A stretch of DNA of 64,000 nt from Catajapyx aquilonaris (Eukaryota), in the NCBI GenBank assembly GCA_000934665.2, contig KZ538450.1, forward strand, positions 1-64,000. The letters run 5' to 3'. Shown here piece after piece: positions 1 through 64,000 of the stretch (its first letter is position 1; each line of letters opens with the position of its first letter). Under the pieces are notes generated by a model. That model did not search any database and was not told the DNA's origin. It saw only the letters and a list, made by a program, of their open reading frames with translations. A program made the position numbers and the translations under genes.

Positions 1-227
1 CAGGTTATGGCGAAATGCCCAAAGTTGTGAACAATCCACCCGCCACCTAGCAACTAAATGGTCCGCTCGCTAACGCCGCCAGCCTGAAGCGTCTGAGCGC
101 ACCCGTTCCTTGTCTATGAACCCCCTCTAGATGGCGTTTCCGGACACGGTTTCCTATGTCAAATATGTTTGTCTTGGTCCCCTCTATCACCCCTACAAGT
201 TTGTCGGCTGAATTCATTTACACCCTG
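1..227. mobile_element. Right end of Tc1/mariner-type foldback MITE (same family as 2145-2710)
   Basis: Matches right arm of 2145-2710; ends CACCCTG|TA. Confidence 0.75.
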
Positions 228-240
228 TATGTTTAATATA

Positions 241-973
241 CAGGGTGAATACTGTAACTTGGGCAAAAATCACAGGGTGGGTAGTGTAGACCAAGACAAG
301 TATTTTTGACATAGGAACCCATGTCCGGAAATGCCCCCGTACGGGGGTACGGCCGTTTCCCGCACAATATTTGGATGCAGCCAAAGGCCTGAACAACAAT
401 CGTTGTTTGGCTGTTTACATAGCAATTCAAGATCCCAACACAATGACGCATGGTAATAAAATTGTGTCATCCATTAGTTCCATCTTTCAGGACTAAAATC
501 TGTGTAACAAGGTTGGCTGACCTTGATCTAATAAAATCCTCCGTTCGGCCCTTGATACTCGCAATTGTCCACCTTCGTCTCCTTCACACGCGACACACCT
601 GATGAACGCAAGTTTCGAGTTAGGTGGGTTGCCTATCCACCAGGCGCAACTAGAGACCCTTAAAGAAGAGAGTCGCCAACTTGTTATGTAAGGTCGTCTC
701 TGATTCATTGGAGTCATTCTTACTCCAGCGAATCAGAGACGACAGTTTTTGGAGTGTTGACGTGCTTTAAGCGGGTTGGGATCTTGAATTGCTATGTAAA
801 CAGCCAAACAACGATTGTAGTTCAGGCCTTTGGCTGCATCCAAATATTGTGTGGGAAACGGCCGTACCCCCGTACGGGGGCATTTCCGGACATGGGTTCC
901 TATGTCAAAAATACTTGTCTTGGTCTACACTACCCACCCTGTGATTTTTGCCCAAGTTACAGTATTCACCCTG
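241..973. mobile_element. Tc1/mariner-type MITE with ~197 bp near-perfect TIRs
   Basis: TA|CAGGGTG...CACCCTG|TA; arms 241-437 and 777-973 give mirror-image ORFs. Confidence 0.9.
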
Positions 974-2080
974 TATAGCAAGATATGCCTCTAAATTGAT
1001 AAAAATAAGGCGTTTTGGCAGTGCCACTGGACAACTGCATCCTGAGCTACAATGACACTCACAATTCCAACACTCGTACGTTTCTAAAAGTTAATTTGAT
1101 TTTAAAATGCACTGCAGCAGGCATAACTATTATTTCACAGCTGCACTGCTCCAAATTCATTTTACAATTAACCATAAATATGGTATCTACTCAGATCTCA
1201 TAATGCAAATGTTCCCAGTCAATTATGAGTCAGGCATGACATCTATGTTGTCCTATAAAAGAAAGCCATAACTGCCATGTACTAAGTCTAATGTTACTTG
1301 ACTGGTTGCAGTAGTCTAAGGGTTCATTACCACTACATTGGTAGAGTCTGTATTTTTAAAAACAAAAAACATGTGCTAACATGCCCAAACCAGCTGACAA
1401 ATTCCTATGGGAAAGGGTAGAATAATGTGCTGGTGCTTCATATTGGGTGGGGATGGGCAGCTTCTGCTATTTCTAAGGGTCGTTGGCTTTTCTGGTGCCA
1501 GATGGCAACCCAATCAGGTGACAATCGTCAGGAGTAGGAAAGACCACTAGCAAGCATATTTGGAGTAGTTCTTTTCATCCCTCAGTCACAGGATGGCAGG
1601 GTAGTCAGGTGGCAGGTAGGGGGGTGGGAGTGCATGCCGAGAGAAAGCATGGACTGTTGGTAGGGAGGGCTAAAATATTAAAATTTAAACTAAGTTAAAT
1701 ATTTTGAACTAAAATTTTAATTAGCAATGCATTTGAAGTGAAACATGGCCTTTAAAATCCTGTTTTGAGGCACCTCCAAAGCAACCAATTTACACATATT
1801 TTTGTTGCTATTTTGCATTTCCAGATTTTCATGGTGAATGAATTATCATGCATTAAGGTACAGGGTGTTTCACTAGGTAGTCCCCCCAAAGAAGCTACTA
1901 TATTTTTCTTCCTACTCTACCTGGAAACATGATGTTTGGTTTAAAAGTTACCCTAGTTCATAGGAATGTAGCACCATTCACAATAAATGAGGTAATTGAT
2001 CTTCAACGACCTCCATACGCACTCAAATGCGACTCGACGCTCTTTATTATCGAAGATCCTCTGCAGCATATCGACATTAA

Positions 2081-3431
2081 CCCTTTGTCTCCCTTTGCAT
2101 TATAATGTAACCAAACAAAACAATTTTTTCAATTCACTGGTATACAGGGTGTTTATTAATTGTAACTCTGCAAAGACTTTCAGGGGTAATAGAGGGGACC
2201 AAGACAAGTATTTTTGACATAGGAACCCGTGCCCGGAAATGCCATCTAGAGGGGGTTCATAGACAAGGAACGGGTGCGCTCAGACGCGTCACGCGAGAGG
2301 CACTAGGCGAGCGGACTGTTTTGTTGATAGATGGCGCGCAGTTGCTGCCAGGTCATGGCGTATCGCGTCGTTGGAAGTAAAAAACGACGCGATACGCCAT
2401 AACCTGGCAACAACAGAACAGCTGTTGACTATCCGCGCGTCTCCTAGGAGGCGGACTTTAGTTGCTAGATGGCTCTGCTGTTGCCACACTATGCCACATC
2501 GCATCGTTGGTTACTATCCGAGCGCCATCTATCAACGAAACAGTCCGCTCGCCTGGCGCCTCCCACGTGACGCATCTGAGCACAACCATTCTTTGTCTAT
2601 GGACCCCCTCTAGATGGCGTTTTGGGACACGGGTTCCTATGTCAAAAATACTTGTCTTGGTCCCCTCTATTACCCCTGAAAGTCTTTGCATAGTTACAAT
2701 AAACACCCTGTATAACCCTGACAGAAATTTCTTTCACCATAGAAACTAGAAGAGTTACCTAAGGGTATGTTCATGATGTATTAATGGCATGACGTCATAG
2801 GCCAAAGGTCTCATTCATTGTAAACAACCGCTTACTGTACGAATTAAAATACACATAGCTCTCTGTCGCATACTTCCCAGTAAGTGGACATGCAGTGAAA
2901 ACTATTTAAAAATTCCCGAAATTCTGCGACTTACTTTTCGCCGGGGGGGAAGTCAGAATGATCTGTCAAGGGTAGGCAAACTCCCCTGGTGCCATTGCGG
3001 CCTAATTGGCCGGGTGGACTGCTCCAAGCTATAGGCGGTGACTGCTTGCCACCGGAGCCACCATTTTTTGCACCTGGTGGCTCACATTACCTCCGTTTAA
3101 ACTAGACCTTTAAGATTTTTAAAACAGACACTTCATGTTTTCATAATTTATTAGAGGGAGTGAGCAATCATGTAGAATTATCTTGGATTTTTTCGATGGG
3201 TGGAAGCCACCTAAAATAACCCGCATAGATGTCGCAACAGGATGACATCACCTACTCATGCAAAGCATATGAGGCGGTACATGGCTCTCTGAAGATGCAG
3301 CTCGGGTTTGTAGGTCTCGAATGCTTCAGCCCCACCTTGTGCATGAATCGAGAGCGAAACCAATGGTGCCAGATACAGTGATTTTCACCTAGGGCGCTAT
3401 TTTTATACCTCCACCCCAGCAGGAGACAGAG
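2081..3431. mobile_element. piggyBac-like non-autonomous element (TTAA), carrying 2145-2710
   Basis: TTAA on both sides, degenerate CCCTTTGTCTCC/GGAGACAGAG ends; a second copy of the left part starts at ~51544 without the internal insertion. Confidence 0.65.
2145..2710. mobile_element. Tc1/mariner-type foldback MITE
   Basis: TA|CAGGGTG...CACCCTG|TA with ~195 bp inverted arms. Confidence 0.88.
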
Positions 3432-3473
3432 TTAATTGTCAGGATTGCTGCACCAAGTGTTTTGGACCAATAC

Positions 3474-5009
3474 TGGTGAAAGAACCAGGTGGCTCCATTT
3501 TGCCAAGTTTTGAGAAAACGGAAAAAATGCGTTTAAAAAAATCAGAATTCACACCAGAACTGCAAAAATAAATACAGATGAACTACTCCAGAGCTGCCAA
3601 CCCTCCCGCATTGGGCGGGGGACTCCCGCATTTACGTGTTCTCCCCCGCCCCCCCGCAAGCAGGGTTATTTCCCCCGCCGTAGAGATTATCGTTAAATTA
3701 TTATATTTAGTACTACTACCTCACTCAGCCCCGTGTCACTTCCCCCCTAGTTGTATGGATACGATAGTTTAATTTCTGTGTCTACACCAGGCTGGGAATT
3801 TGGCGCTGGCTGCGCTACATCGTTCGCTATCCGCCATCTTTTTCAAGGTGTACTCAAGTGGTAAGTCTGCGGAAGAAAGATCCAGCCAATCGCGACAGAC
3901 TACCCGCTACCTACCACAGGGGTAGCACTTTGAACAAGATGGCGTCTTAGCGAACCATGGGACACAGAATTTATTACACTACCTTATTCGTGGAGAGTCA
4001 TAGGGCTGACCATGGGCGTAGCCAGGGGGGGCAGCCCCCCAAATCTCTCCCGTTTTGCCCCATTTGACGTCGCGAGGAAGGGTTGTGACCTTGAACCGAC
4101 AAAAAAGCTAACTGTAACCTATAACAAAGTACATGCTGGTAAGTAAATGTGCCTGAAACATTCCTATAATTTGATTTTGACTTTATATGAAAATCCCCCT
4201 CTCAGATGGCCAATCCCCCTCATTATGTCATTACCTCCCCCTCATTTTTGGGGGGTAGGGTTGGCAGCTCTGACTACTCACAATGGCTCTTAAAATGGTA
4301 TTAAGTAGTAAGCCGGTAACCAAATAAATCACACATAAATAAATGTTAGGTGAAGCTAACTGGTTCTTTCACCAAACAACCAACAGCACGAGAACCTCAT
4401 GAAAGGCCCTGAAGAAGTTCGCATCATTAGTACTATCGGCGAGATTTTTGGTACTTAGCGGTTTCTTGAGATGGGGAATCTAATGGAAAATCTGGAAATT
4501 GTGAAGTATGCAAGTTAAGGGTGTTTCTCAGGGGGGTGGGATGGGGGTAGGGGGAGGGGGCAGTGCACGGCAAAAGAAATTAATTTAAAAATGGTAATTT
4601 CAACGGGTGGTAGGGTGTGCGTATGGAAGAAGCAGGGAATGGGTCTGAAGGGCCAGTGACGATCCGTTTCGGAGATGTTGGCCTTTGATATTGACGATGT
4701 CCCTCCTTTCAAGTGTGGATACCGCCATGCCTGCTTGCATTGCGGGTTGCCGGAGTCAGGCAGTTGAGCTACTATTTGGTGGTGCGAGCGCTTGACTCCA
4801 GCAACCAGCAATTGAGGCATGTACGGAGGTATCCACACTTGCAAGGATGGACATCGTTGATGTCAAAGGTCGACATCTCACGTCTCGATGAAAGCTTGGA
4901 GGTACATCATTCTTTGATCAAACTATGGACAGTTTTTTTCTTCATAGGATCCCATAATTAACTTATTTTCCATGAAAAGTGGAGCTACCTGGTTCTTTCA
5001 CCAAGCCCT
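3474..5009. mobile_element. Kolobok-like non-autonomous element (left tip lost)
   Basis: Inverted repeat TGGTGAAAGAACCAGGTGGCTCCA / TGGAGCTACCTGGTTCTTTCACCA; right end ...AGCCCT|TTAA. Confidence 0.55.
3589..4272. mobile_element. Non-autonomous TIR element with 7-bp TSD (P- or hAT-like)
   Basis: TIR CAGAGCTGCCAACCCT / AGGGTTGGCAGCTCTG flanked by ACTACTC on both sides. Confidence 0.75.
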
Positions 5010-5297
5010 TTAATTTTGACACAAGAAACCAGTATCCTGTTTCCACCTGTAAAAAGAGCCGCAAATGGGGATATTTGAAGAGTTGTTCTTACAACAATGA
5101 GCCTGGACGTTAGAAGACTTGGAAAGCAACATAGTGCAGCAATCCAGACCATTTTTGAGGATATGCTGCGGAGGATCTTCGATAAAAGGAGCGTCGCTTC
5201 GAGTCGCGTTCGAGTGCGTATAGAAGTCGTTAAAGATCAATCCCAGAATTTACTGTGAATGGTGGTACATTCCCATGAACTAAGGTAACCTTTTTAA

Positions 5298-6140
5298 CCC
5301 TAATAAGACGGGCGTCACATACGCTGTGACAGTGGCTTTAAAAAATTCTGCTGGCGAAACTGTCGCGTTTTCCCACATGTAACATGGTTTCTGTGTGGCT
5401 TTTTTAATTTCCTCTCCCGTAAAAAATCGCGAGTTTTGGACTACAAAATCGTGCATAAATAAACCGGATTAACCAAATTAACTTGAATGAAATCATATTT
5501 TTGCGGCAGATGAAAGAAAAACTAAAAAAAAACAAAAAAAAAAAAAAACGACCTTGACCAGCAAATTTTTGGCATACAGTTGCCCCCAAACCTCAAGAGA
5601 TTCCACCCTAAAATTAGTGCAAAAGATGATTCAATAGTTTTAAAATGAATAAATAATGTTCATAAATGTCAATTACCAGTTGCCGGGAGTCTGCGCACTT
5701 CAACGCCGGCCTTCGTGTGGCTGTAGGGAGCATGTCCCCCTAGGCTTTTGAATAGCTGTTGCTGAAGGATGTTTATACTCGTGAGTGTTTATCAACACCG
5801 CTCACTTGACAGGCCTGTGCTGTAATTCATGCTATGTGCTTATGTATGGCTTTGTTCAGAGGTGCCAAGGCTACATACTGATAATTTTTTGTCAATCAAG
5901 CAGAGTGACAAAAAATTGGAGTAGGCGCAAAACAAACCCATCTGCGCCACCTCGTTTTGCATTTGAGAGTTTCCACTGTGTATGCATGAGAGGAGGGTCA
6001 CATAGATGGCCTCAGGATCAAGCCTGGACACTAGACGATCTTATTCACCAGTGTAGTCAAGTCTCGTCCCCCAAGTCTCAAGAAAGCGAATTTTTTGCAG
6101 ATACTTGCAAAAACGCGAAAAACCACCCGTCTTATTAGGG
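5298..6140. mobile_element. piggyBac-like MITE
   Basis: TTAA|CCCTAATAAGACGGG...CCCGTCTTATTAGGG|TTAA. Confidence 0.85.
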
Positions 6141-6802
6141 TTAAACCAAACATCACGTTTCTAGGTAGAGTGGTTAAGAAAATTAGTCGATTCTTTGGGG
6201 GGCCTACCTAGTGAAACATTCCGTTCTGTATGTCCTTATGAGTGTATCTTTTAGCCCTTCATTGCAGATGGTTTTTGTTTCTTCCCCCCAAAAAGTGGCA
6301 TTTAATTCATGTCTCGGCAGATCAGGGCAGAAAAAATGCAAATATTTAAGTCACACAAAACCAGTTAATTTTGCCTAGAAGCACAAGCTGTAGGTATTAT
6401 TTTGCATCCTTTTTAGGTCCACTGCACTCTTGAGAACATACTCTTATGGCTTACAATACCATAGTGAATACCGGTACCATGAAGAAAGATTGAAATTTTA
6501 ATAAATGCAACAACAACATCACGACATTTCCCTATGAGGGGTAGTCAGCGATGTAGGGAGATGCAAGTTAACCCAACATATGAACTAAATTAACTAATTA
6601 AATTAAATCAACTAAATTATTTTCACAAGTTTTTAATAAATTCAATGTTATATCCTCCTGAGACCTGATGTCCAATATATTGCACATCAGGTCTCAGGAG
6701 GATATATTTAGCCATTAGGGATTTTCTTTCCCCACAAGTAATTTCAACACTGAATATAGTTTAAATCTAAGATAGAGTAATGCAGAACAGATTAATTATT
6801 TA

Positions 6803-6961
6803 GGCTGGGTTGCACCGGCTCCTAGAAAATTTGTCTGGCCGACAAAGAGCCAGGTTACTTTGTTATTCATTGTTGTCAACCATGCTGTCAACAATGAATA
6901 ACAAAGTAACACGGCTCATTGTCAGCCAGACAAATTTTCTAGGAGCCGGTGCAACCCGGCC
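6803..6961. mobile_element. PIF/Harbinger (Tourist-like) hairpin MITE
   Basis: TTA TSD; GGCTGGGTTGCACC termini; almost fully palindromic. Confidence 0.85.
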
Positions 6962-7053
6962 TTAGTCAGTTTTAAAAATAAATTGCTTCACTACCATACC
7001 ATAGTGATTTAGCAGACCAGAAAGTTGCACACACATAACTCGCATATACGTAC

Positions 7054-10000
7054 GTGTCAACATGTCCATGGTTATGTCTCCATAACAGTAACCATAAGCA
7101 TCACTCTTGTGCTTGCATAGTTTCTCTCCTATAATTTCGCTGCTTACTATGGCTCCTTCCTTTACTACTCTGACTTTAGCTGGAACCTGCAAGAGCACAT
7201 ATTTTTTTCCAATGGCTTTAGTATGATACAAAAGGAAGAATTACCTTTTTCTCTCGCTTCTTCTTCCAGTCTCCTATCATGCATAGAAGTTTTTCAGCAA
7301 TAAAAAAAAATTGGAGGCATATCAATGCCATGAGACCTTTCCAAACACCTTCTTCATGATGAGATGCTGCTTCATGAGAATGCTCATCATGATGACTCAC
7401 AATGCCTCCTGCTAGAGCCTACAAGCAGAATAATTTATTTTAACTGCAAAAAATTGATCCCCACAAAAGAGTTGAGATACTGACATACAAACAATGCCCT
7501 ACCCATCAAATGTACACAACGACAAATCTGGGGTTGATGCTATTCCTTTGGTAGAGCAATTGGGCCTAAATGTTCTATTACAATTGCAGTTGTGGGGAGG
7601 CGTGGTGGCCGAGACGGTATCGTCTCGGCTTGCTGTGCAAAAGGTCCCAGGTTTGAACCCTGCCCAGGAGTTCCCTTTCACCTGCATCAGAAGGGGCTCT
7701 GACACGCGCCTTGGAGGCGTCTGGCAACCTAACGTCCAGGGAGACTGCACATGACCCAGTTCAGACATTTGCACATGCACCCGTGTCTCCTCCCCAAAAA
7801 TTCCCATCCTACCCCATGTCCTTTCTTCCCTGCACAGAGTTGAAGAAAAACTAGAAAAACGAAAAATTGAAAATATGGTGGTATTCCACACCCCCTCTCA
7901 ATGATAAAACCAATAATTAATCCCTTTGCTACCAGCTAGGCCGAAAACAGCTAGATTTTAGCTTACGCCTACTCTGAAAATAAGCTGTTTTTTTACTAAT
8001 AATAACAGCTATATTTACCCATTCATGGAAAACACTCTTAATGTGTTGCAAACAATTTTACTCCTCTAGAAGTCCCTAAATTAATTTCCAAAAAGACCAC
8101 CTTAAAAACTCGATATTCGAGTACTGCCGGCCAACTGTTAGGCTGTTTTAATTATTAAATACGCTAAAATATACGGAACCACCACCTTGAGAATCGGGCC
8201 AGATGAATTATCTGAAATTGTCGTACTTTTCAAGAAATAAATTAATACTTATTTGTGGCTTTTTGACACTTCGTGAGAAGTAAATCAATTTGGGAGTTTT
8301 CCAAAGTGTCACTATCCAAGTTAAGTTACTGGTGCTAAGTACAGTACAATTCCACTAAGGCAATACAAAACAAATGCATAGTACATTACAGTACTTGATA
8401 AGAAAAAGATATTCATTGCTGGAGCGGGATGGTCGGATAATCGGGGTTCTACTGTATCTGGAAAGTCCCAAGGTGATGTACTGCACATGAAAGTATTGGC
8501 AATTATCGTGCATAATCCCATGGATTATACCCAAGAAAATATTGATCACTTGGTAGTGCTTCATCATAGCCTTGTTGTCAGATAATGCCAGTCTTCCACA
8601 CTGTAGTACTTACATGAGGCAATAGATGCAACAATGCATCCCCTGCCAAAGATCCAACAGCCAGTGCCACAAGAAATTGGGTCAGATGTTGATAAAACAT
8701 TTTCTGCATAACTGGAATTACTGCAACTCCCAGAAGGCCACACAAGCTGATGACAAGCACACTTGCCGAAGCATATAGCCAAACTAAAGAAGAAATATTA
8801 AAATTTAAAAAGTCAGAAAAGTGTCATGGGAAGACAAGATATTTACTAGCTCCATCAACTGTTCTTTCTTCTTCGTTATGAGGGTGATGGTTATCTAAAT
8901 GATCTGTACAGCTGGACTGTCGGCAGTGCTTCTGATCCAGTTCATATATTATAGCAGAACAAAGCTGAACAAAATTCGTAGGCAAGATGACGCTTTGATG
9001 AGGCTCCATTCCAAACATGGTGAGTAACTCTGGTGCAGTCAAACACTGAAACAACGAAAATATGGACACATTAACACACAGGAATATACAGTAAGGCAGA
9101 TTGGGGTCGGTTGTAACAGGGTATGGTTGTAACATCGCCAATAATAAATGCGTTTGGAAGGCCCTGAAGCTGAAACTCACACAGTACGTGTGTCACTATG
9201 AACTCTACGCCAGGCAAAACTTTGGATACTCCTTTTTTGTCTTTCGTTTTTCTATATGAAAAAAACCAAAATCAGGGTATGTTCCCAACTTTTTTGAGGC
9301 GCAGTAATTAAGTGATTATGTTAAGCGTTACTTAATTGCCCTTGGTATCATGAGAAAGGTTCCTTTAGTGGGGTCCCACTGAAGGCATGGATGACCAAAT
9401 CATGTGCACAGTCAAAAAGTAGTAAGCATATCTACAAGACAACACACAATGGGGACGGTTGTAACAACTTCCTTGGGGTCGGTTGTAACATGGTAAAATC
9501 ATAAGAGAAAGGTCAAGTCTGTGTACAGATGTTACAGATACATATCTCACAGGTTATTGAGAGTAGAAATAGTTATTATTTTGTGCAATAAAGCCGCTTA
9601 TAACCAGTTTGTCGAAAATTTATGAATAAAAAGTCAATTTTCTTGTAATACTTATATGCTGAATAAATTCCAGTGTATTGAGAGATAAATAGTAATCTAG
9701 GTGGATGAAGCAGGCTATAAGACAATTGTCAAGAAGATGAGTGGGTGTAAATTGTTCTTCCATATGACATTTTCCCTTAAAACATAGTGTTACAATCAAC
9801 CCCACCCTCTGATACAACGGCCCCTATGATGGGGTTGGTTGTAACACACTGCCTTGCCTTGGAAAAATATTTATAAACCTATCAATTTTTAATCTTAAGA
9901 TTTTATCATGTTAATTTTACAAAGAGGAATGTTGCCTTATTTCCAACATGTCATAAACCTTTGCCTAAATGCATATGTAACTCAATTTAAAAATCCAGAC

Positions 10001-13000
10001 TAAAAAGTGTTACATTACAACCGACCCCGATCTCCCTCGTAGGTATATATTTTTTGCTACAAAATCCTTCTCAAATAATCCACATACAGGGCAGGAGTAA
10101 GACTGAAGTTAACTGTGACTGGTTTCTCATTGCACTATTATTGGACTTCTCAAATGTAGGATGTTCCTACTGGATTGCTTGGAGTTGTCAGTGGTTTTCC
10201 CCCAACCCTCCTCACTGTACTAAGCGGTCTATTAGATGACCTGGACATTAGGCCTGGAAAAAGTCACTCTGAAACTTTAATCACAACCCATTGGCAGCTA
10301 AAGTGACAGAAACACCACCTTTTCCAGGCCAGAACCCCTCTCCTGTAATGGTCAGATGTCAGAGGGATTCTTCCCATTTACCCTAATGCTATCAGTTAAT
10401 ATTCTTGATAACCCCTAAAGGCAACTGTTCAAAAGTAGCTCCTTAAAAACAAGCAGCTTATTTCCAAAAAAAATCGCTAGCAACTACAATCCAGTTGAAC
10501 ACCCTATTTAGAGACAAAAAACCAATCTTCTGCCTGTGGCACTTGACAATACTTCATGGGAGTTCATAATGCATTACATATGCTCATTGATGCATGCCCA
10601 GGGCAGAGCAAAAACGTTTTCTGCCAAACCTACAGAAATTCTTCGCTTCTGTTGTTCCTCATTGCTACCATCTACGTGTGTACTCATGCGCATCTTACGC
10701 GAAAATGCGGGTTACCAAACAGGGCGTCTTTTTTTTGCACCTTCATTATTTCTTGTGTAGTCATTTGTCCCCAAAATTTCACAGCCATTGTCAAGCCTTT
10801 TGGTGAAAGGCGATCGGAAAATTGAAGGTCACAAGTGAAACTTTAAAAGTTTAAATGCTCGCTGTCGCAACACATTGTGCAAATTTCCCCCTGATTTTGA
10901 GCCAGCTTTAGTCCTTGCACGGAATATTTAACCCAACAAGATTGATCTGTTCAGCTATTTATGCAACCACATAATATCAGTGACGTCACAATAGGCAACA
11001 ATGGCTGCCAACAATCAAATGTGGTTACATCTCGCCTGCTCCTATCACAAAGTTCCCGAGAATCCAAAGAAAATCGGGAATCTCAAGGTCATGATCCCCT
11101 CGGGGGCGATATAAAAACGACAAGGTCATAACGGTACCACTGCTGCCCTTAACCCACAACCAATCCTCGTCTCTTGGTAATTAGGACTTGATGTGCACCC
11201 GTTTACTTTTTTTTCTGGGGTGGAGGAAGCGGGATCTAGATCCACTTTGTTTTCCTCCCGGTAAAGTGAAAAAAAAAAAAAAAAACTTTTTTGAAAATTT
11301 TTACGAAGTGTAAAAAGGAGAGAAAAGAGGTCCGCCGCGTTCGCATCGCAAGCCTTTATGTAAGGCCGTACTCTCTCATATATCCCTCAATGCAACAGTT
11401 CAATTCAGCGCGCGTAAATCCAATGACTATTCATGAAGCAAATCGCTTTTCGCCTTTCCAGGTGACCCCATTTCCTCCCACGAAGGTGTTCCGTTATTGG
11501 CTTCTTTATGAACCGATTCCGCGGCTCTTTGCCGGCAGCCGAGTGCGGTGCCGTAACCCAGCAAGGATCTCCGACCGCAAGCTCCTGTCCCGAAACTGGA
11601 TGTATCCAGTCACAGTGCACCATTTGCCATGAAGTTCACTCGCGACAGAGGATTGTGCTATGTGAATTTGGCGACCCACGTGAGTGATGGCTATTTTATG
11701 AGTGGTGACGGTGTTTTATATGGTTGCTGTCTAGGAAAGTCGCGGATGATTTCGTAAGATTTACATTTTAAAAAAAACACAGACATGCGTGAATTACTTA
11801 TTGTTTCATTTTTTTAATTTTCAAAAATGAAAAAATGAAAAAATGAAGAACACAATAACTAAAAAGCTAACATTTGTACAAGTATCCTACAATTACGATC
11901 CTATGCATAATTATATGGGTTAACTTGCTACCTACCTTATTTTCCATCACTTTGTGCAGCAGAAGGTCCTGAAATATTTAAAACGAGGAATGTGAGAACA
12001 ATAGCCTAACTACGACCAATACTGAAATGCAAAATTTGCACTTTAAAATAATGGTAGTGCATTTCATCATGTTGTGTTGCCTCTCCATGTCCAAATTGGT
12101 GTGCTTTTAAACTGGTTACATCATGCTGAACACTTCATCCATAAAGCAGGCATTTTAAATACAGTCGAACTAAATGGGTCCCACACCTATTCAGACAACT
12201 AAAACGTCAGATAATACCTAAACAGGCGGATTGGGATCAAGCTCATCGAAAATTAAACAAAAATAGCAAAAAATAAAATTTCACTAACTAAATTGTGATT
12301 AACCCTGGAACCGTGCTGTGGGGTCTTTTCAGACCCCAAAGGAATTAAAACGCTTTAAAATTAAAATTACAATGAACTGTTTGCCATTTTTTTAAAGTAT
12401 ATAACAGGAAGTGTATGTTTATTTTGAATTAGCGATCATTTTAGGCATTGTTCAAAGAATTATTGCATATAGTCAATACATTGAAAAGTATTATATAAAA
12501 ATTAATAAAAATTAAAATATGGAGTGGGGTCCTAAAAGACCCCATGGCACAGTTAACCTAACTTTCAAGCATGGCACGGTTCCAGGGTTAATAATTCTAT
12601 GACCAAAAATGGAACAAAGGTGGAGCACTGTAGAAAAATGAAGAGTGCAGAAGAAATTTTTTCCATCACAATTAAATTACAGTATAGTACCACCCACTGT
12701 AATGAGACCTTGTAAAATACGAGGGCCGTACTAAAATGATTTACAATTTTTTTTTGCCACAAATACAATGCCCGTACAGATCGGCAGATAGTCACACATT
12801 ATAGATAGAATCCTCCTGGAGCCAAATGCACTACCACCACAGGTGTGTCAACCTCTCCAGGCCCTCCAGGAACCACTTTTTGGAGGTGTGACGCACCCAA
12901 TACCGGACAACTGTGCACAATCAACAACGTAAACAACTGTCAACAATGCCCTTGGAATTGCGTCGCCGAAGTTTTTTTTTTCATGGATCCGGGTTTGGGT

Positions 13001-15133
13001 GCTTCCACACCCGCTGCACTCATCCAGCTTGGCCCCCAGTGACATTCACCTGTTCAGATCCATGAAAAAAACTCCTTCGCTGATGCAATTTCGAGGACAT
13101 TGTTGACTCTAAGCAGCTGTCCGGGAGGGGGTGCGCCTAACCTTCAAAAAATTGTTCCTGGAGGCCATGGAGAGGTTTCACACCCATGACTCCTGTGTAT
13201 TCGGCTCCAGGAGGATTCTATCTATAATATGTGACTAGCTATCTGCCGACATGTACGGGCACTGTATTTGTGACAAAAAAATAAATTGTAAATAATTTTA
13301 GTACGGCCCTTGTATATTGTGTTGCATCACATTGGGCTGTCTATTTCCACCTTGCAGGGAAATAGGCACATGACAGCCAATCATCACCATACACTCTAGG
13401 CCAGTGGTTTCCAATGGGGGTGTTGCGAGGGGTTGTGAGCCTTGGTTCAACTTTTATTTTTGCAATTTCTGTGTCAATTGAACCATTTTTGCGGCCATAC
13501 AGAGTGCATGTTTTCTGGAAAGGGGGTAGTTGTAGGAGGGGTAGTTGTTGGGAGGGGGTAGTTGTTCCCCTCCTACAACTACCTCCTTTCCAGCCTACCT
13601 GGAGGAGGAGAGGAAGGGGGGGGGGGGNTCGCACATTTATGGAAACATATTTAGGGGGTCGCAGTTGGAAAAAGGTTGGAAACCACTGCTCTAGGCATAC
13701 CCATCTAGATCACAAGGACTATTTCCCCTCCAGGCAGTAATAGACAGGTCCAAAGTGACACTGCACTATTTTACAAGCTCTCACTACATATTGGTGGTAG
13801 AGTGGTCCCTGATATGAATGATACCCTACACTCAATATAAGCCTGAAAGGGCCTCCATGGTGCCAAGTCCATGAACACATGTACAGTATTTTAATGTCAT
13901 TTATTATCTAGGACTTCAGCCTTCATTGTTCTATTTGGTACAGTACTCAATTTTTCTACACTCCAACATACCATCAAATGGGGTGACATTGGCTGCCAGG
14001 GTGAACTTGGCCACAATTCCAAAAATGTCATTAATGAATATTTAAGGTAACACGTGTTATAAAAATGAGACTTTCAATCACATCATGCCATTATGACAGC
14101 GCTTACACCAAAAAATTCGCCTGTGCCGACATAGGTGAGCAAGGAAATAAATGTTAAAGTCCACCCCATGAAACCACCCAATTTTCATAGTGTACAGCCT
14201 TTATTTTGCAAATCGAGTAATTGCCAAGCAATATTGTCCATTTTTAAGAGATGAAGGTGACTTTCCCAGTGGTGGTAATATTTATTACAGCTTATGAATA
14301 TTGTTCCTTAAAAACACATTAAAAATTCCTAACAGAATTCGTTTCCTGCAGTGTATTTATAATGGGAAAATGAGATGGGAAAGTCCAGCCCCACCGGTTG
14401 GGGTGGACTTGGGCCATGACGTCATAAATTTTCCTACACACCATTGTGCACAGAAAAAATTTCTTTGTACTCGCCCTTTTGGCCAGCGTGGTCTAACACC
14501 TAATAAAAAATGTCACAGTTGTGGGTTAATATCTTCACACTTGTATGTTCATAAAACGAAAATTTTGGACCAAGTTCATCCCGTTTGACGGTAATAGAAC
14601 GTTACTATTGTCTAAAGAGATGTCAATCAAGTTTACAAACAAATTTATTTTAACTTAATTATTGCAATGTTTAGGACAGTAGCAGGTTGATCAATACTCT
14701 GGTGTAAACTTATTTACCGTAAGGTTCACGTAAAAGTGACACTTGCTGTCTAATCTACAGAAGTAGGGGGATATAAAATATATCGGGTTCAACTAATCCT
14801 TCGCCCCTGCATATTATTGTAGGAGGTCCAGAAAAATGTACCTGTGTAGCTAATGCTTGAGTTATTAATAATTTCTGATTCAGTACAGGCAGTTATCAAA
14901 AATATAAGCCATTATCAGGTTGAATTGATGTATCCTTTTAAACCACTATCCTGCAAAGAATGTGTTTGACCCTTGACCTTGGATACCAACAGGATCCAGG
15001 TGAGTTATTTGCAGTCCCTTATAAGCTCACTGTCAGATATTCGAAGCTTCAAGAGATACATCCATTCCAAATTAAAACAAACTGTACATCTGAAACACCA
15101 TGTATGTGGCATGCAACATCAATGTGCAGAGAC

Positions 15134-15204
<71 letters not shown>

Positions 15205-18200
15205 CAGTGATTTGCAATTAATTTTTTCTGTCATCCAAAATTTTTTGGAGTGCCATTAATTTATAAATTTATAAACTAATCAAAATGTTGAAGCTGCATG
15301 AGTATGGGTCATCTATACCTCAAGTCAGCAATATTTTTTTCCATAGTGAGATCATGCAAGCTATAAAATCTCTTCCAGTGCCAAAATTGCTTTTAGCTAG
15401 AATTACATGGCTATCTTTTATGGTACGTTTTGCAATATTACATCACCTGTAATTGCCCCATGTTTGATGTTGTCCAGTTTTACTATGTAGGTAATTTTCT
15501 ATTGTTGAACAACTATACCGAATGCCACACCCAATTCATTATTTTCCTGGTCAAAGAAATGGTGAAGCAAGGAAGGCCTTACTTGTTATTGTAAGTCATT
15601 AGGTAGTTTAAAGAGTGGAACCAGAAGAAATCTCCTGCACATGCCTGTGTGCAACCTCATTGATACACCCTACTAAATGGTGCATGTACTGCAGGTCTAC
15701 AGCCTCTACATGATGTTCCTGTGATTTAAAAAACTGATTTTGCTTCCCTCAGGTGTCTACTAAAAAAATACCATTAATCTGACTTGACACATGTGTGTCT
15801 TAGGCCTACATACAGTGTCATGTATCATACGAAAAGTTTTATGTCCATAATCATAGCTGATCAATTAATATAATGCCATTCAGATTTAAATATAAATGAG
15901 GGAGTTGACCCCACATGGACATGTTTATGACATTACAGGATGAGATCTGAGGCTTTGGATGGCTCTACTGCTGACCTAAGAGAAAAAGGCTTTGATAAAT
16001 AATAGAAGGGCTACCTTGTCAGGGCCTTTTTCTCTCTGGTCAAGCCACATACTCTGGTTGCTGTCAGAGTGATAACGGAATCAGCAGAAATTAACTCCCC
16101 AAATATTTGTGCCCAATATTCATAAAGAATGTCACTCTTGATTGCACACGGGCAGCTGTCAACTCTTGGTCAAGTAAATTGCAACCTTAGATGCATATCA
16201 TGGGACTTACTCTTTCCACCATCACTAATAGGATCACTATCAGTTGCTCATTATGTGCCTGGCACTGTTCAAGCCCCATTTTAATGGTTGGTGTCACACT
16301 TTCTAGTCAATACCGGCACCACTTTTGCTTTGATGGCAATCATTTGGTTGGTGGGTGTGAGAGAGCCATTTGAAGGCTCATGATTATCTATACTTATTTG
16401 CAACTGAATGCACATATGCTGAATAGCCAAATAGCTCACCTCCTTTGAATCACCCTTGTATCATCAGTCCAAAAAAAATTGTCCCTCGTGTCGAGCAGGC
16501 AGCCACGCGTCAGGATGAAAGGAACCAGTTAACTGGTTGCTTTCATCCTGACGCGTGGCTGCCCGCTCGACGCGAGGGACAATTCTTTTTGAACTGTTGA
16601 TACTTCAAAGACAGATACAGTGCAAATGAATAAATTATCAGTTATCACACATATAGAGGCCGGCACTCTAACATGGCAGAGGGGTGTTGACTGCCAACCT
16701 CTTGCCCCCCCCCCCNNNNNNNNNNNNCACTGCCACGACTCCCCCCTCACCTGTCACGACAATCACAACCTGTCACAACAGAGCCCAGCTTCATATCCTT
16801 TGATTTCAACCCCCTAAAGCCCTACTGTGTTAACAATTAAACTTTCAAATATTCCTCACGTGACGTGCAATTGTTTTTCTTGGACTAAACATCTTAAAGT
16901 AAACCTTGAATGGCAATAGAATACACATTCTATGTACACATGTGTTGACACAATTTAGGGCCTATCAGCAAAGTTAGACAGCCGTCGCCTACACTTCACG
17001 TCAGCTTTACTTACATCAAAACCCCTATAAAACCTACATCCTGTAAACTCATAATGTGACTGATGCATTAATGAAGAATACAGGTGTAAAGAATATTACA
17101 GTGCTACATAATATCGTAATAACAGAAGTGCTCACTGACAATTTAAAAATGTAATTTAAAAAGTAGCCCTACTCACCTGTTTGTAAAGTACTCCTCCAGA
17201 TGGATGTTGCTGAAATCCTTTGGCTTCTTCCTTGAAGGGATGTGATTTTGGCCCCCATGATAGATCGTCATCCTCTGACAATGGATAAATAACATATATC
17301 ATTACAATGCTCCAACTTGTTGCAACAAGGCCCTCTGAAAAGCAATGCACTGAAATGTTCATTAGTCATGGTTGGATTTAAGTGTTCAATCAAGTATTTT
17401 ACAAAATTAGACTGAAGCAGTTTGGAGGAGGGAATATGGTGTCCAACTGCTAATCGGGAGGTCCTGGGATCAAATCCCGGGGCCGGCAACTCTGACCATG
17501 GTTTTCTGTGGTTTCCCACGGTCCTTCCAGGAAAATTCTGGAGTTGTTTCCGTAATAAATTAATAGGCCACAGCCACTTCCTTCCATCCCTATCCTATCC
17601 AAAAGAGCACAGTAAAATGAAAGCAATGAGTTCCAGTCAAAACAAACTTCCCCCCTAAAGAGCCGATGGCTGATAATGGGGTACGAATTATTATTTTACA
17701 AAATTAAGGACCTTAAACAAAAAATTTCCTTTTTGGGAGGAGTTTTAAATTCAAGAATTAATATGTTTATCTTCTGTCACAGACATCCTGCAGGACTACA
17801 GCATAAACAAATAGTATATTTAGTTGAAATCTCCTGAAAGCTGGATGATCCTTGTCCAAATGCATCATGAACTTGCATAAGGAAGTCAAAGAAACCTCCC
17901 CTCAGGCAGTGGAACAAGGTGATGACTTGGATTAGGCTCACATCTAGGAGGAGTGGGCAGGAGAGTTGAGGGCATACCATTCTTGCTACTCTTGCTACTC
18001 TCTGCATGAATACTGTATCATTGCCAATGCACAAGAACTTACAGTTAATGTTCCAATACTGGTAAAATAGTTAACTTGACTATTTTTAGTTATAGGGGAC
18101 CCAACATGTGATCATTTAGTTCTGAAAACATAGCTATCTATAAATTCAGTGCAGATGTGAGGATAAACAAGATGACCGTGACAAGTGCATTATTCACCTA

Positions 18201-20527
18201 GAAAATACCTCAAATACTTTCTTATTTCAAATGCGAGAGATATGTCAATAGCAATCATATGATTCTTTTTCACCTTCGCTACAATTCCCCCNCCCCCCCC
18301 CCCCCCAACCATTCCTACATTTAGAAAATTGCCACCTCTTTCATAAGCCACAAGTTGGCAAGCAATAGAAAACAACTGAAATGACCTCCCTCTGTAGGCT
18401 ATCTCATGCTAGATAAAATCAACACACATGCATACGTCTCTAAATGAGCCAAGCTGAACATATCTACATGTAGGAAGCTCTTGACAGTTACGAAAAATGT
18501 GTCCCTGAAAATCGTCACATCGACCAAAAACAATCTTTATCGTACAAAATCAAGGATTTCATAACGGCAGGTGAACACTTCACCATATCATCATGTTAAA
18601 CTCTCAACTTTCTACTTTAACTGAAACTGTAAGTTTTAGTTCCTAACAATAACAGTCATTACAAATGATAACAAATGACTTTTTAGAAACGTTAAAGCTG
18701 ATGTTGAATGCACGGCTGTAATATCTTGCTGGAGGTGGTAGTGAAGGAAAGATGTTACTGGTATGAGGTCATTCAGGTAAGATGACTTGTACTTGATGGG
18801 ATATAAAATTCACTAATAGGCAACTTTTAAACTTTCCACAAGGCTGAGGAAGTGAAGTGATATTTACATGATTTTACACTGATCAGTAGGAAAACAATCA
18901 TGCTTGAAAAGTTCTAATTTTTTTTGAACATTGACCTTAAAGGCTTTCTTACTGAAATAGTCTGCACCCTTGCTGAAAGCATGTAGCTAAAAGAGCCACG
19001 TCACACCAACTTCACCTTATGCAATTCAATTGCCAAGGAAATGTGCAGCCAACTGCAAGGGTCTCTGAGCTGCATTCAGCTACAGATTCATCCAGCTTAT
19101 TTCAATGTAGTGTGAAAACCTAGACACTTACACTACAACAACATTGCCTGACATATTTGCATTTCATTCACTGCTTATCACATTACTTCAAAATTTTGTC
19201 ACTGAAAATTTTGCAAGAAGTGATGGTGCAGTAGATTCTCAGATTAATCAGTCAGAGTTACCTGAAATTAATTTGTCAGACCTGAACAGGACTGAGAGGT
19301 GTTCAGATAAGCAAAATGTTGGGTAACACGGAAGCAGGTGGGTTGGGAGTGAAATGGCAAATATTTACAAGTATAAACCTACAATGTGATTAACATAATA
19401 CAGGACAGACCTAATGTTACAAGACCTGATGTCAGTCAAGTATACTCAACAATGGATTTTAACTTCAGTGCAACATTTACTATCTAGTATGGCATCTATG
19501 GCGGTATTTGTGAAGCACTGGCACTGACGAGTAAAGCAGCTTTATAAATTGACAAAATATTGTACACAGAATGTAAACAGAATTACATCAGATAATCAAG
19601 GTTGAATTATCAAGACCATACTATATTAAGATACAAAAAAACTGCATAACTTGAGTGTTACACAAAATTTTATGACCATGACCCACAGAAGAAAAAAGAT
19701 CCTGCAGTCCACTCTGGCCATGTGCTCCAAAATCATACTATCATTTTCTAGTAAAATTCAAAGAAATAATTCACACATTCAATCAGATTGTGGCCCACCT
19801 AAAAGACCCTAGTAAACTTTTAAAACTACTGCTGCAAAGCATGTAAATCAAATTCACATAAAGATGTGTAACAAGCCAAGAGAACCCATAGTGAAGCACC
19901 TTATTTACAAATAAGTCATCAGTAGGTCATATACTTAATTTGTGATTCCTTACACGAATGGAAAAATCAATGGTTAAACTTACCAGTGTTGTTTGGAGTT
20001 CGTCTTCGCCTTGAATTGGGATCACTGACAGTGTAAGGCTCTTCTACAGTGCCAGAACCAGGCCTCCTTCTTCGCAAACCGTATTTCCTTCCCTTTGAAC
20101 TATGTCCTTCGCGTCTACTGCCATTTCCACCATGTTCTCCAACTCCCAACTTGACTGTGTGATTATGCTTGTGTACATTCATGGTATCATGAGGATCCAT
20201 GAGAGTTCCATTGTTTTTATGGACTGACGCATCATGGTTCTCAAAGTTTAACTGTCCCAAACCCAAATTGGCCAAGAGATGCTCAAAACCTTCGAAGGTC
20301 ATGACCCCGCCATTACCGTACTTGTGGAACAGCTGGTGCAGAAAGTACCTGTGGTCCAGATGAACCTCGCGTGTCCAAGCACTATAATCAGTTGCAAGTT
20401 GTGGGTCATTTTCCAACCCTCTCTGATCATCTGTTTGCACTTTGGTGGTTATGACTGAGCAATGGGTGTGGACAGCACAAACCACACACAAGATGCACGC
20501 TGTTGCAACACGTGTTTCTGTCCACAT
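7054..20527 (-). CDS. slc39a10: LIV-1 subfamily ZIP zinc transporter (ZIP10/ZIP6/foi-like), 5' part; remaining TM exons not found in window
   Basis: Phase-consistent GT-AG exons: 20527-19984, 17274-17177, 11968-11936, 9045-8847, 8783-8614, 7418-7245, 7186-7054. Signal peptide; 'YFLHQLFHKYG..MTFEGFEHLLANLGLG'; His-rich ectodomain; CPALLY-type motif 'FVQLCSAIIYELDQKHC'; TM1-3 'VLVISLCGLLGVAVIP..FLVALAVGSLAGDALLHLLPH..VWKGLMALICLQFFFIAEK'. Probable UTR acceptor at 20742. Confidence 0.9.
7594..7690 (+). mobile_element. tRNA-derived SINE head
   Basis: A box GTGGCCGAGACGG and degenerate B box GGTTTGAACCC; no intact cloverleaf. Confidence 0.55.
8341..8454 (-). mobile_element. Partial pogo/Tigger-like MITE (family of 31201-31606)
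   Basis: Terminus GGATAATCGGGGTTCTACTG|TA and adjacent sequence match the 31201 element in reverse. Confidence 0.65.
9089..10039. mobile_element. TA-flanked non-autonomous DNA transposon
   Basis: Inverted ends AGATTGGGGTCGGTTGTAA / TTACAACCGACCCCGATCT; internal GGTTGTAACA repeats. Confidence 0.65.
11323..11691 (-). ncRNA. Candidate Pol III (type 3 promoter) structured non-coding RNA, family unassigned
   Basis: CpG-rich island. On the minus strand: PSE-like TCATCCGCGACTTTCCTAG (11749-11731), TATAAAA (11720-11714), G at +1 about 29 nt downstream, no internal T4, then T4/T5 runs at 11326-11323 and 11316-11312. 5' stem GCCAT-CACTC...GAGTG..ATGGC. Confidence 0.4.
12303..12587. mobile_element. 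piggyBac-like MITE
   Basis: TTAA|CCCTGGAACCGTGC...GCACGGTTCCAGGG|TTAA. Confidence 0.85.
12720..13312. mobile_element. mariner-type foldback MITE
   Basis: TA|CGAGGGCCGTACTAAAAT...ATTTTAGTACGGCCCTTG|TA; palindromic over most of its length. Confidence 0.85.
13402..13688. mobile_element. hAT (Charlie-like) MITE
   Basis: TIR CAGTGGTTTCCAA; perfect 8-bp TSD CTCTAGGC. Confidence 0.9.
13971..14591. mobile_element. pogo/Tc2-like MITE
   Basis: TA|CCATCAAATGGGGTGA...TCATCCCGTTTGACGG|TA. Confidence 0.65.
15134..15203. repeat. (AAT)n microsatellite
   Basis: About 23 perfect units. Confidence 0.95.
16458..16603. repeat. Loopless ~145 bp palindrome (probable MITE)
   Basis: Arms centred on CAGTTAACTG (~16530). 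Confidence 0.8.
17420..17590 (+). mobile_element. tRNA-derived SINE
   Basis: B-box-like GGGATCAAATCCC followed by GGTTTTCTGTGGTTTCCC...GGCCACAGCCACTTCCTTCC body. Confidence 0.6.
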
Positions 20528-21149
20528 CGGTGCTTCCTCTGCTCACTAGACCTCCGTCGTCACACTTTAATGTAGAATTTGTTGCTGTTGTTTCTCTGGT
20601 GTTTTACTTAGGTTCATGCAGTATGCCTACTTTTACACATTAAAATTTTTAAAATGTATATCACAAAAGATGGGCAGTGTTGTAAAATCACAGTCAAATT
20701 TATAAATGGAAAGAATAAATTGCTGATGTGTCGAGACGGAATCTGAAATAAAAGAACACAATTACTCCTTTATATCAATTGTAATGTCCATATCTCATAT
20801 TCAATAGAACCACTGCACTGGTGCAGACACATTATTGTAAAGGTTCTTTAAGCAGAAATAAAATTGGTGGTACATATAACCTACGTTGAGGTTCACTGTC
20901 TTATAGCAAAAATGTCTAACATATAATAATCATGCAAATCCATAATTTACTTAAGCTGTCCATTCTCTATCCTCCATTGATGCTTCCAACCTAAGGATGA
21001 AACATCCAAAGTTACATTCCAAAATCATACAAATTAAACATGATGTAGGGGATAAATAGTAGGTTCACATTCGCCTCCACTCTGCCAGGAAGTTGGCGGT
21101 GAGGACCAATATTCAGCGTTTGGTTTCCATTTGAAAAAAACAGCCTCCG

Positions 21150-21833
21150 AGGTGTACGACATGCTAAGATTATGAGTAGCAGACACTGGTCACCATGTTC
21201 GGCCACAAGACGTTGCAACTCTTTGCAAACCTCCACCCAGATCTGCCTCTCCTCTGGCATCAACAGCCTGGGGCCCCATCACATTGGGCACAAACACATA
21301 GCATGTGAAAATGGTTCAACGTTCAGTCAATGCAAAATCATGTTGACACTACCACGGGAGATACCACATCTTCTGGCAAAGTTATCGACTGTTCTGCGGC
21401 GATCTTCCTGGAAAATCACTTCACAGGTGGTTCTAAAGATCTCCTCGGATGTGAGTCTGCAAGCCTGTCTCTTTGAAAGCAGACTACCGACCCTCACTGA
21501 ATGATTTGTACCGTCGGAATGCTGCGGAACACTTCTTCATCATACCCCTCTCCTAGCGTGTTGGAAGACCTTCATCGCTGTTGTCTTCAAACTGAAGCAA
21601 AACCTCAATGCAGAATATTGGTCCTCACTTCTGACCTCCTGGCAGAGCAGAGGCGAATATCAACCTAGCTATACATCCGATGTCACAGTCGCCTGGGATT
21701 GTAGAATATTTGAATAAAAATTGGTGATTTAATACTTCAATCCATTCTGCACATGATGCCATTCACTGTAAGTCGTAAACGAATTCTCTTTATCACAAAA
21801 AAATCAGTCTCAATTTGTTTTGACTGCCCCTCA
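21150..21833 (-). mobile_element. Decayed mariner transposon (5' TIR plus disrupted transposase N-terminus)
   Basis: TIR TA|TGAGGGGCAGTCAAAACAAATTGAGACTGA; remnants 'EDRRRTVDNFARRCGISRGSV' and 'WGPRLLMPEERQIWVEVCKEL' (WVPRLL-like), with stops and frameshifts. Confidence 0.8.
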
Positions 21834-22277
21834 TACAATTGGAAAATGTAATTCACCGTGGCCGGACCATCTCCGACTCCATCGTTTCGAAGTGATGGCA
21901 GTTGGCCTTCTAAAACATTGGCCTCTAAAGTTGTCATCTGAGAGGCTGGCTCTCTTGGTCCTCAATACATCTGTTAGCAAACTTACATTCAGCGAAACTA
22001 AACTTAGAGGAAGCTAATTGGTCCACTAACAGTTTACATCGTTAGCGAAAATGCTAATCAGCTAACTGAAAAGTTAGTTCCGCTGTTAGCGGATTAGCGG
22101 AACCCCTGCCATCACTGACCCTACGTCACTATTGTTCCTAACAATGACCACACAATCCTACTGAAGTTGCTGTATGCTACATGAACATCCTTATTTTACA
22201 TATTTTAACTTTCATCACCTGCAATTGTGATGTTGATGCAACCACCATTGGACAGGTAATCAACACTTTTAGGTATA

Positions 22278-22395
22278 TAGTCTGGTGACCCCGGGTAGCT
22301 TGCCCCCTAGGGTAACTGGTTGTTTACAGCTATCCTTTTACATATGTTGCCATGGTGATTGCCCGCAGGCAAGCTTACCCGGGGTCACCAGACTA
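22278..22395. mobile_element. Small hairpin MITE
   Basis: TAGTCTGGTGACCCCGGGTA / TACCCGGGGTCACCAGACTA. Confidence 0.7.
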
Positions 22396-24559
22396 GGGGC
22401 CTTAATCTCACTTCCTTACACCTGCTTACGCAATGCGCTGCTTGCAATTACCCTTAAAAATTAATGTTGGAAGTATCTTGTTCAAAAGAAGGAAATAATG
22501 CAATACATGGATGCCCTACAAGTGTCTCTTCATTGTTTATAACCATACCTTGCGCGACTTGTGGGTGTATCGGCAAGTAATTGATATCCCCAAAAACATT
22601 CCCTACCACCTTAAACACTCCATACACTGCCTTTGCACTAGTTCTGTCAATCTCACACATGTGCCTTGCATGTGCTCCCATGTTCCAGCAGCATGGCCAT
22701 TACACAACTGAAGCTCCAATGTTCCAAATAAACAACCCATCTCTATTGCCTCTTTCGCGTTTCGCCCTCTGCTAAGTTCCATTACGTAAGCTACCTCGCA
22801 AAACTTATCCAATTACACTGGAGTCAACACCGACATACTGCCCATACAAGCATGTGGCTTTAACTCGCCGCCTACTTACTCCTTTGGAACTTACAAATAT
22901 CCCGCTACGTTTTCCTGAAGTTACGGGCCGTGTGCAACATGGGGGATGCAATATGGCGGACAGGTGGAGGGTGGGGGGGTTGTAGGGGGGTGAATGGGCA
23001 AAAGTCGCCTCACGCTCAAAAGTCACTGCTATTTTAGAATCACGCTCGCGGATAGCATAACGGACAGGAGCGGACAGGAGTTTATATGCTATGATGGATC
23101 AGGCAATAATCCTTAATTGACCTAGTGGTATTTACGTAATACACACTTTGTATTCTTATTTTTTACTGTTACCTTTCCGAAGAATGTAACTACGATTTAA
23201 AATTTCACACATGAAATCGCTACTTAACAAGTGGACAGTACGCACAGTAGCAGAGTGACAGTAGTGACCAGTAAATAATTTAGGTGCGCCACTAACTACA
23301 CTGAAGAATGCCTTCATCAATATTTAGGCCTAATATTATCCTGCTCCTTCTGCTATTTCTAAATCGGGCCTTCTAAATAGCTTTGTAATCATACGCTTTT
23401 TCACATCACGTTTGAGGTGATCACGACGATTTGAAAATCACGCTTTCAGCCTTCATTACTCAGGAGGTGTGACAGAAAACGTCACAACCTCGCCGTACTC
23501 CAACCTCCAGCACGCATTTTCAAATAACCATTTCTCAAAATTTTGTAAAGTCATGTTTTCAGAATTACAACAAAATAATAATAGAGCGTCACGGTAAAAT
23601 AATTTTGGAAGTAGTGGCTGGATATGTTATTCCCGGGTTATTCCAGAATTGTTAAAAATCTGATGGCAACATTGCTTCACATACTACAGGCACGGCGAAA
23701 TAGACTGAACTCCGTTATGGTTATACAGCTCGGTGCCTCGTACTTCGAACCAATGCAATGTCGATAAAATAATGCATCTTGCTTTGAACTTACTGCACTC
23801 CAAGCGAAACTCCAAGAGGTTGTTCAAACCCCGAATTGTTCGAAGTCCGAATCAATTTTCCCCATAAGAAATAATGGAAAGCAAATTAATTTGTTGCAGA
23901 CCCAAAACAATAATTCAATAAACTTAAACAGCAAATATACATAATTTAAGGTAAATATTACATGATTAAATGCCCTATATAATAAATTAAAACGTGAAAA
24001 CTATTTTAAAAACCTAAATACTGTACTAGCTCTGTAATAACTTGAAAATTGCAATAAATTATACTCTACGAGTGAAGAGTAGAGAGAAGACGCACTTGTG
24101 TGGATGGTGAAGACTGGAGAGGAAGACAAAGGGTGGAATTTTCGTCGTACTACTAGTTACTTCAAACTTAGCAGTACCAGCTAGTGTAGTGCAATGGTAC
24201 TGCTAAGTTACCACTACCTTCAACACACTCTTCAAGGTTCAAGTACTCCCCTTCCAAACAGTAATAACCATTAATGGTTACTGTTTGGAACTTCGAAGGG
24301 GAGTACTTGAACCTTGAAGAGTGTCTTGAAGGACTGTTCCAACCTATATGGGTGGATTGCAAAGACGTGGCCTGGTTAAGCCGTGATCTAACTGAGCCGC
24401 AGTTTAAACTCCGTCTTCGCCATCCACCCGCGCGTCTTACAGCCATGAACGCCCCGCTATTTATTTGCAAAGAAATACAATAAGATCAGACAGAAGCCAA
24501 TTGCAACGATCCACCAAGCTATAGTCTGCAACAACAGTTTATCCATCCACAAGATCACC

Positions 24560-25310
24560 AGTCTACAGCGCCTCAGCTCATCCATTGTCTGCGGCCAGTC
24601 GGAAGCGCTTCAGATATGCCAGGAAAGGACCATGTCCCGAGACCAGTCTGGCAATGTGTCCGTGAATGTGTCGCTGCAGGGTCATCACCGCAGGGAAGAA
24701 GGCATAATACCACTTCTCCACGCAGCCATCCCATCCCTCCTGCCAGTCAGCTATGGCGCCAGATATCATCCGACGACGAACCTGAGTAAAAGGCTCGGGC
24801 AGAAAGATAATGAGATAATGATGTAGCCTGCTTCACGTCATCGTCAACCAATTCATTTCCAGGTACACCCACATGAGCCTTGACCCACCCCAGATGAATA
24901 TCGTTCCCCCATTTCGCAAGAGAGTCCGCACTCAAGCCGCAGTTGGATCAGCAGTACGAGGGTTGACGATAGATAAGAAGGAGGACAAAGAGTCTGAAGA
25001 TCCAGATATCATTAGTACCATGATGTCCAGATCTTCGGCCATTCGTATGGCACAAGCCACCATTTCTGGCTCGACAGCATAAATGCCTGCCAAAGGAGTA
25101 ATAAGGGACTGCAACTTTCTTCATGATGGTCTCATCAGCTGCCAGACAAACGATGGCCCCCTTCGCACCCCCCGCCCCCAATTCAACCACTGAACCATCA
25201 GTAAAAAGCAACAGGTCAACTCCAGGTGACACTCCTGACCAGAGGTGTGTGGGATAATGGCACCATTCCCACGGAGGACCAAAGTCCCTAGGTTTGGAAA
25301 GGGAGTAACC
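24560..25310 (-). mobile_element. Decayed non-LTR retrotransposon RNase H and C-terminal region (R1/I-group-like)
   Basis: 'LLFTDGS', 'SDSLSS', 'WVKAHVGVPGNELVD', 'LVSGHGPFLAYLKRF' spread over several frames. Confidence 0.85.
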
Positions 25311-25316
25311 TCCCAT

Positions 25317-25534
25317 CAGCGGCGTAGCCAGGAAATTTGTAAGGGGGGGGGTCATGTGACGGTAGAACGAAGAGGCCCGCCGCAGGCGAAATATTTTTTG
25401 CTGTTCAAGCTCACATAAGCTACAATATTTGCGCATGTGCATTTTAACACCTTAAAATTGCGGATTGGAACTATATTTTTTGGGTCCAAGGGGGGGGGGG
25501 GGTTACAACCCCCCCCCCCCTGCCTACGCCACTG
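25317..25534. mobile_element. hAT MITE
   Basis: CAGCGGCGTAG...CTACGCCACTG; 8-bp TSD CCTCCCAT. Confidence 0.88.
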
Positions 25535-25821
25535 CCTCCCATTATTTATAGAGTACGTTATTTAACCAAACCCACCAAAAATAAAGCTATAAAAATTGTA
25601 CTTGAAAACACACTAGTGTAATGCAAGAGATGCTTTCACAATGAGAGTGAGACAACTTGGGCGGCTTACAAATGGTGTTTATGCAGTGAGAGCATTTTTC
25701 ATTGCATGTGTAGTTCAAACATCGTTCAAACTCCTGATCGAATTTCTTTCCAATTTTGCGTTTGAACTCTGACACTTTCTAAGTTAGGGGCGTTCGAAGT
25801 ACGAGGTTCTACCGTACAGTA

Positions 25822-25869
<48 letters not shown>

Positions 25870-26131
25870 GGATACCCCATGATAGGCCTCTTTGGGCCTC
25901 TTAGGGGGGATCATCTTTTGAATAACCATCTTTAATCATTGCCTTTGCTATAATGGATTTTGATTGCGGGAGGAAATGGGAGAACCCTGAGAAAACCCAC
26001 ACGAACATGGAGAGAACCCATCGAAACTCTATCCACATAAGTATCCTCCGTCCGACCTGGGGATCGAACTCGGGACCTTAGAGGTGGAAGGCTGCCCGGT
26101 GGCGCTATAACCACTCTGCCACCGTGTCACC
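25822..26131 (-). mobile_element. tRNA-derived SINE with V-domain-like core
   Basis: A/B boxes, core GTGTGGGTTTTCTCAGGGTTCTCCCATTTCCTCCC, trinucleotide tail; homologous to 31822 and 47420 copies. Confidence 0.85.
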
Positions 26132-27660
26132 TGACCATGCAGTATATGAAAATCATATCAAGAACGTTACTAATTTGCCATCAAACGTCTTTCGTCCCAA
26201 GGTGGGGGTAGAAGGATGAAATTATAATCATATTTACCTGAATAATTGAAATCACTTTATTCTCCATGATACATTAGTACAATCAGAGAGTATTTATGAG
26301 CACAAATGAATTATTTTCACTTTTTCAGTTGGTAGGAATTCATAATTCCCCATTCCATTAATTTGCATTCCGTATTCACTTCAATTAATCACTGACACAA
26401 TTATTCCATTTTCTGTAGTAGTTCATCAAGGCTACACAACATTTGTGTCAGTTTACAAATTATATTCCTAATTATTGAATAAATGCCATATACTGTATCT
26501 GGACCTAGTGATTTTCATTCTCTATTCATGTAAAGACCATTCTTGAATAATTAATAATAACTGCATATACAATTCTATTCATTTCAGTCCACCTGAATAA
26601 TGAATTGAGTCATTAATAAAATGTCGATCACTGCACACAGGGTGTCTTGCAAAAAGGGTGGTCCATTAATGTAAAAGTATGCATGCAAAGATGAAATTAA
26701 ATGTTAGAAATACTACTAAGATTAAAAATTGAATGGTAAAAAGTATTTCTGAGGTTATCTAGTACCACACCGTATTATATGGGTTGATTACAACCCAAAG
26801 CACACTAATATTGGCCTTGGCACCATGATATGACTTGAGAACAAGCCATTTTTGCACTTAATAAGACTTCAACAGGATGCTCATGTTTGGGTGTTTTGAA
26901 AATTAGTCACTTGTATCTAGCTTATAAGTTATAGTAGGCTACATACCACAAGAGAATGAACATGAGTCTTCAGAGAAACACTGCTGCATCAGTTCAGCTC
27001 CATTAATATGTCCATTCATTTTATGAGCTGGTGTAGTCCTGGTGTAACCATGCAGTGTAAGTACTGCATTCATTTATTTATTCCAGTGTAAGGTTTGATG
27101 CATGCTCTGCTTAGAGAGTGCACGTCTAGTGTTAAACTTTCTTGCACAGGCTTACGTCTCGACATCAGTTCACTACACTCTTGCACTGCACCAGCTGATA
27201 AACAAATTGACCTCATTATTACATGTAATAATTAACTTTTTAAAAAGTCAACAGGGTAAGGGATCAACGGATAAGTAGCTTAAAAATGCATACTACCTAC
27301 ATTTCTTATGGATGTCAGTGTCAGTATTGCGTACTGTTCAATCTCTCATGGTATGGACTATACAACATTGCGTCCACTACATTTTGTTTTTCCATGTACA
27401 CTAGATCTGCATGGAGGTGTGTGCGCGGAGATTTTCAAGATCCCCAAATTCAAGGGGGGGAAAGCTAGGATTCATGAAGAACACAATAAAGTAAATGCAA
27501 AAGCTTGCCAATGGCATGGACTTTTGAGCTACTGTCTGCAAGAAAATATCTATCTAGGCAGACATTCAGATGTTACTTTGGCATTTTCCACAACAATGAG
27601 CAAAATATTCCGAAAATATTTCCGCATATAATAAATCCACTCAAAACAACATGATCTAAA

Positions 27661-30600
27661 TTACTTTTTCAGCAGCATATCCTTGAATGGGTCACCCCTT
27701 ATCATGAGTGCTTTCTTCAGTTTAGAAGCTTCAGCTGACTTATCCATTTTTAGACTCTTTACTAATGCTTCCCCAAAGCGCTTCTCGACCTCACATGCCT
27801 CAATAAGTAGATCATAATCAACTCGTAACAAAATGTTCCACAGCCTTGTAAAGGCATACATCATCATAAACTTAACACAGATCTGGCGGATTTCATCATC
27901 AGGTGAGGTCATGATGTGCAAGACATTTATCAGTGACTCCCTAGTCTTCACACATGTATATAAGTACTTATGGATATTGGACAGTCCAAGTGAGGCCAAA
28001 TATTTTTTGTATGGCACCCGTGGTGGGCCAGAAGGTCTCTCTTCTTTATCTTGAGAATTCGCAGTTTCCTCTGCATTCGCATGTGTGAAGAGTTTATTCC
28101 TGATTTTAGTGCATCTTTCTTCCATTGCCTTGAGCCTCTCTGCACCAGCAAACTTCAAGTATGTAGTTATTGCACACTGAAGCACTTTTGGTGTGCAGAG
28201 TGACATAAAAACACTTCGAAATACAAAGTCGCAAGACGTAGACAAATTACAAAGCTTGTATCGTTGTGGATTGTGGGAACATTGTGATAAATCTTGCATC
28301 TTATACTCAAGCTCGTGTGTTACACCAGAACTTTCAGCCAAGAGGACAAGCTGCTCACATTTGGCAGTCAATTTGAACCAGCCAATAATCTGACTTTCTG
28401 TAAATTCTTTGGCATCATTCAATTCATCAATGACCTCATCCAAATATCTTCTCACATCCTCCAGGACATCTGCCCTGCACAGTTCATCAAGAGGTTCTGA
28501 AAGAGGCAACAAGTTAATACTTATTAATTTTTTAGTGAAATCATAAGCATCAATATTGGACCCACACACTGTGTACACATGGTTGAGAATTGAGCTCATA
28601 TCCTGTATACTGATGGAAATTGAACGGATTCTTGTCCTTGTGAACTCATCTTAAGTTTAGAATCGAATCATACACATTCATGTGGAAAGCCTGTTTCATA
28701 GGCTTGCCAATAGTGTAACATGCACTGCCACACTTGAAGGTGAGGCAACTGGAATGAGAGGAAATGTATGGTACAACGACGAGATATTTACCAATACGAA
28801 CATGAGGTCAATTCTTACGTGAGATGCACAGTAGGGTATAAGGCTTCTGTACATATTTCAAATGTCTCTGAAAAATGTGTTACAATGATATAACTTAGTA
28901 GTCATTTTCATGCATTATTATTGTAATAATTATTTCTTTTAGAAATACATTCATAAATCATGGCAAGGTAATCTCATAGATGAAGTTAGTATCAACATGA
29001 TGGATAGTTAAAACTGCTGTCAGATTTTTAGCGCGAGTGTCAGTCCAAAAATTAATAGAATTATTCAGGGTGTTTCACTAGGACGGTAGTCCCCCCCAAA
29101 GAATCGATGATATTTTCCTTCCTATTCTACCTAGAAACATGATGTATGGTTTAAAATTTACCTTAGTTCATGAGAATGTACCACCATTCACAATAAATGC
29201 TGTATGTGACCTTCAACTACCTACATACACACGCTAACGTGACTTGACGCAATGCTCCTTATTATCGAAGGCCCTCCACAGCATATAAACATTAATAGTC
29301 AGGATTGCTACACCAAGTGTTTTGGACCAATACAATGGTAGATGTCCTCCTTTAGAGGAAGAAATAAAATCGAAAAATTGAAGCACAGGCTGCTGGAATG
29401 AACAAAAAAGTAACTACGATTTTATCACAAGAAACCGAGTCTTCTGTTTCCACCTGTCAAAAGAGCCGCTAACGGGGATATTTGAAGAGTTGTGCTTACA
29501 ACAGTGAGCCTCAACATTAGAAGACTTGGAAAGCAACATTAATGCAGCAGATCCGGACCATTTATGAGGATATCCTGCGGAGGATCTTCGATAATAAGGA
29601 GTATCGAGTCGAGTCGCATTTGAGTGTGTATGGAGGTCGTTGAAGTTCAATTCCATCATTTATAATGAATGGTGCTATATTCCCATGAACTGAGGTTACT
29701 TTGAAATCAAACAATATAGAAAAATATAGACGATTCTTTGGGGGGAATACCTAGTGAAACACCCTGTAGAAACACTATGGAGTAACCTAGATTTCAGGGT
29801 TTTTATTGTGATGTATTATTAATCCATCCCAATCACATTTCTACCTGTTCCAGAAGCTAATAGAGGTGTATTAGCATATGTGAAGGAATTTTCTACAACG
29901 TCAAATGGCAAAGACATCCTACATTTCATCATTGCCCATGTTACATTTGTCTGCAGTTTCCCCCATTGCAATTTTATGTTTCCCCCAGGAGGTTAGTCCA
30001 GCAGAAATCTCATCCAAGATGGAGATAACCCAATGAATCTACACAAATGAGAAAGTCAAGTCAGGACTTGGGATTACACCCCTCTGTCAGGGAAATCATT
30101 ACCTCTACACTACTCCATCTCCCCTTGTTAGGTGTAACTACCTCTACCAATTTCAATTAAAAAAAGATACCGTCATCTTGTTTTCCCATGCATAAACTAG
30201 TATGCTACTCGATGCAAGAGGGGATTCAACTTTACCATAAACCAGGGAGGCGGAGTGGCACTGCGGAAACGTATGCGCCCATGGATGTAAGGGTCCTGGG
30301 TTCGATCCCAAGTCCGGGCTTTCCCCCCTCCATCTCGTGCAGAGCTGGGTCGTCTCTGGCTTCATCTCAGGTGGGATTCATTTAAACTAACCACCCAAGG
30401 GAACTCACAAAATGACCATATGAGACATTGAAGGGAGGCGAAGTAACGTACGCACCCATAGATGTTAAGGTCCCGGGATCAAATCCCACCCTGGGACACC
30501 CCCTTCATCTCGTGCAGAGTTCAGGGTCACCTCTGGCTTTGTCTCAGGTGGTATTTCCGTTAAGACAAACCACTGGGGGGAGTTCACTAAAAATAGCCAC

Positions 30601-30743
30601 ACAAGGACATAGCACTGCACCTTGCACATCTCCTCCTGTCATCCTGCCCGTGGGCCCGGGCGATTTAATAAATAGGTTCCAAAAATGTTCATTGTACGAA
30701 TAAAGGTCCATGCTACATGCCGAGAGGCCAAGCACTACCCGGA

Positions 30744-30781
<38 letters not shown>

Positions 30782-32712
30782 ATTATTATTATTATATGAG
30801 ACATTGCACTGCAACTTGCACTTCCCCTCCCACTCATCCCTGCCCGTGGGCCCAGGCGCTTCGTTAAAGGTTCCAGCTGTACAAGTACAATGTACAGTAC
30901 ATGAAGTTAATAATAAAGGTCCATGTGATTCGCCAAGAGGGGTCAAAGCACTACCCGGATTATTTTTATTTTAAAAAAACAACTTTACCATAAACCAGAT
31001 TTAGTAGATCAAACACTTTTGCAAGGCCTGGAAATTCTATCCTTAGTTGTTCCCTGTCAGGAGAGTTCTTCGGGCGGTTCAACATGTACAACCAAACATT
31101 GCTGCTGAATATATCAGTTTTTTTCTCAGGTGCAGACTGAAAAAAACAATACATGACATTAAAAAGTTATTCTGGTTGTGAAAGTGTACTTATTAATATA
31201 CAGTAGAACCCCTATTATCCGACTCCTCGGATTATCCGACTGTCCCGCTCCAGCAATAAATCTATGTTTTCTCATGAAACAATGTAGGCTACTGTTCTAT
31301 ACGGATTTGTTTGTTTTGCCTTAGTTAAATATTGTAAATACAGTACAGTACAGTGTGTGTAAAAGAAATATACTTCACTATTTCTTAGATAACCATAACA
31401 TTAATAATAATAATAATGGATACCCCGATGGAAGGCTTTGGCGATAACCACAACACCACCGTGCTGTCCATAACATATAATGTTGTACGTTATGTCATGT
31501 TTTTTGTTTGTTTATTAAAGTTTTTTTACTCCTTGGATTAGCCGACCTTTTTGGTTATCGGACGATGCCCCACTCCCGCGGGTGACGGATAATCGGGGTT
31601 CTACTGTACATAGGGTGTTCCAAGTATCAGCATTGTTTTTAGTTAGTGCTAATATTGCCTGAAGTAGTTATTTTTCGTAGCCTGTTGCACCCTGATTGAG
31701 GTGCCTAAATGATACAGAAACTGCTACATTTGACCTCCTGGGAATAACTTGGCACCTGGATCAGAGAGCAACAACCTACACAAAAACTGCTTCAGGTGAT
31801 TTAGTAATTAGTGATAACTACAGGGCGGCATGGTGGTGTAGTGGTTATCGCCACAGCCTTCCACCTCTGAGGTCTCGAGTTAGATCCCGGTTCGGACGGA
31901 GGACACTTATGTGGATAGAGTTTCGATGGGTTCTCTCCGTGTTCGCATGGGTTTTCTCGGGGATCTCCCGTTTCCTCCCACAATCGATCAAAACCTATCA
32001 CAGCGCAAGCAATGAATAAAGTCTATCAAACCAAAGATGATCCCTATGCGGCTCAAGGAGGCGTATCACGGGGTACTGGTATCTATTTATTATTAGTGAT
32101 AACTAAAAATGACCCTGAGACTACGTATAGCACTATAGCTGTTATTATTTGTAAAATGTCTTGTCCGTATCTTCAGAGCACGTGTAAGCGACAACCTAGT
32201 CGATGGCGGTATAGCTGCCTAGCTGGTAGCGAAGGGGTTTAAAAGAAGAACTGAAATAAGAGCAAAAACATTCCCTTCAGGGAAAAAAGGGTAGTCAGAC
32301 ATCCGCCGTGGCGGAATGAAGGTACTGAAACAAGGCAGGCGCACGTAAGACCTGCACTAATTGATTTAAGCTGTACCATAGGTCTTACTCAAGCAATTCT
32401 GAAGTACTGTATGGAACGGCTCTGAAAAATTGCTGCTGTAAACTACTCAGAGCAGTAGTCAGGGTTTTATTTTGAAAAGAAAAAAGAAGAAGAAGGTGGT
32501 ATTTCCACAGACTAAACCACCCGGGGGAGTTCACTAAAAATGGCCACATTAAGACATTGCACTGCACCTTGCACACCCCCTCCTGTCATCCTGCCCGTGG
32601 GCCCAGGCGTTACGTATAAAGGCTCCAATGTACATGACATAATAAATAAAGGTCCGTGCTGCATACTTCAGATGAGGTCAAGCACTACCCCGGATTATTA
32701 TTATTATTATTA

Positions 32713-32810
<98 letters not shown>

Positions 32811-35800
32811 ATTATTGGTGAATGTTTTACGTGCGCCTGCCTTGTTTCAGTACTTTCATTCTTCCACGGAGGTCTTACTACCCTTTTTTCCCTGAAGGGA
32901 ATGTTTTTGCTCTTATTCAATACCATAATCAGAACATCAACTCCCGAATTTTCACTGAACATCACTGTTGCTGGGGGTGCAAGTAGCTCACTATACTTAC
33001 TGCAGACATAGCACTTGCGCCCTCTTCATGCCCTTCCACGCCACCTCCACATGCACCTTCATCTGCTGCCTGAATATCGGGAGCCGGTCCGGTCTGGAAG
33101 GATAACCTGATTTAAGCACATGACTTGGCTGGCTTATCATGCTCATTCACCCCCATATTGGTTGGGAGAGTTAGTGAACTGGAAACATGTATGTGAATAT
33201 TTGTTTCTGCTGGTAACTCATATGGCTTAAACTCGGAGCACACAGTGCATGTGTTTCAGTGTCCATCAATAAATTTCATCACATGCTTCTTTTTATCTTT
33301 CGTTCACAAATCACAGGTGTCTGCCGTGTAGTGTACTTCATTTTCGTATTATTTCTGCTAAGGGTTACAGGCATTATAAGTTCAAGTACCTTAGTGCCCC
33401 AGGCCACAGTTTATTTGTATGCCAAAGCAAGATAAACTAGGCCTATATCATTATTTGCCAAAATCAGTGTCACATCAGTAAGATACATTATTAAACTTTT
33501 GTGTAAATGAAGTTGGGGATAAAGTAGATACCAGTACTAGACAAATTACATTCAGACCTGAAAATTAATTGACTTCAAAATCGCTGAATATTGACATTGA
33601 ATATCTGATAATAATAATGACATCAGTGAATTTCCTTTGAACGTCTGTGTTGCTGTAAGTGTAGGTGAATTAGTAGCGCACTCCTTACCCTTGAGATTCC
33701 ACTTGCACAGTCATCATGCTCTTCCTCTCCACCCCCACATGCACCTTCATCTACTGCCTGAATGTCGAGAGTTGATATCTTCTGGAAATATGAGTAATCA
33801 GAGTTAAGCATGACCCATCTGGCTGACATTGCTCATTAATCTTAATAATGATGGGAAGAGTCATAATCTTTTAGGAAGCAGGTTTCATGGGCTTACTGCT
33901 GAGGGCTATATACACTGCTATATATATGTTAGGAAAAAAGCTACCATACATCAGCAATGCACCAGTAAAGTTGGGTGTTGCTCATCTGCCTCCATTAGAC
34001 AACCGCAACTGAAGTGAAGTCGAGCTACGCCTGCATTGCTGGTTGGAACTGCAGGTAGTAATTACAGTACATCATTCCCTCATGCTGTGCAAGGTGAGGG
34101 AATGATGACCTCAGTTAAAATGGCCCCCTGACTGGCGCGCTTACACTTTTTGACCGAAACAGGAATACGATCATGTTCTCCCACATGTAAGACACCCTTT
34201 CATGGTGTTTCTTCCATATGAGGGTATACAGTTAAGTTTACTTACAGAGCAGCGAGGGAATGACAATTATGCTAAACACGCAGCAGTTTTCTCCCTTTGA
34301 TGCTCAACTCTACCTCCTCTGCCAACCTGGGACTGACTGACACATATTGGGCTGCTTCACAAGACTGGCCAGAACATAATAATTATGGTCGTGACTTAGA
34401 GCACTTGCCACCCATCTGGTGGCAAGTTATATGGCCTGACAGGTAAAAGTGAGGGAATAATGAAATTTACGTGGGACAGCATGTAAGGCTCACCCGTTCA
34501 GAGTAGTTTCATCAGGTGCAATCATTTCTGCATCATTACGTCATTTTCAACAATGGAGAACATGCTCTGCCCAAGAATAAACTGATACTCACGGTACATC
34601 GAGATATATTACAGCTTGTAGTACTGAAAATGCAAATTGGGACAAGTGAGGGAATGACATTTCACTGATACGGTAATTTTTCTCTTCTAAGCAAATTATG
34701 CTAAAGCTATTTGACATATTCCCTACATTGTGCCCCTTAGGGGCTGTCCAAAGAAAATATGAAACAGTGAACAGCATCACGTAGTTGACATATGGTGAAA
34801 GGACATCACTTTGGCCTGTTGCGTGAGAATGACCCACATAGCCTCTGCAGCACCATGTGTATCTTAATTTTAGGGGCAACTGTTATACTGGAAAATTAGC
34901 TCTATAAATATTTGGAGCACTGCCAGATAATTGGGAATTATGGTGTGACCTTCCTGATGAAACGTTACCATGAAGTGGGGGTACTTTGTACCAATTTTTG
35001 GTTATTTTGGTTAATATCTCCCTTACTATTGCAGTTTCGAACTCTACAAAATTATGCACCATTCTTGAACATCTTAGCAACACTTTCGCACTATTGTTCT
35101 TGCAGTGCAGATTATATAACACTACAGAAAATGGCAAAGTTGGACTAAAGTAGCCCCATGGGGTGACTTTAGTCCAGTATGAAGAACCCCTTGGAAAAAT
35201 GTCCGTGGTTGAATTAAACCCCATTAATAGTCCAGATAACACAGAGTCCAAGACATGTGTACATCTTGGAGATGTGAGGTACCTTGGATATACAGTAGAA
35301 CTTCTATAAGTCGAATCTCCATGGGACTGGAAAAAAACTTCGAGTTATAGAAGATTCGAGTTAGAGAAGTTTGGCTTTTTTAAAGCACAGAACTCTATAA
35401 GGAAGCCTACCTTTATATCCAGCGACAAAAGGTGTTCAAAACTTAAAAATAACTGTCACTATCACACTCAATATTCCTCATTGTTTTGTTGTAAAAAAAA
35501 AAAAAAAATCTCCATTATGGACATTTGCCTACTCTTAGATTCAAGGATTCAATTGTCACAATCGAATCAAACACTTCTTTCGGTATGTCTGGTAGACAGA
35601 GATCAGGAAATTGAGCCTTTCTGTGCATGTGGCCTACTCTCGACCCTTCGGCTGGAAAATGAGAAAAGTTTCCGTACTCGCCAACATGAACTTCGACTTA
35701 CGGAGACTGAAAATGCATTGATATCCCATGGTAAGGCCCTGCCAGTACTTCGAGTTATGGAGAACCTCGAGTTAGGGAAGTTTATTTCCTATTATTTCAC

Positions 35801-38087
35801 ATCGTGGTCCAACAAAGCTCATAATTTTCTTCGACTAATAGAGAACTTCGACTTACGGAAGTTCGACTTATAGAAGTTTTACTGTATTTCAAAACAGCAG
35901 TAGGGTATGTTTGTCTGAATAGGCTGCATTTTTAAATCATATTTTGTCTGAATAATCAAATACATTAGTACAACTGCTACTGGTACGGTACTACATTGGT
36001 AATGGCATGGAGACACTTTTTAAACTCACTGACTGTACCCAGAGAGTCCAGTTTATCATGGCCATAATGTCCCACAGTCTTGGGGCTTCTTTGATCTCAG
36101 AATATTATGGACCAAAATAACCCCATCACTTACAACTTTTTTTATTATTTCTATTTCCCTCACAATTCCTGATAAGAATTATTTCGTGACTTACATATGC
36201 CTGGAACGGGAACTAAATGTACTACAAATCCTCGCATGTTAAATGCAGGTGATACCTACTCGTGTGGATGCACCAGTCTTAGCAGTACGGACTTCTTGAA
36301 GACACGTGCCAAAGAGTGCCAAGGTGACTCTTGTGGAAAGTAGCCCTGTGCTGGCGGGTTTTCAAACTTCAATGCATGATACATTTACCACAAATGTCAC
36401 CACTCCTTAGTGATTCTGACTGTGCTTATTATATGTAGTTAGTGTCATTACCTGCCATCTGATGCATTTTTGAAGTACTTGGTACGTGCTTGGACCACAG
36501 TAGTCCCACTAGGATCTTATGGTATTTAATTACTTAAGCTAAGAAAATATTCAAAAGTAGACATCATTAAATTATTCTGATGTGACTGTGATCCTTCTGC
36601 ATTTCAACTCTTCTTGTATTTGGACAAGCTATTTCAGATGAGTGTGTTCAATTACTTTCAATTCAAAGCCCCCTACCTTTTATTTTTCTGTGCAAATCAC
36701 TGGGAGCCTGATATTTAGTTATTATAATAGTACTTACTGTACACTCAAAGTAGCCTCTATTATCACCTGCAGACCAGAATTTATTTTCATATCAGGGCAA
36801 AACAAACATTACCATTATTTGCCACACACACTGACACACCAGTGAGAGAAATTAAATATTTTGCACAAATGAAGTTGGGAATAAATATTAGTCTATTATA
36901 TCCAATGCTGAAAATTAATACAGGGTGTTTCAGAGTCACAGGTCAAGCGCGCGCGAGGGGGTGGGGAAAAATCGTAGGTGGTGACTACCCGGGTCGGTTT
37001 TATAAAACAATTAGAAATACAGCAGTAATCAATTTGTTTATTAAGGCCGTATGGCATGACGTCACGTCCTTTCTGTACTCGAAATTACCCCGCGGAGTGG
37101 CAAATGCAAGGCAAATGCATTCGCGGTGGAACCTGCATGGACGGGTTTTTAGCCTTGTGGGTTGCCCTGAAAAAGGCGTTCTCATGCTACACCGGCAGGG
37201 TACTGTACAACGTAGTGTACTACTGTACAGTGGTGTGTTCAGTACCCTGCCGGTGTAGCATGAGAGCGCCTTTTTCAGTGCAACCCGCAAGGCTAAAAAC
37301 CCGTTCATGCAGGTTCCACCGCGAATGCATTTGCCTTGCATTTGCCACTCTGCGGGGTCATTTCAAATACAGAAAGGACATGACGTCACGACATACGGCC
37401 GTAATAAACAAATTGATTACTGCCATATTTTAAATTGTTTTATAAAACCGCCCCGGGTAGTCGCCACCTACGATTTTTCCCCACCCCCTCGCGCTCGCTT
37501 GACCTGAGTCTCTAACACCCTGTATACTTTACAATCACTGAACATTGGTATTGAGCACTGGACATTCAGGATATCATTGATTTTTACTGAACATTACATC
37601 TGTGTCACTCAGGCTCAATGAGTCCCATAACTCCTCCCGCACCGTAGGGCCTACAGCATTGGGAGTGATGTCAACATTTTTCCAGCGTTTTCTACATTTG
37701 AAAGCCACTTTTGATTTTCGCAAACAGTGCCAAGGGACTTTGTGAACCACAAAAAACCATGGAATTTGCCACGACAGCAGTCCCATGGAATTCCCCATTC
37801 CGCCATTCAGGGCGCCACCTGCTTGATTGCGACCGTGGTTGCGACTCGCTTACTTCTGCACTTTACCGTCGGATGTCACTACATGGTACATCGGCGAGCC
37901 ATCTCCTTAAATTCTTTAATTGTCACTGCCATACTGATCATGGCTTTTGCCAAATTTTGGCAACCAGCTAGGTCACTATAGTTATACTTACTACAGTAAT
38001 TTCACTGGCACAATCATCATGCTGCTTCTCCACTCCACCCTTACTTGTGCCTTCATCTGTTGCCTCCATTCCGGTAGTTGGACTATT
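27661..38087 (-). CDS. Uncharacterised multi-exon protein; large terminal exon 28609-27661; 5' end unresolved (possible ATG exon near 39420)
   Basis: 312-codon ORF 27661-28599 extends via phase-consistent exons 28609 (acceptor ttccatcag), 28748-28674, 28867-28819, 31136-30989, and phase-0 exons 33093-33001, 33781-33689, 38087-37992. Possible extra exons 30143-30103 and 30038-29845. No family recognised. Confidence 0.65.
29066..29766. mobile_element. Tc1/mariner-type foldback MITE (uninterrupted copy of the 1861 family)
   Basis: CAGGGTGTTTCACTAGG...CCTAGTGAAACACCCTG|TA with ~220 bp arms. Confidence 0.88.
30245..30965 (+). mobile_element. Tandem cluster of tRNA-derived SINE copies with (ATT)n tails
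   Basis: Heads at 30245 and 30432 (B box GGTTCGATCCC / GGATCAAATCCC); 3' end AAGCACTACCCGGAT(ATT)n seen twice; other copies at 32495 and 57421. Confidence 0.8.
31201..31606. mobile_element. pogo/Tigger-like MITE
   Basis: TA|CAGTAGAACCCC.ATTATCCG...CGGATAATCGGGGTTCTACTG|TA. Confidence 0.85.
31822..32095 (+). mobile_element. tRNA-derived SINE with V-domain-like core
   Basis: Homologous to 25822 and 47420 copies. Confidence 0.85.
32255..32916. mobile_element. Inverted-repeat element with a 5'-truncated SINE and (ATT)n (32495-32815) inside
   Basis: ~90 bp inverted arms AATAAGAGCAAAAACATTCCCTTCAGGG... / ...CCCTGAAGGGAATGTTTTTGCTCTTATT. Confidence 0.75.
35293..35884. mobile_element. pogo/Tigger-like MITE
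   Basis: TA|CAGTAGAACTTCTATAAGTCGAA...TTCGACTTATAGAAGTTTTACTG|TA; internal TTCGAGTTA repeats. Confidence 0.88.
36921..37522. mobile_element. Tc1/mariner-type foldback MITE, ~600 bp near-perfect palindrome
   Basis: TA|CAGGGTG...CACCCTG|TA; arms ~285 bp give mirror-image ORFs. Confidence 0.9.
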
Positions 38088-38411
38088 CTGTAAGGAATCA
38101 AGATTTCAGAATGACTTGGCTGCAGCTTATCCTCTTCATTCACCTCCGTAATGGTGGGGAGAGTCAGAACGAGTAGAAGGGTTTATGGTCTAACTGAAGC
38201 AAGCATAGTTTGGAAATATTTTAAAGAGCCATACGGTCTTTTCTGCCAAAAAATTGGTCTAACCACTGATCTGCGAATCTTAGTTCCCTGTGCCACTTCC
38301 AGCCCCAGGATTACATGAAAAAATAATCATAATTCTTAGCTTCACCATTAATATTAATCAAACCCTTGATGGTGTAAGCTTGGATTCACGACCACTAAGA
38401 CATAAGTTTAA

Positions 38412-38881
38412 CCCTTAACTACATAGGTGGAGCCTGAGAGGCTCCAAGCACTATTTAAACGCATGTAACTTTTTCTTGAATTTTATTTTCCCCTGTCCTT
38501 CTGTGACTTTGTCAGAAAAACCTTCCTAAGCATGAAAAGGAAAGAAAAAAATTTTTAGTCCCTATTCTTTGGTTGAAAAAAATTCGTAACAAGGAACAGG
38601 TCCCTCCTGGAACCGATCAGGCTCTACCTATTTGGTGAAGCCTGAGCGGCTCAAGCATGATGTAACCTTTTAATTAAAAAATTTTCCCTGTCGGAATATG
38701 CTGACTCAGCGTGTGAATTTTACGTTTTCGGAAGCCTATAATGATCTGAACTGCACTTTCTGTATGTGAAAAGTCCAATATAACAATTTAGTTGATAAAA
38801 GCAGAAATTTAAATATACCATTGGAGCCGCTCAGGCACCACCTACGTAGTTAGGTGTTTCGGCCACCTACGTAGTTAAGGG
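38412..38881. mobile_element. piggyBac-like MITE
   Basis: TTAA|CCCTTAACTACATAGGTGG...CCACCTACGTAGTTAAGGG|TTAA. Confidence 0.85.
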
Positions 38882-39779
38882 TTAATGATTTGGGCAAGTC
38901 ACTTAGGAAGTCTCCACTTATGCAGTCTGGACTTTCTTATAAGTTGAAAATACTGTACAATCCATGAATATCCAGCTGAATTATGTTAATCCAAGGGCCA
39001 TCCTACACTAAAACATAAAGAGGACTTACCTCTCTATTCAGCAAATACAGATACAGGGGCTCACTGCAAAAATTACATGTAATAATAGGCATTAATGTTT
39101 CGTGAGTCACGTTAGTATCCACTTCTGCAGTCAAAGTTCAATGGCCATCCTGTTCTCTATTTTGCCCTACATTAGTTTTGGAGAAAATCATATGTCTTTC
39201 CACAAGTTATCCATCCGGCAGACTCAAAAAGTGGGTGGGGTAGCAGATATCTGGTTGATATATATAGAGTCTCCCCACTTCTAAACAATCAACTAATGTT
39301 GATTGTTTAGAAGTGGGGAGACTCTCAACCACCGCCCTACAGAGAAGAGCACTACGCCGCAAGTCTTAACTCATTGTTACTTACATTCTTATCATTGTTG
39401 AAACTCATACTTGTCGCCATGATGATGCCAGCAGTTGTGTACCTTTGTTCGCTACTAGCAGGCTCTTCCTTCCAGTTTCTGCACTCCCCACCACCACACC
39501 ACTACCCCATCACAGGTTCCTTTATCTTTATGGCCCTCCCAGATCGCACATGTCCCTATATGCTGACCTTGGCATTCCGACGTCCATGCACAATCCACTC
39601 TCATATTTCCTACATGGCCAATCGTTTATTCCTTTCGTACCATCCCCAATCCCACACTCACTCGATGCACACTAGCTGCTTGAAACCCACGCAGAGCCCC
39701 CACCGGAACACCCACCGACGGAGCACGTTCTGGAATCTCTTCCTTCGGTATGCGTCAACACCTTCCCGCGCCAACATGC

Positions 39780-40080
39780 CCTGGAAGTTTGGAATTGGAA
39801 TATCGATAAACCTATATCGTTCAACGATAAATATCGTTAAAGTTCTTGGATCTGTATGACTGTGTATGACACTGGGTTTGTGACTTACATTTACATCCAG
39901 CCTAAGTCCGGATGTCCCACATGAAAATACATCGAGCGTTTAGCATCAGCGTTGCAATTTGTGAGATTCGCAGTAGAATACTAATATATCGATACGAATA
40001 TCAATACAAATATCGTCTGCACTAGTATCGATACATGAAATATCGATATATCCACCTGATCCAATCCGGAAGTGGCGACG
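39780..40080. promoter_or_regulatory. Probable bidirectional promoter with DRE (TATCGATA) cluster
   Basis: Four perfect TATCGATA palindromes (39801, 39987, 40026, 40041), near-matches, and an ETS-like CCGGAAGT (~40067), in CpG-rich DNA between divergent genes. Confidence 0.6.
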
Positions 40081-40625
40081 CCTTACTTCGTCATGTTCTA
40101 AACAGTTATAAAATAATAATATATTAGTTACATCTAGTCATGGAATCCCACCCAACTGTTGCACCACTCAATCCCGTAGCAGCACATCATAACATCTGCT
40201 TTAAAGAGCTAGTTAAATACTATTTGACAACTAACGTACTAGCCGGTACTAGCCCTGCCATCCATATCAGGCATAAATCGTACCTGCTACAAGACTGCTA
40301 TCTTATAACATATCCACATAACTATTACAAAAATAGCTGCTGCGCTACTTCATCTGACGATTATAACGACTACGAAATACAGTAATCACCTGTAGTGTAC
40401 AACTAGTACAAGTGTTAATTACTTTTCCGTAGTTTGATATAGTAAATAGGTACGGAGTTGGTGCGAATGTGTTATTGAAGACAATGCGTGTTTTGATGCA
40501 GACGTCATTTATGGCGTGTGATGCAGGATAATAGCAAGAGGATAATCTGCTTAGGAGTTGAGTCCTGCAGTTTGTGAAGAGACTTTAAGTAATAGAAAAC
40601 TTCCAACATTCAACATTGTGTTGGG

Positions 40626-42947
40626 ATGGGCAGCACAATGGCGAAACCAGGGCAGTTCACATCTCTTCGGGACTTAGCTGCCCATGATCCAGTACCTTCA
40701 GAGAGTTCGAGTTTGCAAGATGAAGATGAACCGCTTATAAATGTGATGGGATCCAAATTGGTTTTGGTGGATGAGCCAGATCAGCCTGAAACATTTTGCG
40801 TGCGGTGTCGTGCACAGACGTTGGCAGTTCCACATGCAGGGTGCCGGGCTAGTCACTTTGTCGATTATGCTGGAGGGGATTACAGCTGCAGTTCGGCAGG
40901 AGGCACGTCTGTGTTAGGGCAGGTGCCCGCTATTGACTCGGATCATTCAGATTTGATTCTCAATGTAAGGTAGTGCGATACAAAATGGCAGTCATTTTTA
41001 ATGCCATTTTAATGTACGGAAAACGAGCGAACGATCTGACGTCATCGTTTCTTCCATTGTTGCTTTTTGTTGACACTGTTTACTCATGTTGTTCTGTGAG
41101 GGTATGTCCATGGAAACCTTGATGTCAGATCGTTCTCTCATTTTGCATACATTAGTTTATATTTCAACAGGATAACACAGTGGCTGCTGATTGTTGACTC
41201 ATTTCCTCTCTCTCTCGTTCAGGATGACAGTGCCGGGTGTTTGCAGAACTTGTACACTTTGGACCACTGCCATTCTCAGGTTGTCAACAATGATACCAAG
41301 TCGGCGCAAAATCAGCTTTTGGCTGCTAGTTTATTATGCCTTATGTTTATGGTAAGGAGAGATTGTCATACAATTCATGGGCCCATAATATTTAATACCA
41401 GTATTGTTGCAGATTGGAGAGGCTGTTGGAGGATATCTGGCAGGAAGCCTTGCAGTAATGACAGATGCAGCACACATGCTCTCTGATTTCACCAGTTTCT
41501 TAATAAGCCTTTTTGCAATCTGGATTGGGAGGCGTCGACCTACCAAGCGCATGTCGTTTGGCTATCATCGGGCTGGTAATACACGTGCACGCTTTCAGTT
41601 ATTATTGGCTCTGCCATTGTCATCACAGTCTTTAAAAAATTTTGACCTCCCTCACACCTTGCATTTGGAGAAGGTGAGAGTGGGCAAATTGTAATCATTA
41701 CTTATGTGCTACTAATTCATTGTTAACTTCCCATTATTCTGTGTACATTGGTTTTTCAGTAGCCTATTTCAAAAAATTGCACTAATTTTGTAATCATTTT
41801 CAGAAATCCTAGGTGCATTGGTTAGTGTGGTGGTCATCTGGGTGCTAGCAGGAATTTTGGTTCACCTTGCTGTCAACCGCATCATAAGTGATCAGTATGA
41901 GATTGATGCAGACACTATGATTATAGTCTCAGGTATAGGAGTGGCTGTCAACATAATGTGAGTAGACTTGAAGTTTTTCACTTACATGATTTTAAAGTAT
42001 CAAATATCCATATTTATGTCATTAGGATTGGTCTGGTACTGCATGGCATGTGTCACAACATAAATCATGGCCACAGCCACAGTCAGAGTCTGCAGAGTCC
42101 TGTGGATAATGATTACAATGACAAACCTGATGAAAACAAGAACATAAACGTTCGTGCTGCATTTATACACGTGATAGGTGATCTCATACAGAGTGTGGGC
42201 GTGCTGGTGGCAGCATACATCATAAAGTATTACGTAAGAGACTTGAAATGCATATCAATCTCATCCAACCTCATACTTTCAATATGTTATTGGCTAAATT
42301 TTAGTTATAAGTTCACCAAACAAACCACGTTAGATTAATAACACGTATGAGGCGGATGATGTGCTGGGGAAAATCATGATGGGAACATTTACTTACATAA
42401 ATATTTTTTTCAGCCAAATTACAAGATAGCAGATCCAATTTGCACATTCATATTCTCCTTCCTGGTGTTTCTTACAACGGTGAGAATCCTTTCGGACACA
42501 GTGCATGTGCTGATGGAAGGATTTCCACATAACCTGAACTACAATGCTGTCATGCAAGACCTTTTGAGCATTCATGGCGTGAAAACAGTTCACAGCCTGC
42601 ACATCTGGTCCTTGACAATTGGGAAGAATGCAGTTGCAGTGCACATAGCAAAAAGTAAGTGATTCTTGAGTTGGATTTTACAATCCTCTATCAGAACATT
42701 CATGCCCACTCCTTTAGTACACATTAAAAGACAGTAACAAATTCTGCAGTGCGGACACATCTACAGCCAATATAACAGTATTCTTTTTTTCTCTACAGAT
42801 GACAGTGTGGATGCTGATAAGATACTAGTACAAGCATCAAATATACTTAAACAAAAGTACAGGTTATGTTACACTACAGTCCAGATTGAGAAATACAATT
42901 CAGCTGTGATGGAAAAATGTCCACAATGCCAACCCCTTCACGACTAG
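40626..42947 (+). CDS. slc30a2: Cation diffusion facilitator zinc exporter, ZnT2/3/4/8 group (460 aa)
   Basis: Exons 40626-40964, 41223-41351, 41413-41575, 41804-41957, 42026-42233, 42414-42654, 42799-42947 (all GT-AG, in phase, 1383 nt). Motifs 'GGYLAGSLAVMTDAAHMLSD', 'SFGYHRAEILGAL', His loop 'HGHSHS', 'NINVRAAFIHVIGDLIQSVGV', 'ADPICTF', 'VHSLHIWSLT', C-terminal 'TTVQIE..CPQC'. Confidence 0.95.
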
Positions 42948-44351
42948 CCAGGCACAATCTAATGTTGGGGAGTCAGTTTGCCTTACAAGTTAATTACTAA
43001 ACCTGTTCTATGCATGGTGTAGGTGACGGGTGTGCCAAGTTTGACCTGGTCCCACCTGACAGCTTAAATCATTTTTCTGCAATGGGTTGTGCAGCATCTG
43101 TACTTGATCTTATAAATAAGATCCGGTGATGTTTTCCATGCCAAAATAAGTATTTTATGGCAAGTGGAGAAAGTTTTACAGGAGTCTCAGAAGTTTCAAT
43201 GCACAATTTTTAGTCATGTTGATTATTGAGGTTGGAGTTTATTCAATGTTAATAACTATCTCAGCAATGAGAACAAAAGGATGGTTGTGAGTTGGAATTT
43301 CTCTTTGTATATAAAGCACATAATGTAGTGTACATGCAATCAAGCAGAATGAGTCCCAATTCTGACAATAAAACCATACGTGCATATTTATGTTGTTACC
43401 AAAGCAATGGTGTGAACTCTCACCTGATGACAAAAATTTACATGTTTTCCCAAATGGTTTAGGGGAGTGGGTTGAGAAGTACAGCGTTCTGCACTGTGCT
43501 CAAGAGAGTTTCCGGCCATACGAGCACAGTGTTGGAGCACAACTTTCTCTTGAAGAGGGTGATGGACAGGGTCTTGGAGGAGAAGAAGGACAAACTGTTG
43601 TGGCCTGGCTGGACTTCTCATCAGCCTACACCTTGGGTCCCCACATAGCCTCGTCGGCAGCACTTTGGGTAGCTAGAGCCAGTGAGGTTATGGCTTCCAT
43701 CGTGGAGGACGTGCCGGGGTGGGGCTCACAGATGGGATTTCAATCTTGAATGGCATCAGGCAGGGTGACCTGTTGTCCTGATTGCCCTTAAACCTTGTCA
43801 TTGAGCCCGTTCTGTGGGATGTACAGCCAGTGACTTATGGAGGTGTTTGCAAGGTCTTGGCTTCGCGAATGACATCATCATCATCACGGACACACCCCAG
43901 GAGCTGCAGACCCAGTTGGAGATGTTCTGAGTTTCCATTCACGTAAACCCTGCCAAGACCCCAGTTAGGGCAAGGCCAACCACCTTTTCTCTGAAGGGAT
44001 GTCAGGTCAGATGTTTTCGGGATGGGGAATCCACCAAGTTCCTAGGGAAGCATGTGGGTTTTCAGGTGGTTCCTCAAGACTCCAAACTTGAGGAAAGTAT
44101 CTTGGTTGGGAGAATGAACCTTGGATCTGAGCTTGCACCTTGGCAGAGGCTGAATGGACAAAAAACATTTGTGTATCCAGCAAAGGTACGTATATCCCAT
44201 GCAAATGGGCTTGCCCCCAAACACAGCTTGGGCTGAGTTAGACTGAGAATTGCACCCTTTGGCAGGGATGTCAGATGTTGGTAGGCAATGTAACCCTGTT
44301 TAAATCTCCATACGCCTCACGTAGGCCACCGTCAATCGAGACACTATACCT

Positions 44352-46412
44352 GGGTCATTCCATGTCAAATCATCACAGCGATTGGCCTTGACCCCTCAGA
44401 TTTTGATGAAACTTGGTGTGTCTAGTGTCCTTACATAGTTATGAATGAAAACCAAAAGAAAGATTTTTTTTTTTTGCCTACCATTCAAGAGTTATTAAAT
44501 ATTAAATATTCCAATTTTGACTAAAAATTGCTGCGCCTTGAAATCCTCAAGTATTATTTTCTCAGGAACCAGATGAGATATAAACCTGGGGAATGTCTCA
44601 TATTGAAGGTCTTTCCATGGGCTTTAATTTAATATGTAACACGGCAGAGGTTATCATATTTATTACAATTTTTAAACTCAAATCTTTAAATTTAAATATT
44701 TCAAAAAATGATATTTTTAAAATTTTGAAAAAATTCCCAAAATTACTTTGTACTATCCTCTTGCATCTCCCAAATTGTCATTTTGGGCTCGCAATGGGAT
44801 CAGGTGATACAGAGAGCACACGTTTCACACATGCCGGAAAATACCCATCATACCCAATCGAGGTTTTCACAAAAGTCACTTATTGCCACTATCATCATTC
44901 CCAAGTTCAGGGTCACACTGGCTGGTGCTAGGGAGATCCTCTTCGGTAGGCCTCTCCTTCTTCAGCTTTGAAAACTCCTTTCTACAGCTATCACAGATTT
45001 TAGAATATTCAGGGATTCCTGGCACCAATGAGCACATCCATGGCGTAACAGATCTTAATCCCTTTCTTACACTGTCATGATGAGGCTTTTTAAAAGGGTT
45101 CACACAAGTCAATGTATCCAATGCAGCCTTTCCCATGGGATTCATGATGGAGGGGATTATTGTTAGAATAATAGCTTGCTAGTAATATGAACACTAGAAA
45201 TTCACAATAAAGCCCTACCACTCACTGCTCTGAATTTTCAGGAAACAAAAATGTCACAGTACAATTAAAATGATCCTACTATAGGAGGAGCACTAATGGT
45301 AGACTGACTGAAAAACATACCCTTGTGTAAACAAGTAGCAGCATGGGTTCAAACTTGTTCACACATACATATGCACCCACCCATCACTCACTTACTCACT
45401 CACTCACCCATGCCTGGTTGCACCAACAAAATTACCAGTCCGATAGCTCCTAACAGACCCGTAGCACATGTTAAAAGGTCTACCTATCACCTATCTGTCC
45501 GTTAGGAGCTATAGGACTGGTAATTTTGCTGGTGCAACCAGGCATCACTCTCACACAATAGATTTTTCGCAAGCTAAAACTAGAGGTGTGGATGGGAAGG
45601 GGCAATTAATAAGCTCTCATTCATTCACTCACTCATTCACACATACACACCCACCATCACACAATAGGTTCTCAAGCTAAATAGAAGAGTGGGTGGGAAG
45701 GAGCAATTAATAAGCTCCAGTCTGGTTTCTCCTTTTATACAATCTAAATCATTTAAAATTATTTAAAGTTTAGCTAAAATTCGTTCCATTAATTTATCTT
45801 AATTGTATTTTTAAAATGAAACTGACATTTACACCATAAATTCTTCATACTAAGAATAAAATGTTCATTAGGCACTATCATGGTTTTTAAAACTACAGAT
45901 AATAAGTGGCATTTCTCCATACATGTGAAGCATGTACTCTCTGTACCACTTGATCCCATTGCCAGCCCAAAATGAAACTTTGGGAGATGCAAGAGGATAG
46001 TACAAAGTAATTTTGGGAATTTTTTCAAAACTTAAAAAATATCATTTTTTGAAATATTTAAATTTAAAGATTTAATTGAGTTTAAAATTTTTAATACATA
46101 TTATAACCTCTGCCGTCCTACATATCAAATTAAAGCCCATGGAAAGACCTTCAATATGAGACATTCCTCAGGTTTATATCTCATCTGGTTCCTGAGAAAA
46201 TAATATTTGAGTATTTCAAGGTGCAGCAATTTTTAGTCAAAATTGGAATATTTAATATTTAATAACTCTTGAATGGTAGGCAAAAAAAATCCTTTCTTTT
46301 GGTTTTCATTCATAACTATGTAAGGACACTAGATATACCAAGTTTCATCAAAATCTGAGGGGTTAAGGCCAATTTTAATTCCAAACTGTGATGATTTGAC
46401 ATGGAATGACTC
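44352..46412 (-). mobile_element. Sola2-like internally deleted DNA transposon with ~490 bp TIRs
   Basis: Termini GGGTCATTCCATGTCAAATCATCACAG / CTGTGATGATTTGACATGGAATGACTC; 4-bp TSD ACCT; internal ORF 45145-44876 with 'CVNPF..H..LRSV..KICDSCR' zinc finger. Confidence 0.85.
45411..45544. mobile_element. Harbinger-like hairpin MITE inside the Sola element
   Basis: TGCCTGGTTGCACCA...TGGTGCAACCAGGCA with ~45 bp arms. Confidence 0.75.
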
Positions 46413-47419
46413 ACCTGCCCAACAGAGCCTTGAATGGCTACTTGTATGGTGCGCACCAGGCTGGTTTGTGTGGGATCCCTGTTCTTGCTGAGGAGTCTGA
46501 TCTGTACCTGAATGACTCGGATTCAAGGTTCTTGCCTCCCTGGATTAGGTAGCTCACACAGCTTTTCATAACCTAACTACAACAGTGTGTGGCCACCTTG
46601 GTGGTGGGAGGAGAGACCTGGATGCTGAGGCAGAAACAACAGGCAATATAGGCTATAAAACAACAGAAGGGCGGACATGTGGACCTCCATGAGGCTGTTG
46701 TCAATCAGGAACCAAATGAAGTGGTCCTTTGTGAACAGGCTCTGCATTGGCTCGGGGAGACATCAAGGTCTTGCCAAGAATGAGGAGGAAGGTGGTGGCA
46801 ACACTGCAGAGTGTGGCCAAACAACCAAGGCTTGAAGACCTGTCCAGCCAGGGGGAGATGATGGAGTGAGTCACTCTCTACCCCAGCTCCAGCCATTTCC
46901 TTGCCAAGAGTGAGTCAGTTCACCCACTTCGCCAACTGATGCTTCATCCATCAGGCTCATTTTGGGATTGTCCTCCTTCACTAACCATGGATTGTCCAGA
47001 CAGCTATAAAGTGCAGGAAATGTAGCGCACCAAATTAGACCTTACCACATTGTCTGTCACTGAATGCCCATGACCGCAGTGTACCAATGACTCAGGAAGG
47101 TGGATGGATACAAGCACCCATCATGTAACCAGATAATGATTCTGGGGTCCCTCTTATGGCTGTACCTGGTGATCTCTCAGGGCATGGCATCGCTGATTAT
47201 ATGTTACCATACCTTTCAAGAATCGTTGGGAGGCATTGATGGAGGCCGGGAGACTGAAGCATGTGGCCATTGCCGACCATTTCCAGCTTTACCTTCCAGA
47301 GGATCACCATAGATGCCATAATTGTTGGGGCTTTGGGTAGCTGGGACCCAGCTACTGATTGCGTCATGAGAAGACTGAGACAGATCCTACCTGAAGCTCT
47401 TCAAAATACTACTTGTGGT

Positions 47420-47700
47420 GGGGGCGACATGGTGGCGGAGTGGTTAGCGTCACAGCCTTCCACCTCTAAGGTCCCGAGTTCGATCCCCGGGTCGCGCAGA
47501 GGATACTTATGTGGATAGAGTTTCGATGGGTTCTCTCCGTGTTCGCGTGGGTTTTCTCGGGGTTCTCCCGTTTCCTCCCGCAATCAAAAAAATCCATCAC
47601 ACGCAGGCAATGATTAAAGTCGGTTCACGAAAAGAAGGTCCCCTAAGAGGCCCAAGGCCTATCATGGGGTATCCATTATTACTATTATTACTACTACTTG
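47420..47700 (+). mobile_element. tRNA-derived SINE with V-domain-like core
   Basis: A box GTGGCGGAGTGG, B box GTTCGATCCC, V-like core, ATT/ACT tail. Confidence 0.88.
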
Positions 47701-48130
47701 TGGTGGTCTCACGATGTTTATGTATTACCAGGGTGAGGCGGTTCTAGCTTCTCCCGTTTCCTTTTTTAAACCTGCCCTTAATGTATGCCATGGTAATTGG
47801 TATTTTTTGTAACCAGTTGTTTTTGCTTTGTTCTCAAATCTACACATCATGGGATGGTTATAATATAATTGTTGTACCGGTACTTGTAGTAATGCAATTA
47901 TGTTTTATGAGCCATATAGTTTCTTTATGCTATGATCTCCAGATTGTTTATGTTTTTCAAATGACAAGGTCAAATCTATAGAAAAATATGTAAGCAGTAT
48001 TGTGCCATGATGACAGTCACTATTCCACATTAATTTTCTCAATCCACATTCCACATTCAAGTCAAAAACATGAACCTCTTTTCCTTCTCTCTCACTCCTT
48101 CTCTGTATACCTTATAGCCAGATAGCCTTA

Positions 48131-49621
48131 GGGCCTGTTCACACGTGGCCACTTCAGTCGCGCGCCACAGCCACAGCCTACTGCAGTTGCTGACTTCCGG
48201 CACTGCAAGCGCTCGAGTTGGCCACTGCACTGGGGCAGACGCTCGCCACAGCAGGTGGGCCAGATTCAGTATGGCAACCAGTGGCTTTAAATGCATTATT
48301 GCTAATCCTTCTCTTGACAAGGAATAAAAAGTGGAGGCAAAACAGGAAAATTCATGTTCATCCTTGCCTGGAAGGGTTGTCATCGAAAGGACTGTATCAT
48401 ATACTATTCCAAGATCTGAGGCAAGATGATGAAAGGTTTTTTCCCCCCGGTATTTTCGGCACCTGATGCGTCCCAAATATCGGGATAGGTGCATAGGCCT
48501 CAACTTCAGATATAAAGTCTTCGATATTAATTTCCTTCACTAATTGCACAATCCAAGGTGGTAAACTAGCTGCCCTTTCCTCGCGGCATGAAATACAGGG
48601 TCATCGAAATAGAATGTCCCATTTAAAAAACCCTATAACTTGAAAACTTGCAGACATATCTGAATGATTTAAGTTTTGAAATACTAAGAAAGGTCTACAG
48701 TTTTGGTTTCAGGTTAGTTTTATTTTGATATGAGCTTCATTTATAGCTAGGCAGATTTAAGAACCTGTATTCGGTGTCGGGACAAGCCCTATCAATCACA
48801 TCTGGAGTTACCGTTGCAATCATATCCCATAGGTGCTGGATCTCTCTGATATTTACACCACAGACATTGTTCTTGATGATAAAAATAAAAAAAGTCGCCT
48901 CATCCATGAAATAAACCTGCTGTAGAAAATTTTTATTTGTTCAGCTTCCCAGTGTGAGAAGTCTCGTATGAGAAATTTCTCCATGCCTAGCCCCTCCAGA
49001 AGCCCAGATTTTACCCCGATTGACTTTTTTGTGGAGATACATGTATGGTGACAAGATTCGGCACCACCATTACCTACGAGAAAATATTTCAGCGGTAATG
49101 CCAGACATGCCTGAGCAGGTTAGGCAGGACACTGATTGCCATATTTACATTTTTTGAGCGACAAATGGAGCTCATATCGAAACAAACTATAGTAAGACCA
49201 GAACTTGAGACATTTCTTAACATTTCAAAACTTAAATCATTAAGATATCTCTACAAGTTTTCGAGTTATAGGATTTTTAAAATGGGACATTCTTTTTCGC
49301 TGACCCTGTAGCATGGACATATGACTGGGCCTGTGGGCCTGTTCGGGCGTGAGTGGCCTGTGGCTGTGGCTCCGTGTGAATGCACCAATGCAAACCAATG
49401 GTACGCTACCGAGTGGCGCCTAGCCTTGAGCGCTTGTAGGAGCAAAGACGCTTGGGCCTGCCACTCAATCGCGCGATCGAGCAACTTCTAAGCCACTCCG
49501 AGCCCACAGACGCCTACCCTCGCCACTGCAGTGGCCACGTGTGAATGCTCCCATTTAATCCTGTGTATAAGCAATGGTGGCGAGCGTCTACCACTAAAAG
49601 TGGCCACCTATGAACCGATCC
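48131..49621. mobile_element. PIF/Harbinger non-autonomous element carrying a Tc1-like insertion
   Basis: TTA|GGGCCTGTTCACACGTGGCCAC...GTGGCCACCTATGAACCGATCC|TTA; subterminal GTGGC repeats. Confidence 0.7.
48596..49308. mobile_element. Tc1/mariner (maT/rosa-like) deletion derivative
   Basis: TA|CAGGGTCA...TGACCCTG|TA; transposase C-terminal remnants 'SPDFTPIDFF' and 'ATNGAHIE'. Confidence 0.8.
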
Positions 49622-49787
49622 TTAGGTGCTTGGCTTCTTCCCAGTGATCCTTCAGTCAATCATCTGTTGTAACACATTCCATATGCATGCTGATTGACCA
49701 AGGGCATTACAACAATAACTAGCATGGGACTTCTTGTGCCAAACTTGTAGTGTAGGAGAAGTCAGCCATTTTACTTTGACTCCACAT

Positions 49788-50191
49788 CAGGGGCGTAGCA
49801 AGACTCTTGGGGGCCCTGGTGCAAAAAGGTACGAAGTGCTCCCCTCCAGTGGCCATGATATAAGAGACCCCAGTATTGGCAGTAGACTATGAGCCATTAC
49901 GTATTACTATTACTATTACTGGTAATGATTTCTTATTGCAGTGTTTTTGTGCCATACTGATTACTGACACTGCGACTGCAAGAGTCTCACAGTGAGATAG
50001 TAAGACCCCGAATTGATTGGATCAAGCCCGCTTTCTTACGTCTTATAGAATACAGGTTATAGATGAATAGGCCTATTATGGATTTTGGTTTCCTCCAATT
50101 TTTCTAAAACTCGTCAGAAAATTCAGGGGCCCTTTTGCTCGAGGGCCCTGAGGCAGTCGCCCCACCTGCCCCTATGGTAGTTACACCCCTG
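49788..50191. mobile_element. hAT MITE
   Basis: CAGGGGCGTAGC...GTTACACCCCTG; 8-bp TSD CTCCACAT. Confidence 0.88.
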
Positions 50192-51026
50192 CTCCACATC
50201 CCCTAGCGGTCCCCTAGTATCCCTAATCATAGTACAGTACTTATGGTCCATTACAGGAAAATTCTTCACAGCAATGGAAAACAACATATTTCAAAAAAGT
50301 TTATATGACACTTCAATGTTACATTTGAAAACGACCCTGACAACGACCTGCCAACCATGCTACAGGAATCAAGGTGGGTTTTGTTTTTCTGGATACAAAA
50401 AACTTTTGGAGTTATTGCAACTGACTGATAATGCTAACAGTTCAGCAAAGTAACAATATCTTAGCTCAGCACAAAACCAATGTGACTGGAATGTTACTGA
50501 ATCAGGCATTATCATCATTAAATTAAATTTAATTGTTATCAATATTGCATTTGGTCTTCTATTCCCCTTGTGTCTGGTGCCTCGATAGGGTTGAAATTAT
50601 TCTGAAAGGCAAAGAATGCTGAGTTCTAAGACACTGACAATGCTATTATGAACGAGCTTAACAACATTAGTAACAATATAGTAAAGAAGTTTTTGTTACA
50701 CTTGCCAATTCTCTGAGGTACTAAACTAAGCAGGTACAATGGCCTGTAAAATTGGTGCTTTCATGACTATAAAAATGATTGTTTTCAAAGTGTTTCTTTG
50801 TTCACTTGATGTGGCCCTTATGCAGGCTGTCAACTAGCCCTTTCCAAGCCACAAGCTAAAATTATTTCCACATGTATTGACTTTTGAATCTTGTTTATTT
50901 TCAGTTATCTATGCCATATCTTCGCAGAATCAGGACAATTTCTTTTGCTTCGAATCAATCATGAGCACCAGTACTAACAGTGAAGAGTGGCTACCCTTGC
51001 ATTTGTGACTTGATAAATGGTTCAAT

Positions 51027-54000
51027 TTAGAAGTCCCAGTCATCCTCCATATCAAGATCAGCAATCACGCCTTCTAGGTCAGCCATTTCTGAAAGTTGGA
51101 AAGCATCAAGTCAGTGTCAGACATCTTGCATATGAAGAGAAAAACCTAACACTTGAATCATACTGTTGAGTGGCAACACTGTTCTGTGGGCATAAAATAA
51201 TATGCCGAAATAATATTCCCACAATACCTTCCTCTCTGGGAAAGTCATCAGAATGACATGGATGAAGCTCAACCCTATTTATGCAATGCAAACTCAAACA
51301 CTTTGGATCTTCTCCCATTGCAACATAATATAATTCCGACAATGAGTTCTATCTTACACTTTGAATGTGGTTTCAAGTTTAGGGCATAAAAGATGCAAAG
51401 GAAATACAAGAAGCAATTTCTCCATATTGGCATTCCCTTCTGTCATAAAAAATTTCCTTCATATTCATAATTTATGATGTGTTTGAAGTGAAGGTTATTT
51501 TGGCCTGGATTTAGGGCCAGATGCATGATCAATGGTAAATTAACCCATTGTCTCCCACAGCCATTTTGGTTGAATTATAATGCAACCAAACGAAATGATT
51601 CTTTTAAATTCACTGGTATAACCTCGACGGAAATTTATTTCATCATAGAAACTAGAAGAGTTACCGAAGGCTATGTTCATGAGTGTTTACGCACTCGTGT
51701 GATATTTTTAATGGCACGACGTCATAGGCCAAAGGTCTCATTCATTGTAAACAAACCAAAACAAACACTTACTCATTGGGTCACAATTTTTGACCTGTCT
51801 TAAGGCGCGTTTACATGTGAGCGATTTGATGAGCGAAATCTTCGCCGAGGCTAAAATTAACGATCGATTTTCGACTCAAAACAATATTGGTTACTTGGGT
51901 TACTCAGCCTCGGCGAAGATTTCGCTCCGCTTTGCTCGTCAAATCACTCACATGTAAATGCACCTTTATGATTTCCCCCCAGATTTCGCGGTCAGCTCTT
52001 TATGACATTGTGACAGGATAGCTGGGCTATCACAAGCGTCGTGCATAATGAGTTTAAGAACACACTGCAAAGAGCCCAAAAAGTGTGTGGTAGGTTGGCT
52101 CAGTACCCAGACGGGAACCTTCTCTGGGGAAGGCATACAAAAGATGGTGCCACGTTATGACAAGTGATTCCATCGAGATGGTGACTATGTGGAAATGTAG
52201 CTAACATTTGTATGTATAAAATATTTTCCATCACTCTTGTTTTTCTTTCACAGCTTATCGGTAATGGGGTCCTAGCCTTCACTTTGGAAACTACATAATA
52301 AATTCGGCCATATTTTTTGGATTTTTTTGGCGTATTCCGTTTTAACCCTGTACTGCACACATTTAGGATTGTGGGAAGAAAAAAATTCTAACGCCTTTTT
52401 CTCATCATATGCGACGTAAGGATGGTTTTTATTATGTTTTGGTCATCTCTGACCCAATGACCTTGAAGTTACACCGGGTGAGTCAAAAGTCATGGCGAGT
52501 ATTTTTTTATTCCAAAATGGTAACACATACAGAGATGACCTTTGCTAAGTTTTGAAGGTCCGGTGATTACAATTTCATCTGATAAATAGATGGCATCCAT
52601 ATCGCAAAGGGGACCAGAAAACTAAAGGCGATCATAACCCCCACCCTTCCACCGTCTCATGCAGCTCGGGGTGGGGGGTCACGATCCCCTTTCGTTTACC
52701 GGCTCCCTTTGAGATCTCGGGGCCATCTATATTCCAGTCCAAATTGTAATCGCCGGGCCTTTAAAACGTAGTAATGGTCATATCTGTACATATTTCCGTT
52801 TTCGAATAAAAATAGTACAATGACTTAGGACTCAAACCTCAAGCAATATTGCGCCTGCGCCACCAAAAAATTGTGATGAAATTGTGCTGGCAAAATTAGA
52901 ATGGCCTCAAATGGCGACGAGAGAGCTACTCTTGCAGTGTTACACATGCAATTCGATATTTAATATCTGCACCTATATCTAATCAGCTCCAGAAACAATT
53001 GCTGCTTCAGCAAATTCAAATTTCGCGCCATTTTCAACGACCTTGGCTTCTCTCCGCTTCATACCATATCCCGATCGTAACATTGTCGACATTGCATGTC
53101 ATCCAGCGGAAGCTAACAAACTAACGGTGACATCAAGCCACACTGTGGTTTCCAGGACCAATGTTGAAGCTTATGGCGCCTGCGCAAATTAATTTTTGCC
53201 CTCAGGCAACAATGCCCGCTACAGGGTTAAGAAAGCAGTTTCAGTTCCGGAGATATTGGCGTTTTTCGGTAGGATCTGGATACATCACTGAATCCTAGCG
53301 AAATGTTGATGTCACGCAAAGGGAAATGAAGGCAAGAATGATGTTATAGAACACGCCCCGGCATTGTCATAAAATATTTCGTTGTTGTTAGCAAACCGTC
53401 CTATTCCTGGTGCCTGCGGTGCCAGACCCTCACAGACCTCGGTTTGGAGGGCAGGCAGGTCGCTCCGGGGCGAACCCACACCACTGTGTGCCGGAGGGAG
53501 TGAAAAAGCGTGAGCAAGATAGCAGCCAGGGTGCGTTTTTACTCTAAGCCACTCAATCTGCTTCGGGCCCGGCAGTGGTGCCAGCAGCTCGGAATTATCT
53601 GTCTCCCGAATTCGGCACATAAAGGCCCCCTTTCTCCACTTCGATGGCCTACAGGTGCCTTGCGAATGCTTTCCGTCATGTCCGCGGTAAATTCAACAGA
53701 GTGATGGAATGTGTGTTTACAGGCATGGGCTAGCTATTTATGAACAAAAATCCCAAATCCCAGACCAAGGCTAGGACCCCATTTTAAAATAGCCCTCGTA
53801 CATTTTGAGTACCTACCATCTGATGGTGGCTTCCTGTTTGAAATTGGTATAACGGGAAAGAGAAGTTCGGGGAGTGACATCCCACTCTTGCGGCACTGCT
53901 TGAAGAAGGAATGTGTTAAAAGATTGGCAGCACTAGGCCTGAGGCATGGGTCTCGCTGCAAGCACAGTTCTACAAAGTGGTGAAAGTGATCTGAGAAATG

Positions 54001-55500
54001 GCGGTTCTGGGCGGCCACAAGCTCTCTATTCTGCATGTTGGTAGTGCTGGCCACGCTGTCCCCAACACCTGAGTCTGTGTGATGGACTGTAAGGATTAAC
54101 ATCCAATCACTGTCAACAATAATATGGTACCTTCACTTACTCATGTACTTCAAATGAAGAACAGATTGTACAGTGTCCTTCATGTCATTTTACTTGCCTG
54201 GTTTGTCACTGGTATCTTCCAGGTTCGCCAGGAGAGAGGCTGAATCAAGCAGATGGGGAGTAGAACCATGTAACTTCTCAATTAACAAAAATGTGGATGG
54301 CATGTCTGCAAATGGAACAACACCATTGGCCAGCTCACAAGCTGTAACCCCAATGCTGTATATGTCACATTTTTCGTTGTAGCCTTGCAGATTCTGTAAC
54401 CATCAAGAAGCTCCAGTAAGACCATTCCATTCAAATCAGTGCAATATTTTGACAAATTTTTGCCTTCTTGAAATGAAGGAGCACTATGATGAACAATAAT
54501 GCAGTATTAAATGCCAAATGTAAAGTAATACAGCAAGGGTAAGACAGGGATAAAAATATGATAGAATTCCATAGCCTCATGTAGGATCAGTCATGCACCT
54601 TCACATTCATGAAGCCACACATAATAATCATTGATCAAATGCTGTTTTACATTGCGATCATGAGAGTTGCTTGAGAAATTTAAACATCATGGCATAAAGC
54701 AGTGATTTTGCACTTTTGCATTGTAAACTCGTATTTCAAGATTTACAGCATACCTGTTCCAACAACTCGGGGCTCAACCAGTTAAGATTTTTTGGTGTAT
54801 CACATGGAAAGTTATGCAAGTAGTGCTTCCACTTCATCTCCTCCAACAAGCTGCATGCATACTTCAGGCCTGTCAGGTAAGCTTTTCCAGACTCTGATAT
54901 CAAGATGTGACTTGCTCTAATACTCCTGAAATAGAAACTAAATGTGAATTAATTGTGCAAACATTGATATAATGTCATTTACCTGTGGATGTAACCCTTC
55001 TTATGTAAATAATCCAAGGCTTGAAGAATGTCCCGTAAAATGAAGGCAATGACTAGCTCAGGAAGTCCCTCCGTGAACTGGGCATTAATCAGATCTTTTG
55101 CTGATGCATATGCCATAAGTGGCATCACAATCCACAGTTCTTGGCCAACAACAAATGATGTATTGAATGGGAGAATTGAAGGATTATTTAGCTTCCGATT
55201 TAGTACAACTTCCTCCTGTTCAAAGAAGTAAATGATTATTACCATGGACCTATCAAACATGACAAAAGCATGTACCTGAATCTGTTTTATACTTTCGTTG
55301 CATTGATCCATGTTATATTTTTTAATGGCCACCATTTTCCCTGTTTGCACGTGGCTGGCCATGACCACTACGCCATACTCATCATTGGTTTGCCCAATCA
55401 TCTGATACACTTGATAATCACTTGCTTTTGGCTCAAAAACACCCATGCTTTTATCTTTTGGCAGTAGAGGAATTGCTTCTGTAATGGCTGCTAAATTTGT
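51027..55500 (-). CDS. STRADA: STE20-related kinase adaptor (STRAD) pseudokinase, LKB1/MO25 partner
   Basis: Exons 55500-55276, 55215-54983, 54925-54754, 54393-54198 (GC donor), 54086-53817, 51088-51027; probable ATG exon 59048-59012. Pseudokinase hallmarks: 'HRSIRASH' (no catalytic Asp), 'LTGL' in place of DFG, '[24 protein letters not shown]', C-terminal WDF (WEF-like MO25-binding motif). Confidence 0.93.
51544..51760 (+). mobile_element. Left part of piggyBac-like element (family of 2081-3431)
   Basis: TTAA|CCCATTGTCTCCC; colinear with 2081-2144 joined to 2713-2830. Confidence 0.7.
51803..51965. mobile_element. Harbinger hairpin MITE
   Basis: TTA TSD; AGGCGCGTTTACATGTGAG / CTCACATGTAAATGCACCT. 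Confidence 0.82.
52060..52260 (+). mobile_element. mariner transposase 3' remnant
   Basis: '[22 protein letters not shown]' matches the typical mariner C-terminus. Confidence 0.75.
52346..53226. mobile_element. piggyBac-like element with a palindromic MITE inside (~52474-52838)
   Basis: TTAA|CCCTGTA...TACAGGG|TTAA. Confidence 0.65.
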
Positions 55501-57420
55501 CTGGAATAAATTGGCCAGTAAGCATTTCAGGTTCACTCAACATATTTTTCCTTAAAATCCCAATCAACTTGAAATAATTAGCTGCTATGGTACAACAAAA
55601 TTATCACCATGCAAGTACAGGAGATATATGATTCATGAACACTGCAGTACAAAAACATGTTGAAGCATAACATCTCACACAGTCCTGAGCAAAAAAATAC
55701 AATGGTGAAGCAGCATTAAGAATATCTTACTCATTATGGAACTGATCTGCCCCCAAAAAGAGACTTGCATTATATTATTTTGTAAAACTTAGGGCACATG
55801 CACACAGAAGGCAACAGTATCAGGCAGCTTGGATTGTGTCCACCAGAAGCAACCAATCACCCGTGTCACGCAGGGGTATTTGCAAAGGGATGAAATTATT
55901 GTTGTTTTTTCTGTTGCTATTTAAAATGTGTAACCGATCCCTGCATTGTGCATCCTGCTTGCAACTCCACATCCTCGCTTGATTTATTTTGGGCGATTGT
56001 GCCCATCTGGATGGGCCAATGTACATGGTAAAATTGCACATAAGCAGTGAGGTGCAAAAGTGCTTATAAAACAATTGCTGATATTTTTATTTATAATTTA
56101 TTTGGATCAGCCTCTTGTTCTGTGGCATCCTGCTGCAGTTGCCAGAACATGATTAAGGACACGAGCACCACATCTCTGCTGCTGCTGCAGGCAGCAGTAA
56201 CTGGTCAACAGCAACAGCCTTCTGTGTCCACACTTCCATCCTTTAGCATTGCTGTAAATTGTGAGGGAGAAGGCAGAAAAGAGAAATACCAGCCTTTCCT
56301 GTTTTCATTCTCTCTCTTTCTATTTCCATCTGTCCCACCTTTGTTTCTTCTAATACCCAAATAAACTTATTTACATTGGCGCCTTCCCAATCAATCAATC
56401 AACCTTCTGTGTACACATGCCCTTTTATGAGTATCCTATCCTCAATCTGAATCATGCTGGCATTGAGGGATCTGCTCTTTGCAAATCACGTGTCAAGGTG
56501 TCATCATGTGACTGCCCAATAATGGTGTTTATATCTTGATACATATGATTTTAAAAACAACTGCAACTGCAATAAAGAATGGCATTCCAGTGAAGTTCAA
56601 TTATTTTCTTTGCAAAGAGAAAACGCAACTGTTCTGCAATAATTTCAGTTGCCACTGTAATAAGTTTATATCATGATTTTAGCTTATGGGATGATTGTAC
56701 CATGATATCCACCAATGAAGTCATTTAGCTCATGTGGAATTCAAAATATTAACAAACCAAAGGGGAACCATTGTATGACACGAAAACCTGAATCCAATGA
56801 ATTTATGCTCTGTTCTATGTGGCTTATGAATTTGATTACACAATTACATTTATGAAAATCAAAGCAAAATTAAAATGTTCTAGACACTAGCTCATGATAA
56901 CATCTGTTTCCCATAGGACAAATTTCATTTCCTCTGCATCACAAAACAAACTTTTTGCAAACAGTAATGACTTTTCTGCCATCCAATGACACATGCCCAA
57001 CCAATTATTTCTTGAAATACGAGTGTACTGTGTGTTTCGGAATTCAGCTCCTGGATATGAGTTACATTCTGGAACACATGATATAAAGATCTCCTAAGTT
57101 ACACCATGTGTTCCAATCCATATTGATCTTGTGAATGCCTGCAGCTTTGAGATGAGACTATGGCAGAATTCTCTTTGAAGTAAACCTCCTCTACATCACT
57201 AGAATAATTCTGGAATTTAAAAATACAACCTGCACATATTCTATTGCAAGAACCAAGTGACTGCAATACTTTTGTGTCACTCACATCATAAAAGTGATAT
57301 ATGTTCCTCAATTTCTCATCCACATTATATCAGACCTGCTTATCAGGTGTGGCAAAACAAGATTTTTTTCCACTAAAACAATCATCATGAGGGCAAAACC
57401 TACAACTTCAATTACAAGAA

Positions 57421-58363
57421 CTTAAGGGTCCCAGATTCGATCCCAAGCCTGGGCTTTCCCCCCTTCATCACTTTCAGAGTTGGGTCATCTCTGGCTCCAT
57501 CTCAGGTGGGATTCCTTGAAACTAACCACCAGGTCGAACTCACGAAATGACCACGCAGCAACATTGCACTTGCACTGTACACCTCCCCTCCCAGTATTTA
57601 AATGGATGATCAGGCTGGAGAACATGGCGACAGATAGACTTACTAAGTGCTGCTTTAATTATGTAATGTCGAGGAGGGCGACCTCCAATTCGAACTGGAT
57701 CAATAAAATAGACCTTTTTCTTAATAGGTCAGGTAGCTCGTAGGACCATTGGTCACGCTCCCCATCTTTAGCTACTGCCTCCGCGATAGTCAAACAATAC
57801 ATAGATGTGACAATACAAGAGGATTATGCGGCACTGGGAGCTTCTATTAGGTACCGAAATTACGCAATGCTGAAAAACTCCCCTCTACGTGAACTGGATT
57901 TCTCGTACAACTCCCCCATCCAGATCACTCCTATGTTGGCAAACCTGCGCAATGAATCTCCTTATCTATTTATCCAGGGGTATAGACTTCCCATCAATGG
58001 TTCTATGGAATGCTCATTATGCTACCCACCTGACCTCATTGATCTCCACCATGTTATCTACATATGTTCCTTCTTCAAGCAAGCGAGACGAACACATCTC
58101 TATGACTGGCCTAGAGTCCCCCCCGATAAGGTTTATACACTGTTACAAGATTCTCCCTCCCATGTTTTATACTACCTACACTCATACTTTGTACAATCCA
58201 CCAGACTGCTGAAACATGCTGATATTACTCTGTATATTGCTGCCCCATTTCTGATAACTGTTCGTTCTTCCTTTGCTGTTTGATATTGTGGATTGACGGA
58301 GGGAAACGAAACTGGCCCTTCCCCCTCCTGTAATGGGATTTTCCCAGAGGAGAAAATAAACTC

Positions 58364-58430
<67 letters not shown>

Positions 58431-58565
58431 ACCTCCCCTCCCTGTCACCCTTCCCTGCCCAAAGACCCAGGCGCTTCGCATAAAAGTTCCGATGTGTATA
58501 GTAAAGGTCAGTGCTACATACCTTGCAAGGAGGTCAAGCACTACCTGGATTATTATTATTATTTT
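57421..58565 (+). mobile_element. SINE (family of 30245) interrupted by a LINE 3' fragment
   Basis: Head 57421-57592; the 3' part resumes at 58429 and ends AAGCACTACCTGGAT(TAT)n. Confidence 0.75.
57593..58428 (+). mobile_element. 5'-truncated LINE 3' end with CCHC motif and (ATT)n tail
   Basis: 'ECSLC....DLHHVIYICSFFKQAR'; AATAAA then (ATT)n; 14-bp TSD ACACCTCCCCTCCC. Confidence 0.8.
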
Positions 58566-59260
58566 ATGTTTATTATACTTAAAATTTTGTGACTAGTTAC
58601 TGACCTGAGTTGTTTCAAAAAGTAACTTACTACATTAAGAAAAACAATAATGATAGGCTACACAAGTTATTAGAAAAATGTTCCTTTTACTAAGTAATTA
58701 TCCAACCCTAGGTGCAAGTCTATGAGAAGCATTTTGAACATAAAACAAAATAATCCCTGAAGCATACGCAAAATTTGGTAAGAACAAGAGGCATGCACAA
58801 CCATTCCCATGACAACTGGACACATGCAACCACTATTTTTTTTAAACTGGGCTGGAAAATTGTCACATGAGCATTTGGAAACATTTCACGAGCTGGTGGC
58901 ATGACTGGCGAACCTTACTAGGGGTTGATAGGTGGCCCCGTCTCTGTCATGTGATTCAGAATCTGAGTATGTTACATGAGAACATGGGCAAGGGCAGTCC
59001 AAAAAGGTTACTGACATGTCTACAGCAATGATTCTCCAAAGCTGGTACCTGGAAAAAATTTAATCAGAACATTTATGTGTCTGGAAGCTACGATGACTCC
59101 ATAAATATCAGAAGACAATAACATTTTTCAAGTCTCAAATAGAACATTACACTGCTGTTCTCTTTACACTTACATGTTCAGGTCCAGGCAGTCATTAAAT
59201 AAACCTAAAGAAGCCATCCTTCATAAATAAATAGCAAATATCCTCACTAGAGTTAAATTA

Positions 59261-59716
59261 TGAGGGCTAGTCAAAACAAATTCAGACTGAATTTTGATAT
59301 GAGAAAGAGAATTAGTTCACCATTTGTAGTGAGTGGCATCGTGTAAAGCATGTCTTGGGAGTATTAGAACACCAAATCCTGTTCAAATATTCCGAGATCT
59401 CAGGCAATTATGAAGTAGAGCCACGTTCACTTTCACCTCCACTCTGCCAGTGTCAAGATGGAAGGAAGAACCTCATCCCTGAATATTCCTCCTCGCAGTC
59501 AACCTCCATCTTGACAATGATGGAGTGGAGGCGAAAACTAATTTAGGTCCACTTCCTGCATCAGTGTTGCCTGAAATCACAGAATATTCGAACAGGAACT
59601 GGTGTTCTAATACTCGAAGACATGCTTTACACCATGCCACTCACCATGAGTGGTGAACTACACATAATTCACTTTCACACAAAAATTCAGTCTAAGTTTG
59701 TTTTGACTAGCCCTCA
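59261..59716. mobile_element. mariner-type foldback MITE
   Basis: TGAGGGCTAGTCAAAACAAA...TTTGTTTTGACTAGCCCTCA with ~150 bp arms. Confidence 0.85.
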
Positions 59717-59852
59717 TGTCAATCCCACCTTTCTCTTTGGCACAATCTTTTGTCTATATAATTTCCAAATGCTATAACCTCTACTTCCCCCAATATGTAC
59801 GAGTTGAACTCGATTATGGAGTCATAAAATTGCCACACATCACGTTTTCTAT

Positions 59853-60320
59853 GGGAGGCCAAAAGATTCCTGAGTTGATATACTGTGTAAATGAAATAAG
59901 TGCGCATTTTTTGCGGAATGCTCGAGTGACACGAAAGAAACATTTTTTGCCAATACACTTGGTGCCTCAGACGCATCGTTACGTCTGAAAATGAGGGTTT
60001 GTCACACGTCAAACAAAGTCATATCCTTAGTAACCATAGTAATACCATGGCAACCATGGTTACCAACATTTCGACGTATGTATGTGACATGTCGCAAAAC
60101 AATCAACTGTTGAAGTAGTATGGTTACCATGGTGGTTGCTATGATTTCGAAGATTTAGATGTGTTTGTATGACGCATGAAAAACACTCGTTTTATGACTT
60201 AACGATGTGTCTGAAGCACGAAGTGTATTGGCAAAAAAGGTTTCTTTCGGGTCCCTCGATCATTCCGCAAAATTGTGCACTTATTTCATTTCACGGCGTA
60301 AATCAGTTGGCTAATCCTCC
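59853..60320. mobile_element. Foldback MITE
   Basis: Inverted arms ~59875-60060 and 60120-60310. Confidence 0.75.
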
Positions 60321-60529
60321 AAAAGATATGCTGTATTCATCAAGCTGGTGGCCTGCATGCTCAATGCCTGTAAAGCAGCTTGCTCTACTACCTGCATTTA
60401 CACAAATTAGTTACATGGTTGTAAGGCATTTGTAATGCAGTGTACCATTCATATCTATTCATTTCATATGGCTGGCCAATTGCTATAGAAAAATGATTTA
60501 ATTCAGTATTTTTCCATTTCCTGATCTCC

Positions 60530-60820
60530 ACTGGGTTCAGTGGGGCTTAACGTCGGCCTATTTCTGCCTCTAAGGCTCAACACCAATGCCAGGGGGTGGT
60601 CCTCCTCCTGGAAATTTGGCCCGCTCTGGGGATCTTGAACGTGCACTCGCGCAATGTCACAAGCACACGGGACCGACGGCTTTACTTCCCCTCCGAAGGA
60701 AGGCGCACTCTCACTTTTCTACCACCCAGAGAAAAGTCACCGACCTCGGCCGGGTTCGAACCCACAACCTTGGGACCAGAGGCAAGCACGCTAACCACTA
60801 GTCCACCAAGGCCGGCTCCT
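60530..60820 (-). mobile_element. tRNA-derived SINE (Deu/Nin-like core)
   Basis: A box GGTGGACTAGTGG, B box GGTTCGAACCC, body CCTTCGGAGGGGAAGTAAAGCCGTCGGTCCC. Confidence 0.8.
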
Positions 60821-61225
60821 GATCTCCACTATGAATTTTTTCCGGGATGGCCTTCCCTTCTGTTATTTCGTGGAGATGCCATCAGGCAGCAACAGACATG
60901 TGAGAATTCACTTCTGGAATTGTTGCATAAGAATTTTGCTGTATAAAGGCAACTTCATGGGTTGAAAAGTGAGGCGTTGACTATAACAGAACTGAGGCTT
61001 TTTACAAAGAACTACCTCTAATTATTTTCAAAGTGTTGCATAAAGTCTTGTTTTGACAAACAAGTTTTTAATACCTTCATCCCTGAAATGGGTTTTCTTT
61101 CTGATAAAACTTATAACAGGAAGGTCCAAATTCAGTCAAATAAATCCAGCTGGATGACACTTGCTATGAATTGCATATAAAACCAAACCAACAATTTACG
61201 ACAAGCGCAACCACTGAATTCAAAT

Positions 61226-61473
61226 GAAGAGCACAGGGGAAAAACGGGGAATGTCACATTCCGTTGGGGGTTCCTGCCAAGAGCACAGTACCATAGTAGC
61301 ATAGATGACACTTATACCTGGAGGCTTTCCATGGGTACAAGGGTGACAGTTGCATATAATGACGTGAAGATATCCCTATTATTCTTTAGACACGTGAAGA
61401 AATAAAGCTATTTCTTCAATTTTTCATGGACATTTTTTCTGTGACATTACCCGTTATTCCCCTGTGCTCTTCA
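61226..61473. mobile_element. Small inverted-repeat element
   Basis: TGAAGAGCACAGGGGAA..AATGTCACA / TGTGACATT..TTCCCCTGTGCTCTTCA. Confidence 0.6.
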
Positions 61474-63224
61474 AATGAGTTCCGCGCTCCCTGCCCTTAA
61501 CAGCATTTAACTTGTGTTTCTGCTTATCAGTGTAGAAAAATGCCATCCTTCTGCGGTCATGAAACTGTTTATCCTTGCCTAGAAACATAAACGTAACAAT
61601 GACATGGCATTTGTAAGAACGTACCTATAGCCAAGAACTGAGCTTCTAACATGTCTGAAACTCTTCAATCTACTACACAACTCATCAGTGCCACACCAGA
61701 TATTGGCTACAAGTATATATGATACAGTCCAAGTGCACTAATAATTACATTGATATGTAATTACAGTCATTATTGGCTACTACATCCTACATGAAAGCCA
61801 GTGCAGTTGCACATACCACAGTAATTCTGTTTAATCACAATAGGGCGTGAAAATACTTGAAAATTCCACACCAAACTAGAGGCCTGCAACAGCTAATCCT
61901 TTCACCATGTCAGTCATACAGGCACCGAGGTCTCAACCGGCTCAGCCACTGCGCCATTTTTGCAAGTCTCAGAACAACATTGCGATTGCGTAACATTAAA
62001 AATCGCCGCTACTGTAACACTGAAATGTAAATGATATGAACATATTAATTTGGAGCATACTGCCCTTGCATGGACCGAATCCGGTCACTAAATGGTGGAA
62101 CCTGTGCTGAACATAGAGTCAGCTCACTAGTCACTACGGTGTGATGTGTGGTGTGTGATGAGTGGTAACTACAAGGAACCGTTATTCAAAATAATAACGT
62201 TGGTGTCCATCCAGAGGATTGGAATTAGGACTAGGTGAACAATTGGCCGCTTGGCGACCCCTAGGAGGCGGAAGAATTCGAAAAAGTACGGCTACCTGCC
62301 AAGCACGTTGCCCAGTGAATGTCGGGGTTGCGACAGTAGCTGCACCGCCGTCCCATGTATGAAAGTCACGTTGGAGCAGGGCTCCAAGCCCTGTCTGAAG
62401 GGGTCCAACTCGGCTCATCGGGAGGTGATGCTGCATAATTATGATCCTGGAGTTATATTGGCACATACTGACATGTATGAAAAAGTGATTACCATAGTAA
62501 CTCAGCTATATCAGCAATCAGATGAGGAGGCCGGTCATCAGCGTCACTGTACCATCACACTGCACCACATCGTGCTACCTGCACCGACTCCATATTGGAA
62601 ACCACAACACTCAACCGGATTTTCTTCGATGTTCCAGGGATGTTCTCCCTTCTCCGTTCCAGTGTGGTGCGCACACGGTGGGTGCGCACATAGGCGACTT
62701 CTGAACCGTTCTGAACCGATTCAAATCTAGTCTTCTCCAAGGCAGTGCTTCAAAACTTCAAATAAGGTGACCAGACGTGCTGAATTTTAATTATGTCGCC
62801 GGCACAACGCACATTAGCTATTCATTGTCCTTATTTTACTGCAGCTGGGTCCGGACAGCTAGGTCAGTGAGGTCACCCACCAGCCGCTAGGAACCACCTA
62901 GAAAAGCCGGGTAGCGACATCAGCGCCAAATTCCGGGTAGTGGAGAGCAGGCTCACGCAAATGGGGAGAGAGTTTCCCAGAGTTTCCAGACTTGTGTGAT
63001 ATAATGCCAAAATAATGACTGGCATGAGTTACTTTCAAGTTACTTTGCCACTTTGGAGTGCTCTGTAATTTCCCATTATAATATCTGTTTCCTCACTGCC
63101 CTGTGGTTTCCTCCAATAACAAAGAACCGCTTGATTACACACAGTTTATAGCACTTGCATGAAGCATGGTGAATATAGTAGCCTACTAATAGTAGCATTA
63201 CATTTTGCAGTGCTTGTGGATGTA

Positions 63225-63442
63225 CACCCGCGAGCATAAAGATGGAGACGGCAGGCCCTCACCTTCGGCAGGCTGCTCTGCCAAGTGCAGCTATTACGGT
63301 GTCAAATATAGGCTACTGTCATAAATACACACGAGCACATTTCTGATGCAGCTAACTCGGTCCAAAAAGAGTTCATTAATTTGAGTCGGATAAAGAAAGG
63401 TCAAAAAAGGGCCTGACGTCTCCATCTTTATGCTCACGGTGG
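63225..63442. mobile_element. TA-flanked MITE
   Basis: GAGCATAAAGATGGAGACG / CGTCTCCATCTTTATGCTC inverted ends. Confidence 0.75.
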
Positions 63443-64000
63443 TACATAGTTGAATCCGGATATAACAGACTTCAATAATAAGGGACCAAGGAAATCAGTA
63501 TGTTATATAACCGAGGTCTGTTATAGCCAAATCGCCAAGTTTTCTGCTTTCCACATGCCTATTAGCCTATATATATAATGTGTATACACTGATGTACGTA
63601 TCTATATCGCTCAAAAACATACAGACGATTTTGCATGTCAATGTCACTCAATACAGCCTGCACTTGAATCAAATGCAAAATCGTCTATGTTTTTGAGTGA
63701 TATAGTACACACTTCTACTGTATACTGATTAATGAAACTATCAAAAAATTCGTAAATTAGGCAGGACCAAAAAATCCGCTATTTTCTCCTGCCGTACTCT
63801 CCTTATCTTGCCAAATATACCAGAAACGGTCTGATTTTGACCTTTTCAACAAGTGTTAAATCAGTGACAGCAATGACAGGTGGGAAAATCACCCCCTGAC
63901 AGGCTTTCCTCTCATAGGAAAGGAACCTGAGTAATCAAAAACAGCATATTTTCCCTTCAAAGGGCCAAGAAATGGTCTGTTATAGCTGATGATGTGAGGT

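Follow-up and report, generated by a model that had tools for sequence, protein, structure and literature searches.

A type-3 Pol III-like layout in a foi/ZIP10-type intron of Catajapyx aquilonaris is more likely non-genic than a new RNA gene

Does the first intron of a zinc-transporter gene in Catajapyx aquilonaris contain a Pol III RNA gene of no described family, or does the DNA there imitate one? A preliminary description of the 64,000-nucleotide stretch analyzed here (contig KZ538450.1, positions 1 to 64,000; referred to as the window) had proposed a structured RNA gene of about 370 nucleotides (nt). If this were a true Pol III RNA, an arthropod would have gained a new gene of the snRNA class. 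For most arthropod orders, telomerase RNA and 7SK-like RNAs are described as still unknown or sampled only poorly (PMC9841428, PMC12133305), and such candidates thus merit a cheap check.

The proposed location in a ZIP transporter intron was borne out. When eight arthropod foi/ZIP10 proteins were compared with the window by tblastn, the only matches, each on the minus strand, were at 20512-20210, 9126-8545, and 7412-7040; the Zip domain was also recognized by Pfam. The start codon and signal sequence are located in host exon 1. A search with the ZIP exon returned 979 relatives; of the 120 best, those that carry names come from arthropods, and none is near-identical. No relatives of the ZIP N-terminus or of a 329-aa open reading frame (ORF) of the window were recovered in the homologue search. 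The Pol III-like unit (minus strand) lies in sense orientation inside the first intron (~11 kb) of this foi/ZIP10-type arthropod gene.

The type-3 layout that had been claimed, namely, a box resembling a proximal sequence element (PSE), a TATA box, a purine start, and a stop in T runs, is present on the minus strand, and each element was found exactly where it had been placed (Table 1). The TATA box falls within ~30 to 23 bp upstream of the putative start G. The T-run block would stop Pol III, and it is also plain AT-rich flank.

Table 1. Positions of the candidate unit, its surroundings, and the host exons in the window
Feature	Position	Strand	Remarks
Host gene exon 1, foi/ZIP10-type N-terminus	20210..20512	-	tblastn and BLASTP to arthropod foi proteins
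Following host coding exons, ZIP domain start	8545..9126	-	Pfam Zip, E 1.2e-12
21-bp frame aligning the box as an insect-type PSEA	11733..11753	-	T of TATA (11720) set as position 34
PSE-like box TCATCCGCGACTTTCCTAG	11749-11731	-	Exact match; centre 49 bp upstream of G 11691; putative function
TATAAAA box	11720-11714	-	Read from the sequence
Putative start G	11691	-	First T of TATA lies 29 nt upstream
Putative transcript body, G to base preceding first T4	11691-11327	-	365 nt; no TTTT inside
5'-terminal hairpin, stem GCCATCACTC (11691-11682) with GAGTG..ATGGC (11641-11626)	11626..11691	-	Predicted; begins at predicted +1
6-bp stem with 4-nt loop (ACTGGA/TCCAGT), ACTGGATACATCCAGT	11610-11595	-	Fold; sequence
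T-run block	11326-11269	-	T4 11326-11323, T5 11316-11312, T4 11297-11294, T17 11285-11269
CpG-rich patch containing the unit	11051..11830	.	43 CpG, o/e 1.11; one of 20 in the window
Second raised-CpG block, past the T runs	10600..11260	.	Contains TGACGTCA palindrome at 10988-10981
Left arm of perfect 12-nt inverted repeat (TTTTTGAAAATT)	11288..11299	.	Low complexity, possibly chance
Right arm of perfect 12-nt inverted repeat (AATTTTCAAAAA)	11816..11827	.	AT-rich

How distinctive is this layout within the window? TATAAAA occurs 24 times (7 on the minus and 17 on the plus strand), and stretches of at least 330 nt that lack T4 are common (38 on the minus and 44 on the plus strand). At a T content of ~24%, we estimate from composition that a 365-nt body would lack TTTT by chance with a probability of roughly 0.3 to 0.4. 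A T4-free body followed by a T-run terminator is thus found here but is not distinctive in the window. The candidate body is free of T4 on its own strand only, the RNA itself containing AAAA, and it has a GC content of 0.53 and a CpG observed/expected ratio (o/e) of 1.08. A T4-free body of 150 to 600 nt follows 28 of the 107 TATA[AT]A sites, and a single one of these 28, the candidate, has a body with both GC of at least 0.5 and CpG o/e of at least 1. This conjunction of features is the best of its kind within the window.

We compared the upstream box with the promoter rule established for insects. Insect Pol III promoters of the snRNA type (U6, U6atac, and 7SK) are reported to consist of a 21-bp PSEA, a 12-bp spacer, and an 8-bp TATA element (Hernandez, Valafar and Stumph 2007, PMC1761439). 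In the same account, T5, C6, and C8 of the insect PSEA are given as invariant, with C occupying position 8 in all 23 insect Pol III PSEAs and in 95 of 101 Pol II PSEAs (PMC1761439). Aligned in this frame, the candidate resembles such promoters in the distances of box and TATA from the start, in having T5 (11749) and C6 (11748) with TATA at positions 34 to 41, and in the T runs that follow the body. It differs in having T rather than C at position 8 (11746) and A rather than G at position 42, and no snRNA-like product was recognized at the candidate. The rule was derived from six holometabolous insects and may not be that of the host, and the alignment itself hinges on which base is counted as the first of TATA.

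A promoter-like box counts as evidence only once it has been compared with the snRNA promoters of the same genome. The window has no snRNA genes detectable by Rfam, and the box (5' part GAAATCATCCGCGAC...) occurs in it once, even when up to three mismatches are allowed. A U6 motif scan of genome contigs returned 14 loci from unrelated organisms, none of which matches the box in an arthropod-like way. One of these loci (L007) has ATCATCCG in common with the box, again 22 nt away from a TATA-like element; we treated this as chance because its U6 is of a non-arthropod type that itself contains TCATCCG. Nothing in the genome behind L007 matched the candidate (best E, 0.2). Two identical GC-rich loci from unrelated organisms, recovered in a metagenome scan for the box together with U6, were likewise judged to be chance, and a search of the literature for the letters of the box returned nothing related.

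The unit had also been described as encoding a structured RNA, a label that the analysis did not support. The 5' stem and the palindrome are present, but the fold of the whole RNA is no better than that of shuffled sequences: its minimum free energy is -114.4, whereas shuffles average -116.4 (z = +0.37). Of 100 shuffles, 59 fold as well or better, and a second shuffle test gave z = 0.05. Only nt 1 to 70 stand out (-17.7 kcal/mol; z = -2.14 against 150 shuffles), with nt 71 to 170 at z = -1.7. The 3' third has a z above 0, and for this reason the GC-rich hairpin proposed to precede the T run is not significant. A stem-loop with a 6-bp stem and a 4-nt loop, as at 11610-11595, is expected by chance about 0.5 times per 370 nt (an estimate).

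That the unit carries no diagnostic match to known RNA families, as had been noted by eye, was upheld by model searches. No match reached the gathering score of Rfam anywhere in the window, in a search whose control recovered U6 at 110 to 118 bits in fetched loci. With E values up to 10, the region from 11200 to 11850 gave eight weak matches, all with E of at least 1.6 and none relevant; five of the eight are microRNA families, and four of these five lie in the AT-rich upstream DNA. The segment from 11310 to 11695 had one match only, a CRISPR repeat at E 9.5, and the segment from 10400 to 11330 had none with E up to 5. A tRNA scan of the window found no genes. A 76-aa minus-strand ORF was tried as a coding sequence and rejected: its one match (E 9.9e-5), to a repetitive peptide, was judged spurious, and Pfam found no domain.

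In size class, Pol III-type layout, G start, CUCUUUU end, and 5'-terminal hairpin, the candidate is like canonical 7SK RNA. The marks of 7SK, as published, are a GG start and two AUCUG motifs 8 nt apart together with repeated GAUC in the 5' hairpin, the Drosophila RNA being 444 nt long (PMC3384314; on the GAUC repeat, PMC2995076). The candidate instead starts with GCC and has no AUCUG, and its single GAUC (nt 123) does not lie in the 5' hairpin; 7SK families were absent from the Rfam matches on the region at E values up to 10. A precedent is snRNA:7SK:94F of Drosophila melanogaster, a 404-nt 7SK-like RNA gene in the intron of a protein-coding gene (PMC8406779). It is reported to have a PSE, a weak TATA-like element that its authors credit with only slight similarity to TATA, a double T tract, and the 7SK-like motifs M1, M3, and M8; the RNA is expressed, conserved among drosophilids, interrupted by internal T tracts, and probably made by Pol II (PMC8406779). 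The two share a length of a few hundred nt, an intronic position, PSE-like and TATA-like elements, and T tracts at the end. The 7SK-like motifs of snRNA:7SK:94F, in contrast, were not seen in the candidate.

Neither RNase MRP nor RNase P, families modeled with a P4 pseudoknot of CR-I and CR-V, was among the Rfam matches at any threshold used, and the CR-I-like strings that were looked for are absent. The RNase P RNA of insects and crustaceans is embedded in introns in sense orientation to its host gene, an arrangement that the candidate shares, although it has no RNase P match in Rfam. A CR-I/CR-V pairing like that of RNase P was seen by eye and rejected for want of model support. Insect telomerase RNAs with snRNA-type promoters have been reported, in Hymenoptera with Pol III promoters (PMC9841428) and in Coleoptera (PMC13023368). 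The candidate resembles them in combining a type-3-like promoter with an arthropod host, and this class of RNA evolves too fast for family models; the candidate differs in that no template-like run was found for the 13 telomere repeat motifs tested, a set that may not include that of the host. A telomerase template would span at least one telomere repeat plus some redundancy and have a pseudoknot 3' of it; the longest run in the candidate is 8 nt (CCAATAAC), for one 8-nt motif, with no redundancy. No TTAGG or TTAGGG runs of 5 nt or more are present in the candidate, and the tandem repeats of the window include nothing telomeric.

Read as a real type-3 gene of no described family, the unit would be bound by SNAPc at the box and by TBP at TATA, would start at G 11691 and stop in the T4/T5 runs, and would yield an snRNA-class RNA of 365 to 380 nt with a 5'-terminal hairpin of the U6/7SK kind. 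Judged from the sequence, we consider this improbable. The geometry does fit an insect snRNA promoter, down to the T5/C6 pair and the position of the box centre, and the strand-specific T4-free body is followed directly by T4 and T5. The hairpin predicted from +1, the segment after it (z = -1.7), the intronic Drosophila precedent (PMC8406779), and the candidate's standing as the sole one of 107 TATA sites with a long GC- and CpG-rich T4-free body also argue for a gene. On the other side stand the T at PSEA position 8, the lack of an Rfam match, of 7SK marks, and of a telomere-template-like run, a whole-RNA fold that does not exceed shuffles and is worse in the 3' third, and a CpG enrichment that carries on past the terminators. 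By our estimate, moreover, a genome contains tens of type-3 genes but a great many CpG patches. The tests run gave no support to a Pol III gene beyond the layout. A lineage-specific RNA of ~370 nt with a PSEA and TATA promoter of its own, perhaps a 7SK-like regulator that has diverged strongly or a telomerase RNA from a lineage with a telomere repeat outside the tested set, is accordingly a long shot. Base rates favor chance or a non-genic origin over a new Pol III gene.

The composition of the region suggests what the block may be instead. The preliminary description had remarked on a CpG-rich island, and the contrast with the intron stands: from 11312 to 11700 the CpG o/e is 1.09 and the GC content 0.51, versus a CpG o/e of 0.43 to 0.47 in the surrounding intron. 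The island is not unusual, however. The window as a whole is CpG-depleted (o/e 0.25 to 0.82 per 2 kb), yet patches with 16 or more CpG per 300 nt number 20 in it, and at least 10 of these 20 overlap repeats found in the window, including copies of a tRNA-derived SINE; young repeats are therefore the usual source of such patches here. In addition, raised CpG runs ~700 nt past the supposed terminators, to ~10600, and this second block is not explained by an RNA gene. The edges of the candidate block are sharp against flanks of 21 to 37% GC.

Most likely, then, the region is a CpG-undepleted patch, being either a recent insertion or promoter or regulatory DNA free of methylation. Our preferred interpretation (probability, roughly 0.4) is that the candidate is not an RNA gene but an intron block with undecayed CpGs, a young insertion being the most probable source. 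In this scheme, a GC-rich block of ~0.45 kb, unique in the window, would sit within a raised-CpG patch of 0.8 to 1.2 kb in the foi/ZIP10 first intron, its CpGs having escaped decay most probably because the block is a fairly young insertion. TATA, the "PSE," and the T runs would fall within the strongly AT-rich DNA that flanks the block on either side, or at its border, where motifs of this kind abound, and these flank motifs, presumably there by chance, together with a T4-poor GC-rich body would imitate a type-3 Pol III unit. The case thus illustrates that a GC-rich, CpG-undepleted block in AT-rich flanks can take on the appearance of such a unit.

The preliminary description had reported no terminal inverted repeats, target-site duplication, or second copy. 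Indeed, no second copy of the candidate was found in the window, where blastn with word size 7 gave only A-run matches of at most 25 nt, and no target-site duplication was found around it; an AT-rich perfect 12-nt inverted repeat nevertheless brackets the unit. This repeat and the sharp block edges favor the reading as a non-genic insertion, as do the empty Rfam result, the shuffle-like fold, and the mismatch at PSEA position 8. Against it count the lack of a second copy in the window, the missing duplication, the low complexity of the inverted repeat, and the absence of transposon domains, none of the three ORFs of at least 85 aa within 10547-11629 matching Pfam. A solo LTR with TGTAAA...TTTACA ends at ~11765 and ~11308 was rejected, since there is no target-site duplication and TATA is too close to the 5' end. 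Three further observations count against this reading: the conjunction seen at 1 of 28 TATA sites, the 5' hairpin located exactly at the predicted start (z = -2.1), and T5/C6 at insect spacing from TATA.

The same composition would also suit a Pol II promoter or regulatory island internal to the gene, that is, a germline-unmethylated patch with TATA-directed sense initiation near 11691-11685, which we regard as possible though on balance doubtful. Transcription from it would give the zinc-transporter gene an alternative 5' exon or else produce a separate non-coding RNA, and the T runs would be irrelevant to Pol II. A start here would skip exon 1 with its start codon and signal sequence, no signal-peptide ORF or evident splice link to the next exon was seen, and edges that are sharp on both sides are module-like rather than those of a promoter shore. 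Still, an undepleted patch inside a window that is CpG-depleted throughout suggests protection from methylation; TATA is found at the patch's upstream edge, and CpG is raised for ~1.1 kb downstream along the direction of transcription. An E-box (CACGTG, 11682-11677) and the TGACGTCA palindrome (10988-10981) lie within this span. Elsewhere in the window, CpG patches without overlap to its repeats occur just upstream of coding exons, for example, at 39511-41100 before the Cation_efflux exons at 41389-42659.

The layout of the candidate unit is real: the PSE-like box, TATA, start G, body lacking any run of four T (T4), T4 and T5 runs, 5′ stem, and palindrome all lie where the preliminary description had placed them, and beyond its T4 and T5 runs we found a further T4 and a run of 17 T (T17). 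As an RNA gene, the unit is unproven and remains a candidate only. Its proposed location in an intron of a ZIP transporter gene was borne out. The host gene encodes a LIV-1-type zinc transporter and shares the minus strand with the candidate; a Pfam Zip match at 8578-8823 marks one of its exons. This exon has 979 relatives; within the best 120, the proteins that carry a name come from arthropods, chiefly insect "zinc transporter foi" along with ZIP10-like proteins of a scorpion and a horseshoe crab, at 57 to 86% identity and none near-identical. By tblastn, eight of these proteins matched only at 20512-20210, 9126-8545, and 7412-7040, which, with the Zip match, places the candidate in sense orientation within an ~11-kb intron of an arthropod gene.

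Features of the candidate unit, and microsatellites in the window
Feature	Position	Strand	Basis
PSE-like box TCATCCGCGACTTTCCTAG	11749-11731	-	sequence reading
TATAAAA	11720-11714	-	sequence reading
Predicted start G	11691	-	29 nt past first T of TATA
Putative RNA body, 365 nt, without TTTT	11691-11327	-	
T runs	T4 11326-11323; T5 11316-11312; T4 11297-11294; T17 11285-11269	-	
5′ stem	11691-11682 paired with 11641-11626	-	
Small hairpin	11610-11595	-	
(TAA)n/(ATT)n microsatellites	15134-15203, 25822-25869, 30744-30795, 32694-32816, 58364-58429		

We compared the box with PSEA, the insect snRNA-promoter element. For six insects, Hernandez et al. (PMC1761439) place PSEA at positions 1 to 21, the U6 TATA at 34 to 41, and the PSE center ~50 to 55 bp upstream of the start, and give T at position 5 and C at positions 6 and 8 as conserved in 23/23 insect Pol III promoters. 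With the T at 11720 taken as position 34, an alignment that depends on which TATA base counts first, the box carries T at position 5 (11749), C at 6 (11748), and T at 8 (11746); its center lies 49 bp upstream of 11691. Read this way, the geometry would agree with that of insect PSEA and TATA while one invariant base (C8) fails, and the six-insect rule may not hold here. The window contains no snRNA gene, and a U6-motif scan of a collection of genome contigs from other organisms returned 14 contaminant loci, none with an arthropod-like box. At one of these (L007), on a contig of eukaryotic contamination within a bacterial MAG, ATCATCCG is followed by 22 nt and a TATA-like TATCATATG (199-237), with U6 at 263-368. 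L007 shares the core and spacing of the candidate, but there they sit 5 nt farther from the start; we judged the match to be chance because the U6 of L007 is nonarthropod and itself contains TCATCCG. Two identical GC-rich loci from a metagenome scan, in which the box core lay at the right distance from U6, were likewise judged to be chance.

The putative RNA matches no recognized family among those searched, as its reported lack of known-family motifs had suggested. Rfam gave no matches in the whole window at the gathering score and nothing relevant on the candidate region at E up to 10, RNase MRP and RNase P included, and recovered U6 at 110 to 118 bits in control loci. Measured against the 7SK marks in PMC3384314, the RNA has no AUCUG, one GAUC (nt 123), and a GCC start. 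The body holds no template-like run for TTAGG, TTAGGG, or 11 other repeat motifs; the best match to these 13 is a single one of 8 nt, without redundancy. The molecule had also been called structured, which found no support for the whole: it folds at −114.4 kcal/mol versus −116.4 ± 5.3 for shuffles (z = +0.37), and 59/100 shuffles fold at least as well. Locally, z is −2.1 for nt 1 to 70 (the 5′ hairpin from +1), −1.7 for nt 71 to 170, and above 0 for the 3′ third; the predicted 5′ hairpin stands out, the GC-rich 3′ hairpin is unsupported, and the former is the sole structural point favoring an RNA gene. We found no coding signal: Pfam gave no matches, and a 76-amino-acid open reading frame had one borderline match, to a repetitive peptide.

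How common are such features? T4-free stretches of at least 330 nt number 38 on the minus strand and 44 on the plus strand of the window, and a GC-rich body within flanks of 21 to 37% GC naturally leads one to expect a T4-free interior and a T-rich exterior. TATAAAA occurs 24 times. Each feature on its own is therefore weak evidence. Their conjunction is the best in the window: a T4-free body of 150 to 600 nt begins at +29 for 28 of the 107 TATA[AT]A sites, and only the candidate among these combines GC ≥0.5 with CpG observed/expected (o/e) ≥1. Real type-3 Pol III genes number tens per genome; conjunctions of this kind, which we put at roughly one in every 64 kb, are far commoner than the genes themselves. 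Given these base rates, a new Pol III type-3 RNA gene is improbable, despite modest points in its favor (promoter geometry, the 5′ hairpin, and the strand-specific lack of T4); its closest described parallel is a Drosophila intronic 404-nt 7SK-like RNA gene (PMC8406779).

We favor, at a probability of roughly 40%, a young or neutral insertion carrying chance signals. The GC-rich block ends abruptly on both sides, and a 12-nt inverted repeat, perfect but AT-rich, flanks it (11288-11299 and 11816-11827). The preliminary description had seen no terminal inverted repeat, target-site duplication, or second copy in the window; the last two are indeed absent. At the candidate's strength (≥16 CpG per 300 nt), the window holds 20 CpG-rich patches. 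Ten or more of them overlap in-window repeats, tRNA-derived SINE copies included; this is a lower bound because 25 of the 99 inverted pairs were among the matches listed. The body is CpG rich (GC 0.51 to 0.53; CpG o/e ~1.1) relative to the surrounding intron (CpG o/e 0.43 to 0.47) in a window that is CpG depleted overall (o/e 0.25 to 0.82 per 2 kb), as described, but it is not a closed island: raised CpG runs on past the T runs to ~10600. That downstream DNA contains the palindrome TGACGTCA (10988-10981), CACGTG occurs at 11682-11677, and other CpG patches, clear of in-window repeats, are found immediately upstream of coding exons, as before the Cation_efflux gene; these observations would fit a Pol II promoter inside the intron or a regulatory island, a somewhat unlikely reading. 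Either an insertion or a Pol II patch would render the Pol III-like signals incidental. The rest of the probability falls to explanations outside those considered.

The window holds other elements. A Cation_efflux/ZT_dimer (ZnT-type) zinc exporter gene at 41389-42659 (+) lies ~20 kb from the ZIP importer on the opposite strand, making the two zinc transporters neighbors; CpG-rich patches upstream of it (39511-40120 and 40751-41100) look like its promoter. The tRNA-derived SINE-like family (7595-7660, 31823-31995, and 47422-47595; inverted copy, 25958-26094) has a tRNA-like head and a common ~110-nt body, with copies 88 to 94% alike and still CpG rich; ARAGORN called none of them a tRNA. An 18-nt direct repeat (14/18 identical) at 11251-11268, just past T17, and 11471-11488, inside the putative RNA body, is possibly due to chance. 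A 329-amino-acid open frame at 27661-28650 (-) has no Pfam family and no relative among proteins of 180 to 576 residues. At 36927-37518, a CpG-rich 294-nt inverted repeat (90% complementary, arms 4 nt apart) could form a long hairpin. The 64 kb also carries five microsatellites of the (TAA)n/(ATT)n type, with 16 to 41 units each, and, in DNA with strong CpG depletion (o/e 0.25), an exon encoding a protein kinase domain (Pfam Pkinase, E = 2.9e-13) at 54982-55536 (-).
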